Shown here: piece by piece, positions 1 through 64,000 of the stretch
Numbering within the stretch: position 1 is the stretch's first letter
Layout of the letters: every line of letters begins with the position of its first letter
Assembly (NCBI RefSeq): GCF_022539665.2
Contig: NC_081332.1
Location: 434,001 to 498,000 of the forward strand
Length of the DNA stretch: 64,000 bases
Direction: 5' to 3'
Origin: Daphnia carinata
Taxonomy: Eukaryota
Program-made: the position numbers and the translations under genes
The notes under the pieces: generated by a model
Database searches by the model: none
Seen by the model: the letters and a program-made list of their open reading frames with translations, nothing else
Told to the model about the DNA's origin: nothing

Positions 1-101
1 GTTATTCTAAAGAAATTTGGGCCTCTTCATGACTACTAGGGGCGAGGAAGGGCGTTTTACACCAAAATGATTTGTGTAACTGAAATAGGTAAACGCACTA
101 G

Positions 102-175
102 TGGCCCGTAAGAGGATCGAACTCATGACCTTCGCGTTATTAGCACGACGCTCTAACCAGCTGAGCTAACAGGCC
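102..175 (-). tRNA. tRNA-Ile-AAT: tRNA-Ile(AAT) copy a, unit 1
   Basis: Revcomp GGCCTGTTAGCTCAGCTGG...TCGTG-CT-AAT-AA-CGCGA...TTCGATC...ACGGGCCA folds as a cloverleaf. Confidence 0.96.
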
Positions 176-413
176 ACGGAATATGCTCGCACGCACGAAA
201 AATCAGCGAGTGCATTCGCAAGCAGAACATGCCATAGCCCACGTAAAATGAAAGAAAGCCGTCAAACAACCAGCGAAGGATTAGAAAAGCCCAAGAAAAA
301 GCCCCCTTCAAGAACACTTCCAGCTTGACTGAAGGAATTGAGGGCCGAATGGTTATCAAACGCGTGCCACGAAAGGAGACTGGATTTTCAGAAAAATAAG
401 TAATAGTCTTACA

Positions 414-486
414 CGCCCAACGTGGGGCTCGAACCCACGACCCTGAGATTAAGAGTCTCATGCTCTACCGACTGAGCTAGCCAGGC
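414..486 (-). tRNA. tRNA-Lys-CTT: tRNA-Lys(CTT), unit 1
   Basis: Revcomp GCCTGGCTAGCTCAGTCGGTAGAGCATGAGA-CT-CTT-AA-TCTCAGGGTCGTGGGTTCGAGCCCCACGTTGGGCG, near-canonical eukaryotic tRNA-Lys. Confidence 0.97.
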
Positions 487-884
487 ACACGTTATGTAGA
501 AGTGCTTGCATTTGATGTGACACCCTTTCCGCTATGTTTTGGAAAAACCATCTCTTTTAATATGCTAATTAACAAGACATGAACTGCAATCAATAAATTA
601 AACAAACTCTTTACTACCAATAAAAATTCACCCTGTGATTCATTTTTAATGGATACTGGAAGTATCTGGAGGTTTCGGCTGTAAGTCGGAAGACTTAGAA
701 GCCCAATCATAGATGACCATAGCTGCACTGCAGCTGGCACTATGATTTGCAAACTTCCTATAATTACATATAATCAGTTGATGTTGTTGCTGACAAAGCA
801 ATGACGATGTACTAATTTCGGTACTACTGCAATCACGAGAAGTAGGTAGTTTAAATACTGCGTTGAAAGAGTAACATTCGTTAC

Positions 885-958
885 TGGCCCGTAGGAGGAT
901 CGAACTCATGACCTCCGCGTTATTAGCACGGCGCTCTAACCAACTGAGCTAACGGGCC
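885..958 (-). tRNA. tRNA-Ile-AAT: tRNA-Ile(AAT) copy b, unit 1
   Basis: Revcomp GGCCCGTTAGCTCAGTTGG...CCGTG-CT-AAT-AA-CGCGG...ACGGGCCA. Confidence 0.96.
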
Positions 959-1030
959 TTGATTGACTTAAAAAATTTCTAAAATATGAGTGTGTGTTAA
1001 TGGGCAAAAAACTACAAAAATACTATAAAA

Positions 1031-1112
1031 TGACAGTGAAGGGATTCGAACCCTTGCCTCCGAAGAGACTGGTGCCTAAAACCAGCGCCATAGACCACTC
1101 GGCCACACTATC
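1031..1112 (-). tRNA. tRNA-Leu-TAG: tRNA-Leu(TAG), unit 1
   Basis: Revcomp GATAGTG...CTGGT-TT-TAG-GC-ACCAG, long variable arm TCTCTTCGGAG, T-arm AAGGG/CCCTT, T-run terminator immediately 3'. Confidence 0.95.
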
Positions 1113-1274
1113 CAATAGTTATATGGTTCCCGTACATCAATTTATTTGCTGCACCATAGTTATATTGTTCACAATAGAAAAACATACCTGGTACTAAACG
1201 CTACGAAGATTACATTACCCATCAAGATAATAACTGTACAGCATGTAAATGACTTATCAAATTGTTTGGGAAAT

Positions 1275-1356
1275 CGCAGACAGCAGGGTTCGAACCTGCG
1301 CTCCAAGATGGAAACAGATTTCAAGTCTGTCGCCTTAACCACTCGGCCATGTCTGC
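1275..1356 (-). tRNA. tRNA-Ser-TGA: tRNA-Ser(TGA), unit 1
   Basis: Revcomp GCAGACA...ACAGA-CT-TGA-AA-TCTGT, variable arm TCCA/TGGA, G73. Confidence 0.95.
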
Positions 1357-1745
1357 TTGTATTCGCCCATGCAATAACATTGCACGGTAAAACCCAGCTC
1401 TATAAAGCCCCATTCAAAAAAGTTTGCATAAACTTTTATTCCCAGTGGGAATTCATTTCTACTGTTCTAATAACAAATAAAACTAGGTGATGAAGATGTA
1501 AGCAGCCGGAAGAGCAATTGTGTGCTGTAGATTACTTATCTGCACGAAAGGGGCACAAATGGAATCTTCTTTGGGCGATCACCTGCCACTCTGTCGCATG
1601 GCTACTTTACTACCTCATAGCTGTCATTGTTTGATTTGGGGCACGTTATTCTAAAGAAATTTGGGCCTCTTCATGACTACTAGGGGCGAGGAAGGGCGTT
1701 TTACACCAAAATGATTTGTGTAACTGAAATAGGTAAACGCACTAG

Positions 1746-1819
1746 TGGCCCGTAAGAGGATCGAACTCATGACCTTCGCGTTATTAGCACGACGCTCTAA
1801 CCAGCTGAGCTAACAGGCC
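1746..1819 (-). tRNA. tRNA-Ile-AAT: tRNA-Ile(AAT) a, unit 2
   Basis: copy of 102-175. Confidence 0.95.
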
Positions 1820-2057
1820 ACGGAATATGCTCGCACGCACGAAAAATCAGCGAGTGCATTCGCAAGCAGAACATGCCATAGCCCACGTAAAATGAAAGAA
1901 AGCCGTCAAACAACCAGCGAAGGATTAGAAAAGCCCAAGAAAAAGCCCCCTTCAAGAACACTTCCAGCTTGACTGAAGGAATTGAGGGCCGAATGGTTAT
2001 CAAACGCGTGCCACGAAAGGAGACTGGATTTTCAGAAAAATAAGTAATAGTCTTACA

Positions 2058-2130
2058 CGCCCAACGTGGGGCTCGAACCCACGACCCTGAGATTAAGAGT
2101 CTCATGCTCTACCGACTGAGCTAGCCAGGC
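2058..2130 (-). tRNA. tRNA-Lys-CTT: tRNA-Lys(CTT), unit 2
   Basis: copy of 414-486. Confidence 0.95.
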
Positions 2131-2528
2131 ACACGTTATGTAGAAGTGCTTGCATTTGATGTGACACCCTTTCCGCTATGTTTTGGAAAAACCATCTCTT
2201 TTAATATGCTAATTAACAAGACATGAACTGCAATCAATAAATTAAACAAACTCTTTACTACCAATAAAAATTCACCCTGTGATTCATTTTTAATGGATAC
2301 TGGAAGTATCTGGAGGTTTCGGCTGTAAGTCGGAAGACTTAGAAGCCCAATCATAGATGACCATAGCTGCACTGCAGCTGGCACTATGATTTGCAAACTT
2401 CCTATAATTACATATAATCAGTTGATGTTGTTGCTGACAAAGCAATGACGATGTACTAATTTCGGTACTACTGCAATCACGAGAAGTAGGTAGTTTAAAT
2501 ACTGCGTTGAAAGAGTAACATTCGTTAC

Positions 2529-2602
2529 TGGCCCGTATGAGGATCGAACTCATGACCTCCGCGTTATTAGCACGGCGCTCTAACCAACTGAGCTAACGGG
2601 CC
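2529..2602 (-). tRNA. tRNA-Ile-AAT: tRNA-Ile(AAT) b, unit 2 (T-stem variant at 2538)
   Basis: copy of 885-958 with g>t at 2538. Confidence 0.95.
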
Positions 2603-2674
2603 TTGATTGACTTAAAAAATTTCTAAAATATGAGTGTGTGTTAATGGGCAAAAAACTACAAAAATACTATAAAA

Positions 2675-2756
2675 TGACAGTGAAGGGATTCGAACCCTTG
2701 CCTCCGAAGAGACTGGTGCCTAAAACCAGCGCCATAGACCACTCGGCCACACTATC
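2675..2756 (-). tRNA. tRNA-Leu-TAG: tRNA-Leu(TAG), unit 2
   Basis: copy of 1031-1112. Confidence 0.95.
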
Positions 2757-2918
2757 CAATAGTTATATGGTTCCCGTACATCAATTTATTTGCTGCACCA
2801 TAGTTATATTGTTCACAATAGAAAAACATACCTGGTACTAAACGCTACGAAGATTACATTACCCATCAAGATAATAACTGTACAGCATGTAAATGACTTA
2901 TCAAATTGTTTGGGAAAT

Positions 2919-3000
2919 CGCAGACAGCAGGGTTCGAACCTGCGCTCCAAGATGGAAACAGATTTCAAGTCTGTCGCCTTAACCACTCGGCCATGTCTGC
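2919..3000 (-). tRNA. tRNA-Ser-TGA: tRNA-Ser(TGA), unit 2
   Basis: copy of 1275-1356. Confidence 0.95.
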
Positions 3001-3388
3001 TTGTATTCGCCCATGCAATAACATTGCACGGTAAAACCCAGCTCTATAAAGCCCCATTCAAAAAAGTTTGCATAAACTTTTATTCCCAGTGGGAATTCAT
3101 TTCTACTGTTCTAATAACAAATAAAACTAGGTGATGAAGATGTAAGCAGCCGGAAGAGCAATTGTGTGCTGTAGATTACTTATCTGCACGAAAGGGGCAC
3201 AAATGGAATCTTCTTTGGGCGATCACCTGCCACTCTGTCGCATGGCTACTTTACTACCTCATAGCTGTCATTGTTTGATTTGGGGCACGTTATTCTAAAG
3301 AAATTTGGGCCTCTTCATGACTACTAGGGGCGAGGAAGGGCGTTTTACACCAAAATGATTTGTGTAACTGAAATAGGTAAACGCACTA

Positions 3389-3462
3389 TGGCCCGTAAGA
3401 GGATCGAACTCATGACCTTCGCGTTATTAGCACGACGCTCTAACCAGCTGAGCTAACAGGCC
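3389..3462 (-). tRNA. tRNA-Ile-AAT: tRNA-Ile(AAT) a, unit 3
   Basis: copy of 102-175. Confidence 0.95.
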
Positions 3463-3700
3463 ACGGAATATGCTCGCACGCACGAAAAATCAGCGAGTGC
3501 ATTCGCAAGCAGAACATGCCATAGCCCACGTAAAATGAAAGAAAGCCGTCAAACAACCAGCGAAGGATTAGAAAAGCCCAAGAAAAAGCCCCCTTCAAGA
3601 ACACTTCCAGCTTGACTGAAGGAATTGAGGGCCGAATGGTTATCAAACGCGTGCCACGAAAGGAGACTGGATTTTCAGAAAAATAAGTAATAGTCTTACA

Positions 3701-3773
3701 CGCCCAACGTGGGGCTCGAACCCACGACCCTGAGATTAAGAGTCTCATGCTCTACCGACTGAGCTAGCCAGGC
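3701..3773 (-). tRNA. tRNA-Lys-CTT: tRNA-Lys(CTT), unit 3
   Basis: copy of 414-486. Confidence 0.95.
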
Positions 3774-4171
3774 ACACGTTATGTAGAAGTGCTTGCATTT
3801 GATGTGACACCCTTTCCGCTATGTTTTGGAAAAACCATCTCTTTTAATATGCTAATTAACAAGACATGAACTGCAATCAATAAATTAAACAAACTCTTTA
3901 CTACCAATAAAAATTCACCCTGTGATTCATTTTTAATGGATACTGGAAGTATCTGGAGGTTTCGGCTGTAAGTCGGAAGACTTAGAAGCCCAATCATAGA
4001 TGACCATAGCTGCACTGCAGCTGGCACTATGATTTGCAAACTTCCTATAATTACATATAATCAGTTGATGTTGTTGCTGACAAAGCAATGACGATGTACT
4101 AATTTCGGTACTACTGCAATCACGAGAAGTAGGTAGTTTAAATACTGCGTTGAAAGAGTAACATTCGTTAC

Positions 4172-4245
4172 TGGCCCGTAGGAGGATCGAACTCATGACC
4201 TCCGCGTTATTAGCACGGCGCTCTAACCAACTGAGCTAACGGGCC
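4172..4245 (-). tRNA. tRNA-Ile-AAT: tRNA-Ile(AAT) b, unit 3
   Basis: copy of 885-958. Confidence 0.95.
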
Positions 4246-4317
4246 TTGATTGACTTAAAAAATTTCTAAAATATGAGTGTGTGTTAATGGGCAAAAAACT
4301 ACAAAAATACTATAAAA

Positions 4318-4399
4318 TGACAGTGAAGGGATTCGAACCCTTGCCTCCGAAGAGACTGGTGCCTAAAACCAGCGCCATAGACCACTCGGCCACACTATC
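4318..4399 (-). tRNA. tRNA-Leu-TAG: tRNA-Leu(TAG), unit 3
   Basis: copy of 1031-1112. Confidence 0.95.
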
Positions 4400-4561
4400 C
4401 AATAGTTATATGGTTCCCGTACATCAATTTATTTGCTGCACCATAGTTATATTGTTCACAATAGAAAAACATACCTGGTACTAAACGCTACGAAGATTAC
4501 ATTACCCATCAAGATAATAACTGTACAGCATGTAAATGACTTATCAAATTGTTTGGGAAAT

Positions 4562-4643
4562 CGCAGACAGCAGGGTTCGAACCTGCGCTCCAAGATGGAA
4601 ACAGATTTCAAGTCTGTCGCCTTAACCACTCGGCCATGTCTGC
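4562..4643 (-). tRNA. tRNA-Ser-TGA: tRNA-Ser(TGA), unit 3
   Basis: copy of 1275-1356. Confidence 0.95.
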
Positions 4644-5032
4644 TTGTATTCGCCCATGCAATAACATTGCACGGTAAAACCCAGCTCTATAAAGCCCCAT
4701 TCAAAAAAGTTTGCATAAACTTTTATTCCCAGTGGGAATTCATTTCTACTGTTCTAATAACAAATAAAACTAGGTGATGAAGATGTAAGCAGCCGGAAGA
4801 GCAATTGTGTGCTGTAGATTACTTATCTGCACGAAAGGGGCACAAATGGAATCTTCTTTGGGCGATCACCTGCCACTCTGTCGCATGGCTACTTTACTAC
4901 CTCATAGCTGTCATTGTTTGATTTGGGGCACGTTATTCTAAAGAAATTTGGGCCTCTTCATGACTACTAGGGGCGAGGAAGGGCGTTTTACACCAAAATG
5001 ATTTGTGTAACTGAAATAGGTAAACGCACTAG

Positions 5033-5106
5033 TGGCCCGTAAGAGGATCGAACTCATGACCTTCGCGTTATTAGCACGACGCTCTAACCAGCTGAGCTAA
5101 CAGGCC
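5033..5106 (-). tRNA. tRNA-Ile-AAT: tRNA-Ile(AAT) a, unit 4
   Basis: copy of 102-175. Confidence 0.95.
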
Positions 5107-5344
5107 ACGGAATATGCTCGCACGCACGAAAAATCAGCGAGTGCATTCGCAAGCAGAACATGCCATAGCCCACGTAAAATGAAAGAAAGCCGTCAAACAA
5201 CCAGCGAAGGATTAGAAAAGCCCAAGAAAAAGCCCCCTTCAAGAACACTTCCAGCTTGACTGAAGGAATTGAGGGCCGAATGGTTATCAAACGCGTGCCA
5301 CGAAAGGAGACTGGATTTTCAGAAAAATAAGTAATAGTCTTACA

Positions 5345-5417
5345 CGCCCAACGTGGGGCTCGAACCCACGACCCTGAGATTAAGAGTCTCATGCTCTACC
5401 GACTGAGCTAGCCAGGC
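5345..5417 (-). tRNA. tRNA-Lys-CTT: tRNA-Lys(CTT), unit 4
   Basis: copy of 414-486. Confidence 0.95.
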
Positions 5418-5815
5418 ACACGTTATGTAGAAGTGCTTGCATTTGATGTGACACCCTTTCCGCTATGTTTTGGAAAAACCATCTCTTTTAATATGCTAAT
5501 TAACAAGACATGAACTGCAATCAATAAATTAAACAAACTCTTTACTACCAATAAAAATTCACCCTGTGATTCATTTTTAATGGATACTGGAAGTATCTGG
5601 AGGTTTCGGCTGTAAGTCGGAAGACTTAGAAGCCCAATCATAGATGACCATAGCTGCACTGCAGCTGGCACTATGATTTGCAAACTTCCTATAATTACAT
5701 ATAATCAGTTGATGTTGTTGCTGACAAAGCAATGACGATGTACTAATTTCGGTACTACTGCAATCACGAGAAGTAGGTAGTTTAAATACTGCGTTGAAAG
5801 AGTAACATTCGTTAC

Positions 5816-5889
5816 TGGCCCGTAGGAGGATCGAACTCATGACCTCCGCGTTATTAGCACGGCGCTCTAACCAACTGAGCTAACGGGCC
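5816..5889 (-). tRNA. tRNA-Ile-AAT: tRNA-Ile(AAT) b, unit 4
   Basis: copy of 885-958. Confidence 0.95.
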
Positions 5890-5961
5890 TTGATTGACTT
5901 AAAAAATTTCTAAAATATGAGTGTGTGTTAATGGGCAAAAAACTACAAAAATACTATAAAA

Positions 5962-6043
5962 TGACAGTGAAGGGATTCGAACCCTTGCCTCCGAAGAGAC
6001 TGGTGCCTAAAACCAGCGCCATAGACCACTCGGCCACACTATC
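5962..6043 (-). tRNA. tRNA-Leu-TAG: tRNA-Leu(TAG), unit 4
   Basis: copy of 1031-1112. Confidence 0.95.
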
Positions 6044-6205
6044 CAATAGTTATATGGTTCCCGTACATCAATTTATTTGCTGCACCATAGTTATATTGTT
6101 CACAATAGAAAAACATACCTGGTACTAAACGCTACGAAGATTACATTACCCATCAAGATAATAACTGTACAGCATGTAAATGACTTATCAAATTGTTTGG
6201 GAAAT

Positions 6206-6287
6206 CGCAGACAGCAGGGTTCGAACCTGCGCTCCAAGATGGAAACAGATTTCAAGTCTGTCGCCTTAACCACTCGGCCATGTCTGC
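6206..6287 (-). tRNA. tRNA-Ser-TGA: tRNA-Ser(TGA), unit 4
   Basis: copy of 1275-1356. Confidence 0.95.
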
Positions 6288-6673
6288 TTGTATTCGCCCA
6301 TGCAATAACATTGCACGGTAAAACCCAGCTCTATAAAGCCCCATTCAAAAAAGTTTGCATAAACTTTTATTCCCAGTGGGAATTCATTTCTACTGTTCTA
6401 ATAACAAATAAAACTAGGTGATGAAGATGTAAGCAGCCGGAAGAGCAATTGTGTGCTGTAGATTACTTATCTGCACGAAAGGGGCACAAATGGAATCTTC
6501 TTTGGGCGCACCTGCCACTCTGTCGCATGGCTACTTTACTACCTCATAGCTGTCATTGTTTGATTTGGGGCACGTTATTCTAAAGAAATTTGGGCCTCTT
6601 CATGACTACTAGGGGCGAGGAAGGGCGTTTTACACCAAAATGATTTGTGTAACTGAAATAGGTAAACGCACTA

Positions 6674-6747
6674 TGGCCCGTAAGAGGATCGAACTCATGA
6701 CCTTCGCGTTATTAGCACGACGCTCTAACCAGCTGAGCTAACAGGCC
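6674..6747 (-). tRNA. tRNA-Ile-AAT: tRNA-Ile(AAT) a, unit 5
   Basis: copy of 102-175. Confidence 0.95.
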
Positions 6748-6984
6748 ACGGAATATGCTCGCACGCACGAAAAATCAGCGAGTGCATTCGCAAGCAGAAC
6801 ATGCCATAGCCCACGTAAAATGAAAGAAAGCCGTCAAACAACCAGCGAAGGATTAGAAAAGCCCAAGAAAAAGCCCCTTCAAGAACACTTCCAGCTTGAC
6901 TGAAGGAATTGAGGGCCGAATGGTTATCAAACGCGTGCCACGAAAGCAGACTGGATTTTCAGAAAAATAAGTAATAGTCTTACA

Positions 6985-7057
6985 CGCCCAACGTGGGGCT
7001 CGAACCCACGACCCTGAGATTAAGAGTCTCATGCTCTACCGACTGAGCTAGCCAGGC
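6985..7057 (-). tRNA. tRNA-Lys-CTT: tRNA-Lys(CTT), unit 5
   Basis: copy of 414-486. Confidence 0.95.
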
Positions 7058-7455
7058 ACACGTTATGTAGAAGTGCTTGCATTTGATGTGACACCCTTTC
7101 CGCTATGTTTTGGAAAAACCATCTCTTTTAATATGCTAATTAACAAGACATGAACTGCAATCAATAAATTAAACAAACTCTTTACTACCAATAAAAATTC
7201 ACCCTGTGATTCATTTTTAATGGATACTGGAAGTATCTGGAGGTTTCGGCTGTAAGTCGGAAGACTTAGAAGCCCAATCATAGATGACCATAGCTGCACT
7301 GCAGCTGGCACTATGATTTGCAAACTTCCTATAATTACATATAATCAGTTGATATTGTTGCTGACAAGGCAATGACGATGTACTAATTTCGGTACTACTG
7401 CAATCACGAGAAGTAGGTAGTTTAAATACTGCGTTGAAAGAGTAACATTCGTTAC

Positions 7456-7529
7456 TGGCCCGTAGGAGGATCGAACTCATGACCTCCGCGTTATTAGCAC
7501 GGCGCTCTAACCAACTGAGCTAACGGGCC
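7456..7529 (-). tRNA. tRNA-Ile-AAT: tRNA-Ile(AAT) b, unit 5
   Basis: copy of 885-958. Confidence 0.95.
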
Positions 7530-7601
7530 TTGATTGACTTAAAAAATTTCTAAAATATGAGTGTGTGTTAATGTGCAAAAAACTACAAAAATACTATAAA
7601 A

Positions 7602-7683
7602 TGACAGTGAAGGGATTCGAACCCTTGCCTCCGAAGAGACTGGTGCCTAAAACCAGCGCCATAGACCACTCGGCCACACTATC
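7602..7683 (-). tRNA. tRNA-Leu-TAG: tRNA-Leu(TAG), unit 5
   Basis: copy of 1031-1112. Confidence 0.95.
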
Positions 7684-7845
7684 CAATAGTTATATGGTTC
7701 CCGTACATCAATTTATTTGCTGCACCATAGTTATATTGTTCACAATAGAAAAACATACCTGGTACTAAACGCTACGAAGATTACATTACCCATCAAGATA
7801 ATAACTGCACAGCATGTAAATGACTTATCAAATTGTTTGGGAGAT

Positions 7846-7927
7846 CGCAGACAGCAGGGTTCGAACCTGCGCTCCAAGATGGAAACAGATTTCAAGTCTG
7901 TCGCCTTAACCACTCGGCCATGTCTGC
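7846..7927 (-). tRNA. tRNA-Ser-TGA: tRNA-Ser(TGA), unit 5 first copy
   Basis: copy of 1275-1356. Confidence 0.95.
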
Positions 7928-7974
7928 TTGTATTCGCCCATGCAATAACATTGCACGGTAACAGATTTACCTTG

Positions 7975-8056
7975 CGCAGACAGCAGGGTTCGAACCTGCG
8001 CTCCAAGATGGAAACAGATTTCAAGTCTGTCGCCTTAACCACTCGGCCATGTCTGC
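7975..8056 (-). tRNA. tRNA-Ser-TGA: tRNA-Ser(TGA), unit 5 extra tandem copy
   Basis: identical gene repeated 129 bp further on, unique to unit 5. Confidence 0.93.
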
Positions 8057-8445
8057 TTGTATTCGCCCATGCAATAACATTGCACGGTAAAACCCAGCTC
8101 TATAAAGCCCCATTCAAAAAAGTTTGCATAAACTTTTATTCCCAGTGGGAATTCATTTCTACTGTTCTAATAACAAATAAAACTAGGTGATGAAGATGTA
8201 AGCAGCCGGAAGAGCAATTGTGTGCTGTAGATTACTTATCTGCACGAAAGGGGCACAAATGGAATCTTCTTTGGGCGATCACCTGCCACTCTGTCGCATG
8301 GCTACTTTACTACCTCATAGCTGTCATTGTTTGATTTGGGGCACGTTATTCTAAAGAAATTTGGGCCTCTTCATGACTACTAGGGGCGAGGAAGGGCGTT
8401 TTACACCAAAATGATTTGTGTAACTGAAATAGGTAAACGCACTAG

Positions 8446-8519
8446 TGGCCCGTAAGAGGATCGAACTCATGACCTTCGCGTTATTAGCACGACGCTCTAA
8501 CCAGCTGAGCTAACAGGCC
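8446..8519 (-). tRNA. tRNA-Ile-AAT: tRNA-Ile(AAT) a, unit 6
   Basis: copy of 102-175. Confidence 0.95.
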
Positions 8520-8757
8520 ACGGAATATGCTCGCACGCACGAAAAATCAGCGAGTGCATTCGCAAGCAGAACATGCCATAGCCCACGTAAAATGAAAGAA
8601 AGCCGTCAAACAACCAGCGAAGGATTAGAAAAGCCCAAGAAAAAGCCCCCTTCAAGAACACTTCCAGCTTGACTGAAGGAATTGAGGGCCGAATGGTTAT
8701 CAAACGCGTGCCACGAAAGCAGACTGGATTTTCAGAAAAATAAGTAATAGTCTTATT

Positions 8758-8830
8758 CGCCCTACGTGGGGCTCAAAGCCATGACCATGAGATTAGAAGT
8801 CTCATGCTCTACCGACTCAGCTAGCCAGGC
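8758..8830 (-). pseudogene. Divergent tRNA-Lys-derived copy (anticodon reads TCT; T-loop/B-box mutated), unit 6
   Basis: 12 substitutions vs other units over 8756-8832, incl. TTCGA>TTTGA and CTT>TCT. Confidence 0.8.
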
Positions 8831-9228
8831 CTACGTTATGTAGAAGTGCTTGCATTTGATGTGACACCCTTTCCGCTATGTTTTGGAAAAACCATCTCTT
8901 TTAATATGCTAATTAACAAGACATGAACTGCAATCAATAAATTAAACAAACTCTTTACTACCAATAAAAATTCACCCTGTGATTCATTTTTAATGGATAC
9001 TGGAAGTATCTGGAGGTTTCGGCTGTAAGTCGGAAGACTTAGAAGCCCAATCATAGATGACCATAGCTGCACTGCAGCTGGCACTATGATTTGCAAACTT
9101 CCTATAATTACATATAATCAGTTGATATTGTTGCTGACAAGGCAATGACGATGTACTAATTTCGGTACTACTGCAATCACGAGAAGTAGGTAGTTTAAAT
9201 ACTGCGTTGAAAGAGTAACATTCGTTAC

Positions 9229-9302
9229 TGGCCCGTAGGAGGATCGAACTCATGACCTCCGCGTTATTAGCACGGCGCTCTAACCAACTGAGCTAACGGG
9301 CC
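9229..9302 (-). tRNA. tRNA-Ile-AAT: tRNA-Ile(AAT) b, unit 6
   Basis: copy of 885-958. Confidence 0.95.
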
Positions 9303-9374
9303 TTGATTGACTTAAAAAATTTCTAAAATATGAGTGTGTGTTAATGTGCAAAAAACTACAAAAATACTATAAAA

Positions 9375-9456
9375 TGACAGTGAAGGGATTCGAACCCTTG
9401 CCTCCGAAGAGACTGGTGCCTAAAACCAGCGCCATAGACCACTCGGCCACACTATC
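9375..9456 (-). tRNA. tRNA-Leu-TAG: tRNA-Leu(TAG), unit 6
   Basis: copy of 1031-1112. Confidence 0.95.
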
Positions 9457-9618
9457 CAATAGTTATATGGTTCCCGTACATCAATTTATTTGCTGCACCA
9501 TAGTTATATTGTTCACAATAGAAAAACATACCTGGTACTAAACGCTACGAAGATTACATTACCCATCAAGATAATAACTGCACAGCATGTAAATGACTTA
9601 TCAAATTGTTTGGGAGAT

Positions 9619-9700
9619 CGCAGACAGCAGGGTTCGAACCTGCGCTCCAAGATGGAAACAGATTTCAAGTCTGTCGCCTTAACCACTCGGCCATGTCTGC
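9619..9700 (-). tRNA. tRNA-Ser-TGA: tRNA-Ser(TGA), unit 6
   Basis: copy of 1275-1356. Confidence 0.95.
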
Positions 9701-10089
9701 TTGTATTCGCCCATGCAATAACATTGCACGGTAAAACCCAGCTCTATAAAGCCCCATTCAAAAAAGTTTGCATAAACTTTTATTCCCAGTGGGAATTCAT
9801 TTCTACTGTTCTAATAACAAATAAAACTAGGTGATGAAGATGTAAGCAGCCGGAAGAGCAATTGTGTGCTGTAGATTACTTATCTGCACGAAAGGGGCAC
9901 AAATGGAATCTTCTTTGGGCGATCACCTGCCACTCTGTCGCATGGCTACTTTACTACCTCATAGCTGTCATTGTTTGATTTGGGGCACGTTATTCTAAAG
10001 AAATTTGGGCCTCTTCATGACTACTAGGGGCGAGGAAGGGCGTTTTACACCAAAATGATTTGTGTAACTGAAATAGGTAAACGCACTAA

Positions 10090-10163
10090 TGGCCCGTAAG
10101 AGGATCGAACTCTTGACCTTCGCGTTATTAGCACGACGCTCTAACCAGCTGAGCTAACAGGCC
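10090..10163 (-). tRNA. tRNA-Ile-AAT: tRNA-Ile(AAT) a, unit 7 (T-stem variant at 10113)
   Basis: copy of 102-175 with a>t at 10113. Confidence 0.95.
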
Positions 10164-10398
10164 ACGGAATATGCTCGCACGCACGAAAAATCAGCGAGTG
10201 CATTCGCAAGCAGAACATGCCATAGCCCACGTAAAATGAAAGAAAGCCGTCAAACAACCAGCGAAGGTAGAAAAGCCCAAGAAAAAGCCCCTTCAAGAAC
10301 ACTTCCAGCTTGACTGAAGGAATTGAGGGCCGAATGGTTATCAAACGCGTGCCACGAAAGCAGACTGGATTTTCAGAAAAATAAGTAATAGTCTTACA

Positions 10399-10471
10399 CG
10401 CCCAACGTGGGGCTCGAACCCACGACCCTGAGATTAAGAGTCTCATGCTCTACCGACTGAGCTAGCCAGGC
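10399..10471 (-). tRNA. tRNA-Lys-CTT: tRNA-Lys(CTT), unit 7
   Basis: copy of 414-486. Confidence 0.95.
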
Positions 10472-10869
10472 ACACGTTATGTAGAAGTGCTTGCATTTGA
10501 TGTGACACCCTTTCCGCTATGTTTTGGAAAAACCATCTCTTTTAATATGCTAATTAACAAGACATGAACTGCAATCAATAAATTAAACAAACTCTTTACT
10601 ACCAATAAAAATTCACCCTGTGATTCATTTTTAATGGATACTGGAAGTATCTGGAGGTTTCGGCTGTAAGTCGGAAGACTTAGAAGCCCAATCATAGATG
10701 ACCATAGCTGCACTGCAGCTGGCACTATGATTTGCAAACTTCCTATAATTACATATAATCAGTTGATATTGTTGCTGACAAGGCAATGACGATGTACTAA
10801 TTTCGGTACTACTGCAATCACGAGAAGTAGGTAGTTTAAATACTGCGTTGAAAGAGTAACATTCGTTAC

Positions 10870-10943
10870 TGGCCCGTAGGAGGATCGAACTCATGACCTC
10901 CGCGTTATTAGCACGGCGCTCTAACCAACTGAGCTAACGGGCC
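10870..10943 (-). tRNA. tRNA-Ile-AAT: tRNA-Ile(AAT) b, unit 7
   Basis: copy of 885-958. Confidence 0.95.
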
Positions 10944-11015
10944 TTGATTGACTTAAAAAATTTCTAAAATATGAGTGTGTGTTAATGTGCAAAAAACTAC
11001 AAAAATACTATAAAA

Positions 11016-11097
11016 TGACAGTGAAGGGATTCGAACCCTTGCCTCCGAAGAGACTGGTGCCTAAAACCAGCGCCATAGACCACTCGGCCACACTATC
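11016..11097 (-). tRNA. tRNA-Leu-TAG: tRNA-Leu(TAG), unit 7
   Basis: copy of 1031-1112. Confidence 0.95.
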
Positions 11098-11259
11098 CAA
11101 TAGTTATATGGTTCCCGTACATCAATTTATTTGCTGCACCATAGTTATATTGTTCACAATAGAAAAACATACCTGGTACTAAACGCTACGAAGATTACAT
11201 TACCCATCAAGATAATAACTGCACAGCATGTAAATGACTTATCAAATTGTTTGGGAGAT

Positions 11260-11341
11260 CGCAGACAGCAGGGTTCGAACCTGCGCTCCAAGATGGAAAC
11301 AGATTTCAAGTCTGTCGCCTTAACCACTCGGCCATGTCTGC
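11260..11341 (-). tRNA. tRNA-Ser-TGA: tRNA-Ser(TGA), unit 7
   Basis: copy of 1275-1356. Confidence 0.95.
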
Positions 11342-11730
11342 TTGTATTCGCCCATGCAATAACATTGCACGGTAAAACCCAGCTCTATAAAGCCCCATTC
11401 AAAAAAGTTTGCATAAACTTTTATTCCCAGTGGGAATTCATTTCTACTGTTCTAATAACAAATAAAACTAGGTGATGAAGATGTAAGCAGCCGGAAGAGC
11501 AATTGTGTGCTGTAGATTACTTATCTGCACGAAAGGGGCACAAATGGAATCTTCTTTGGGCGATCACCTGCCACTCTGTCGCATGGCTACTTTACTACCT
11601 CATAGCTGTCATTGTTTGATTTGGGGCACGTTATTCTAAAGAAATTTGGGCCTCTTCATGACTACTAGGGGCGAGGAAGGGCGTTTTACACCAAAATGAT
11701 TTGTGTAACTGAAATAGGTAAACGCACTAG

Positions 11731-11803
11731 TGGCCCGTAATAGGATCGAACTCATGACCTCCGCGTCTTAGCACGACGCTCTAACCAGCTGAGCTAACAG
11801 GCC
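11731..11803 (-). pseudogene. tRNA-Ile a copy with damaged 6-nt anticodon loop, unit 8
   Basis: cgcgttattag > cgcgtcttag (1-nt loss plus substitution), plus T-stem and anticodon-stem changes. Confidence 0.8.
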
Positions 11804-12041
11804 ACGGAATATGCTCGCACGCACGAAAAATCAGCGAGTGCATTCGCAAGCAGAACATGCCATAGCCCACGTAAAATGAAAGAAAGCCGTCAAACAACCA
11901 GCGAAGGATTAGAAAAGCCCAAGAAAAAGCCCCCTTCAAGAACACTTCCAGCTTGACTGAAGGAATTGAGGGCCGAATGGTTATCAAACGCGTGCCACGA
12001 AAGCAGACTGGATTTTCAGAAAAATAAGTAATAGTCTTACA

Positions 12042-12114
12042 CGCCCAACGTGGGGCTCGAACCCACGACCCTGAGATTAAGAGTCTCATGCTCTACCGAC
12101 TGAGCTAGCCAGGC
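12042..12114 (-). tRNA. tRNA-Lys-CTT: tRNA-Lys(CTT), unit 8
   Basis: copy of 414-486. Confidence 0.95.
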
Positions 12115-12512
12115 ACACGTTATGTAGAAGTGCTTGCATTTGATGTGACACCCTTTCCGCTATGTTTTGGAAAAACCATCTCTTTTAATATGCTAATTAA
12201 CAAGACATGAACTGCAATCAATAAATTAAACAAACTCTTTACTACCAATAAAAATTCACCCTGTGATTCATTTTTAATGGATACTGGAAGTATCTGGAGG
12301 TTTCGGCTGTAAGTCGGAAGACTTAGAAGCCCAATCATAGATGACCATAGCTGCACTGCAGCTGGCACTATGATTTGCAAACTTCCTATAATTACATATA
12401 ATCAGTTGATATTGTTGCTGACAAGGCAATGACGATGTACTAATTTCGGTACTACTGCAATCACGAGAAGTAGGTAGTTTAAATACTGCGTTGAAAGAGT
12501 AACATTCGTTAC

Positions 12513-12586
12513 TGGCCCGTAGGAGGATCGAACTCATGACCTCCGCGTTATTAGCACGGCGCTCTAACCAACTGAGCTAACGGGCC
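12513..12586 (-). tRNA. tRNA-Ile-AAT: tRNA-Ile(AAT) b, unit 8
   Basis: copy of 885-958. Confidence 0.95.
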
Positions 12587-12658
12587 TTGATTGACTTAAA
12601 AAATTTCTAAAATATGAGTGTGTGTTAATGTGCAAAAAACTACAAAAATACTATAAAA

Positions 12659-12740
12659 TGACAGTGAAGGGATTCGAACCCTTGCCTCCGAAGAGACTGG
12701 TGCCTAAAACCAGCGCCATAGACCACTCGGCCACACTATC
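12659..12740 (-). tRNA. tRNA-Leu-TAG: tRNA-Leu(TAG), unit 8
   Basis: copy of 1031-1112. Confidence 0.95.
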
Positions 12741-12902
12741 CAATAGTTATATGGTTCCCGTACATCAATTTATTTGCTGCACCATAGTTATATTGTTCAC
12801 AATAGAAAAACATACCTGGTACTAAACGCTACGAAGATTACATTACCCATCAAGATAATAACTGCACAGCATGTAAATGACTTATCAAATTGTTTGGGAG
12901 AT

Positions 12903-12984
12903 CGCAGACAGCAGGGTTCGAACCTGCGCTCCAAGATGGAAACAGATTTCAAGTCTGTCGCCTTAACCACTCGGCCATGTCTGC
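12903..12984 (-). tRNA. tRNA-Ser-TGA: tRNA-Ser(TGA), unit 8
   Basis: copy of 1275-1356. Confidence 0.95.
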
Positions 12985-13373
12985 TTGTATTCGCCCATGC
13001 AATAACATTGCACGGTAAAACCCAGCTCTATAAAGCCCCATTCAAAAAAGTTTGCATAAACTTTTATTCCCAGTGGGAATTCATTTCTACTGTTCTAATA
13101 ACAAATAAAACTAGGTGATGAAGATGTAAGCAGCCGGAAGAGCAATTGTGTGCTGTAGATTACTTATCTGCACGAAAGGGGCACAAATGGAATCTTCTTT
13201 GGGCGATCACCTGCCACTCTGTCGCATGGCTACTTTACTACCTCATAGCTGTCATTGTTTGATTTGGGGCACGTTATTCTAAAGAAATTTGGGCCTCTTC
13301 ATGACTACTAGGGGCGAGGAAGGGCGTTTTACACCAAAATGATTTGTGTAACTGAAATAGGTAAACGCACTAG

Positions 13374-13447
13374 TGGCCCGTAAGAGGATCGAACTCATGA
13401 CCTTCGCGTTATTAGCACGACGCTCTAACCAGCTGAGCTAACAGGCC
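13374..13447 (-). tRNA. tRNA-Ile-AAT: tRNA-Ile(AAT) a, unit 9
   Basis: copy of 102-175. Confidence 0.95.
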
Positions 13448-13684
13448 ACGGAATATGCTCGCACGCACGAAAAATCAGCGAGTGCATTCGCAAGCAGAAC
13501 ATGCCATAGCCCACGTAAAATGAAAGAAAGCCGTCAAACAACCAGCGAAGGATTAGAAAAGCCCAAGAAAAAGCCCCTTCAAGAACACTTCCAGCTTGAC
13601 TGAAGGAATTGAGGGCCGAATGGTTATCAAACGCGTGCCACGAAAGCAGACTGGATTTTCAGAAAAATAAGTAATAGTCTTACA

Positions 13685-13757
13685 CGCCCAACGTGGGGCT
13701 CGAACCCACGACCCTGAGATTAAGAGTCTCATGCTCTACCGACTGAGCTAGCCAGGC
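13685..13757 (-). tRNA. tRNA-Lys-CTT: tRNA-Lys(CTT), unit 9
   Basis: copy of 414-486. Confidence 0.95.
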
Positions 13758-14155
13758 ACACGTTATGTAGAAGTGCTTGCATTTGATGTGACACCCTTTC
13801 CGCTATGTTTTGGAAAAACCATCTCTTTTAATATGCTAATTAACAAGACATGAACTGCAATCAATAAATTAAACAAACTCTTTACTACCAATAAAAATTC
13901 ACCCTGTGATTCATTTTTAATGGATACTGGAAGTATCTGGAGGTTTCGGCTGTAAGTCGGAAGACTTAGAAGCCCAATCATAGATGACCATAGCTGCACT
14001 GCAGCTGGCACTATGATTTGCAAACTTCCTATAATTACATATAATCAGTTGATATTGTTGCTGACAAGGCAATGACGATGTACTAATTTCGGTACTACTG
14101 CAATCACGAGAAGTAGGTAGTTTAAATACTGCGTTGAAAGAGTAACATTCGTTAC

Positions 14156-14229
14156 TGGCCCGTAGGAGGATCGAACTCATGACCTCCGCGTTATTAGCAC
14201 GGCGCTCTAACCAACTGAGCTAACGGGCC
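14156..14229 (-). tRNA. tRNA-Ile-AAT: tRNA-Ile(AAT) b, unit 9
   Basis: copy of 885-958. Confidence 0.95.
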
Positions 14230-14301
14230 TTGATTGACTTAAAAAATTTCTAAAATATGAGTGTGTGTTAATGTGCAAAAAACTACAAAAATACTATAAA
14301 A

Positions 14302-14383
14302 TGACAGTGAAGGGATTCGAACCCTTGCCTCCGAAGAGACTGGTGCCTAAAACCAGCGCCATAGACCACTCGGCCACACTATC
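14302..14383 (-). tRNA. tRNA-Leu-TAG: tRNA-Leu(TAG), unit 9
   Basis: copy of 1031-1112. Confidence 0.95.
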
Positions 14384-14545
14384 CAATAGTTATATGGTTC
14401 CCGTACATCAATTTATTTGCTGCACCATAGTTATATTGTTCACAATAGAAAAACATACCTGGTACTAAACGCTACGAAGATTACATTACCCATCAAGATA
14501 ATAACTGCACAGCATGTAAATGACTTATCAAATTGTTTGGGAGAT

Positions 14546-14627
14546 CGCAGACAGCAGGGTTCGAACCTGCGCTCCAAGATGGAAACAGATTTCAAGTCTG
14601 TCGCCTTAACCACTCGGCCATGTCTGC
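14546..14627 (-). tRNA. tRNA-Ser-TGA: tRNA-Ser(TGA), unit 9
   Basis: copy of 1275-1356. Confidence 0.95.
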
Positions 14628-15016
14628 TTGTATTCGCCCATGCAATAACATTGCACGGTAAAACCCAGCTCTATAAAGCCCCATTCAAAAAAGTTTGCAT
14701 AAACTTTTATTCCCAGTGGGAATTCATTTCTACTGTTCTAATAACAAATAAAACTAGGTGATGAAGATGTAAGCAGCCGGAAGAGCAATTGTGTGCTGTA
14801 GATTACTTATCTGCACGAAAGGGGCACAAATGGAATCTTCTTTGGGCGATCACCTGCCACTCTGTCGCATGGCTACTTTACTACCTCATAGCTGTCATTG
14901 TTTGATTTGGGGCACGTTATTCTAAAGAAATTTGGGCCTCTTCATGACTACTAGGGGCGAGGAAGGGCGTTTTACACCAAAATGATTTGTGTAACTGAAA
15001 TAGGTAAACGCACTAG

Positions 15017-15090
15017 TGGCCCGTAAGAGGATCGAACTCATGACCTTCGCGTTATTAGCACGACGCTCTAACCAGCTGAGCTAACAGGCC
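15017..15090 (-). tRNA. tRNA-Ile-AAT: tRNA-Ile(AAT) a, unit 10
   Basis: copy of 102-175. Confidence 0.95.
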
Positions 15091-15327
15091 ACGGAATATG
15101 CTCGCACGCACGAAAAATCAGCGAGTGCATTCGCAAGCAGAACATGCCATAGCCCACGTAAAATGAAAGAAAGCCGTCAAACAACCAGCGAAGGATTAGA
15201 AAAGCCCAAGAAAAAGCCCCTTCAAGAACACTTCCAGCTTGACTGAAGGAATTGAGGGCCGAATGGTTATCAAACGCGTGCCACGAAAGCAGACTGGATT
15301 TTCAGAAAAATAAGTAATAGTCTTACA

Positions 15328-15400
15328 CGCCCAACGTGGGGCTCGAACCCACGACCCTGAGATTAAGAGTCTCATGCTCTACCGACTGAGCTAGCCAGGC
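15328..15400 (-). tRNA. tRNA-Lys-CTT: tRNA-Lys(CTT), unit 10
   Basis: copy of 414-486. Confidence 0.95.
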
Positions 15401-15798
15401 ACACGTTATGTAGAAGTGCTTGCATTTGATGTGACACCCTTTCCGCTATGTTTTGGAAAAACCATCTCTTTTAATATGCTAATTAACAAGACATGAACTG
15501 CAATCAATAAATTAAACAAACTCTTTACTACCAATAAAAATTCACCCTGTGATTCATTTTTAATGGATACTGGAAGTATCTGGAGGTTTCGGCTGTAAGT
15601 CGGAAGACTTAGAAGCCCAATCATAGATGACCATAGCTGCACTGCAGCTGGCACTATGATTTGCAAACTTCCTATAATTACATATAATCAGTTGATATTG
15701 TTGCTGACAAGGCAATGACGATGTACTAATTTCGGTACTACTGCAATCACGAGAAGTAGGTAGTTTAGATACTGCGTTGAAAGAGTAACATTCGTTAC

Positions 15799-15872
15799 TG
15801 GCCCGTAGGAGGATCGAACTCATGACCTCCGCGTTATTAGCACGGCGCTCTAACCAACTGAGCTAACGGGCC
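15799..15872 (-). tRNA. tRNA-Ile-AAT: tRNA-Ile(AAT) b, unit 10
   Basis: copy of 885-958. Confidence 0.95.
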
Positions 15873-15944
15873 TTGATTGACTTAAAAAATTTCTAAAATA
15901 TGAGTGTGTGTTAATGTGCAAAAAACTACAAAAATACTATAAAA

Positions 15945-16026
15945 TGACAGTGAAGGGATTCGAACCCTTGCCTCCGAAGAGACTGGTGCCTAAAACCAGC
16001 GCCATAGACCACTCGGCCACACTATC
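15945..16026 (-). tRNA. tRNA-Leu-TAG: tRNA-Leu(TAG), unit 10
   Basis: copy of 1031-1112. Confidence 0.95.
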
Positions 16027-16188
16027 CAATAGTTATATGGTTCCCGTACATCAATTTATTTGCTGCACCATAGTTATATTGTTCACAATAGAAAAACATA
16101 CCTGGTACTAAACGCTACGAAGATTACATTACCCATCAAGATAATAACTGCACAGCATGTAAATGACTTATCAAATTGTTTGGGAGAT

Positions 16189-16270
16189 CGCAGACAGCAG
16201 GGTTCGAACCTGCGCTCCAAGATGGAAACAGATTTCAAGTCTGTCGCCTTAACCACTCGGCCATGTCTGC
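16189..16270 (-). tRNA. tRNA-Ser-TGA: tRNA-Ser(TGA), unit 10
   Basis: copy of 1275-1356. Confidence 0.95.
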
Positions 16271-16659
16271 TTGTATTCGCCCATGCAATAACATTGCACG
16301 GTAAAACCCAGCTCTATAAAGCCCCATTCAAAAAAGTTTGCATAAACTTTTATTCCCAGTGGGAATTCATTTCTACTGTTCTAATAACAAATAAAACTAG
16401 GTGATGAAGATGTAAGCAGCCGGAAGAGCAATTGTGTGCTGTAGATTACTTATCTGCACGAAAGGGGCACAAATGGAATCTTCTTTGGGCGATCACCTGC
16501 CACTCTGTCGCATGGCTACTTTACTACCTCATAGCTGTCATTGTTTGATTTGGGGCACGTTATTCTAAAGAAATTTGGGCCTCTTCATGACTACTAGGGG
16601 CGAGGAAGGGCGTTTTACACCAAAATGATTTGTGTAACTGAAATAGGTAAACGCACTAG

Positions 16660-16733
16660 TGGCCCGTAAGAGGATCGAACTCATGACCTTCGCGTTATTA
16701 GCACGACGCTCTAACCAGCTGAGCTAACAGGCC
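16660..16733 (-). tRNA. tRNA-Ile-AAT: tRNA-Ile(AAT) a, unit 11
   Basis: copy of 102-175. Confidence 0.95.
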
Positions 16734-16970
16734 ACGGAATATGCTCGCACGCACGAAAAATCAGCGAGTGCATTCGCAAGCAGAACATGCCATAGCCCAC
16801 GTAAAATGAAAGAAAGCCGTCAAACAACCAGCGAAGGATTAGAAAAGCCCAAGAAAAAGCCCCTTCAAGAACACTTCCAGCTTGACTGAAGGAATTGAGG
16901 GCCGAATGGTTATCAAACGCGTGCCACGAAAGCAGACTGGATTTTCAGAAAAATAAGTAATAGTCTTACA

Positions 16971-17043
16971 CGACCAACGTGGGGCTCGAACCCACGACCC
17001 TGAGATTAAGAGTCTCATGCTCTACCGACTGAGCTAGCCAGGC
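16971..17043 (-). tRNA. tRNA-Lys-CTT: tRNA-Lys(CTT), unit 11 (acceptor-stem mismatch at 16973)
   Basis: cgcccaacg > cgaccaacg. Confidence 0.88.
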
Positions 17044-17441
17044 ACACGTTATGTAGAAGTGCTTGCATTTGATGTGACACCCTTTCCGCTATGTTTTGGA
17101 AAAACCATCTCTTTTAATATGCTAATTAACAAGACATGAACTGCAATCAATAAATTAAACAAACTCTTTACTACCAATAAAAATTCACCCTGTGATTCAT
17201 TTTTAATGGATACTGGAAGTATCTGGAGGTTTCGGCTGTAAGTCGGAAGACTTAGAAGCCCAATCATAGATGACCATAGCTGCACTGCAGCTGGCACTAT
17301 GATTTGCAAACTTCCTATAATTACATATAATCAGTTGATATTGTTGCTGACAAGGCAATGACGATGTACTAATTTCGGTACTACTGCAATCACGAGAAGT
17401 AGGTAGTTTAAATACTGCGTTGAAAGAGTAACATTCGTTAC

Positions 17442-17515
17442 TGGCCCGTAGGAGGATCGAACTCATGACCTCCGCGTTATTAGCACGGCGCTCTAACCAA
17501 CTGAGCTAACGGGCC
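17442..17515 (-). tRNA. tRNA-Ile-AAT: tRNA-Ile(AAT) b, unit 11
   Basis: copy of 885-958. Confidence 0.95.
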
Positions 17516-17587
17516 TTGATTGACTTAAAAAATTTCTAAAATATGAGTGTGTGTTAATGTGCAAAAAACTACAAAAATACTATAAAA

Positions 17588-17669
17588 TGACAGTGAAGGG
17601 ATTCGAACCCTTGCCTCCGAAGAGACTGGTGCCTAAAACCAGCGCCATAGACCACTCGGCCACACTATC
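17588..17669 (-). tRNA. tRNA-Leu-TAG: tRNA-Leu(TAG), unit 11
   Basis: copy of 1031-1112. Confidence 0.95.
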
Positions 17670-17831
17670 CAATAGTTATATGGTTCCCGTACATCAATTT
17701 ATTTGCTGCACCATAGTTATATTGTTCACAATAGAAAAACATACCTGGTACTAAACGCTACGAAGATTACATTACCCATCAAGATAATAACTGCACAGCA
17801 TGTAAATGACTTATCAAATTGTTTGGGAGAT

Positions 17832-17913
17832 CGCAGACAGCAGGGTTCGAACCTGCGCTCCAAGATGGAAACAGATTTCAAGTCTGTCGCCTTAACCACT
17901 CGGCCATGTCTGC
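17832..17913 (-). tRNA. tRNA-Ser-TGA: tRNA-Ser(TGA), unit 11
   Basis: copy of 1275-1356. Confidence 0.95.
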
Positions 17914-18302
17914 TTGTATTCGCCCATGCAATAACATTGCACGGTAAAACCCAGCTCTATAAAGCCCCATTCAAAAAAGTTTGCATAAACTTTTATTCCC
18001 AGTGGGAATTCATTTCTACTGTTCTAATAACAAATAAAACTAGGTGATGAAGATGTAAGCAGCCGGAAGAGCAATTGTGTGCTGTAGATTACTTATCTGC
18101 ACGAAAGGGGCACAAATGGAATCTTCTTTGGGCGATCACCTGCCACTCTGTCGCATGGCTACTTTACTACCTCATAGCTGTCATTGTTTGATTTGGGGCA
18201 CGTTATTCTAAAGAAATTTGGGCCTCTTCATGACTACTAGGGGCGAGGAAGGGCGTTTTACACCAAAATGATTTGTGTAACTGAAATAGGTAAACGCACT
18301 AG

Positions 18303-18376
18303 TGGCCCGTAAGAGGATCGAACTCATGACCTTCGCGTTATTAGCACGACGCTCTAACCAGCTGAGCTAACAGGCC
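18303..18376 (-). tRNA. tRNA-Ile-AAT: tRNA-Ile(AAT) a, unit 12 (partial unit)
   Basis: copy of 102-175. Confidence 0.95.
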
Positions 18377-18613
18377 ACGGAATATGCTCGCACGCACGAA
18401 AAATCACCGAGTGCATTCGCAAGCAGAACATGCCATAGCCCACGTAAAATGAAAGAAAGCCGTCAAACAACCAGCGAAGGATTAGAAAAGCCCAAGAAAA
18501 AGCCCCTTCAAGAACACTTCCAGCTTGACTGAAGGAATTGAGGGCCGAATGGTTATCAAACGCGTGCCACGAAAGCAGACTGGATTTTCAGAAAAATAAG
18601 TAATAGTCTTACA

Positions 18614-18686
18614 CGCCCAACGTGGGGCTCGAACCCACGACCCTGAGATTAAGAGTCTCATGCTCTACCGACTGAGCTAGCCAGGC
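18614..18686 (-). tRNA. tRNA-Lys-CTT: tRNA-Lys(CTT), unit 12 (partial unit)
   Basis: copy of 414-486. Confidence 0.95.
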
Positions 18687-19003
18687 ACACGTTATGTAGA
18701 AGTGCTTGCATTTGATGTGACACCCTTTCCGCTATGTTTTGGAAAAACCATCTCTTTTAATATGCTAATTAACAAGACATGAACTGCAATCAATAAATTA
18801 AACAAACTCTTTACTACCAATAAAAATTCACCCTGTGATTCATTTTTAATGGATACTGGAAGTATCTGGAGGTTTCGGCTGTAAGTCGGAAGACTTAGAA
18901 GCCCAATCATAGATGACCATAGCTGCACTGCAGCTGGCACTATGATTTGCAAACTTCCTATAATTACATATAATCAGTTGATATTGTTGCTGACAAGGCA
19001 ATG

Positions 19004-19004
<1 letters not shown>

Positions 19005-19034
<30 letters not shown>

Positions 19035-19121
19035 CTTCTTCTTCTTCTTCTTCTTCTTCTTCTTCTTCTTCTTCTTCTTCTTCTTCTTCTTCTTCTTCTT
19101 CTTCTTCTTCTTCTTCTTCTT

Positions 19122-19151
<30 letters not shown>
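19005..19151. repeat. (CTT)49 trinucleotide microsatellite
   Basis: pure 147-nt CTT run at the point where unit 12 is truncated. Confidence 0.98.
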
Positions 19152-19152
<1 letters not shown>

Positions 19153-19395
19153 GTGCATACAGTATAGCACACAGTATATCCTAGCGCCTCGTGATACAAT
19201 ACTTCTCATGGTATTTCGTCAAACAACATTTTAGTCCCTCCTTCTTAGGGACGGAATTTGTGGTTCCACGATTGTATCCCGCGGTTTACCGGTATGCGGC
19301 ACCCGGCACGAGTTTACGTTAGATGGGGGCTCTACCGAACAACAACAAAAGTCTAGAATTCACATTGTCGTAATCCAATACTAATTTTACAAGAC

Positions 19396-21275
19396 ATGAG
19401 TTCGAAGGGGAATCCGCATCCTTTTGTTTATTGGGCTCAAAATAGTTCACGTGTATTGCTTCGGGTGGACTTAAAGGATGTAAAGGTAAACCTGATTAAA
19501 GTGTATTGCAATCAGTATATTAGTCGACAGGATTCATGGATATGTATTTTGTTTACTAACATTCACTATTGTTGTTTTTTTTTGGTTTTGTAACTGTAAG
19601 GATCCTGATGTGCAAGTTAATGAGAATCATATAAAGTTTATGGCAACAGGCATGGGAGCAAGAGGAATAGAACTGTATGAATTTGAATTGGAACTCTGTG
19701 CAAGTATAGTCCCTATGGTAGGAAATATTTTTCAGCGGTAATCATCCTAATCATCTAAATGGTTTATCATTCTTTTAGTCGAGTCAGTATAGGGTTACTG
19801 CTCGGCAGATAGATATCAGCTTAAAAAAACAGAATGATGGCTGGTGGCCAAAACTTAACGGTTCCAGTTTGAAACCATCCTGGCTCAAGGTTTACAAATT
19901 GTCAAAACTGGCAAATGGTAGTTGTACATGTATTTGATTGTGATTTACAGATTGATTTTGATAAATGGAGAACTGAAGAAGATGATGATGAAACAGAATT
20001 AGGAACAACACAATTGGATGAGCATAACAGTGAACATGTTGTTGTGGATCACATGAGTTTCAATCTAGAAAACCTCAGGAAAACATACTTATTTGTGTAC
20101 AATTTATGGCAATTTCTTGGATTCACATATATTTTTTCCGTTTTAGTTTTCAAGTATTCAACAATTGGATTGGGTGAGTTCCATTTTAATGCAATGCTTC
20201 CAAAAATTGTCCAATATGGATTTTTCCTGTTAACTTTCTATATATTTAGGTGTCTATCCATTACTAAATCACATAGACATATATTGATACAGTTTTGGGT
20301 GAAAGCGTCTTTCACAGTTTCTTTTTTCAGTATTCTTTTACCGTACTTATTTACGTGCTTATCATCTCTTCGCTGTCAAGAATTTGAGCCGAACTTACTT
20401 CTGCTTTACTCATTTTAGACCGGTTTCATATAGTAGTAGACAAAGCACGATAAAAGAATTGTGAAACAAGCTACCGTAAAATCTACTTTCGCCCATCAAT
20501 ATCAATGTTTATATATACATAAAAATTTCGAATTCAATTGTTCGAATTTTTCACTTATTCTTTTTTTTCCCAGATTTCATACCAACGGCATATCAATTCG
20601 TTCACTATCCTCTTAAGTTTTGTCAGCTCATGCAAACTCTAGAGATTTTTCATCCTTTATTTGGCTATACTAAAGGAAGTGTTATGGAGCCTACCGTGCA
20701 AGTTGGTGGAAGATCTATTATTCTGTTTTGTTTAATTGAAGCCGAAGAAAGAATACAAAACAAGCCTGTCATATTCTACCTGATCCTATGTTGGTCAGCT
20801 ATAGAGCTCTTTAGGTATCATCCAGTTTATGTGCTATTGGGTCTGTAACGAATAATACTACATTGTGATCTACGCAGATATCCGTACTACATGACGAGAG
20901 TATATGACAGAGATTTTGGGATTATTACCTGGTTGCGATACACTGTTTGGATTCCTCTTTACCCGCTAGGATTTTTATGTGAAGGAATTGTTATATTGCG
21001 GTATGAAGCGGCACATAACTGATTATTTTTTCATCTATTTAATTGCAATATCATTTCTTAGAAACATTCCATATTTCGAAGAAACCGGAAAGTTTTCTGT
21101 TGGGCTGCCAAACAAATGGAATTTTTCTTTCCATTTTCCGACGCTAATGAGAATGTATCTTTTGTTTTTCTTTTTGCCGGCAATGTATACAATGATGTCA
21201 TACATGTCCAAGCAGCGCCAAAAAAAGCTAAAAAAAACGGAAGACCCTCAACTCACCAAAACTAAAATAAACTAA
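19396..21275 (+). CDS. HACD3: Very-long-chain 3-hydroxyacyl-CoA dehydratase 3 (PTPLAD1): CS/p23-like N-terminus + PTPLA domain; 7 exons
   Basis: GT-AG exons 19396-19485, 19601-19717, 19779-19889, 19951-20173, 20574-20814, 20878-21000, 21062-21275 join in frame; PFVYWAQ, WLKIDFDKW, YLFVYNLWQF, ELFRYPYY, catalytic LYPLGFLCE, C-terminal KxKxx (KTKIN). Confidence 0.92.
20282..20510. repeat. Degenerate foldback/MITE-like inverted repeat in HACD3 intron 4
   Basis: tgggtgaaag/ctttcgccca, ttcacagtttcttt/aaagaattgtgaa, cgtgctt/aagcacg; this intron is 400 nt vs ~60-115 nt for the others. Confidence 0.45.
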
Positions 21276-21627
21276 TTACTTTCTTGTCGTCGATGTAAAA
21301 GTCATGCACAGCAATTTAAAATGTGTACTTCGAACGATACTTGAAAAGGCAGAATAATACAACTGGTAATTCATATCATTACTAATACTCCAGAAGCTTG
21401 GCACAATGTTTTTTAAATGTGGAACGACCTTTAAATCTTTTCAAAATTTAGTTAACATGTGAATTGAATTTTATTATTTCTTAATTATAAAGATTAAGCA
21501 GAAGTAAATTTGTGCTTTAACAGGAAAAATTAGAATGATGGTTTCGACTTACTTAATAGCAGTATTTAAAATGTGTGCTTTTTTCGTGTTTCTTAAAACT
21601 CAACAAGTAAATGTTCACATTTATTTT

Positions 21628-24600
21628 TTATGATTCAGCGTCTCCAGCAAGTTGGTAATGCTGTTTTCGAAGGGCTGATAATCGAAGACGTTCTTTTTCC
21701 AGTAAAGACTCGAATTCCAACACTTTAACTTGCGACTCCATCTCTAATCGTTTCGCTTGATGTAAAGTTAAATGTGCAAAATCCAAAACCGCTGGACACG
21801 GAGAAAAACTTGTTAGTATTATGTTCATTTAATAAATGTTTATAATAATTACTGGACTCCTCAACAAGTTGTGCACAATGTTTGGCTGTTGCAACAACTC
21901 TTCCGGTGGCCAGCGAAACACCCTTAGATGATTCAGCCAATATTTGAAGATTTTTACTTTGGAGTTCCGCTTTAACACGGCTAGCAAATACGAGCTGAGC
22001 TGTTGATGCAGCTATTTCTTGAGATGCCACTGTTAACTGTTCAAACTTAGCCTGCCCTTTAACCACATTGTCTGCTGCGTCTCTGTGATACAATTAATTC
22101 CTTGAAATGCAGAATAAGTAAAAAATGTTAGTAATTCACTACGTCAATAGTTTTGCACCAAAGCCGACGGCCTTCGCTGCGGATAGCAGTCCTTCCGTCC
22201 AACGATGATTTCTTTTGTAAAAATCTCGTGCAGATGCCGATCCTATAGTAGTAAAAATACATGTAAACTTTAAAATGGCGCATATTTCATTGAGTCTTTA
22301 CCTTTGCCACGTGCTACTATTTCTTCTTGAAGCACTTTGGCATTTCGAATCAATTCGACAATCGCCTTCATTAAAGCAGTACAGGAATCTAGAACCTTTT
22401 CGCTCACTTCTAGCTTTACTCCGGTGTGAGACTTTTTAGAATTATCCCAAAGTTGAGCAATTCGCGCAGCTGCCTCTTCTATAGCACGCTCCATTGCTCC
22501 TAATTCGTTTTCGAGTTCTTCTCCAACGTTTCCTTGTTCGGAACTGTTCTTCGATGATTCCATTACGAACTCAATTTCTTTCTCAAGATCCCGCAATGCA
22601 TCTTTGACCTTTTAAGAATTTCCAGGTAAAACGACTGAACGTCCAATTAACGAATAAAAGTATGAACCTTGTTTGAATTCAAGTTGATTTCCTCAATTTC
22701 AAAAGGTTGTTGTAAGACTTTAAAGAAGAGTACTGCTACTTTTCCTGCGGCAACACACTTCTTCAGTAAATCATCAACTTTGTCGATATCTGTTAGACTA
22801 TGAGCTAGCTGCTGTCCATGAAGAAGCATCCAGTCAACTGACTGTACAAAAGGGAATATCAGAGGTATTGTGAAGCATGCTATTTCTTCATTTTTGTTGT
22901 TTGAACAATAGGAACACAAAGACTCCGATAGTGTTTCCAATAAAGATACAGCTCCGGCTATGGTAGATCCTCCATGATCTAAGATTGAGTTGGATTTCAT
23001 TCAATTGAATTTTGTTTTTGTTAGTTTTTTATATCAATTTTTGGATTTAGCGTTACTTCAATTCATCAAATACATACCTTGAACGTTTAAGGCAAACACG
23101 GGTGGTTTCGATAAGTCCGTGACACATTTTCCCAAATATTGCTCGGCCTTTAAGCAACAATTTACTATTCAGTTTCCATAATATGTCATATTTAAAAAAT
23201 GGAGGAAATGTTAATTAAGTAAAAATAATATGCGCTTTGACAACTATTACTTAATAGCTGATGAAACAAATTGATGGATTTCAATTTGCTAGTATGAAGC
23301 TCCGATTTGTAACTAGTGGATAACAAATCTTTCTGATGTAATAATTTCTGGGTTTCCTCCTGCAGTTGGGCATTTTCACTTTCTAGATTTTGTACATGTT
23401 TTTCTAACATGGAAACGCTTTCCTAAAAAACCAACAAAGAACATAACCACCGGCACCCGACACCAGTACACAAATGAATGTTAAAAGAATTCCACGTTAG
23501 TTAAACTGGACGATACCTACTTTCATGTCAGTGGCACACGATTTCAATTTCTCTTTTTCAGCACTAACATCAAGTATGACAGCTTCTTTAATGATTTTAT
23601 AATCACTGTACTCTTGCTCCATTTTCTTGCTACTTTCGATTGATTGGTTCAATGCTTCTTTTAAATCGATTGATGTTTGGTTCGTAAGCTCCAACTCCTT
23701 CTTTAGTTCAACAGTCAACAACGCTAAGCCTTTTTTTTCTTCTTGGACATCATTAATTTGTTTATTCGCCATGTGGAAGCATTCTTCAAGATTCTCATAT
23801 TTTTCCTACAAACATTCCAAGTGTTAAAAGCGGGTAATGGTTATATATAATTTTTAAAAATCTGTATTTTTAGTACTAACCTGCAAATTAATTTTATTCT
23901 CTGATAACTCTTCCTTTTCTTTCATAAGCTGAAGAATTGTGGCATCCTGAGAAGTTTTGAATGCTGAAAACTCAAGTTCAATATTCGCTGCCCTTACTTT
24001 CAATTGCTCAAAATCGTTCGCAATTTCCTCCCGTTCCTTGGCCGTCAACTTTAAAGTAGCATTCAGTAGTTGTACCTCGGTTACAAGCTTATTATTTTGT
24101 TCCCGAAATTCCGAAAGTAAATTTTCGGCCTCTGCAATTTTTTGTTCGGCGGTTGACAGCGACGTCTAAACAAAATTTTTATGTTGGATTTAATTCCATG
24201 ACGTTAGTTAAAATGGACTTTACCTACTTTCATGTCGGTGGCACACGATTTCAATTTCTCTTTTTCAGCACTAACATCAAGTATGACAGCTTCTTTAATG
24301 ATTTTATAATCACTGTACTCTTGTTCCATTTTCTTGCTACTTTCGATTGATTGGTTCAATGCTTCTTTTAAATCGATTGATGTTTGGTTCATAAGCTCCA
24401 ATTCCTTCTTCAGCTCAACAGTCAACAACGCTAATGCTTGTTTTTCTTCTTGGGCATCATTAATTTGTTTATTGGCCATGTGATAGCATGTTTCAAGATT
24501 CTCATATTTTTCCTACAAACATTCCAAGTGTTAAAAGCGGGTAATGGTTATATATAATTTTTAAAAATCTGTATTTTTAGTACTAACCTGCAAATTAATT

Positions 24601-27600
24601 TTATTCACTGATACCTCTTCCTTTTCTTTCATAAGCTGAAGAATTGTGGCATCCTGAGAAGATCTGAATGCTGAAAACTCAACGTCAATATTCGCTGCCC
24701 TTACCTTCAACTGCTCAAAATCGCTCACAATTTCCTCCCGCTCCTTTGCCGTCAACTCTAAGGTAGCATTCAGTTGTTGTACCTCGGTTACAAGCTTATT
24801 ATTTTGTTCCCGAAATTCTGAAAGTAAATTTTCGGTCTCTGCAATTTTTTTTTCGGCGGTTGACAGCGACATCTAAAGAAAATTTTCATGTCAAATTTAA
24901 TTCGCTTCCACTATTTAAAAAAAGAGAGCGCATTACATTTAATTGGCTGTTGATCTCTTGAAGAGCTACATTTTCATTATTAAGTTTTTGGATCGTTGCA
25001 GCGTCAGCCGTTCTCAACACATTAAACTCGTTTTCTGTTTCTTTGATACTCGCCTTCGATAACTGAAGTGAATCTTGAAGTTCGCACTGTATTTTTTGGC
25101 TTTGTTCGAGCGCAGCGTTGGCGACTGAAAACTTTTTGTCGATTTCCGCCTTATGACGTAGAAGTTTAATATGCTCATCGCGCAATTTTTGATAAACTTC
25201 TTTCAGTTTCACAAACTTATCTTCCCATCCTTTAGCACGTTTTTCGGTTTCCTAATAAATTTTAAAAAAAGGTAAAGTAGATAACTTGTTGAAATGACAG
25301 TAACGTAGATGTTTTCGGATACGTCTAACTGTAATTGGACGACGGAGCCCATTTGCGCCGATTTTGCTGCTTCGCTTAATTTTCGTTCAATAGTTTCCTT
25401 GTCTTTCATAGCCTCTTGAATTTCGTTTTCTTTCTCAGATAAGCGAATTTCCATATTAAGCAATTCCTGCCGTAGAATCCCAGTCTCCTGATTATATTCG
25501 GCACGAACCTTCCTCAGTTCGGCCGATAATTGTTCCAGCTGATGTAAAAGATGTTCTATGTACCGATCTCTGCAAAAGGATGAAGACGTGATCAATTAAA
25601 TTTGCTTCAAATTGGGTCTGACGCAAGATATGAAACCTTTCAAGCAACAAATCCGGGGAACACTCGTTGCTTTCTGATAGGTCGGATTCCAGTTGAACTA
25701 GTGTTTCATCAACATGCGATGGCTGAAATGTTTCGTTTGGTAATATAACAACTGGCGTGACGTGACGACTTAGCTCACTGGATATCAAGAAGTTCGGTGG
25801 GTTCTATGGTTCAACAGACAGTGATTAATTTGAGAACCGGTTCTAATGAATTCGGCAAACTACCAAAGTAAATAATCACTATGATTTTTGCAAGATAAAT
25901 ATACCTCATCCAAGTTAGGCACTTGGATAAGTGATTTGAAATATTGGAGAGTGCTGGATTGTAAATAAAACTGCCGCAAAGCCTTAAATTGTTTTTGAAA
26001 TCTGATACGGTGACCCTCCAAAGTGTCGGGAGGAAGACCTAGACAGGTAATCTTGATTCAAATTTTTGGGGTAGTGGATAGTAAAATGGTACAACTTACA
26101 ATTGTGCAGTTTAAAAAGAAGCTTCACGATGAAATCATAAACTTGCGAAGAATCTTGAATGCATGGAATGAGAGGAGCTAGACGGCACTGCCCGGCATTC
26201 GTCATAGAATTAGATCGCGACATATCCAATGAACCAAACACTATAGACCGGGAGAACAAATAGAGAGAAAAAAGGAGAGAAAAAAGGAGAGAAAAAAGGA
26301 GAGAAAAAAGGAGAGAAAAAAGGAGAGAAAAAAGGAGAGAAAAAAGGAGAGAAAAAAGGAGAGAAAAAAGGAGAGAAAAAAGGAGAGAAAAAAGGAGAGA
26401 AAAAAGGAGAGAAAAAAGGAGAGAAAAAAGGAGAGAAAAAAGGAGAGAAAAAAGGAGAGAAAAAAAGGAGAAAAAAAGGAGAGAAAAAAAGGAGAGAAAA
26501 AAAGGAGAGAAAAAAAGGAGAGAAAAAGAAAGAAAGGAAGAAAAAGAAATAAAGAAAAAAGAAAGAAAGAAAAAAAAAGGAAAAAAAATGTGGAGAAAAA
26601 AAATCGTTTTCAATAAAAGTTCTTTCAAAAAATTTTGAACAATATGAAATACCGCACCAGCCGTTTGCAGAGAAAGAATTTCATCCATATAATCCAGCAG
26701 CTCAACAGACAACTGGAAACTAGGCAACGCAAATGAATTAGATAATGAAATCACCTTATCAAACTTATCTCAATCCTTGTGTCACCGGCAGCATCGTATT
26801 TTTTTTAATGAACGACTGAATGACTTACTACAAGTTAATGTCGTGTTCACAGACCAAATCGATTTCTTCATCTTTTAACATCAGATTGCCAGGAAATTTT
26901 TGATTTCTTTTGTGGAAATCCAGCTTGACCACAAGTAGTCGACAGTATACATATATCAACTTTCCATATCCTTCTTTAAAATGTCCCTGTAAGAAAAGAA
27001 TGCCATAAAAAATTTGCAAATATTATCACACCATCTGGAAGGTAACCAACCCATAACTTCCCCTTGTCAACTAAAAAATCTCTATGTTGCTGGGAATCTT
27101 TCTGTGAACATTAAATGACAATATCAATTTAGTTTTTTTAACAGAAAATCTCCATAATATTTACCAAGACATTTGGATGCCCCTCCCGCAAAATTTTATG
27201 TAAAGTGTTGCAAAATTTCCATGCAACAATTGGATTTGAATGTATTGGTAACCTCAGGATAATAGACCAAAAAGCCTGGCTCCCCTTACCTTGAAAGGTA
27301 CCAATAATGGCACCTGCAAAATGTAGAAACATGGTTAAGTTGAACAGAATGATTGGAAAAATATTTTTAGCTTACTGCGAACATGCTTGGATTTAACGGG
27401 TACCTCAGATTCATTTACCGCCTTACAGATAGCCAAAGTCTATAAAAGATAGAAGTGTAAATAATTTTTCTTTACAGCAAATAATGTAGAATAACGCACT
27501 TGTGTTTTTTCAAAATTTTCTCGTTCCTGATCTAAAATAACAACACAGCCAGATGACTCATTTTGTTACATCATCTAAGTTTTTATAAATATATCCTTAT

Positions 27601-27651
27601 TTTACCAAGTGAAGTACGGGAGCGATTTGGAGGCAAAGTGCGACCAGCCAT
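21628..27651 (-). CDS. HIP1: Huntingtin-interacting protein 1 / Sla2 family (ANTH - coiled coil - I/LWEQ), multi-exon
   Basis: ATG at 27651 (MAGRTLPP); ANTH AWKFCNTLHKILREGHP, MSRSNSMTNAGQCRLAPLIPCIQDSSQ; talin-like EIAASTAQLVFASRVKA, EMESQVKVLEFESLLEKERLRLSALRKQHY; GT-AG introns. Confidence 0.93.
23497..24885 (-). repeat. 707-bp intragenic tandem duplication (two exons + introns) in HIP1
   Basis: 23497-24178 ~ 24204-24885; exons 23881-24165 and 23521-23805 repeated at +707. Confidence 0.92.
26262..26590. repeat. Intronic purine-only minisatellite (GGAGAGAAAAAA)n decaying into A-rich purine tract
   Basis: 16 perfect 12-mers from 26274, then 11/13-mer variants. Confidence 0.95.
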
Positions 27652-28499
27652 ATTATTTTGATGCGGCAGTTTGCAGGTAGTACTAAAATCAGTACAACCT
27701 CTTGGTGACCCTCCCAAGAACCACAAAATGATGACAATTACTACAAATCGCTAACTTGGCTCGAAGATGAAGGGAGATATGTACAGGAAACGTCCAACCT
27801 AACTCAGGAAGTTACCTGTCATTTCTGAAAGTGTATACAAACTTTGCAGCGCAGGGTCTATATCTTACCGGTTATCAGTATAAAATCAAAAATCCGTCAA
27901 CAATGCTGCGACCTAGCGGTCAGATTGCCCTTCTCAGTACCGACTAAAAAAATATACTAAGTTGTAGTACAATGTGCCAAAGAGGCAAAAGCAAAATGCA
28001 AAACGTTTGAAAAAAACACGAACTGTACAATAAGGAACCATAAAAAACGGCTGCCAAAAGCTCAGCCACCCGAAATGAGAATTAAATTTTTAAATACTAT
28101 TACAAGATGGCAAGAACTAAAATGGAAATGTATTATTGCAGAAGCGCGCGCGCACAACATTTTCAGCAAATATTTACGAATAGTTCAAATAGTTGATTTC
28201 TTATGGCTTTTTCTTTGAAATCATTGAATGGTAGATTGTTTATGGTGATATGTTTAGGGGTGGGGCCTGGGGGGGGATTTTGTTTGCCCCCCTCCTCTCC
28301 GAAAATGCTATTCGGGGCACAATCGCAGGATTACTTTAGGATAAATTTTTTACACGGTCGTCGTTTCGTACCGAACCTGACTGAGTTCGGGACGAAAAAT
28401 ATTACACCCTGAACGGCTTGTCGGGCCAGAAAGGGCTTCAAAAAAGCACTGGCTTAGGCGAAAGCCAAGCCACGCCAAGCGCTTGTCTTATTACTCAAC

Positions 28500-29260
28500 G
28501 TCCATGATCTACGAAAATCAAGGCAGAACAAAGTGAGCTCGAAACGCCACAACCAGAGAAACGCAGATGTTGCTGGCATTATTGCAATTTTGATAACAAA
28601 CTTCACATGTTTAACCATTAGTTTTTATTTATTTATTGTCACAATTGTTTTTTTTCTGTTTTGTTAGGTAATGATAGGAAATACCGAGATGAATTATTCG
28701 CGTGCGAGAAAAGCAGTTGAGAAGTCTCCGATGTATGGTTATCTTATATCTTGTGCCATTTATTATGTTTTCACAATCTCATAAGATTTATTACTGACCT
28801 ATAGGGTTTGACATTTATGAAGTACCAGGTGAAAAAGTGAACAGTGAGAGGTGCTGGAAATTTATAAATCACAGGACTGAACATTTCTTAAGTAGTGTGT
28901 GGTAATGTATCAATTTGTTAAGAAATATATTGCACTATTTACTAGGAAAAATTTCAAGTATAGTTACTTGTGAAGGCTGCAATGCAAACACCGACTTCCT
29001 TTTCAGCTTGTTCTACATGCTTAAAGCATCTTGATTACATATTCTTTATGGCAAGTAAAAGGTTCATTTGTTAACATGTTTGGTTAAAACATACAGAATT
29101 TGTCTTATCACTGTTATCAGAATCTGATATACAATGAAAGAATGCAGACTTTCGGTTTCAACACTTGGAGGTATTTACTCTCAGATGTGAGTGAATTCTT
29201 TCATTATCCTTTTTGTTTCCTATTGCTTCTGTTCAACTAAAACTTTTGCGTCACAGGACT
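28500..29260 (+). ncRNA. Putative spliced non-coding transcript or pseudogene divergent from HIP1
   Basis: short GT-AG introns 28733-28804 (TACTGAC branch), 28902-28963, 29187-29256 (GTGAGT); joined exons give no continuous ORF. Confidence 0.4.
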
Positions 29261-29349
29261 AAAAAAATTGCAAAGTAAACCTGCTCCCTAACGACCCTCC
29301 AGTTTAACGGGGGTTCAACTTCTCGCCCGTTTGGAATTGAGTTCATTAT

Positions 29350-29796
29350 TATTTTATTTGTGTTTTGTGAATGTGTCTATCGAATTTTGATACGAATCAT
29401 TATAATAATATCACATCTATTAATCTTATAGATATTGTATTATTTATATTACGTTTATAATATTTACAGTGTTTAACTCAGTTTCTAAGTGATTGTGGAA
29501 GGAATGTTGCACATTTCTAAACATAACCCCAACAGTACCACGTAAGAATTGATATGTTTGAATTCTCTGTATTCGTTTAGTTGGTCAACCAATTCTTTTA
29601 ATTTTCCAGTTCTTACGTAATGCTGTTGAGGTTGCGCTACCTTCCACAATTAAATGGAAATTGGGTTGAACATTTGAAAAATTATAATTCTAATATAAAT
29701 ATACAGTGTTATAAATTGAGTAATATAATAATTCACTGTTAATCATAGCAGGAGCAAGATTCCATAGATTTATTCACACATTATTCACAAATAAAA
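29350..29796 (+). repeat. Long imperfect inverted repeat (~200-bp arms, ~50-nt loop)
   Basis: ttttatttgtg/cacaaataaaa, attgtggaagg/ccttccacaat, acgtaagaa/ttcttacgt nested symmetrically. Confidence 0.8.
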
Positions 29797-30048
29797 CCAC
29801 TAATGTCTTTTCGCAACCGTTATGAATTACCTTCTAAAAGCCTCAAGTCCCAGAGCGGTTCATCAGTCTTTTCTAGTTAACCGATTGGGTAGCAAGCAGG
29901 TACTCTGACCTCTATGGCCGAGAGATGAGGCACGATTAAATGGTAGTTCTTTTATCCGTGTAGTAGAATAAACAAACCATTCAAATGGTTTATTTGTTCT
30001 ACTACTAGTTCAGATTTTAAAGAATTTTACCATTTTTTCAAATGCTAT

Positions 30049-30838
30049 TCACCTTCGTAAACCTTCATCGTACCGAGCTGCATAGTGTAGGACGGTTTCA
30101 CCATTCGCTGATGCAACATTGACGTTTGTTGGCATCAATATTGTTTTCTTTCGCTCTTCGTGTTGGTGTGCAATAGCCACCATTAACGGAGTTTCACCGA
30201 AATGGTTGTACTCCGTCAATTCGCAATTGTGGTGTTTTAATATCTTTATTAGCAGCATGCCGTTCTCTGCTGCTGCTATGTGCGATTGTTTTTCCGTTTT
30301 GTATTATCTCTGGGTGTGCCCCGAAAGATAATAGCAAATCTGTCAGATCGCGGCTGTTTTTTCGTACTTCTTCCCGTTTTAAAATTTTTCGTTCATGAGT
30401 GAGGCCACTTGTTGTCTTGGCCAACTTTCCCGAACTTTTATCTTGCGGAGTATACACTGCCTTACAATTTCCGCTGTGTCCCTATCATACTTAAAGAAAC
30501 TCTACCTTTCTTTAACTTCATTATGGGATTTCTCCAACTTCCTATCCTTCCTGCTCTCGCTGCCAATACTGAAGCGATGGCCTTCATTCTGCAGTTGTTG
30601 CATTTTTCCGTTTCGCGCCAGGTTCTGAGTAATTTCTTTCCACTTCACTTGGCAAGTCACATACTAAAAAATTGTCATCGTCGAAGTCACTGTAATACTG
30701 CAGCCCCAAGTAATAACTCTCATTTGCACTTGCTCCGCTTGCATGCGAGTCCAATTCCCGATGTGAGTGATTATTTCCCTCTTTACTTTCCGTGTCACTG
30801 ATTGTGATCAACTCGTACTGTCGCTCTCTTTTCGGCAC
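30049..30838 (-). pseudogene. Intronless frameshifted ankyrin-repeat protein gene
   Basis: DLLLSFGA, GKTIAH, GETPLMVA, NVASANGETVLHYAA in adjacent frames. Confidence 0.7.
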
Positions 30839-31672
30839 TTATAGGATGATCGTCACTTTCTCTTCTTCGGTGTGGATTTTGGATGCACTTGACATTTCTT
30901 TTTCTTTTTGATAACTTGTTGAGAATTTTTGGAACACTGTAGAATTTAGGCGATTGAAGCACTGGGAAGAGCCTTGGTTTTACAATTTGCTTAAATGCTG
31001 TTAAGTATAAAGAGCTTTCTACGGGATTCTTCTCTTAACATGACCCATTTTGTTTTGACTTTCCATTATCAAGTTAGGTTATTGTATCTTCTCTTTTTCG
31101 TTTGTTTGTTTATGTTTTTTATTTCTTGTTTTGTTTGGTACTCTCGTTTCGAATGTGCAACGGCATAGGTCTTCCCATACAACGCCATATCCGACCACAT
31201 AAGTACAACTGGTGTGCTTTCCAGTGGTCCAAAAAATATTCTCGGAGGCAATTGGGGTTTTGGTTGGTTGTCTTGGTCTTGCAGTACGGTTGTCTAGGTA
31301 TATGGTGTTCTCTTTGCGAGTATTCTCTGGTGTATGATGATCAAACGGCACTCGCCTACCTTGATGGTGTTCCTCGGTCTGGTAGGGTTTGAAGACTCGT
31401 TGAGGAAGTGTAAAGCACAACACTGAAAAAACTACGGGAAGCAACTTGTGCTGGTAGCAATTGTTGGTCTCGTTGGGACGTCCAATAGTAAAAGTTTCCT
31501 TTTTACCCGTGTATTACAGTGAGTTGCTGAGACAACTCTGAAATACATGTTACAATCATGCGATATTTATGTCAATACATAATGCAAATTACAAGCTAAC
31601 GAGAGAAGGATTACAATCGCATTCGCTTGTTGGTTAGAGGACCGCATGAGGGGATGTAGAAAGTCCAACGTT

Positions 31673-32067
31673 CTACAACATAACTTGAATATTGTTGAAA
31701 TAAAAATCTTGTGGGGGGTCCCAATGGCGGGAAGACCAGCCGTAGAGGGGTGGATGTCTCCTCGCTGGGTCCAGATCCAGGACGAGTTTCAGCGTGTCGA
31801 TTGCGCACTCTCTATAGAGCGTATTCCCCAGCTTTCCCAGCAATTCGTTAATTTTTTCTTCCAAAACGCGCACCACCCGGACCTCTCCCTGGCCCCAGTC
31901 GTCCCGGCTCAGTATTAGGACGATTCGGATGACTCCCGAACCGTAGTGAAATGGTCGTCCTCGGATGGGGGTGGCCGCGGTTGCGGTAAAGGATTACCGA
32001 TTTCGTCGATCCTAAGCCATGCCCTCTCGTCCGCCGTGATAAATTCGTTATTAGAGTTGGATTCCAT
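31673..32067 (-). pseudogene. Retroelement accessory ORF-X homologue (degenerate)
   Basis: LKLVLDLDPARRHPPLYGWSSRHWD matches 39367-39852; internal stops/frameshift. Confidence 0.8.
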
Positions 32068-32203
32068 TGCTTACGAGTTCTTTTAGAAAGAGAAATTGTC
32101 GTCTCTATGTGTAAAGCATTCTTTTAGTAATTGAAAGAATGACTTTACGTTATTTAAGACAAATTGTAATTTAGAAAATTAAACTCGGAAGGCGTTACCA
32201 CAA

Positions 32204-32916
32204 TGTCGAATATCTTTTATTCTAATAGGCCAAAAGGATAATAAAAGGATACACAGTTATAGGGCATAAATGGGAAACAGAAATATAAATGGAGTTATGC
32301 GAATTTAGTCTTACCGTCACCGCCGTGGCGAAGATAAAAATAGAGATGATAAATGTTGTACGGGAAAGATAAAGATAATAGGGCTGTCAGTCGCACAAGA
32401 AGCAATGAAAAGCACTCACAATAATTATTGAATAAGAAACAAATTAAACCCACTAGATTTGAGGAATTAAGCAGCACTTGTAGCACTAAGAATGGAAACT
32501 ATGACTGGAACTGGAACAGGAACAAGAGAGAACGGAAGAGAACTGAAGATAACTGAAGAACTGACTTTTGGGAACAAAAGGGCATCCTTTTATATATTTT
32601 ACATGTTTGAGGGAAACATAGCATTTCCGACAGATGAGCTCCGGATATAAGTTATTGAATATCTCACGCAGCAACATTTCATATTCATGGAAATGTATGG
32701 TGCGATGTTCTACGCATGAAGCTCATCCAATCAGCAATAAGCAGGATGTAAAGTATAATATAAAAATAGAATTCAAGGAAATGTCAATGACACTTGAATT
32801 ACTATATTTATAATGTATACTTTAAATATAAAACATAGTATATAATTTTAATATAAAGAAAACAAACAATGAAGATAAAATACAATTAAAAGTTGTATTT
32901 TGATGACTTCGTTACA
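32204..32916 (-). mobile_element. LTR-1 (divergent relative of family A LTRs)
   Basis: TGTAACGAAGTCA...TTCGACA on minus; followed by the same TTGTGG..AACGCC leader and hairpin as LTR-2/3. Confidence 0.7.
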
Positions 32917-32955
32917 TATGACTGCGAAGAAGCTGTGATTCACATCACTGGGCGT

Positions 32956-33700
32956 ACAGCTTTTATAATAGTCCTCTGTTGTTGTTCGAGAAGTACGCAG
33001 TTTGGTGGCATTACACTTCATTTCTGTAACAAATTGGTTTCCTCCGATTTCTTTGCGTACGTGGATTTATATCTTGATGCTGGTGACACATCATCTTTGC
33101 GCTCAGTTTGCTGAATTTCGGAATCGCAAGCGGCGCGTAGAGGGTCAGGTTCAAAAATTGGTGTTGAATGTTGTTGATTTTTCGTAACGCAATAAACGTC
33201 ATTTGATGACAATTGCTCTTGGGTCGACAGACGAGATTTATGGATCATAATATCTTCTAGTACGAGTTGTTGACCCATCGAATTGGTGTCTGTTACCAAT
33301 TTTGACAAGACATCGAATTCAATATTTTGTTGCCTCACAACTTCATCATCGAGCCCGTGTTCAGTAACATCTGTTGTTTGGATCACAATTGACTTGCGGA
33401 ATCGGTTCTCAAATTCCGAGGGAGTCTCTAGTGGAGGGCAATGCTCATGTTTCCATAGCATTGTTTCATATAACGGTTTTAATCTATTTACATGCGTACG
33501 CTGACAAATATACGAATTATCTGCGATGGCTACTGTGTTATTTGAACAAGCTTTTACTGTTCTATAAGGTTCTTTATACTTTTAAGTGAATTCCTACTGT
33601 CTCCTTCTTTAACTACTCGAATATCTAATAACACCCGATCGCCTATCACATATCGGTTTTCTTTTGCGCGTTTATTATACAAATCCCTCTGATTGCAAGA
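32956..33700 (-). mobile_element. Family A integrase C-terminal fragment
   Basis: YNKRAKENRYVIGDRVLL, MLWKHEHCPPLETP homologous to 40040-40760. Confidence 0.85.
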
Positions 33701-34143
33701 CCTGACTGCAAGAAACTCATAATTTTTAACATCGTATATAAGATAGAAAACAAAAGTGAGAGATAGAAATATGAAAATAATTAAGACACAGAAAAGCAAT
33801 GATGGATTTGGTCATTGTCTTATCCTTTCTCTTTTTTTTTTTAACTCAGACGTTATCCTCTTTATTATGTTTATTAGCGAATTCTTTAGTAGCATCTTTC
33901 ATGTTTGTTTATTCGCTATACTTTTTTTTTTAATGAGAAAAAGAATTCAGACAAATGCAAGATCGAAAATTTGTATGTAATGGTTAATAAACTACTAAAG
34001 AAACACAAGGTATATGTATAAAAAAAATCAAGTGTGGAGAAAATAAAAGACAAGAAACAATAATTTTAATCATCTGGATTCAGAAATCTCGCTCCATTTG
34101 GGCGCCTTCCGGGTCGTCCGCAGGTAGGGCACACGTCCTGCAC

Positions 34144-34644
34144 CTACCATTGGGATAGCGCCCAATTTTGTGGTGGAGGCATTCGGTTTCGTGGATCGAG
34201 CTCCAGAATTTCTTGAATCTTCTCCACAGACCGTTGCCAATTCTCTTCGTTTAGAGCTTTGTGTAGCTCTATCTTCAAAACCCCTGTTCGCAGATGGAGT
34301 TCGTGCAGGTGTAAGTCGTGTCGGGTAGGCCAGGTGGGGCGCGGGCAAGAACGTACGGGTTCCGGCATTAGTGTAGCGATTGGTCGTACCCGCACCGGGC
34401 TGGATGGCGCCTGAGGTGGAGCCGGGTTGGGCTGGACCCGGGGTGGAACACGGATCCGGAGTGGAAGATTCACCTGAGGTGGAAAAGGGACCTGGGGCGA
34501 AACAGGTAAGGTAAGGAAAGCGACAGATGGCCCCGCTACCGGCTCACTCGAATTATCTTGTCGAAGTCGCCAAGATCTGTCGGAACTATGCCGACGAGTT
34601 GTGTAGGGTGACAGTTTATAATTTCCGTTGTTGTCTTTAGGCAT
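34144..34644 (-). CDS. Divergent ORF-X homologue (Pro-rich N-terminus; the stop may be premature)
   Basis: NWQRSVEKIQEILELDPRNRMPPPQNWALSQW aligns to WHAAINTLKGILDLDPERRHPPLYGWTTCHW. Confidence 0.6.
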   Translation of the reverse strand: MPKDNNGNYKLSPYTTRRHSSDRSWRLRQDNSSEPVAGPSVAFLTLPVSPQVPFPPQVNLPLRIRVPPRVQPNPAPPQAPSSPVRVRPIATLMPEPVRSCPRPTWPTRHDLHLHELHLRTGVLKIELHKALNEENWQRSVEKIQEILELDPRNRMPPPQNWALSQW

Positions 34645-34687
34645 TTTTTCTTCTAAAAATGAATTTTTCTGGTTCTTTAGGTGGCTT

Positions 34688-35677
34688 TTAAAAGTTGCAT
34701 CTGCCCTTAGAGCTGGCCCTTGACGGGAGGATGTGTTCTATTGGGGTTGAATTTCCTCCAGGCATTCCTTCAATTCGGGATTTTTGATTGACTTCTAGGT
34801 CAGAAAATTTCACCTCTAGAGATTGCATTCTATTTGCAGACACTTCCAGTTTGTCCATTAGTTCAGACAGCTTTGTTGTACTAGATATCTGACTTTGAAT
34901 CTCCTTTTTTACAGAAGCTATGTCCTCTCTTACATTATGAATTTCACATGCCAGATCTTTTATATGATCCCTTGTTTCCTTGTATTTCTTGATCATTAAG
35001 CATCTCAAATCCTGGTGCCTGTCATTAGCTTCTTTGTTGGTTGATTTTATGAGTTGAATTATCTTAAATAAATCAGGATTCTCAGCATCTGTTCTGTCTC
35101 TTTTAGCAGATCTCATAATAGGAGTTATAATCTCAGTCGTCACAGGTAGGGGAGGATACTGTGGTGGGGTGGATGGGCTAGCATCCATTAATAGACTTTC
35201 CTGTTCTTCTTCTAGTAGTGAATCTTCCAATTTGGTTGTCTTCTTTTTTTGAAAAAGACCCGAGACGGTGTTCAAAAAAGTGTTTGTTGGGGAAGTGTTT
35301 GTGGAAACGGTTTTCTTGGGTGAGAGATGGGATACTAGTTGGGCTAGTACGGAAGGAGGGTTCCTTACAGTCAAGGTGTTAGCGTTACTTTTAGCTCGAG
35401 GTTTACGAACGTTTGAAAGGTCTACTCCTGTCACCAACTCATAGGCAGAGTTCGATCTTAACTTTCTTAACTGGGGTTTATGTGAAATTGTACTAGGCTT
35501 CAAAACAGGAGAAGCAGATTTCCTAATAGCTTCTGTTGCCCTTCTCGAAGTTTTATTTCCCGTAAACGTATCAGATTCAGCAAGATTTGAAGTGGAAGTT
35601 TTATCGAAATTAATAGATCTGGCTACAGCTTCGTCAATTTGTATAACTGGCTCAATAGGACTTTTAGTAGCGGACAC
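34688..35677 (-). CDS. Headless 329-aa ORF (Ser/Thr/basic low-complexity + coiled coil) behind the LTR-2 leader
   Basis: long open frame without ATG at its start; heptad-like IKDLACEIHNVREDIASVKKEI. Confidence 0.45.
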   Translation of the reverse strand: MSATKSPIEPVIQIDEAVARSINFDKTSTSNLAESDTFTGNKTSRRATEAIRKSASPVLKPSTISHKPQLRKLRSNSAYELVTGVDLSNVRKPRAKSNANTLTVRNPPSVLAQLVSHLSPKKTVSTNTSPTNTFLNTVSGLFQKKKTTKLEDSLLEEEQESLLMDASPSTPPQYPPLPVTTEIITPIMRSAKRDRTDAENPDLFKIIQLIKSTNKEANDRHQDLRCLMIKKYKETRDHIKDLACEIHNVREDIASVKKEIQSQISSTTKLSELMDKLEVSANRMQSLEVKFSDLEVNQKSRIEGMPGGNSTPIEHILPSRASSKGRCNF

Positions 35678-35800
35678 AGGTGTAAAGCATCTTCCCGTGT
35701 GGGAAGATTGACTTTACGAATTTAAGACAATAAAGAATAAAAGAATAAAAGAATAAGAGAATAAAAGAACTAAAAGAACTCAGAGGCGTTGTACCCACAA

Positions 35801-36501
35801 TGACGACTATATTTGTCTTAGTTTAAGTATGTAAAATACAAGATGTTTTGGATAAGGACATAAGAAAAAGCTATTGAATAAAAAAAGGGGGGGGGGACAG
35901 AAAGGGAAACGGGATAATTGTAGTGTGAGCTTACCGCGGTAGCGCGAGCCGAATAAGAGAGTAGATGTAAGATGAAGACGAAGTGTAACACAACTCGTCG
36001 GCACGTCGTTAAAAACAAGTTACAAGAATTGAACACTCACTTCAACACGAGACAAAGATCAATTCTCAAACATAATATTAAAACAAGAGAAGGCACTTAG
36101 CTGAATCAGAACCTGACCGTTAGCCTCAGATACACGTCAGTAACTGACTTTCTTCAGGTCTTGAGTTCATCAAGAAACCTCGCATATTAGGCAATGATTA
36201 ATTGCTGCGCAATTACTTGTCACCAATACATGAAATTTGATATGGCGCGATGATGGTACAATGATGAGAAATGCTTGATTCCGCCAATCAAAGATGTTGT
36301 TACAAGTGGCTTGATGTCGATGAAATATGATCAGACAGTGAGCAGGTGTTCATATAGGTCACCCTGCTGCGTGTATGTTATGGTGCAATATTGAAATGGC
36401 GCAGTTATATAATTGCGCAATTCATAGTGTTTATATGTGTTTAAAAAGCATATATTGACAAGAAATATAAAATGGATAATATATGTATTGACTTCGTTAC
36501 A
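35801..36501 (-). mobile_element. LTR-2 (family A)
   Basis: TG...CA, 701 bp, alignable end to end with 45689-46388. Confidence 0.85.
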
Positions 36502-36534
36502 TCACTCCCGGCGGCGTGAGATTACGTCCCGTAA

Positions 36535-38224
36535 TCAGACTGGATGCATGGGAAAGGATTCAGAAGTCGTAGAACGTTTCGGGGAGCGACAGCATATGAT
36601 CCAGATGACTTTGAAGAGACCGCAACTGTAGCAGATGCGTAAGAAGATGAGCACCAGGATACATAAGATGCCGATGAAGAAGTAATTCTTGATTGTTTCC
36701 GACCAAGATGTGTAAGTTCCAACACCAGCAGCCGTCACAAAAATGTTTGTAGCATTAGGTCTACTGCGTAACGTGAATTCTGATGGTGGATGTTCGTTTA
36801 TCGCGGCAGCTATATCGGCCATGATGTCCATGTGATTAAGCATGTTGTCGGTATATGCCGGATTACTTTAGTGTTCGTAGTCGAGAAATTCGACGTTTTC
36901 GTAGCGAAACGAGTGTGCGAGCGTCTGCTCAGGCAACACAATTGTGGCTTCAATTTGTTCCCAGGTGTTGTTGCGGAAAGCATAAGGTTTGTCATTAAAG
37001 TTGACAAATCCATTTGTCCAATAGCACGGGGAATATTTTACAAGTTCCCAGCCATCGAGGTTAATTGTAAAATTTTGGAATTTCGGTTGTGGTCCGCAAG
37101 AAGTCAACGTAGTCTCAAATGTGACATTTAAGGCTTTACATTGAATTAATACGACCGTTTTTCCGAACGCTTGTAATTTTGTGCACTGGGGTAAATTTAA
37201 CTGTGAGGCTGCTAACCATCCATTATATTGAGCAGTTGTAAATGCTCTTTTATGTTTGGCTTTGCGCGCATCACATTGTAGTAATTGAATTTGTCTTGCC
37301 AATTCATTTTCATGATCAGCGAGTTGATCACGAATATATTGAATATTGGCTGGAGTGTTCAAATTTTCAGCGCTAGGTGGCGCTTGAGTGTCCAATGTTG
37401 TTGTTGAATTTTCCATAATGGCCGCCATTGTGACGAACAGTTTTGATTGGCCAACGATTCCGTATGAAGAAGCCTTATTGGAGCAATTTTGTTGTATGGA
37501 AACAGCGCGAAACCGGTGTCAAATGGAAGTCTAGTTGATTTTTGTCGTCTTGGAGTCTGAAGATTTTTTCCTCTCCTGGTAATTGTTTAAGCATGCCGAT
37601 TCCATCTTCGACAAGTCGGGTATACAATTTAGTTTTCTGAGTATAGGTTGTATCCCAAATCAATGTTAAATGATTATACGACAAGTTGCCTGACACAGCA
37701 GAAGCAGTTCCGATAGGTGTTGAAAAGTCTGCGTCTTCTTTTGATTGGAAAAGTTCAATTTTTTCAAGTACACAATTGATAATTTCCGAATCGATGGTCC
37801 GCAACCAGAAACCTGTAATATCTGGTTCATTGTCGAACACAAATTTTCCGTCTGAAAAAGTCATTCGATTTTCGTTGCACCTTTTATTATGAATCATTTC
37901 GTTGCACTCGGCGGTTGATGTGTCGATGGAAATTTTGTCTGGCACTACCACTAGTTGTCCGAAAAAATTCATGGTGATATGCCGTATATTTTTCCAACGC
38001 GCACAAATATATCCCGGGAATTTGCTTGCAGCACGTTCTTCACTATAAACTGCATATTTTACGCGGATGGCCTTATTATCGGTAGATATCGGTTGGCAAT
38101 TCGCGTCAGAAAATTGAAGAATTCCCATCTTCAACGGCTCTGCGCAATCGCATACGGTCGTTTCAAATGCTTGCGGGTGTAACCCGTAAAGGCATAGTAG
38201 CAGCATAAATGGAAGTGGGGACAT
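36535..38224 (-). pseudogene. env: env, class III (herpes gB / chuvirus G-like) fusion glycoprotein; one frameshift (~37480) and one stop (36868)
   Basis: splice acceptor then signal peptide MSPLPFMLLLCLYG; VCDC, GYICARW..NFFG..AEC; IQYIRDQL..NEL...QC...G....IQC; C-terminal TM YFFIGILCILVLIFL. Confidence 0.75.
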
Positions 38225-39366
38225 TTCTATATACGGAAGGTATATAGAAAAGCAATACATACAAAAAAAAAAAAAAAAGCAATGTTACTGACATCATGTG
38301 GGCTTCTTAAAACTAAGTAGAACAAAAATATAGAGGAAAGAAGAAAGAAAAGGAAAAGTGAAAAATATTCTACGGCTTTTTGGAAGGTCAACGCTTTTTT
38401 TTCTTTTCGTCGGCTTTGCTAGCTAGCTACGGCAAAAAAAAAAAGGAGAAATATTGTAGGGCATTGTAATATAATTGTGTTTTCGGGAGGAAGGATAATT
38501 TATTTTAAAAAAAATTTAGTATCATTGGAACGAGGAGAAGATAAGCTTAATTATTGAAAAGAAAAAACAAGAAAATATAGTATAGTTTAGTGGGGAAGAA
38601 AAGAAAAGAAACGTAGTTTGGCAATGGGGTTCTACAAAAGGGAACTACTTCAATTGTGACTACCAAATTGTTATAATGTGTCACGTATTAATGTGTTTTT
38701 ACGGAAGTGAAATAAAACTTAAGGTTTTATTCCCAAAAGCAATACTTCTTTAATGTTTTTACTCAAGTGGCTTTATGTTTCAGAATCTATAATGACTGTT
38801 GGATGTTAAGACGTAAAAGATAAGAAATGACTATAGGGCGTAAATGGGAAAAATGAAATCGTAAAAATGGAGAAAGAGCCAAACACATGTAATATGAGCA
38901 TAATAAGTTCATGTGCATAACACAACTAAGGTTTTTTTATATATAGAAATTGGTGTTCGTTAACAACTACGTTATTTAATATAAAATTTTTTTTTTTCAA
39001 GAGAATCCTTTTATTTGTTTGTTTGTTTGTTTTTTTCTTATTTTTATTATTATTGTTCTTGGATACATATTTTCCTTGTCTTTTTTAAATATATGGATAT
39101 ATATCGATAGGGAGTATCGTGATATATTGCGTAAGTGTATATCTTATCACTATCCCCTTTTTTTTCTTTTTTTTTTTCAATGGTAATACGAAATTATTGG
39201 GTATTGTACTTATTCCATCTGGTATAAAGGAATATAAAGATGAGGAAATAACGGCATACAGAGTAAATATTGTAACCATAACTGAAATTGAATAACATAA
39301 GTAACAAAAAACATAGGAAGAAGAGAGAAATTTTTTTTTTTCTTTGGATGTCGTCTTCCTGATGCG

Positions 39367-39852
39367 TTAGAGGTATTTGGGCCTCTTAGCATCCGGGGTG
39401 TCTTCGTGGTCTCCGCCACTGGAACGCTTCCTGGGTCGAGGCGAATCCCAGTGACAGGTAGTCCAGCCATAGAGCGGTGGGTGTCGCCGCTCGGGATCCA
39501 GATCGAGGATCCCCTTTAAGGTGTTAATGGCTGCGTGCCATTGCTTCGAGTAAAGGTGATTCAGGAGGCGACAGATGTTTTGGTTGGTCTTGATATCCAG
39601 TTGTTTATCCTCCAGGGCTGCTGCTCGGTGCCAGTCGTTTCGGGCTCCACCGTTGCAGAAATCTTCGGCATCTTGCATGTCAAATGCCTCCGGTACGTCT
39701 CCAGCAACGGTTGCCTCGTCGTCATCGGAGGGAGACGTAAGGTCTACGACCACGATCTCCGGGGCGGGCAGCGGAATGGATACCATGGGTATCCAGCTAC
39801 TGCTGACTTCAATCTCTTCGGCTTTTTGGATTTGTTTCTTGTCGGCTTCCAT
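39367..39852 (-). CDS. Intact 161-aa accessory ORF-X between pol and env
   Basis: ATG-to-stop, upstream TATA-like box 39983-39990, three homologues in window. Confidence 0.8.
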   Translation of the reverse strand: MEADKKQIQKAEEIEVSSSWIPMVSIPLPAPEIVVVDLTSPSDDDEATVAGDVPEAFDMQDAEDFCNGGARNDWHRAAALEDKQLDIKTNQNICRLLNHLYSKQWHAAINTLKGILDLDPERRHPPLYGWTTCHWDSPRPRKRSSGGDHEDTPDAKRPKYL

Positions 39853-40039
39853 TTTATTTATTTTTTTTTCCTTCTATGTGCTCGTTAGCCGTGCAACAAT
39901 TAAAACTTGTCTTGAACAGATAGTTCTTGATTGTTCACGTAGAGTACGAAGAAGTGGTGATTTTCTTCCACTCAACGCACTGTTTGTATAGTAGTCCACT
40001 TGTTATTGTCCGAATTAGAGAACTGCGCAATTGATGTCA

Positions 40040-43000
40040 TTACACTTCGTCTCTATAGCGAATTGGTTTTCTCCGATCTCGCTGTGGACGTTGGTTCACA
40101 CCGTCTTGATGCGATGATGCTGATTGCGCATTATTTTCGGGCTCAATTTGCTGAATTTCGAATTCCTTAGCGGCGTATATAGGATCATTTTCAGGTTGAG
40201 TTGATGGATGCTGTTGATTTTCGGTAACATCGCAATTGTTATTTGAAGACAATTGCTCTTCGATCGGCAGTTCGATCACAATATCTTCGATTATAAGTTG
40301 TTGACCCATTGAATTGGTGTCTGTTAACACTTCTGACACGGATTGTGATGCGATATTTTGTTTTCTTGCGGCTTCGTCATCGAGCTCGTGTTCAGATACA
40401 TTAGTTTGAGTCGCAATAGACTTTCGGAATCGGTTCTCGAATTCCAAGGGGGTCTCAAGTGGCGGACAATGCTTATGCTTCCATAGCATTGTTTCATACA
40501 AGGGTTTTAATCTATTTACATGAGTACGCTGACTTATATATCAATTATCAGCGATGTCTACAGTATTATTTGAATAAACTTTTACTATTCTATAAGGTCC
40601 TTTATATTTCAAAGTGAATTTCCTGTTATCTACTTCTTTTACTACTCGAACGTCCAATAACACCCGATCGCCTACCGCGTATCGGTTTTCTTTCGCGCGC
40701 TTGTTATATTGTTCCCTTTGGCGCTTCCTAGCTTTTTCGCTTTCTTCTCTAACCCTATGAAAACTATAACGCAATCGTTCTGGGGTGTCCAGTGTCGAAG
40801 AGTGGACCGAGCTACGATACGCAAATAAAACATCACCTAACATTTCTTCCCAATTGGCATGTTCGCCGTCTTTTAATTCTTTTCTTAACATAGACGTTAA
40901 AGTTCGATTGAACCTTTCCGTCTCTCCATTACTAGCTGGGTTATAAGCGGTGGTTAATCGCTGATCAATCTTTAACTTTTTACAAAAATAACGGAATAAT
41001 TTTGATGTGAAATTTGTTCCACGATCGGAAAGAATTGCTTTAGGCATTCCATGTCTAACTATAATGGTTTTATATACACACTCTGCTGTTGTTGAGCAGT
41101 TTGATCTTTTAAAGCAACAGCTTCAACCCAACGGCTAAAATAATCCGTAATAACAAAAATATAACTATTTCCATTGGGAGAAACTGGTGTAATTGGCCCC
41201 AAAAAGTCCATTCCAATTACTTGAAAAGGAGCTTTAGCAATTTCATGGGGATGTAAAAGTGCTCTATAAGACGAGGAAGTGTTTGGAATGCATACTTCAC
41301 AAGCCTGACAATATTCTTTAATATCGCCTCTCATATTTGGCCAGTAATAATTATTTTTAACCTTCATATAAGTTTTATAAAATGCCAAATGTCCACCCAG
41401 TGGAGCGTCATGTAATTCTTTAAGCACTAGATGGCGCAAAGATAATGGTAAAACTAATTGGTGGTTAGTGTCGTTCCTGTTACTACTCTGAGATGGCAGT
41501 TCCCGTCTATAAAGTGTTCCTTCGATTATCTCAAAATACTCAATTTCCTTTATCCACTCAGGTTTTGATAGTTTAAAAATCTCATCTATTTCTCCTTTCT
41601 CTAGATAATTCCTGATGGCGATACAAAGATCATCTTCCAATTGGTTTTCACAAATCAGTTTCATATCCTTCCCACTTTGAATACTGGCTACTTTTAACCT
41701 CGATAAACAGTCCGCATTTTGATGAATACGACCTGGTCTATATTTTAATTCATAAATGGTTGCGGCTAATAAAATAGCCCATCTTCCTAATCTTCCATTA
41801 TTGTCTTTCTGATTTTTAAGCCATTGTAAGGGGCGATGATCACTAATTATTTCGAAGGGTTTATCCAATAGATAATGACGGAAATGTTTAATCGCATCTA
41901 CGACTGCTAGCGCTTCTTTTTCTGTTGTACTATATTTCATTTCTGCTTTGGTTAACTGTCTACTGGAATAAGCTATCGGGTGCTCCTGACCGTTTTGAAT
42001 TTGAGAAAGAACGGCTCCGATACCGTAGTCGCACGCGTCAGTGAAAAGAAAGAACTTCTCATTAAAATTTGGATACACGAGAACTGGCGGTGTAATAAGA
42101 GAAGTACGCAATGTCTCAAAAGCTAACTGTTCTTCCGTTCCCCATGCAAAAGGTTGCTTACTTAAATCTTTATGTGTTAATCTGGTTAAGGACTTGGCAA
42201 TTGAACCAAAATTTGGAATAAATCTCCTATAATAACCTGCTAAACCGAGAAATGACCTCACTTCATCCACCGAAGTTGGCGTTTTATAATTTACTATTTT
42301 ATCAATTTTCCCTGGATCAGGTTTAATTCCCTCAGTTGAAATGACATGACCTAAATAATTTACCGAATTTTTAATGAACTGGCATTTCTTAAGTTTTAAT
42401 TTGAAATTTGCGTCCTTTAATAATGTAAAAATTTCCCGAATATCGTTTAAATGATCCTCAAACGTGTCCGAAAATATGATGACGTCATACAAATAAACTA
42501 ATGCTTTACTTCCCAAGAGTTGTGAGTTGTGAAAAATTTCTTTCCGTATAATTTATCTAATGTTTCGTCTATCCTCGGCATAGGAAATGAATTTTTTTTT
42601 GTAATACTATTTAATTTCTGATAATCAACGCAAAATCGTACTTCTCCGCCTTTTTTCTCTACTAAAACCACAGGTGAAGCCCATGGAGATTGTGAATATT
42701 GAATTCCATTAGATGCTAGCATTTCTTGTACTTTATCTTCCAATATTTTTCTTTGATTGTTCGTAACTCGATAAGGGCGTTGTCGAATAGGGCCGATGAG
42801 ATGAGATGAGTTTAGTGCTACCCAATTCCGAATCTTTTGCTGCGAACAAGTCGTGAAAGTCATTTAATAATTTGGAGAACGGGGCTTGAAATTCAGCGTC
42901 GACTTCTGAAATTAAAACTGGTTCGTGTGGTATAATAAGTTTTTCTTCTAGTTTACTTAAAGCAATTTTCCCAATTATATTTTGAACTATTTCTATTGAG

Positions 43001-43729
43001 CCTAAAATGGTATTCCTAGGAATAATGACTTGATTTAATGAATGATTTTCGACCATAATCTGATATTTCCCATCTCCCGATACATTTCCAACAAATTCCT
43101 CAATAATGATGCCGTTCGGCAAATCCTCTGCTGGGGTAAAAATAAATGCGGTATTAGGGGGAACATACGGAAATGACCCTGTGATTTTCGCTGCAATTAC
43201 GAGCGACGTCTGACGAGATAGCGTCGTCTTTTTGACCGTCGTAGCTGCCATGTCTGGTACCCTAGGGATGGCTGATCCCTGCTCATCCCTCGCTAAATAA
43301 ATACGTTTGGCTTCTCCATCAAGCCGAACTCCCTGTTTCTGGATTGCATCCCATCCAAGGATACAGTCTTCAGAAACACCATTTGTAACAATAAATTCCT
43401 GCTTTAAAACTGACTCTCCGTATCGTACGGGCAATGTAACTCTTCCCAGCGTATTTAACTTATTCTCCCCTACATCATATAAATCGAAATCAAGCTGACT
43501 GCAGATTGCTTGACCTCTCGGGGGTAACTTTTGAAATATTCTTTCGTGAATAATGCTTTTAGACGCGCCTGTATCAAATAATGCTTGTAAAGGGATTTGA
43601 AAAATCTTTAATGGAATTCTACGGGGTCGATTCATTTATTATGGATGTTAATTTCGCGACTTGTCGGGATTTTAACTGAGGCTACCTATCAACTGACCCG
43701 AAGTTACAGATGATACCTATTGGTTTCCC
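40040..43729 (-). pseudogene. pol: pol (PR-RT-RH-IN) of A2 with deletions and frameshifts; RT motif YLYD
   Basis: ORFs 42733-43635, 42498-42863, 41059-42516, 40541-41047, 40040-40501. Confidence 0.92.
43664..43729 (-). promoter_or_regulatory. -1 ribosomal frameshift signal (G GGA AAC + pseudoknot), A2
   Basis: slippery heptamer just before gag TAG; stem TATCA(T)CTG/CAGTTGATA; loop TCGGG vs downstream CCCGA. Confidence 0.7.
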
Positions 43730-44955
43730 TGGGGCTGAGAAGGGCCTGGAATATTAGGCCTACTGGAGCTATATTTGGGACAATTATTTGATTTATGTCC
43801 AATTTCACGGCAAGAATAACAAATTGGAGGCTGCGCTTGCTCTAAATTATGTCGTTGGAATTTACGGCATTCCGATTGCGTGTGACCGCGATAATTACAG
43901 AAGTTACATGTTATTACGTTCTGCGTAGGCCTATTATTCTGATCACACTTGCGAAGGGCGGTGTAGAGTTTGTAGGCCTATTTTGGTTCCTATCTCGTTG
44001 GTAAGGGTGGGTGTTGTTATGGGAGCGCGAATTATTGGGTCCCCAATTTTTCTCCCGACTGTTGATATCAGTGCTAAATGAAACCTTTTTTTTATATGGG
44101 GCACTCGCCGACAGCTTTTATAATAGTCCTCTGTTGTTGTTCGAGAAGTACGCAGTTTGGTGGCATTACACTTCATCTCTGTAACGAATTGGTTTCCTCC
44201 GATTTCTTTGCGTACGTGGATTTATATCTTGATGCTGGTGACACATCCTCTTTGCGCTCAGTTTGCTGAATTTCGGAATCGCAAGCGGCGCGTAGAGGGT
44301 CAGGTTCAAAAATTGGTGTTGAATGTTGCTGATTTTTCGTAACGCAATAAACGTCATTTGATGACAATTGCTCTTGGGTCGACAGACGAGATTTATGGAT
44401 CATAATATCTTCTAGTACGATCTTCTAGTATGATCATTAAAATTACTAAATTCTTTATATTTAACTTTCGATTGTAATTTGGAATTCAATCCCTCAAGTT
44501 TTTGCATCAGGCTTAAACCAAAGATGCTTCTGAATAGCCTACAGGATATACGCGTTTGAAAATTTCCTGCAAACGGTGAGCATATTCTATAATCTTTTCC
44601 CCTGGCTTACGCTTAACTTTATTAAACTTCTTTTGGTAAAAATCCGCATTCCGTCCCCATGGAAATGATCAAGAAGAGATTCTTTAATCAGGGCATAATT
44701 GTGAGGATGAACCTTCAAAGTTGCCTGAATGATCGAGAAAGCTTGGCCAAGATTGATCTACCAATTTGGCCTTCAAACATCTGAATAATTTTCTCACGAT
44801 ACTTTCAAAAGATTCTAGCCAGGAATCAAAACGTACAAGGGGATTTCCAGAAAGAGAAGGAAGCAGCTGTAAACGGGAGAAGGTATGTTGGTTTTTTTAG
44901 AAATCATTTAAATCATTGACGTGGCCGCTCCTAAAGGAGAAAAAGTTTCCGCCAT
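43717..44955 (-). pseudogene. gag: gag of A2 (degenerate, interrupted by 310-bp integrase-tail insert)
   Basis: homologous to 61905-63156; CNFCNYRGHTQSEC and CYSCREIGHKSNNC knuckles. Confidence 0.85.
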
Positions 44956-45688
44956 GTTTGAATTGAATATGGGAAAATTCAAAGTTCTTCCCTGTGGATT
45001 CTGAGGGTGTTCTGAATTGTCGTTCGTAATTGCCTGAGACTCTCTAGCGTTTCTTCCGGTTGGCTGGATTGCTGGGTTCGATGGCGTTGTTGAGTGTGTG
45101 AGTGGCTGGAACGTGGTTTCTTCCGCGTTTCCCTCTTCTCTTCGGGTTGTTTTCCGACAGCGGCGATGTTTCTTGAATTGGCGTGGTTTGATGCTATGTT
45201 TGTGTCGTTTGTATGAACGACAGCGATTGTCTCAACTTTATTTCCGTTTGTGCGAGTATTGGCTTGATGTCCCTCGCCTGCTGTGCGTAAAATGGGTTGT
45301 TGGCAACCAGAAAAGTGCTCAGTTTGTCCAAAAGGAATATAATTTCTGGCTGCAGCACCTCCAAATTGGTGATCAACTGTAGTTTCTTTAAGTACGACAC
45401 TAGGTTGGGCACCTCTTTCAGGAACGTCCGTTGTGACGCCAGCAAGATCTCTACCAAATGAACTGATGTGTCGCTCACCACTGTGATTATCTCCACGTAT
45501 ATCCCGTCCTCGTCGCTGTCGATGACGTCCCGTCTTGGAACGAAACCGAAACCGATTAGTTTCTGCTCTTTTGTTGGCGTGATCTTTTGCATATCGATTG
45601 TGTAAAGCATCTTCCCGTGAGGGAAGACTGACCTTAAGAATTTAAGGCAATAAGAATTAAATGAACTCAGAGGCGTTTGTACCCACAA

Positions 45689-46388
45689 TGATGATTATAT
45701 TTGTCTAAGTTAAGCATGGAAATGCAAGAGAGTTTGAATAAAAGTCATATGAAAGTTATACGAAATTAAAGGAAAACTGAAAGTGTAATAGGGCAATCTA
45801 ATAAGCTTGCCGCAGTAGCGCGAGCGGAACATGAGAGTAGACACAAGACGAAGACGAGGTGTAACACAAGACGAAGACGAGGTGTAACACAACTCGTCGG
45901 CACGTGGATAAACAAGGTACGGATAATTGAATACTCAATTAAAACACGAAGACAGAGATCACTTCTTGAACACAATAGTAGAAATTTAGAGAAGGCACTA
46001 GATGAATTAGAACCTGACTGCTACAATCAGATACACGTCGGTAATAGACTTTCTTCAGGCCTTCAGTTCATCAAGAAGCCTCGCATATTGGGAAATTGGT
46101 TCATTGCTGTTCAATTACTTGTCACCAATCGGAGATTTTTAATATGGCGTGCTTATGGTAGAATGAAGAGCCACCAATCAAAGATGTTGTTATAAGTGGC
46201 GTGATTCTGATGATACATGAAGCGTCAGCGAGCAGGTGTTCATTTAGATCAAACTGCTGCGTACGTTATGGTGTAATATTACAATGGCGCAGTAGTACAG
46301 TTGTGCAATTCATACGGTTTTATATATGTGGTCAACAATCATACATAGAATAGAAATATCGTATAAAACGTTCATTGGCTTCGTTACA
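45689..46388 (-). mobile_element. LTR-3 (5' LTR of A2 and 3' LTR of A3)
   Basis: TG...CA, 700 bp; internal 23-bp direct duplication near 45843-45890. Confidence 0.85.
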
Positions 46389-46421
46389 TCAATCCCGGCG
46401 GCGTGAGATTACGTCCCGTAA

Positions 46422-47690
46422 TCAGACTGGATGCATGGGAATGGATTCGGAAGATGTTGAACGTTTTGGCGGGCGACAGCATATGATCCGTATGATCTTG
46501 AAGAGGCCGCAACTGTAGCAGATGCGTAGGAAGAGTAGTACCAGGATGCATAAGATGCCGGTGAAGAAGTAATTCTCGATTGTTTCCCACCACGATGTAT
46601 AGGTTCCGACACCAGAAGCCGTCACGAAAATGTTTGTAGCACTAGGTCTACTCTGGAACGTGAATTCTGACGATTGATGTTCATTTATCACGGCAGCTAT
46701 ATCGGCCATGATGTTCATATGGTTAAGCATGTTGTCGGTATATGCCGGGTTACTCTGATGCTCATAGTCGAAAAATTCGACGTTTTCGTAACGGAAAGAG
46801 TGTGCGAGCGTTTGTTCAGGCAACACAATTGTGGCTTCGATTTGTTCCCAGGTATTGTTGCTGAAAGCATAGTGCTTGTCATTAAAGTTGACAAATCCAT
46901 TCGTCCAATAGCAAGGGGAATATTTTACAAGTTCGCAGCCATCGAGGTTAATTGTATAATTTTGGAATTTTGGTTGCGGTCCGCAAGAAGTCAATATAGT
47001 CTCAAATGTGACATTTAAGGCTTTACATTGAATCAATACGACCGTCTTTCCGAATGCTTGTAGTTTTGTGCACCGGGGTAAATTTAATTGTGAGGCGGCT
47101 AACCATCCATTATATTGAGCAGTTGTAACGGCTCTTTCATGTTTGGCTTTGCGGGCGTCACATTGTACTAATTGAAGTTGTCGTGCCAATTCGTTTTCAT
47201 GATCGGTGAGTTGATCACGAATATATTGGATATTCGCGGGTATGTTTAAATTTTCCACGCCAAGTGGCGTTTGGGTCTCCAATGTTGTTGAATTTTCCAT
47301 GAGGGCTACAGTCGTAACGAAGAGTTTGGATTGGCCGACGATTTTAGAGTTTGGAAGAAGTCCTATTGGAGCATTTTCGCTGTATTGAAACGCAGCGCAG
47401 TACCGGTGTCAGATGGAAGTCTAGTTGATTTTTGTCGTCTTCGAGTCTGAAAATTTGTTTTTCTCCTGGCAATCGTGTCAGCATACCGATGTCGTCTTGG
47501 ACGAGTCTGGTAGTTACTTTAGTTTTCTGGGTGTAGGTTTTGTCCCAAATCAGTGTTAAATGATTGTGTGACAAATTGCCTGACGCAGCAGAAGCATTTC
47601 CGATAGGTGTTGAGAAGTCCGCATCCTCCTTTTGTTGGAAAAGTTCAACTTTTTCGAGAACACAGTTTATGATTGTCGAATCGATGCTCG
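46422..47690 (-). pseudogene. env: env of A3 (5'-deleted, frameshifted) class III glycoprotein
   Basis: 292-aa C-terminal ORF closely similar to A2 env incl. TM. Confidence 0.8.
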
Positions 47691-48121
47691 GATCGGGCTT
47701 CTTAAAACTAAGTAAAATATAGAGAAAAGTAAGAAAAGTGAAAGTAAAAAATATTGTACGGCTTAGAAAAGTCAACGGGGTTTTTTTTCTCCGTCGGCTT
47801 TACTAGCTGGCTACGGCAAGAAGGGAGAAGGAAAAAGGGCACTGGAATATAGTTGTGTTTTGAGGGGGAAGGACAACTTATTTTCATAGTATTTCGTATC
47901 GTTGGGAAGAAGAAATGGTAACCTTAATTATCGAAAATAGAAAATAAGAAAATATAGAATAGCTTATCGGGGAAGACAAGAAAACAAACGTTAAAAGTTT
48001 GCGACGGAAAGAAAATCTGCTGCGAAGGTCCAAGGTCCAAGAGTAGTATTAGTTCCAGGAAAAGGGAGGCGGCGCTAATACTGTACTCTCAGTGTGGGCT
48101 ATGGACAAGCTGCAGGCCTAA

Positions 48122-48218
48122 GGCGCTGAACTCACAATGTTTTTTTCCTGTGACAGCTAATAGTTTGCTGTAAAAGCAGACGCATTTCTGTCTGCTTTTA
48201 CGTAGTGAGTTCAGCGCC
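48122..48218. mobile_element. 97-bp MITE-like element (PIF/Harbinger-like)
   Basis: perfect 14-bp TIR GGCGCTGAACTCAC; flanks TAA/TCA; inner palindrome GTAAAAGCAGA/TCTGCTTTTAC. Confidence 0.5.
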
Positions 48219-48229
48219 TCAGGTAGGAA

Positions 48230-48687
48230 TAAGACAAACTATTTTTGACGGGAAAAACTTAGTACCGTCTTCGCTTAAAAAAATTCCCTTTCCTAAAATA
48301 ATTTAAATTTAGTGATATTATTAAAAGGGGATATAGTTTAATGAATATGCTATTGATTGATGTAATGACGAAGTCTGGGAAACATTTCCTTGTATGAAAA
48401 AAAAATTTCTAAAAAACGGGGTAGTGCCATTAGGTATCCCGTACGCTAAACGCGGTGTTCGGTTAATACATGACTAGCCTGCTAGTCAATCAATCTTATA
48501 GATAAAAAATTGAAAAAAATTGCGCTAGATAGGGGATTATTTAATTAACACCTGGGCGTTTTTTAATTTTTTTATCTTCATTTTTTCTGTCCCTTTTTTG
48601 CATTTGCTCAAGTCTCCTTCCGCCATAAGACGCCATGTTAAATGGCCCCAAAAACCCCTAGTGTTCCGACACTTTTGGAGGGTACTG
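48230..48687. mobile_element. Tc1/mariner-like terminal fragment (left boundary uncertain)
   Basis: minus-strand TA-CAGTACCCTCCAAAAGTGTCGGAAC resembles Tc1-family TIR ends. Confidence 0.45.
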
Positions 48688-49191
48688 TATATTTTCTTTT
48701 TATATGTATATGTATATCGGTTGTAAGGATCATGATATACCGCTTAAGTGTATATCGTATCATTATCCCCCCTTTTTTTTTTCTTTCTCTCTTTTTTTTT
48801 CCAAGACAAATGGTTATTTACCTACAGTGTTTATTTACTTTGCATAAAAGCATATAAGGATAAAGCGAATAATAGCATGTGATACTGTAGCAGTATGTTG
48901 TATTGACGGTTCACAAGACTAAGACTGAGACCTGATACACGACCACGGGGGACTATATAAGGGGGAAAACACTGACGTCATACGTCCGGGTAGCATTGCA
49001 TACTAACCGGATCACATAACGTGGTCATTGACCACGTGACATCCCCCCCTCTAGCTGCATTCGGCCCCGAATGCATTGCTAAAAAACAAACAACACAAAA
49101 AAAAGGTATAAACCGAAAGAAAACCGGGGACACTGCTACATGGTACAGGCCACATGACACCCCCCCCCCCCCCCCCACAAAAAAATCATCC

Positions 49192-51236
49192 TCATGCCAG
49201 ATGCTCAAGGGACGACTCCAGCTTGTGCAGTGTCGTCAAGCAAGCCTCTTCATGCGCTGCCATACGATTGTCTATTTCCGTAAGGCAATGCATGGTGTTC
49301 CACCGCCGCGCGCGTCGCTTCTCAGCTTCTTCCTCGACGAACTCCTCCACCATCCGTAGGCGTTTCCGAAGGTCGGCCATATTAACGTCTCCTTTTCTCC
49401 CTCGGCACCACTGGATACTGCACACAGCCACACTGACCATAAACAACGCTGCTCCCACACCCCATAGCTCGAATGGATATTTATGATGTTCCGCTGCTCG
49501 TTTTTCCCTCTCCGAGTCGTCTACTTCCAAAGCACGGATAGTGTTACCAAAACTAGCTGCGTTCTTCAGACTGCCGCCGATCCGTTTCAAGGGCGCCTCT
49601 AATGAAGCCTGCAGCGATGAGTTCGTAGATTTCCCGCTCGTCATGCTTCCTTGTTGTTGGGCGTCTGTAGCTACAGCCCAGTTTACCCCTTTTAGACGTG
49701 GCACAAAGTCGTTCCCCTTCCTAGTGGATGATAACGAGTGTTGCCTACTGGCCTGCAAAATCCACTCATCAGTTTGAATGGAGCAACCGTGTGGGATTTC
49801 GACAATGCCGACCAACGGCAGCTCTGCTTTCGAAGAATCCCTCGAATCTGTCTGTTGAGGACACTCCATTACAAGAGAGCGTAGATTATTCATTGATACT
49901 GCCCATGTCCGGTGGCCCAGGTAAATGGCTTCAGGTTCTCTCCATTCTACTACAACATGATCGCACTCCGTCTTCTTTTTGTCAGTATCCTGCAGGAACA
50001 GCGCCATCACACAAGTCTTCTTAAAATTTTTCCGGTAGATAGCTTTACTGGGCGGACATACCGAGCTCGCCCTTCCCTGGCAAGAGCGTACCTTGGTTTC
50101 CGTCAGTTCAATAAATGTTTGCTGATCCCGCCCTACCGCCAGAATGCGGGAATGGGTGCGTAATGAAGACCCGCGTTACCTGCAGCACTAAACACTGGCA
50201 ACACAAGTGTTCGATATAACTCAAATGTCTTAGTAATAATCTCAATTATTGGCAGATGAATGAATAGCCGAAGCCCGTTTGTTGTGGCCGCTACGACGAC
50301 CCGGGCTTCCTGGTATGCCCTCCACAGGTCACCATTCTGCAAAGCAGGTGTTAGTGCCCAACCCATCGCCAAAGAAGCTCGAATTTCTTTAAGAACCGAT
50401 CGCAGTTGAGTAGGTGGGAAAAGTTCCGGGGGTAGGTTGCCGGTTGCCAACAGGGCGAAACCAATACCGATGTCCTCCAATGCCATGCTGGCCCAGTCTA
50501 GAACTCTCTGAGCAGCTCGAAAGGCTTCGTCCACCCTCGTCGTCATAATCACTTGACTCTCTAGGGCGTTCACGGCACTCACCACATTCTGTCTCCATTT
50601 GTTGAATTCCTTCTCCAGTGATTGGTGCGCTCTGTCCAGCTGCTGCATGGCCAGTACATGTTCCCCTAGTTCTCGTAATGTCTCATTCACTAACGTTGCT
50701 TGATGAGCCACCGCACTCACTATCCCCGACGTTTCTCCTCCCAAGGCCTGCAGCTGACCATTAAGTTCTTCTAGATCTTGACTTGTCGCCACCCCAAACA
50801 GCCATTGCAGTGCGGTACCGCCGACGTCGATAATACCTCTCTTGGCCCTCCTGGGCCCTCCGGCCACCGCCTCCCGCAGCGTGTCGTACCGTTCACGTAC
50901 AAGTCCAAATAGCTCCAACCCGTCCGTCGCCCTTTCCACCATCTGCGCCCGTAACCGTGCACTCCATTTCGTTTCCTTCGCCTGCGATTCTTTCTTCTTG
51001 GCCGAGTCGGTGAACCAAAGGTGCAGTTTGTTCAGGGCGTTTTTTATGGGTCCGAACGAGACATCGGTCACTACTACCCACTCCGAGTCACTAAAGAAGA
51101 CCTCCCCTTGTAAATGGAATATTACTCCATCCCTCACAAAAGCCTCTTGGGAATGTCCTTGACTGGGTTGTACCCCCATCAGCGGTCCCAGTAGTCCTAG
51201 CAGAAGGAGAAGAGCCCCTACTGCCGCCTGCGGCAT
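49192..51236 (-). pseudogene. env: env, baculovirus F / errantivirus-type class I fusion protein (frameshift ~50140)
   Basis: signal-like AVGALLLLLGLLG, furin site RRAKR followed by fusion peptide GIIDVGGTALQWLFGVATSQD, heptad region, Cys-rich part, TM LWGVGAALFMVSVAVC. Confidence 0.85.
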
Positions 51237-54179
51237 TTGTACGTATCGTACCGGTGGCATCCGGGCTCGTGTCGATCGACGCATCTGATCTTCAACCCTT
51301 TCACTTCGAGCTTCTTGCACCTCCTCGTCCCGCGGTAAAGTCTCTCTAGTTTCGGCCTCTCTGACAAATATTTTCATTTTCACCACGTGCACCAGTTCTG
51401 TCTGTCGACCACTTGGTCTCTTTACTTCGTAATTTAATGCCGACGCCCGGTGTACCACCACGAATGGTCCTAGCCACCGGTGAAGTAACTTTTCGGCTCT
51501 CCGCACCTTCCGGAACGGCTTGTACACCAATACTTCTTCCCCTGGGCTGAATTCCGGTGTAGCTCTTCGAGTTGCGTCATAGTACCGCTTCTGCCGTTCT
51601 TGTACCTGTACCAATCGTTCTTTCACCATCTTTCTCGCGGTTTCCAAATTCCGGGCCAGCGTATCAGGATCCTCTGCAAGAGACGTCGCGCGTACTCCCA
51701 TCACTACATCCGCCGGCAACCGCGCTTCTCTGCCGTAGAGAAGGTAAAAAGGTGTCTTTCCGGTCGATTCCTGAACACTAGAGTTGTACGCGAATGTAAT
51801 ATAGGGCAGAATGTCGTCCCAGTTAGTGTGTGTGCTGTTTATATACATCGATAGCATGTCCCCCAATGTGTGGTTTAGTCTTTCTACCAGGCCGCTTGCC
51901 TGGGGATGATAAGGAGTTGTCGTTCTATGGTCCACCTCCATTAGACGCATGACTTCCTTTGTGAACTCCGCGACGAAACACTTTCCACAGTCGGTAACCA
52001 CCCCCTCCGGCGCCCCATGCCGTAAGACAATCTCCTCGACGAAGAACTCAGCCGCGTCCCGGGCCGTCGCAGTTGGAACGGCCCTCGTCTCTGCCCACTT
52101 GGTGAGATAATCTACCGCAACGATGATATTCTTTTTGCCCCCCACCGACACGGGAAAAGGCCCCAATATGTCCATCCCAACTTTTTCGAAAGGTCTCTCC
52201 ACGCGGATGATTTCCATGTGTCCCTGAGGTTCTACTGGCGGATTTTTTCTTGCCTGACACTACGGACATGCCCGCACGTAGTTTAGTACCTGCTGTCGTA
52301 AGCGTGGCCAGTAGTATCTTTCCTCTATCCGCCCTAGCGTCCTCTTCACCCCTAAGTGCGCAGCCCAACGATCGCCATGGTATGCGTCTAAAATCTCCAA
52401 CCGTTGATCCGGGGGTACGCATAGACGCAACCTCATTCCTTGTTTACCCAAGGTTCGGCGATGCAGTAGTCCATTAATCAGCACGAAATTTTTGTAGGCC
52501 ACGGCTGTACTCCTTTCCAGTTGCCTGCGTACCTCCACCCATCCCGGGACTGCTCCTTGCATCTCCCTCGTCCAACGACGCTCCTCCTCCCATGCTGTCG
52601 TGTATACCGGTAGCAGGTCCTCTTCGTCGTCCTTGTCTTCTATCCCATCCATCGGATACCGAGATAGTGCATCAGCGTCCTCATGGAGCCGCCCACTTTT
52701 ATACACAATTTCAGGCTGATAGTTCTGTTTGGACAATGCCCACCGTGCCAATCTGCCCGCCAAATCCTTCTTTGTTGTTAACCAACAAAGGGCATTGTGG
52801 TCCGTCACCACTTTCACCTTTGTCCCCCAGATGTAGCTGTGGAATTTCTTCACCGCCCAAACCAGGGCTAAGCACTCCTTCTCCGTAATGGAATAATTTC
52901 GCTCTGTTCGTGATAATAGCCTGCTGGCAAAGGCAACTGGCCTCTCCCCTTTCTCCCCCTTCTGTACTAAGGCCGCCCCGGTCCCGTATTCGCAAGCGTC
53001 GGGATGGATTTCGAAGGACTTTGTGTTATCCCGGTACGCCAACTGCGCAGCTCCCATTAGCGCGTTCATTAAAGCCTCGAAGCTTTCCATGGCCTCCTCC
53101 CCCCCAGGTAAATTTTTTTTTTCGCCCACAAGATCGTGTAGCGGGCTGGCGATTTTCGCGAATCCGTCGATAAATCTTCTATAGTACGAACACATGCCTA
53201 GAAACGCCCTTATGTTCTTCACTTTCGACGCTCTGGAACCATCCACCGAAGGGTGCGGGAAGTCTCTCACTGCCTGCACTTGCTTCGGATCCGGTGAAAC
53301 CCCATTTTTACCCACGATATATCCCAACGCCCGTAGTTGTGGCTGGGCAAACGTACATTTTTCCACCTTCACTTTTAGATTTGCCCCTTTCAGACGTCCC
53401 AGTAACCCGCGCAGCCCTTGCACGTGTTCGTCCACCGACCGAGAGTACACTACAATATCGTCCAGATAAACTAGACACGTTGTCCATCTGAGACCACTTA
53501 ATACCACGTCCATCATTCTTTGAAAAGTTCCGGGTGCCGAACACAGCCCCATTGCCATCACCTTAAATTGGTACAGCCCATCCGCTGTGACGAACGCCGT
53601 TTTCGGACGGTCTCTTTCCTTAATGGGCACTTGCCAGTATCCTGACTGCAAATCCATGATTGAAAAGAACGCCGCACCTTCCAATCGTGCCAGAGTCTCC
53701 TCTATCCTCGGTAGCGGATACACATCACTTATTGTCACTGCATTTAGGCGCCGGTAATTAACACAAAATCTCCACGTCCCGTCCTTCTTTCTGACCAGGA
53801 CCACCGCCGCTCCCCATGGACTGTTCGAGGGTTTGATAACTCCTGCTTTCTCCATTTCCTTGCACTGAGCTTCTATAATGATTCTCTCCTTCCATGCCCG
53901 AGCATGGGGTGATTGCCGAATTGGTTTTGCTTCCCCGGTATCTATTGTATGCTCTGCTGCCGTACACAGTCCTAGTTGGTCTTCGGGCCACGAAAAACAG
54001 TCGCCATATTCTACTAACACTTCTCGGATCTTTTCTCTGTCTGTCGGCGCTAATCCTTCTCCAATCCTGCTTTCAAATTCGTGTTCCCGAAGCGCTTCCT
54101 TCTCTGCTCCTGCTGTCACGACGGCTCCTGGCGTGTTTCCTTCCTTGATTTCGGTCACCGGCTCGATTATTCCTAACAC
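51237..54179 (-). pseudogene. pol: RT-RNase H-integrase of family B (frameshift ~52260)
   Basis: WRFCVNYRRLN, YLDD, DACEYG, EKECLALVWAV, GMDILGPF, ERLNHTL, RWLGPF. Confidence 0.95.
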
Positions 54180-54220
54180 CGTCCCCTCTTCAATCCATTG
54201 TTGGTGGTCCGATAAGTTGG

Positions 54221-56176
54221 TTATCGCATCTGTCCGATTGTTCCCATGCCGCTAACCAGGACCTTTCCCGTCGACACCCTTTTCGTCCTCTGCAATGCTT
54301 GGGATGGCTCCACCAGTGCACTTTCGCCAAACCCTTTCAAATCTAGTGGTTGAGTTGCGACCACTTTCATCAATCGGGGTGGGACCCAGCATCCTTTCTG
54401 GACTACTAGTTTCGGTGCTTCCTCCATCGTCTCCTCCACCAGTGCTCCGAGGGCAATGTCTCCAATGAAGATCTCCGGTAGCGCCCCAATCTTCATCCGA
54501 GTTCCAAACTTTTCCAACATGTCCTTCCCCAGAAGTAAGTCGATGTCGCCGTCCAGAACCAAAGCCTCCCCCTCGACGGTCATCCTCCCATCCGATACTG
54601 ACAGTCTTGCGGCTCCTCCCGGTCGAATCTCCTTGCCGTCAACTGATACTAGACGACTTGCGCGCCATGGTGTCACTGTTATCCCTAGTTCTCTCACTAA
54701 TTTGGGCGAACACACGGACACTACCGCCCCTGTGTCTATCACGGCAGCCACCCGTTTTCCCCAGCACAACACATCCAGTACTACCATCCTCTGGATGTCG
54801 ATTTTCAGAATTGGCCATGCTAGCACCTCCGGGTCTCCATGCTCTGTCCCTACTAGACCAATTACTTGCTTACCCTCTCCAGCGAATCGCACCTGCCGTT
54901 GCTGTTGTGGTGCCCCTCCTTCTCGCTGGGAGCTCGGGCAGTCGCGACGCATGTGTGCTATCCCTTCACACCCGTAGTATACGACCTGTCCGTCCGGCGT
55001 CCGACCCCTCAGGCCTCCCTGACCGTTTGCTCTTGTTGGACACTCTCTCCCGATGTGCCCCTCCGTCTTACATCTGCTGCAGATAGGTTTCCCCTCCGGA
55101 GTCCATTTCAGTATCGATCGGTTATCCGACCGATACTGTTGACTCTCCGCTCTTTCTCCTTGCTGTGCGGCTGCCCCTGATGCGTTCCTTGATGCCACGG
55201 CTCCCATTAGTCCCTCTAGCAATTTTTCTATTCGGTCCATTCTCTCACTTCCCGTCGTTGGTGTTTGTTTTCCGACCACGCCCATCGCCCATTCCTCGTG
55301 TCTCGCTCGGGACGTCATTTCCTGATACCGCTTAATTTCTTGGAGGAATTCGTCACATGAGTTGGGTTTCAAACTCCAGAGTTTCTCTAGTAAACTTGGC
55401 TTGAGTCCTCTGCATAGGTGCGCCAATTTCGTAGCTTCGGTCATATTCGGGTCTACTCTGCGGCATAAATCCAGGATGTCGTAAAAATACTCGATCGTGG
55501 ATTCCTCGATTCCTTGTTTGCGTTCTCTCAGATTCGCTTCATTGAATCGGTTCTGATTGACTGGCTTGAATTGCTCCAACAACTGTGTTTTAACTCCTGG
55601 TACAACTGGTGGTCCTGCAACATCCTCCCATTCGGCTGCTAGTTGTCCCGCGGCCTCTTTGTATGAGTACCACTTCTGCGCTGCCTCGGACAGCGACAGC
55701 TCCACGCGGTCACGAGGTTCTTCATTTCCCCATCGATTATACCTTCCGATTCTCTCGTATCGATGCATCCACTGCACGACGTCTTTCCCGTCCTTCCCCC
55801 CGAAGGTGGGTGGGGATTGGAATTTCATCTGTGCGGCCATCGCGTGCCTTGCGCCCCCTTGCTGTTGAGCTGCTCCGAATCCCCGGATGAAGCTGCTGAT
55901 ATTCGATGATCTTCTTCTGAAATCCGCGAAATCCCACTCTGGCTGCTCTTCTCCATGTTCACCCGATCCTTCTTCCTCTTCGGCGTCCTCCCACCGCTCA
56001 GTTTCCTCCTCACTGAATGTGAGATGATACTCCTGCCGAACGGATGCCGGTCGCTGCTCCTGTTCGTTAGCCCCGTCCTCTATTTCCCCTCGCTCTTCCG
56101 TTCCTCTTTCCCCCGAGCGTCTCGGATTCTCTCCCCGCTCCTTACGTCCTCTTCTCCTATCATCTACCTCCCGCAA
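54221..56176 (-). CDS. gag: gag-protease of family B
   Basis: PPTFGG..W, RKQGIEESTIEYF, CSRCKTEGHIGREC, VIDTGA in one frame. Confidence 0.9.
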   Translation of the reverse strand: MREVDDRRRGRKERGENPRRSGERGTEERGEIEDGANEQEQRPASVRQEYHLTFSEEETERWEDAEEEEGSGEHGEEQPEWDFADFRRRSSNISSFIRGFGAAQQQGGARHAMAAQMKFQSPPTFGGKDGKDVVQWMHRYERIGRYNRWGNEEPRDRVELSLSEAAQKWYSYKEAAGQLAAEWEDVAGPPVVPGVKTQLLEQFKPVNQNRFNEANLRERKQGIEESTIEYFYDILDLCRRVDPNMTEATKLAHLCRGLKPSLLEKLWSLKPNSCDEFLQEIKRYQEMTSRARHEEWAMGVVGKQTPTTGSERMDRIEKLLEGLMGAVASRNASGAAAQQGERAESQQYRSDNRSILKWTPEGKPICSRCKTEGHIGRECPTRANGQGGLRGRTPDGQVVYYGCEGIAHMRRDCPSSQREGGAPQQQRQVRFAGEGKQVIGLVGTEHGDPEVLAWPILKIDIQRMVVLDVLCWGKRVAAVIDTGAVVSVCSPKLVRELGITVTPWRASRLVSVDGKEIRPGGAARLSVSDGRMTVEGEALVLDGDIDLLLGKDMLEKFGTRMKIGALPEIFIGDIALGALVEETMEEAPKLVVQKGCWVPPRLMKVVATQPLDLKGFGESALVEPSQALQRTKRVSTGKVLVSGMGTIGQMR

Positions 56177-56189
56177 CCTCGCACCGCTT

Positions 56190-56385
56190 GTTTCTTGCCG
56201 AACTCTTCGGCTCCCGGTTCACTCCTCCGCTTCTTGCCCAACACTTCGGCTCACGGTTACTTCTCCGCTTCTTGCCGAACATTTCGGCTCACGGTTCACT
56301 GCCCCGATCCTTGCCAAACACTTCGGATCACGGTTACTTCTCCGCTTCTTGCCGAAATCTTCGGCTCACGGTTCACTGCCCCGCC
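56190..56385. repeat. ~32-bp imperfect tandem repeats in family B leader
   Basis: TTCGG(C/A)TC(A/C)CGGTT recurs six times. Confidence 0.8.
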
Positions 56386-56920
56386 TTAGCCCTTTTCCCC
56401 GTTTTTTTTCCCCGGCGTCTCTCCTTCGTTATGCTTCCCCCGATTGCCCTACGGTCGAAGCCCTGACCCCGTACCCCAACAATTTAAGGTGCTAAGACCA
56501 GTTGGGTCGTCGACTCTCAGGGGTCCCTGACAGCCACCGCCTCCGTAGCACAGAATCGAACAGAAATACAACCACAAAAGAGACTTACCAGAGGTTTTGC
56601 ATCTCCACCATGTAGCAGTATGTTGTATTGGCGGTTCACAAGACTAAGACTGAGACCTGATATACGACCACGGGGTACTATATAAGGGGGAAAACACTGA
56701 CGTCACACGTCCGGGTAGTATTGCATACTAACCGGATCACATAACGTGGTCATTGACCACGTGACAATATCAATAAAGGAAAACGTAAAAGTAAATATAA
56801 TGAACATAAAAAAAATTGAAAGGGAAGCTTGAGGGAATACAAGAAAAAAACACACTACAAGAAAGTTAAAATGGATAGAATGGAAAAATTTCTTCTTTCT
56901 TCGTTTTCTTCAGTTGTTCC

Positions 56921-57426
56921 TCATTCGTTTAAGAGGTATTTTGGCCTTTTAGCATCAGGGCCCCCCTGGTGATCGTCTGCGCTGGATCTCTTCTGGGGCG
57001 AGTCCCAGTGGCACGAAGTCCATCCATAGAGTGGCGGGTGGCGCCTTTCCGGGTCCAAATCGAGGATCGCCTTTAAGGCGTCAACGGCTTCACGCCATTT
57101 TCCATGTAGATTCGGTTGAGGAGAACTCCAGTCAGCTTGTTGGTTCTGCCTTCTGGTCGTCTCTTCTCACGGGCTGCTTCACGAAGCCAATCTTGTGCGT
57201 CTTGCTTTTCGCGGACCCCCCCCCCCCCCCCTTGGCTCAACTCTAAGGCGTCTTGCATGTCGAACGGCGCCGGCGAGTCCCTGGCCACGGTCTCCCCGTC
57301 GTCGGACGTCGATGGAGACGCCAGGTCTACAACGACGATTTCTTGGAAAGGCAGCGGAATCGCCACCATTGGGGTCCAGGTGCTGCTAACATCGGGCGCA
57401 GAAATGGACTCAGGGTTGTTCTCCAT
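56921..57426 (-). pseudogene. ORF-X of A3 (frameshift ~57100)
   Basis: EIVVVDLASPSTSDD ... then LKAILDLDPERRHPPLYGWTSCHWDSPQKR...AKRPKYL; TATATAAA at 57547-57554. Confidence 0.85.
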
Positions 57427-58791
57427 GCTTGTCTCTTACACTCTTCTAATTTTTTCGTGAGACAATAAAAAAACTGACGGAACAGCTAGCTTCGTTGTTC
57501 TCGGAGAGTACAAAGAAATTGTGTTTTTTCTTCACTTAACGCACGGTTTATATAGTAGTCCACTTGTTATTGTTTTGGCAATAGAAAATTGCGCAGTTTG
57601 ATGCCATTACATTTCATCACTGTAACGAATCGGTTTCCTCCTATTTCGCTGTAGACGTCGGTTTACATTTTTTGATGCGTTGACGCAGCGTATATAGGAT
57701 CATTTTCCGGAAATGTTGTTGGATGCTGTTGATTTTCCGCAACATCGCAACTGTCATTTGAGGGCAATGCTCTTCGATCGACAGATGAGACTGTCCGATC
57801 AGATTTTCTCCTCGCACAAGTTGTTGACCCATTGAATTGGTGTCTGATATCAATTCTGACACGGCGTTGGATGCAATATTTTGTTGTCTTGCGGCCTCGT
57901 CATCGAGCTCGTGTTCACAAACATATGTTGTTTGAGTCGCAATTGACTTGCGGAATGGATTCTCAAATTCCGAGGGGGTCTCTAGTGGCGGGCAATGCTC
58001 ATGTTTCCATAGCATTGTTTCGTACAAAGGATTTAATCTATTTACATGCGTACGCTGACATATGTACGAATTATCAGCGATATCTACTGTATTATTCGAA
58101 TAAACTTTTACTATTCTATAAGGCCCTTTATATTTTGAAGTAAATTTCTTACTATCTCCTTCTTTAACTACCCGAATATCCAATAACACCCGATCGCCTA
58201 TCGCGTATCGATTTTCTTTCGCGCGCTTGTTATATTGTTCCCTCTGGCGCTTCCTAGCTTTTTCGCTTTCTTCTCTAACCCTTTGGAAACTATATCGCAA
58301 ACGGTCTGTTAAATTTCCTACATAATCGGAAGAAGACTTAAATACTTTGGGAGATGCATCAAGAAATTCATTAATAGGGATTTTTGGGTCTCTACCGTGG
58401 AGTAAATATTATGGGGTGTCAAGTGTCGAAGAGTGGACCGAGCTACGATAAGCGAACAAAACATCATCTAACATTTCTTCCTAATTACCATGTTCGCCGT
58501 CCTAATTCTTTCCTTAACATGGACGTCAAAGTTCCATTGAACCTGTCGTTCTCCCCATTACTAGCAGGGTTATAAGCGGTGGTTAATCGCTGATCAATTT
58601 TCAACTTTAAAAAAAAATAACGAAATAATTTTGACGTTAAATTTGTTCACGGTCAGAAAGAATTGCTTGAAGCATTCCATGTCAAACTATAATAGTTTTA
58701 TATACACGTTCTGCGGTTGTTTGAGCAGTCTAATCCTTTAAAGCAACAGCCTCAACCCAACGGCTAAAACAATCAGTGGTAACTAAAATAT

Positions 58792-59171
58792 TGTCGCGAG
58801 GAGAAAATAGTGACGTGGTTGTCATTTCTGAAAGGACGTGACAACCAACGATCAAATTGCGCACAATGCAGCTTCTCTTGAAAAGATGCTACAACACGCA
58901 GATAATTTGATAAAAGTTAGTTATTCTTAGAATTCATGTAACTCTAGAGATAGGGCGTATATCCTTAACGAGGGTATAAAAGTTCATACATTTCTAGCCC
59001 TAAGTTAGTTCTTTTCAAGTTCTCAAGTTCTCCCATACTCTTCGAGTTCTCCCTAGTTTTCTTCACGTTCAAGTTAAGTAAAACGCGTAGTAACTCTTCA
59101 TTTCTGATGTGCTTTGTATTTTCTGTTAGAAATCAATACATTTCATTTACAAAGTAAAGTCCAGTGTGACA
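58792..59171 (+). mobile_element. 380-bp solo LTR of a third family inserted in A3 integrase
   Basis: TGTC...GACA termini, ATAT target duplication (single ATAT at the homologous A2 site ~41159), TATAAAA on + near 58975. Confidence 0.85.
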
Positions 59172-61851
59172 ATATAACTTTTACCATTGGGTGAAGTTGG
59201 CGTAATAGGACCCAAAAAATCCATTCCAATTACATCAAAAGGAGCCTTTGCAATTTCGTGCGGATGCAAAAGTGCTCGATAATTTGAAGAAGTGTTAGCT
59301 ATGCATACCTCACAAGCCCGGCAATATTCCTTCATACCGCCTCTCATGTTCGGCCAATAATTATTATTTTTGATTTTCATATAAGTTTTATAAAATGCTA
59401 AATGCCCACCCATCGGTGCGTCATGTAATTCTTTAAGCACTAGATGGCGTAAGGATAATGGCAAAACTAATTGATAATGAGTGTCTTTCCTTTTATTACT
59501 CTGAGATGGCAGTTCCCGCCTATAAAGTGTTCCTTCAATTATCTCAAAATACTCAATTTCTTTTACTCACTCAGGTTTCGATATTTTAAGAATTTCATCT
59601 AGTTCTCCTTTCTCTAGATAATTTCTAATGGCTATACAAAGATCATCCTTTTGTTGTTTTTCGCAAATCAATTTAATATCCTCCCCAGTCTGAATACTAG
59701 CTACTTTCAATCTCGACAAGCAGTCTGCATCCTGGTGAACACGTCCTGGTCTGTATTTTAACTCATAATTTGTTGCAGCAAGTGAAATCGCCCATCTACC
59801 CAATCTTCCATTGTTCTTTTTCTGATTTTTAAGCCATTGCAAGGGACGATTCTCACTAATTATCTCAAAGGGCTTATCCAAGAGATAATGACGGGAATGT
59901 TTAATGGCATCTACGACCGCTAGAGCTTCTTTTTCTGTTGTACTTTACTTCATTTCTGCCTTGGTTAATTGTCTACTGGAATACGCTATTGGATGCTCTT
60001 GACCGTTTTGAATTTGAGATAAGACGGCTCCAATACCATAGCCGCACGCGTCGGTGAAAAGAATGAGTTTTTCATTAAAATTACGATATACGAGAACCGG
60101 CGGTGTAACCAGAAAAGTGCGCCACTTTTCAAAAGCAACTTGTTCTTCCTTTCCCCATGCAAAAGATTTCTTACTATGGTCTTCGTGAGTTAATCTAGTC
60201 GAAGGTTTTGCGATTGAATCAAAATTTGGAATGAATCTCCTATAATAACCTGCTAAGCCGAGAAATGACCTCACTTCATCAACAGAAGGGGCGTTTTGTA
60301 ATTTAATATTTTATCAATTTTTCCCGGATCAGGTTTAATTCCCTCCGTCAAAATAACATGACCTAAATAATTTACCGAATTTTTAATGAACTGGCATTTC
60401 TTAAGTTTTAATTTTAAATTGGCATTTTTTAATAAGGTAAAAATTTCCCGAATATCGTTTAAATGATGATCAAAAGTGTCCAAATATATGATGACGTCAT
60501 CCAAATAAACTAATGCTTTACTACCCAGAAAGTCTTTCAGTACATAATTCATTGGCTTTTGAAATGTGGCAGGTGCATTGCACAAGCCAAACGCCATTCG
60601 TTTAAACTCGTAAAGATTGTTCTCTACTACAAAAGCTGTTTTTTCAATATCCGGTTCATCTTCTTGAATTTGTCAGTAGCCGGAGGCTAAATCCAGGGTC
60701 GTGAAAAATTTATTTCCATATAATTTATCTAACGTTTCATCAATCCTCGGCATAGGAAAAGAATCTTTTTTTGTAATACTATTTAATTTCCGATAATCAA
60801 CGCAAAACCTTACTTCTCCGCCTTTTTTCTCTACTAATACCACAGGTGACGCCCATGGGGAATGATAATATTGTATTATATTTGCGTCCCTCATTTCCTG
60901 CACTTTATCTTCCAATATCTTTCTTTGGTGGTTCGTAACTCGATAGGGTCGTTGTCGAATAGGGCCTCTTCCTTGTGTATCAATCGTGTGCTTAATGAGA
61001 TTAGTGCTCCCTAATTCTGAATCTTTTGTTGCAAACAAGTCGTGAAAATCATCCAATAATTTTGAGAGCGGAGCTTGTAATTCAGCGTCGACGTCTAAAA
61101 TTAAAGCTAGCTCATGTTTTGTAGTAGGCTTTCCCTCTATTTTACATAAAGCAATCTTTCCAATTACGTTATGAATCACTTCGATTATGCCTAATGTTGT
61201 GTTCCTAGGAAGTATGACTTGATTTAACGAATGATTTTCGACCACAATTTGATATTTCCTATCTCCCGATACATTTCCCACAAATTCTTCAATAAAAATG
61301 CCATCCGGCAAAACCTCTGCTGGGGTAAAAATTAATGTGCTATTAGGGGAAACATACGGAAATGACCCTGTCATTTGCGCTGCAATTACTAGTGACGTCT
61401 GACGAGATAGCATCGTCTTTTTGACCGTCGTAATTGCCATGTCTGGTACCCTAGAGATGGCTGATCCCTGCTCATCTCTTGCTCAATAAATACGTTTGGC
61501 TTCTCCGTCGAGCCGAAAACCGTGTTTCTGGATCGCATCCCATCCAAGGATACAGTCTTCAGAGACACCATTTGTAGCAATAAACTCCTGCCGTAAAACT
61601 GACTCTCCGTATCGTACGGGCAATGTAACTTTACCCAGCGTATGCAACTTTTTCTCTCCTACATCGTATAAGTCGAAATCAAGCTGACTGCAGGTTACTT
61701 GATTTCTCGGGGGTAACTTCTGAAATATCTTCTCGTGAATAATGCTTCTAGACGCGCCTGTATCAAATAATGCTTGTAAAGGGATGTGAAAAATTTTAAA
61801 TGGAATTCTAGGGGTCGATTCATTTATTATTGTTGTTAATTTCGCGACTTG

Positions 61852-61917
61852 TCGGGATTTCAACTGAGGCTCCCTATCAACTGACCCGAAGTTACAGTTG
61901 ATACCTATTGGTTTCCC
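61852..61917 (-). promoter_or_regulatory. -1 ribosomal frameshift signal (G GGA AAC + pseudoknot), A3
   Basis: GGGAAAC, 7-nt spacer, perfect 9-bp stem TATCAACTG/CAGTTGATA, loop TCGGG pairs with CCCGA. Confidence 0.75.
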
Positions 61918-63156
61918 AGATGCTGATGGGGACCTGGAATATTAAGCCTATTAGAGCGAAACTTAGGACAGTTATTTGATCGGTCACCAATCTCACGGCA
62001 AGAATAACAAATTGGAGGCTGCGCTTGTTCCAAATTATGCCGCTGAAATTTACGACAATCCGATTGCGTATGACCCCGAAAACCGCAGAAGTTGCAAGTT
62101 ATTACATTTTGAGTAGGCCTATTATTTGCATCAGCACCAGATTTTGGGAAGGGCTGCGTGTAATTTGTAGGCCTATTTTGGTTCCTCTTTGGTAAGGGTG
62201 TGTGTTGCTCTGGGGGCGTGAAGGGTTTGGTCTCCAGTTTCTTTCCCGATTGACACTATCTGTTTGAAACGATACCCTTTTCTTATACGGGGCACCCGCC
62301 GAAGAAGAAACATTATCCCTCTTATCAAGTTGGAGTTGTTTGACCGCCTGACTGAGCTCGTGCAGTGCATCTTTAATTTCATCCCTCTCCGATTTCGGAG
62401 TGTCTACGTTCTTATTCCCTTGACGTATATTAGCGACGGCATGACTGACTATTGCCTTCTGATCAATTAACATTTGTTTAATCTCATTCAATTCTGAATT
62501 TTCTACATCTTCCGACTCGTCAATTGCCCTAACAAACTCATGTTTTTCACGGTCAGAGTCAAGTGCCTCCAAGCGAACAGCATAAACACGTGCCGCTGCA
62601 ACCAGTGCGTTAAAGTCACCAAATTCTTTGTACCGTACCTACCTGCCGTACCAGCCTGCAATTTTGAATCCAAACCTTCTATAAAATTTTGCATAAGAAT
62701 AACTGAAAAGGATCGCTCGGCATAGCCTACAGGATACGCTTTCTTAAAGATTTCCTGAAGACGGTGCGCATAATCAATTATTTTTTCGCCCGGTTTACGT
62801 TTAGCCTTATTAAATTTTTTAATGTACAGGTCGACGTTTTCGTCCCCAAGAAAGTGGTCGAGTAAAGCTTCATTGACAGACGTATAGTCATTAGGATGTT
62901 CCGTAATAATATGTTGTACCACGGAAAGAGCCTTATCAGTCATTTTAGCTCGCAGCATCTGAATAATCTTCTCTTTTGACCATCCTAACCCTTCGACTAT
63001 GCTTTCAAAGTTCTCAAGCCAGGAGTCAAAACGAGAAATTGGACTGCCCGAAAAAGAAGAAAGCAATTGTAAGCGCGAAAAAGTATGTTGATTTGTCTGA
63101 AAATCGTTTAAGTCGTTGACTGTGGCTGCACGTGACGGGAATAACGATCTAGCCAT
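61905..63156 (-). pseudogene. gag: gag of A3
   Basis: FSGSPISRFDSWLENFE, KRKPGEKIIDYAHRL, two CCHC knuckles; frameshifts. Confidence 0.88.
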
Positions 63157-63179
63157 GTTCGAATTAAATATGGGGAATT

Positions 63180-64000
63180 TCAAAATTCGCTGTGGATTCT
63201 GAGGGAGTTTTGGAATGCTATCCAAAATTGCCTGATACCCTCTAGTATCTCTTCCGGTTGGCTGGAGGGATGGATGTGAGGAGAGAGTTGAAAGATTGAC
63301 TGTCTGCAACGTCGGTTTCTTCTGCGTGTCCTTCTCTTCTTCGGAGTATTTTCCGACAGCGGCGATGTTTGTTGGATCGGTGTGGCTTGTTGTTGTGTGT
63401 TGTTCGTTTGTATGCACAACAGCGCTTGTCTTACTTGTATTTCCGTTTGCGTGATTATTGGCTTAATGTCCCTCGCCCGCTTTGCGTAGAATGGGTTGTT
63501 GGCTGCCGGAAAATTGTTCAGTTTGTCCAAAAGGAATAAGATTTCTGGCTGTAGCACCTCAAAATTGTTGATTAGTTGTAGTTTCTTTAAGTACGACGCT
63601 AGGTTGGCCACTTCTTTCGGGAATGCTCGTTGTGACGCCAGTAAGATTTCTTCCAGATGAAGTGATGTGTCGGTCACCACGATGATTATTTTCACGTATC
63701 TGCCGTCCTCATCTCTGTCGGTGATGTCCCTTCTGGGAACGAACCCGAATAGTTCCGGTCTCTTGTTGGTGTGATCTCTTGCAGGTCTATTATGTTGTAA
63801 ATTTGTTCGTGTAGGCAAGTCAAAACCTGTCTCGCGTGCCGCGTGAAAATTTCCTTGAGCACCGTCACGATTTCCACTGTCTGCTTCTTCGTCTTCTTCG
63901 TAATCAGTCCACTGGTTTTCACTTCCAGAATGGATGTCAGGTACTTGAGGAGAGTCTTCGGTTGTTTCCAGTCCGTCTGAGTTGGTTGTTCCACGTGATA
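63180..64000 (-). pseudogene. ORF0 upstream of gag (unknown function), partial
   Basis: homologous to 44979-45610 of A2; both stop just before the gag ATG. Confidence 0.7.

What the first reader, a model, noticed from the sequence alone, without database searches (positions are those of the whole stretch)
39367..39852. ORF-X: candidate retroelement anti-silencing protein (SIM + unknown conserved domain + bipartite NLS)
Seen: intact 161-aa ORF with EIVVVDLTSPSDDDE, domain W.....L..ILDLDPERRHPPLYGW...HWD, and RPRKR-x11-AKRPK. The SIM-like and terminal basic motifs recur in A3 (56921-57426), and the core domain recurs at 31673-32067 and 34144-34644 despite otherwise different sequence. Established: V/I-V-D-L-T plus an acidic/Ser tail is the PIAS-type SUMO-interacting motif, and SUMO (Su(var)2-10/SetDB1) drives piRNA-guided transcriptional silencing. 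Inference: a nuclear factor that hijacks or blocks SUMO-dependent silencing, or a transactivator; it is retained even in gag/pol-less derivatives.
Basis: partly seen in the sequence, partly recalled or inferred. Interest (0 to 1): 0.85.

Follow-up and report, generated by a model that had tools for sequence, protein, structure and literature searches.

The report
New accessory gene of water-flea retroelements
A small extra gene, kept intact by selection and matching no described protein family, sits between the polymerase and envelope genes of a water-flea retrovirus-like element; it likely encodes a nuclear helper that boosts the element's own expression, but the SUMO-binding motif that suggested an anti-silencing role is found only in two close copies.

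Summary
ORF-X is a real accessory gene. It is an intact 161-aa frame between pol and a class III (gB/rhabdovirus-type) env of a Daphnia-type Ty3/gypsy errantivirus. Against copy A3 it shows dN/dS 0.17-0.21. Thirteen outside relatives were found, 8 named from Daphnia magna or D. sinensis. In D. magna one relative is the next annotated protein to an env of this family, and one gene model joins two ORF-X-like domains to that env.

What is conserved is a helical hairpin with a TPR-like second helix and an RHPPLYxW loop. No Pfam, NCBIfam or fold match passes threshold. The strict VVDLT SUMO motif occurs in 0 of 13 relatives and in neither gag/pol-less copy; the bipartite basic tail is confined to ORF-X and A3. 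Relatives instead carry acidic, Trp-studded disordered arms.

Best reading (about 0.4): a nuclear adaptor with exchangeable host-binding motifs that favours the element's expression. SUMO anti-silencing as the family's function is about 0.12. No function, expression or localisation was tested.

The parts
39367..39852 (-). ORF-X, intact 161-aa accessory ORF of element A2; GC 55% against 37% in pol; A at -3 and G at +4 around the ATG
39715..39756 (-). type-B SIM-like motif with Ser/acidic tail (aa 33-46) in the disordered acidic arm; shared only with A3
39442..39642 (-). conserved core, aa 71-137: predicted helical hairpin (H71-101, H105-118) followed by the RHPPLYxW..W loop
39376..39438 (-). 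bipartite NLS-like tail, aa 139-159; same spacing in A3
56921..57426 (-). A3 copy of ORF-X after the integrase tail of element A3; one frameshift between 57106 and 57100; 63% aa identity over 143 codons
31673..32067 (-). 31k copy directly behind an LTR and leader, no gag or pol; start frame and core frame differ; no SIM, no basic tail
34144..34644 (-). 34k copy, most divergent; Pro-rich arm; core ends at a stop; no SIM, no basic tail
40040..43635 (-). broken pol of A2 (protease, RT, RNase H, integrase pieces, integrase tail 40040-40489)
36535..38260 (-). broken class III env of A2; about 65% identical to D. magna P0003 over two pieces
45194..45610 (-). ORF0, a second small ORF ahead of gag, selected in its frame against A3 (dN 0.15, dS 0.39)
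45883..46388 (-). LTR upstream of A2 (inner end approximate); follows the env at 46422-47689
35983..36501 (-). LTR downstream of the A2 env (inner end approximate); 81.5% identical to the upstream LTR; heads the unit with the 34k copy
32355..32916 (-). distant LTR (58.5% to the previous one; inner end approximate) heading the unit with the 31k copy

Best explanation
ORF-X is a selected accessory gene of a water-flea Ty3/gypsy errantivirus, lying between pol and env, and it likely encodes a small nuclear adaptor that promotes the element's own expression in trans. Shown: position, purifying selection, family membership, and which parts are conserved. Predicted: a helical hairpin plus a conserved RHPPLYxW loop that is poorly ordered on its own, so it probably folds on a partner. 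Inferred: this core is the fixed anchor, and the disordered acidic arm recruits host transcription or chromatin cofactors through short motifs that are exchanged between lineages (acidic-Trp motifs in most relatives, PVDLS in one, a type-B SIM in this lineage). Inferred: the basic tail brings it to the nucleus. SUMO binding would be a lineage-specific add-on, not the core function.
For: Selection: dN/dS 0.17 with protein-guided pairs (143 codons; pN/pS 0.32, bootstrap 0.24-0.43) and 0.21 with a DNA-guided alignment. There the ORF-X frame has the lowest pN/pS of six frames and is the only one without stops in either copy, and 5 of 7 gaps are multiples of three. Family: 11 hits among 1.84 billion representatives, 13 with a profile. 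Linkage outside this window: OUZ56_010700 (ORF-X relative, KAK4005658) and OUZ56_010702 (env, KAK4005659) are consecutive accessions, both on a 13,735,228-base contig; model OUZ56_021476 holds two ORF-X-like domains followed by env. Architecture: two AlphaFold2 models give the same hairpin at pLDDT about 85-98 with disordered flanks. Arms are net negative in 11 of 13 relatives; an acidic-Trp motif is present in 6 of 9 non-redundant arms against 0.75 expected, 0 of 5000 shuffles (motif chosen after looking). Three or more K/R follow the core in 6 of 13 relatives. Precedents: the nuclear sORF1 of Drosophila MDG1 elements (PMC11952523, section 7) and EVIDLT in adenovirus E1A (PMC5030357, passage).
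Against: No expression, localisation or binding data. The core is not basic (K/R about equal to D/E), so no DNA- or RNA-binding surface is evident and the link to the LTR is unexplained. ORF-X's own arm has only one Trp. Seven of 13 relatives lack a clear basic tail and three end in CxxC. Two of 13 arms are not acidic. Many relatives are automatic gene models whose ends may be wrong. A PPxY motif in the most conserved stretch points equally to WW-domain partners. The host elements here are decayed, so the selection is ancestral.
Confidence: 0.4

Rival explanations
1. WW-domain adaptor. The conserved PPLY is a PPxY motif that would recruit a Nedd4-type ligase (particle release or receptor down-regulation for an enveloped element) or another WW protein such as Yorkie.
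For: PPLY in 11 of 13 relatives and 3 of 4 window copies. Apart from one PPQY at 35167, no other PPxY or P[TS]AP occurs in minus-strand frames beyond 28 kb, so the decayed gag genes show none (YPxL was not listed). The loop is conserved but low in confidence in both models. The role of PPxY is recalled, not from a call.
Against: Tyr is replaced by Phe in P0065, P0071 and the second domain of P0075, and by Gln in the 34k copy. Flanking R123, W130 and W135 are as conserved as the prolines, which suggests a folded surface. ORF-X and A3 carry an NLS pattern.
Confidence: 0.15
2. Rev-like or CERV-like factor that exports or stabilises the unspliced genomic RNA.
For: The leader has donor-like and acceptor-like sites by eye, so unspliced RNA may need help to leave the nucleus. 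CERV of the Ty3/gypsy element Cer1 does this job and includes a helix-hairpin-helix domain, an NLS and a Cys loop (PMC10309623, abstract and section 9). Three relatives end in CxxC.
Against: No Arg-rich stretch in the core. CERV is 517 aa with three domains; no CERV-like hit appeared in any search, and no direct comparison was made. Splicing is not shown here.
Confidence: 0.13
3. One reading: a SUMO-pathway decoy that blocks piRNA-guided or other SUMO-dependent silencing.
For: Canonical type-B SIM with the Asp said to be critical for affinity (PMC4161520, passage). Chance rate 0.0023 in shuffles. Nearly unchanged in A3, although dS over aa 15-64 is 1.6. P0056 has VDLS at the aligned place. SUMO scaffolds Piwi silencing in Drosophila (PMC8490990, passages).
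Against: Strict motif in 0 of 13 relatives and in 0 of 2 gag/pol-less copies. A loose SIM pattern arises in 20% of shuffles. The whole aa 15-64 stretch is conserved, not only the motif. The Drosophila pathway runs through Panoramix, described as Drosophila-only. A 2019 review knew no TE-encoded antagonist of the piRNA pathway and argues that broad ones are costly (PMC6719617, passages).
Confidence: 0.12
4. Self-restraint factor: the arm recruits co-repressors (SUMO-modified complexes, CtBP) to damp the element or its competitors.
For: SIMs and PxDLS are both repressor-recruiting motifs (recalled). P0056 has an exact PVDLS where ORF-X has VVDLT.
Against: PxDLS in only 1 of 13 relatives; most arms look acidic and Trp-rich instead.
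Confidence: 0.1
5. Captured host fragment (a lone TPR-like hairpin) carried as passive cargo, with no use to the element.
For: GC 55% against 37% in pol and higher dS than neighbouring genes (1.3 against 0.3-0.8) suggest a foreign, exchangeable module. Weak TPR resemblance (Pfam TPR_7 E 0.28; designed CTPR proteins, summed E 3.5e-4 with no single repeat significant; Atlas TPR-type clusters at 0.81-0.85).
Against: Purifying selection between element copies, an invariant core across species, duplication next to env in D. magna, and no longer cellular parent among the hits.
Confidence: 0.05

Closest known systems
Branchiopod errantiviruses with HSV/gB-type env (Chary and Hayashi 2026, PMC13524379)
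   Same: Ty3/gypsy LTR-gag-pol-env layout in Daphnia. The env resembles their Branchiopoda_C2 rows by eye, and its relatives give weak class III fusion hits.
   Different: An extra ORF between pol and env and another before gag. The passages read describe none ('accessory' and 'SUMO' 0 occurrences in the main text). Their screen allowed 1000 nt between pol and env; the gap here is about 1,780 nt.
sORF1 of Drosophila MDG1-group elements (PMC11952523)
   Same: Small, selected, helical accessory protein of a Ty3/gypsy element; nuclear; function unknown.
   Different: Lies upstream of gag, about 110 aa, in env-less elements; no hit to it in any search here.
CERV of C. elegans Cer1 (PMC10309623)
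   Same: Lineage-restricted regulatory protein of a Ty3/gypsy element with a helical hairpin domain and NLS.
   Different: 517 aa, three domains, shares exons with gag; proven RNA-export role.
VANC anti-silencing proteins of plant VANDAL transposons (PMC6719617, PMC13547354)
   Different: DNA transposons; sequence-specific, acts on DNA methylation, structurally related to MAIN. ORF-X shows no DNA-binding fold.
Adenovirus E1A conserved region 2 (PMC5030357)
   Same: EVIDLT, which binds Ubc9, closely resembles EIVVVDLT; both sit in small viral proteins. That E1A is a disordered hub of short motifs is recalled.
   Different: No homology; resemblance of a short motif only, absent from most of the ORF-X family.
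TPR and UVR helical hairpins; Vta1 C-terminal domain
   Same: Hairpin geometry; A..LK.ILDLDP resembles the end of TPR helix B; best structural match Vta1 at Z 7.2, rmsd 1.8, 53 residues.
   Different: One hairpin only, with a much longer first helix and a unique RHPPLYxW loop; all scores within background for helical folds.

Membership tests
Ty3/gypsy errantivirus (host element) | pol order protease-RT-RNase H-integrase | tested here: met
   Order read from ORFs and Pfam RT_RNaseH, Integrase_H2C2 and rve hits; the genes are broken.
Ty3/gypsy errantivirus (host element) | env after pol, followed by purine tract and LTR | tested here: met
   env 38260-36535, then GCCGCCGGGA and LTR at 36501.
Ty3/gypsy errantivirus (host element) | matched LTR pair of one insertion | tested here: inconclusive
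   Flanking LTRs only 81.5% identical and shared between tandem units; target-site duplication not established.
HSV/gB-type (class III) env, Branchiopoda C2 | class III fusion fold and C2c cysteine pattern | tested here: inconclusive
   Sub-threshold Pfam hits in relatives (PF24664 E 1e-5, PF00974 E 4e-5); likeness to the published rows by eye only; not folded.
Type-B (VIDLT/PIAS) SUMO-interacting motif | [VI][VI]DL[TS] with acidic or Ser flank in a disordered region | tested here: met
   aa 35-39 VVDLT then SPSDDDE; pLDDT below 50 at 37-46.
Type-B (VIDLT/PIAS) SUMO-interacting motif | conserved across the protein family | tested here: not met
   0 of 13 outside relatives; 0 of 2 gag/pol-less copies; VVDLA in A3.
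Type-B (VIDLT/PIAS) SUMO-interacting motif | binds SUMO or Ubc9 | not testable with these tools
   Needs a pull-down.
TE anti-silencing factor (VANC-like) | relieves silencing of its own element in trans | not testable with these tools
   Needs a reporter assay.
TE anti-silencing factor (VANC-like) | homology to VANC or another known suppressor | tested here: inconclusive
   No significant Pfam or Foldseek match of any kind; absence from the lists does not exclude it.
TPR repeat proteins | tandem 34-residue repeats above family threshold | tested here: not met
   One sub-threshold hairpin per protein: TPR_7 11.8 bits against cut-off 27.9; TPR_2 12.5 against 27 in P0075.
Classical bipartite NLS | KR, 10-12 residues, K[KR]x[KR] | tested here: met
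   K142-R143, 12 residues, K156RPK; same in A3. Import itself untested; the bipartite form is not seen in the 13 relatives.

The most novel reading that the evidence does not exclude
ORF-X is the first animal retroelement-encoded counter-silencing factor: a conserved anchor with a fast-swapping motif arm, in which this lineage has gained a SUMO/Ubc9-binding motif like that of adenovirus E1A, and which gag/pol-less LTR units carry to act in trans.
Probability: 0.15. Interest if true: 0.85.

Novelty: new variant of a known kind. Interest (0 to 1): 0.5.

Why it matters
Invertebrate errantiviruses are usually drawn as simple gag-pol-env elements. This Daphnia lineage carries a selected, unannotated gene at the position where complex vertebrate retroviruses keep regulatory genes (recalled), plus a second small ORF before gag. 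That gives a new small protein family with a clear test list in a genetically tractable animal. A 2019 review knew no TE-encoded antagonist of the piRNA pathway (PMC6719617), so a positive de-silencing result would be a first; present evidence makes that the minority outcome. The long pol-env gap also suggests that a recent survey with a 1000-nt limit could have missed such elements.

Tried and rejected
No whole genome is held for this window. No sequencing run was listed for 39000-40500, which is no evidence on expression; no reads were laid. The word-seeded protein search with ORF-X alone gave 0 hits among 56 candidates; the exhaustive search then found 11. Viral contigs: no relative of ORF-X in three scans or of env in one. 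Metagenome contigs: 2 loci of 364 matches; both are bacterial-type DNA in which the match is off-frame or 13 residues long, so both were rejected. Pfam, NCBIfam, PDB sequence, Foldseek PDB and viral, VIA-align and ESM Atlas searches gave no significant family or fold. The overlapping plus-strand ORF 39575-39991 lies in the shadow frame of ORF-X: pN/pS 0.48 against 0.37, stops in both copies, and pol and env show the same shadow, so it was rejected as a gene. Two control rows (pol RH, ORF0) were out of frame and were redone. The core tree is unresolved, with 2 of 15 branches supported, so gain or loss of the SIM cannot be polarised. Five look-ups of earlier findings returned nothing. Literature searches listed no paper on this ORF; the library lacks most subscription journals, and Repbase and Dfam were not searchable.

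Full report
Observation. Three more copies of the core lie in the window. A profile made only from 12 outside relatives recovers all four at domain E 4e-23 to 2e-9, with the next segment at E 2.3. A3 is frameshifted between 57106 and 57100, and the 31k copy has its start and its core in different frames. The 31k and 34k copies lack both the SIM-like motif and the basic tail.

Setting. ORF-X starts about 190 nt after the integrase tail of a broken Ty3/gypsy pol and ends about 1,100 nt before a broken env, which is followed by a purine tract and an LTR. The 54 env relatives found include many from Daphnia magna, D. sinensis and D. pulex, up to 67% identical. Relatives give weak class III fusion-protein hits, and the sequence resembles by eye the Branchiopoda_C2 HSV/gB-type rows of PMC13524379 (supplement rows). 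The host is therefore Daphnia or a close relative (inference). Three LTR-plus-leader units stand head to tail. Their leaders align up to a shared start context at 45610, 35690 and 32119, then carry different cargo: ORF0 with gag-pol, a coiled-coil frame with the 34k copy, or the 31k copy directly. The claim that gag/pol-less units keep the core is correct. Whether they arose by deletion or from spliced RNA was not resolved.

Is it a gene? Yes. Against A3, 143 paired codons differ at positions 1, 2 and 3 in 30, 32 and 69 cases; dN/dS is 0.17, and 0.10 in the core. A DNA-guided alignment, free of protein bias, gives dN 0.27 and dS 1.29. The ORF-X frame has the lowest pN/pS of six and no stops, and 5 of 7 gaps keep the frame. 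The core is also constrained against the 31k copy (pN/pS 0.15, 30 codons). ORF-X is 55% GC in a 37% pol context, and its dS exceeds that of pol, ORF0 and env (0.3-0.8), as expected of an exchanged module (inference). Because the elements here are decayed, this is selection in active ancestors.

Family. An exhaustive search gave 11 hits and a profile search 13. Eight are hypothetical proteins of D. magna (7) or D. sinensis (1); five are unnamed assembly proteins. Two give independent context. OUZ56_021476 is a gene model with two ORF-X-like domains followed by env. Context for the others could not be read.

What is conserved. W105, T111, K113, D117, R123, P125, P126 and W130 are invariant in the 12-sequence alignment. 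AlphaFold2 with 19 rows gives a long helix, a short turn and a second helix at high confidence for ORF-X and for P0057, with the RHPPLYxW loop and both ends at low confidence. No fold match stands out: the best is Vta1 at Z 7.2, within background for helical pairs. Weak TPR likeness recurs in four searches but never passes a threshold.

What is not conserved. The strict type-B SIM is in 0 of 13 relatives (11 scanned whole, all 13 arms). P0056 has PVDLS at the aligned place. Arms are net negative in 11 of 13. An acidic-Trp motif occurs in 6 of 9 arms tested, against 0.75 expected; P0061, P0062, P0070 and P0071 were left out as near duplicates, and the motif was chosen after inspection. Tails are basic in 6 of 13 and end in CxxC in 3 of 13. 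In favour of the SIM: it is canonical by the description in PMC4161520 (passage), arises in 0.23% of shuffles, and is nearly unchanged in A3 at dS 1.6. A very similar EVIDLT in adenovirus E1A binds Ubc9 (PMC5030357, passage). It may well bind SUMO or Ubc9, but only in this lineage.

Mechanism. A fixed small core, a variable acidic arm with replaceable short motifs and an often basic tail is the anatomy of a viral adaptor. I commit to a nuclear factor that favours the element's own expression (0.4). The gene status is shown, the fold is predicted, and nuclear entry, partners and direction of effect are inferred. The main gap is that the core is not basic, so how it would find the LTR or RNA is unexplained. 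Rivals are a WW-domain adaptor through PPLY (0.15; Tyr is lost in 2 of 13 relatives), a CERV- or Rev-like export factor (0.13), SUMO anti-silencing as family function (0.12), a self-restraint factor (0.10) and passive cargo (0.05). The remainder is unassigned.

Comparison with print. Accessory ORFs of LTR elements are known: MDG1 sORF1 and sORF2 (PMC11952523, section 7 and passages), CERV (PMC10309623, abstract and section 9), and rotifer ORF3 enzymes (PMC5408684, abstract). Proven anti-silencing proteins come from plants (PMC6719617 and PMC13547354, passages). The SUMO step of Piwi silencing is Drosophila work that depends on Panoramix (PMC8490990, passages). PMC13524379 (abstract, first part of section 5, passages, searched rows of supplements) and PMC2996953 (passages) cover Daphnia elements without mentioning such an ORF in what I read. 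Seven searches listed no paper on it. TE libraries such as Repbase were not available, and unread supplements could bear on this. For acidic activation domains I saw only a search listing.

Verdict. This is a new protein family in a known role class, an accessory gene of an enveloped LTR element. Interest 0.5. The boldest reading, an animal retroelement counter-silencing factor, keeps about 0.15.

Noticed in passing
window 1-19005: Tandem array of a roughly 1,643-bp unit, over 99% identical, carrying tRNA-Ile, Lys, Ile, Leu and Ser genes; 57 tRNA calls. The retroelement cluster lies about 10 kb away.
   Followed up: no
window 45194-45610 and about 63380-63820, minus: ORF0, a second small ORF ahead of gag in both A2 and A3, constrained in its frame (dN 0.15, dS 0.39), with no Pfam hit. 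Possibly another accessory gene.
   Followed up: partly
window 30049-30838, minus: Behind the 31k copy lie a frame with ankyrin repeats (Ank_2 E 7e-11) and a short acidic frame with LITISDTES and a KRK stretch. It may be further cargo of the gag/pol-less unit; no closing LTR was found.
   Followed up: partly
window 34688-35713, minus: A 341-codon open frame with a coiled-coil end and a PPQY motif directly behind the LTR leader; strongly CpG-depleted (0.16 over 34688-35188) unlike its neighbours.
   Followed up: partly
window 48886-56766, minus: A different, GC-rich gypsy element with an F-type env-like region (Baculo_F E 2e-4) sits between the A3 copy and the env at 46422-47689; its LTR pieces are 96.8% identical.
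   Followed up: no
window 44102-44420 and 32946-33265: A 320-bp piece of integrase tail, 97.8% identical to the remnant at 33 kb, interrupts the gag of A2.
   Followed up: no
proteins P0083 and P0094 (D. magna gene models): Both env models begin with a related roughly 90-residue extension ending in a short Arg/Trp-rich stretch, with no match in the window. It may be another small ORF upstream of env in sister elements.
   Followed up: partly
window 22647-26688, minus: Exons of a host gene with an ANTH domain hit (E 2e-7) and coiled coils, including a 93.7% tandem duplication at 23488-24903.
   Followed up: no
window 34070-34143, minus: After the stop that ends the 34k frame the sequence reads on through a CxxC, as in the tails of three outside relatives.
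   Followed up: no
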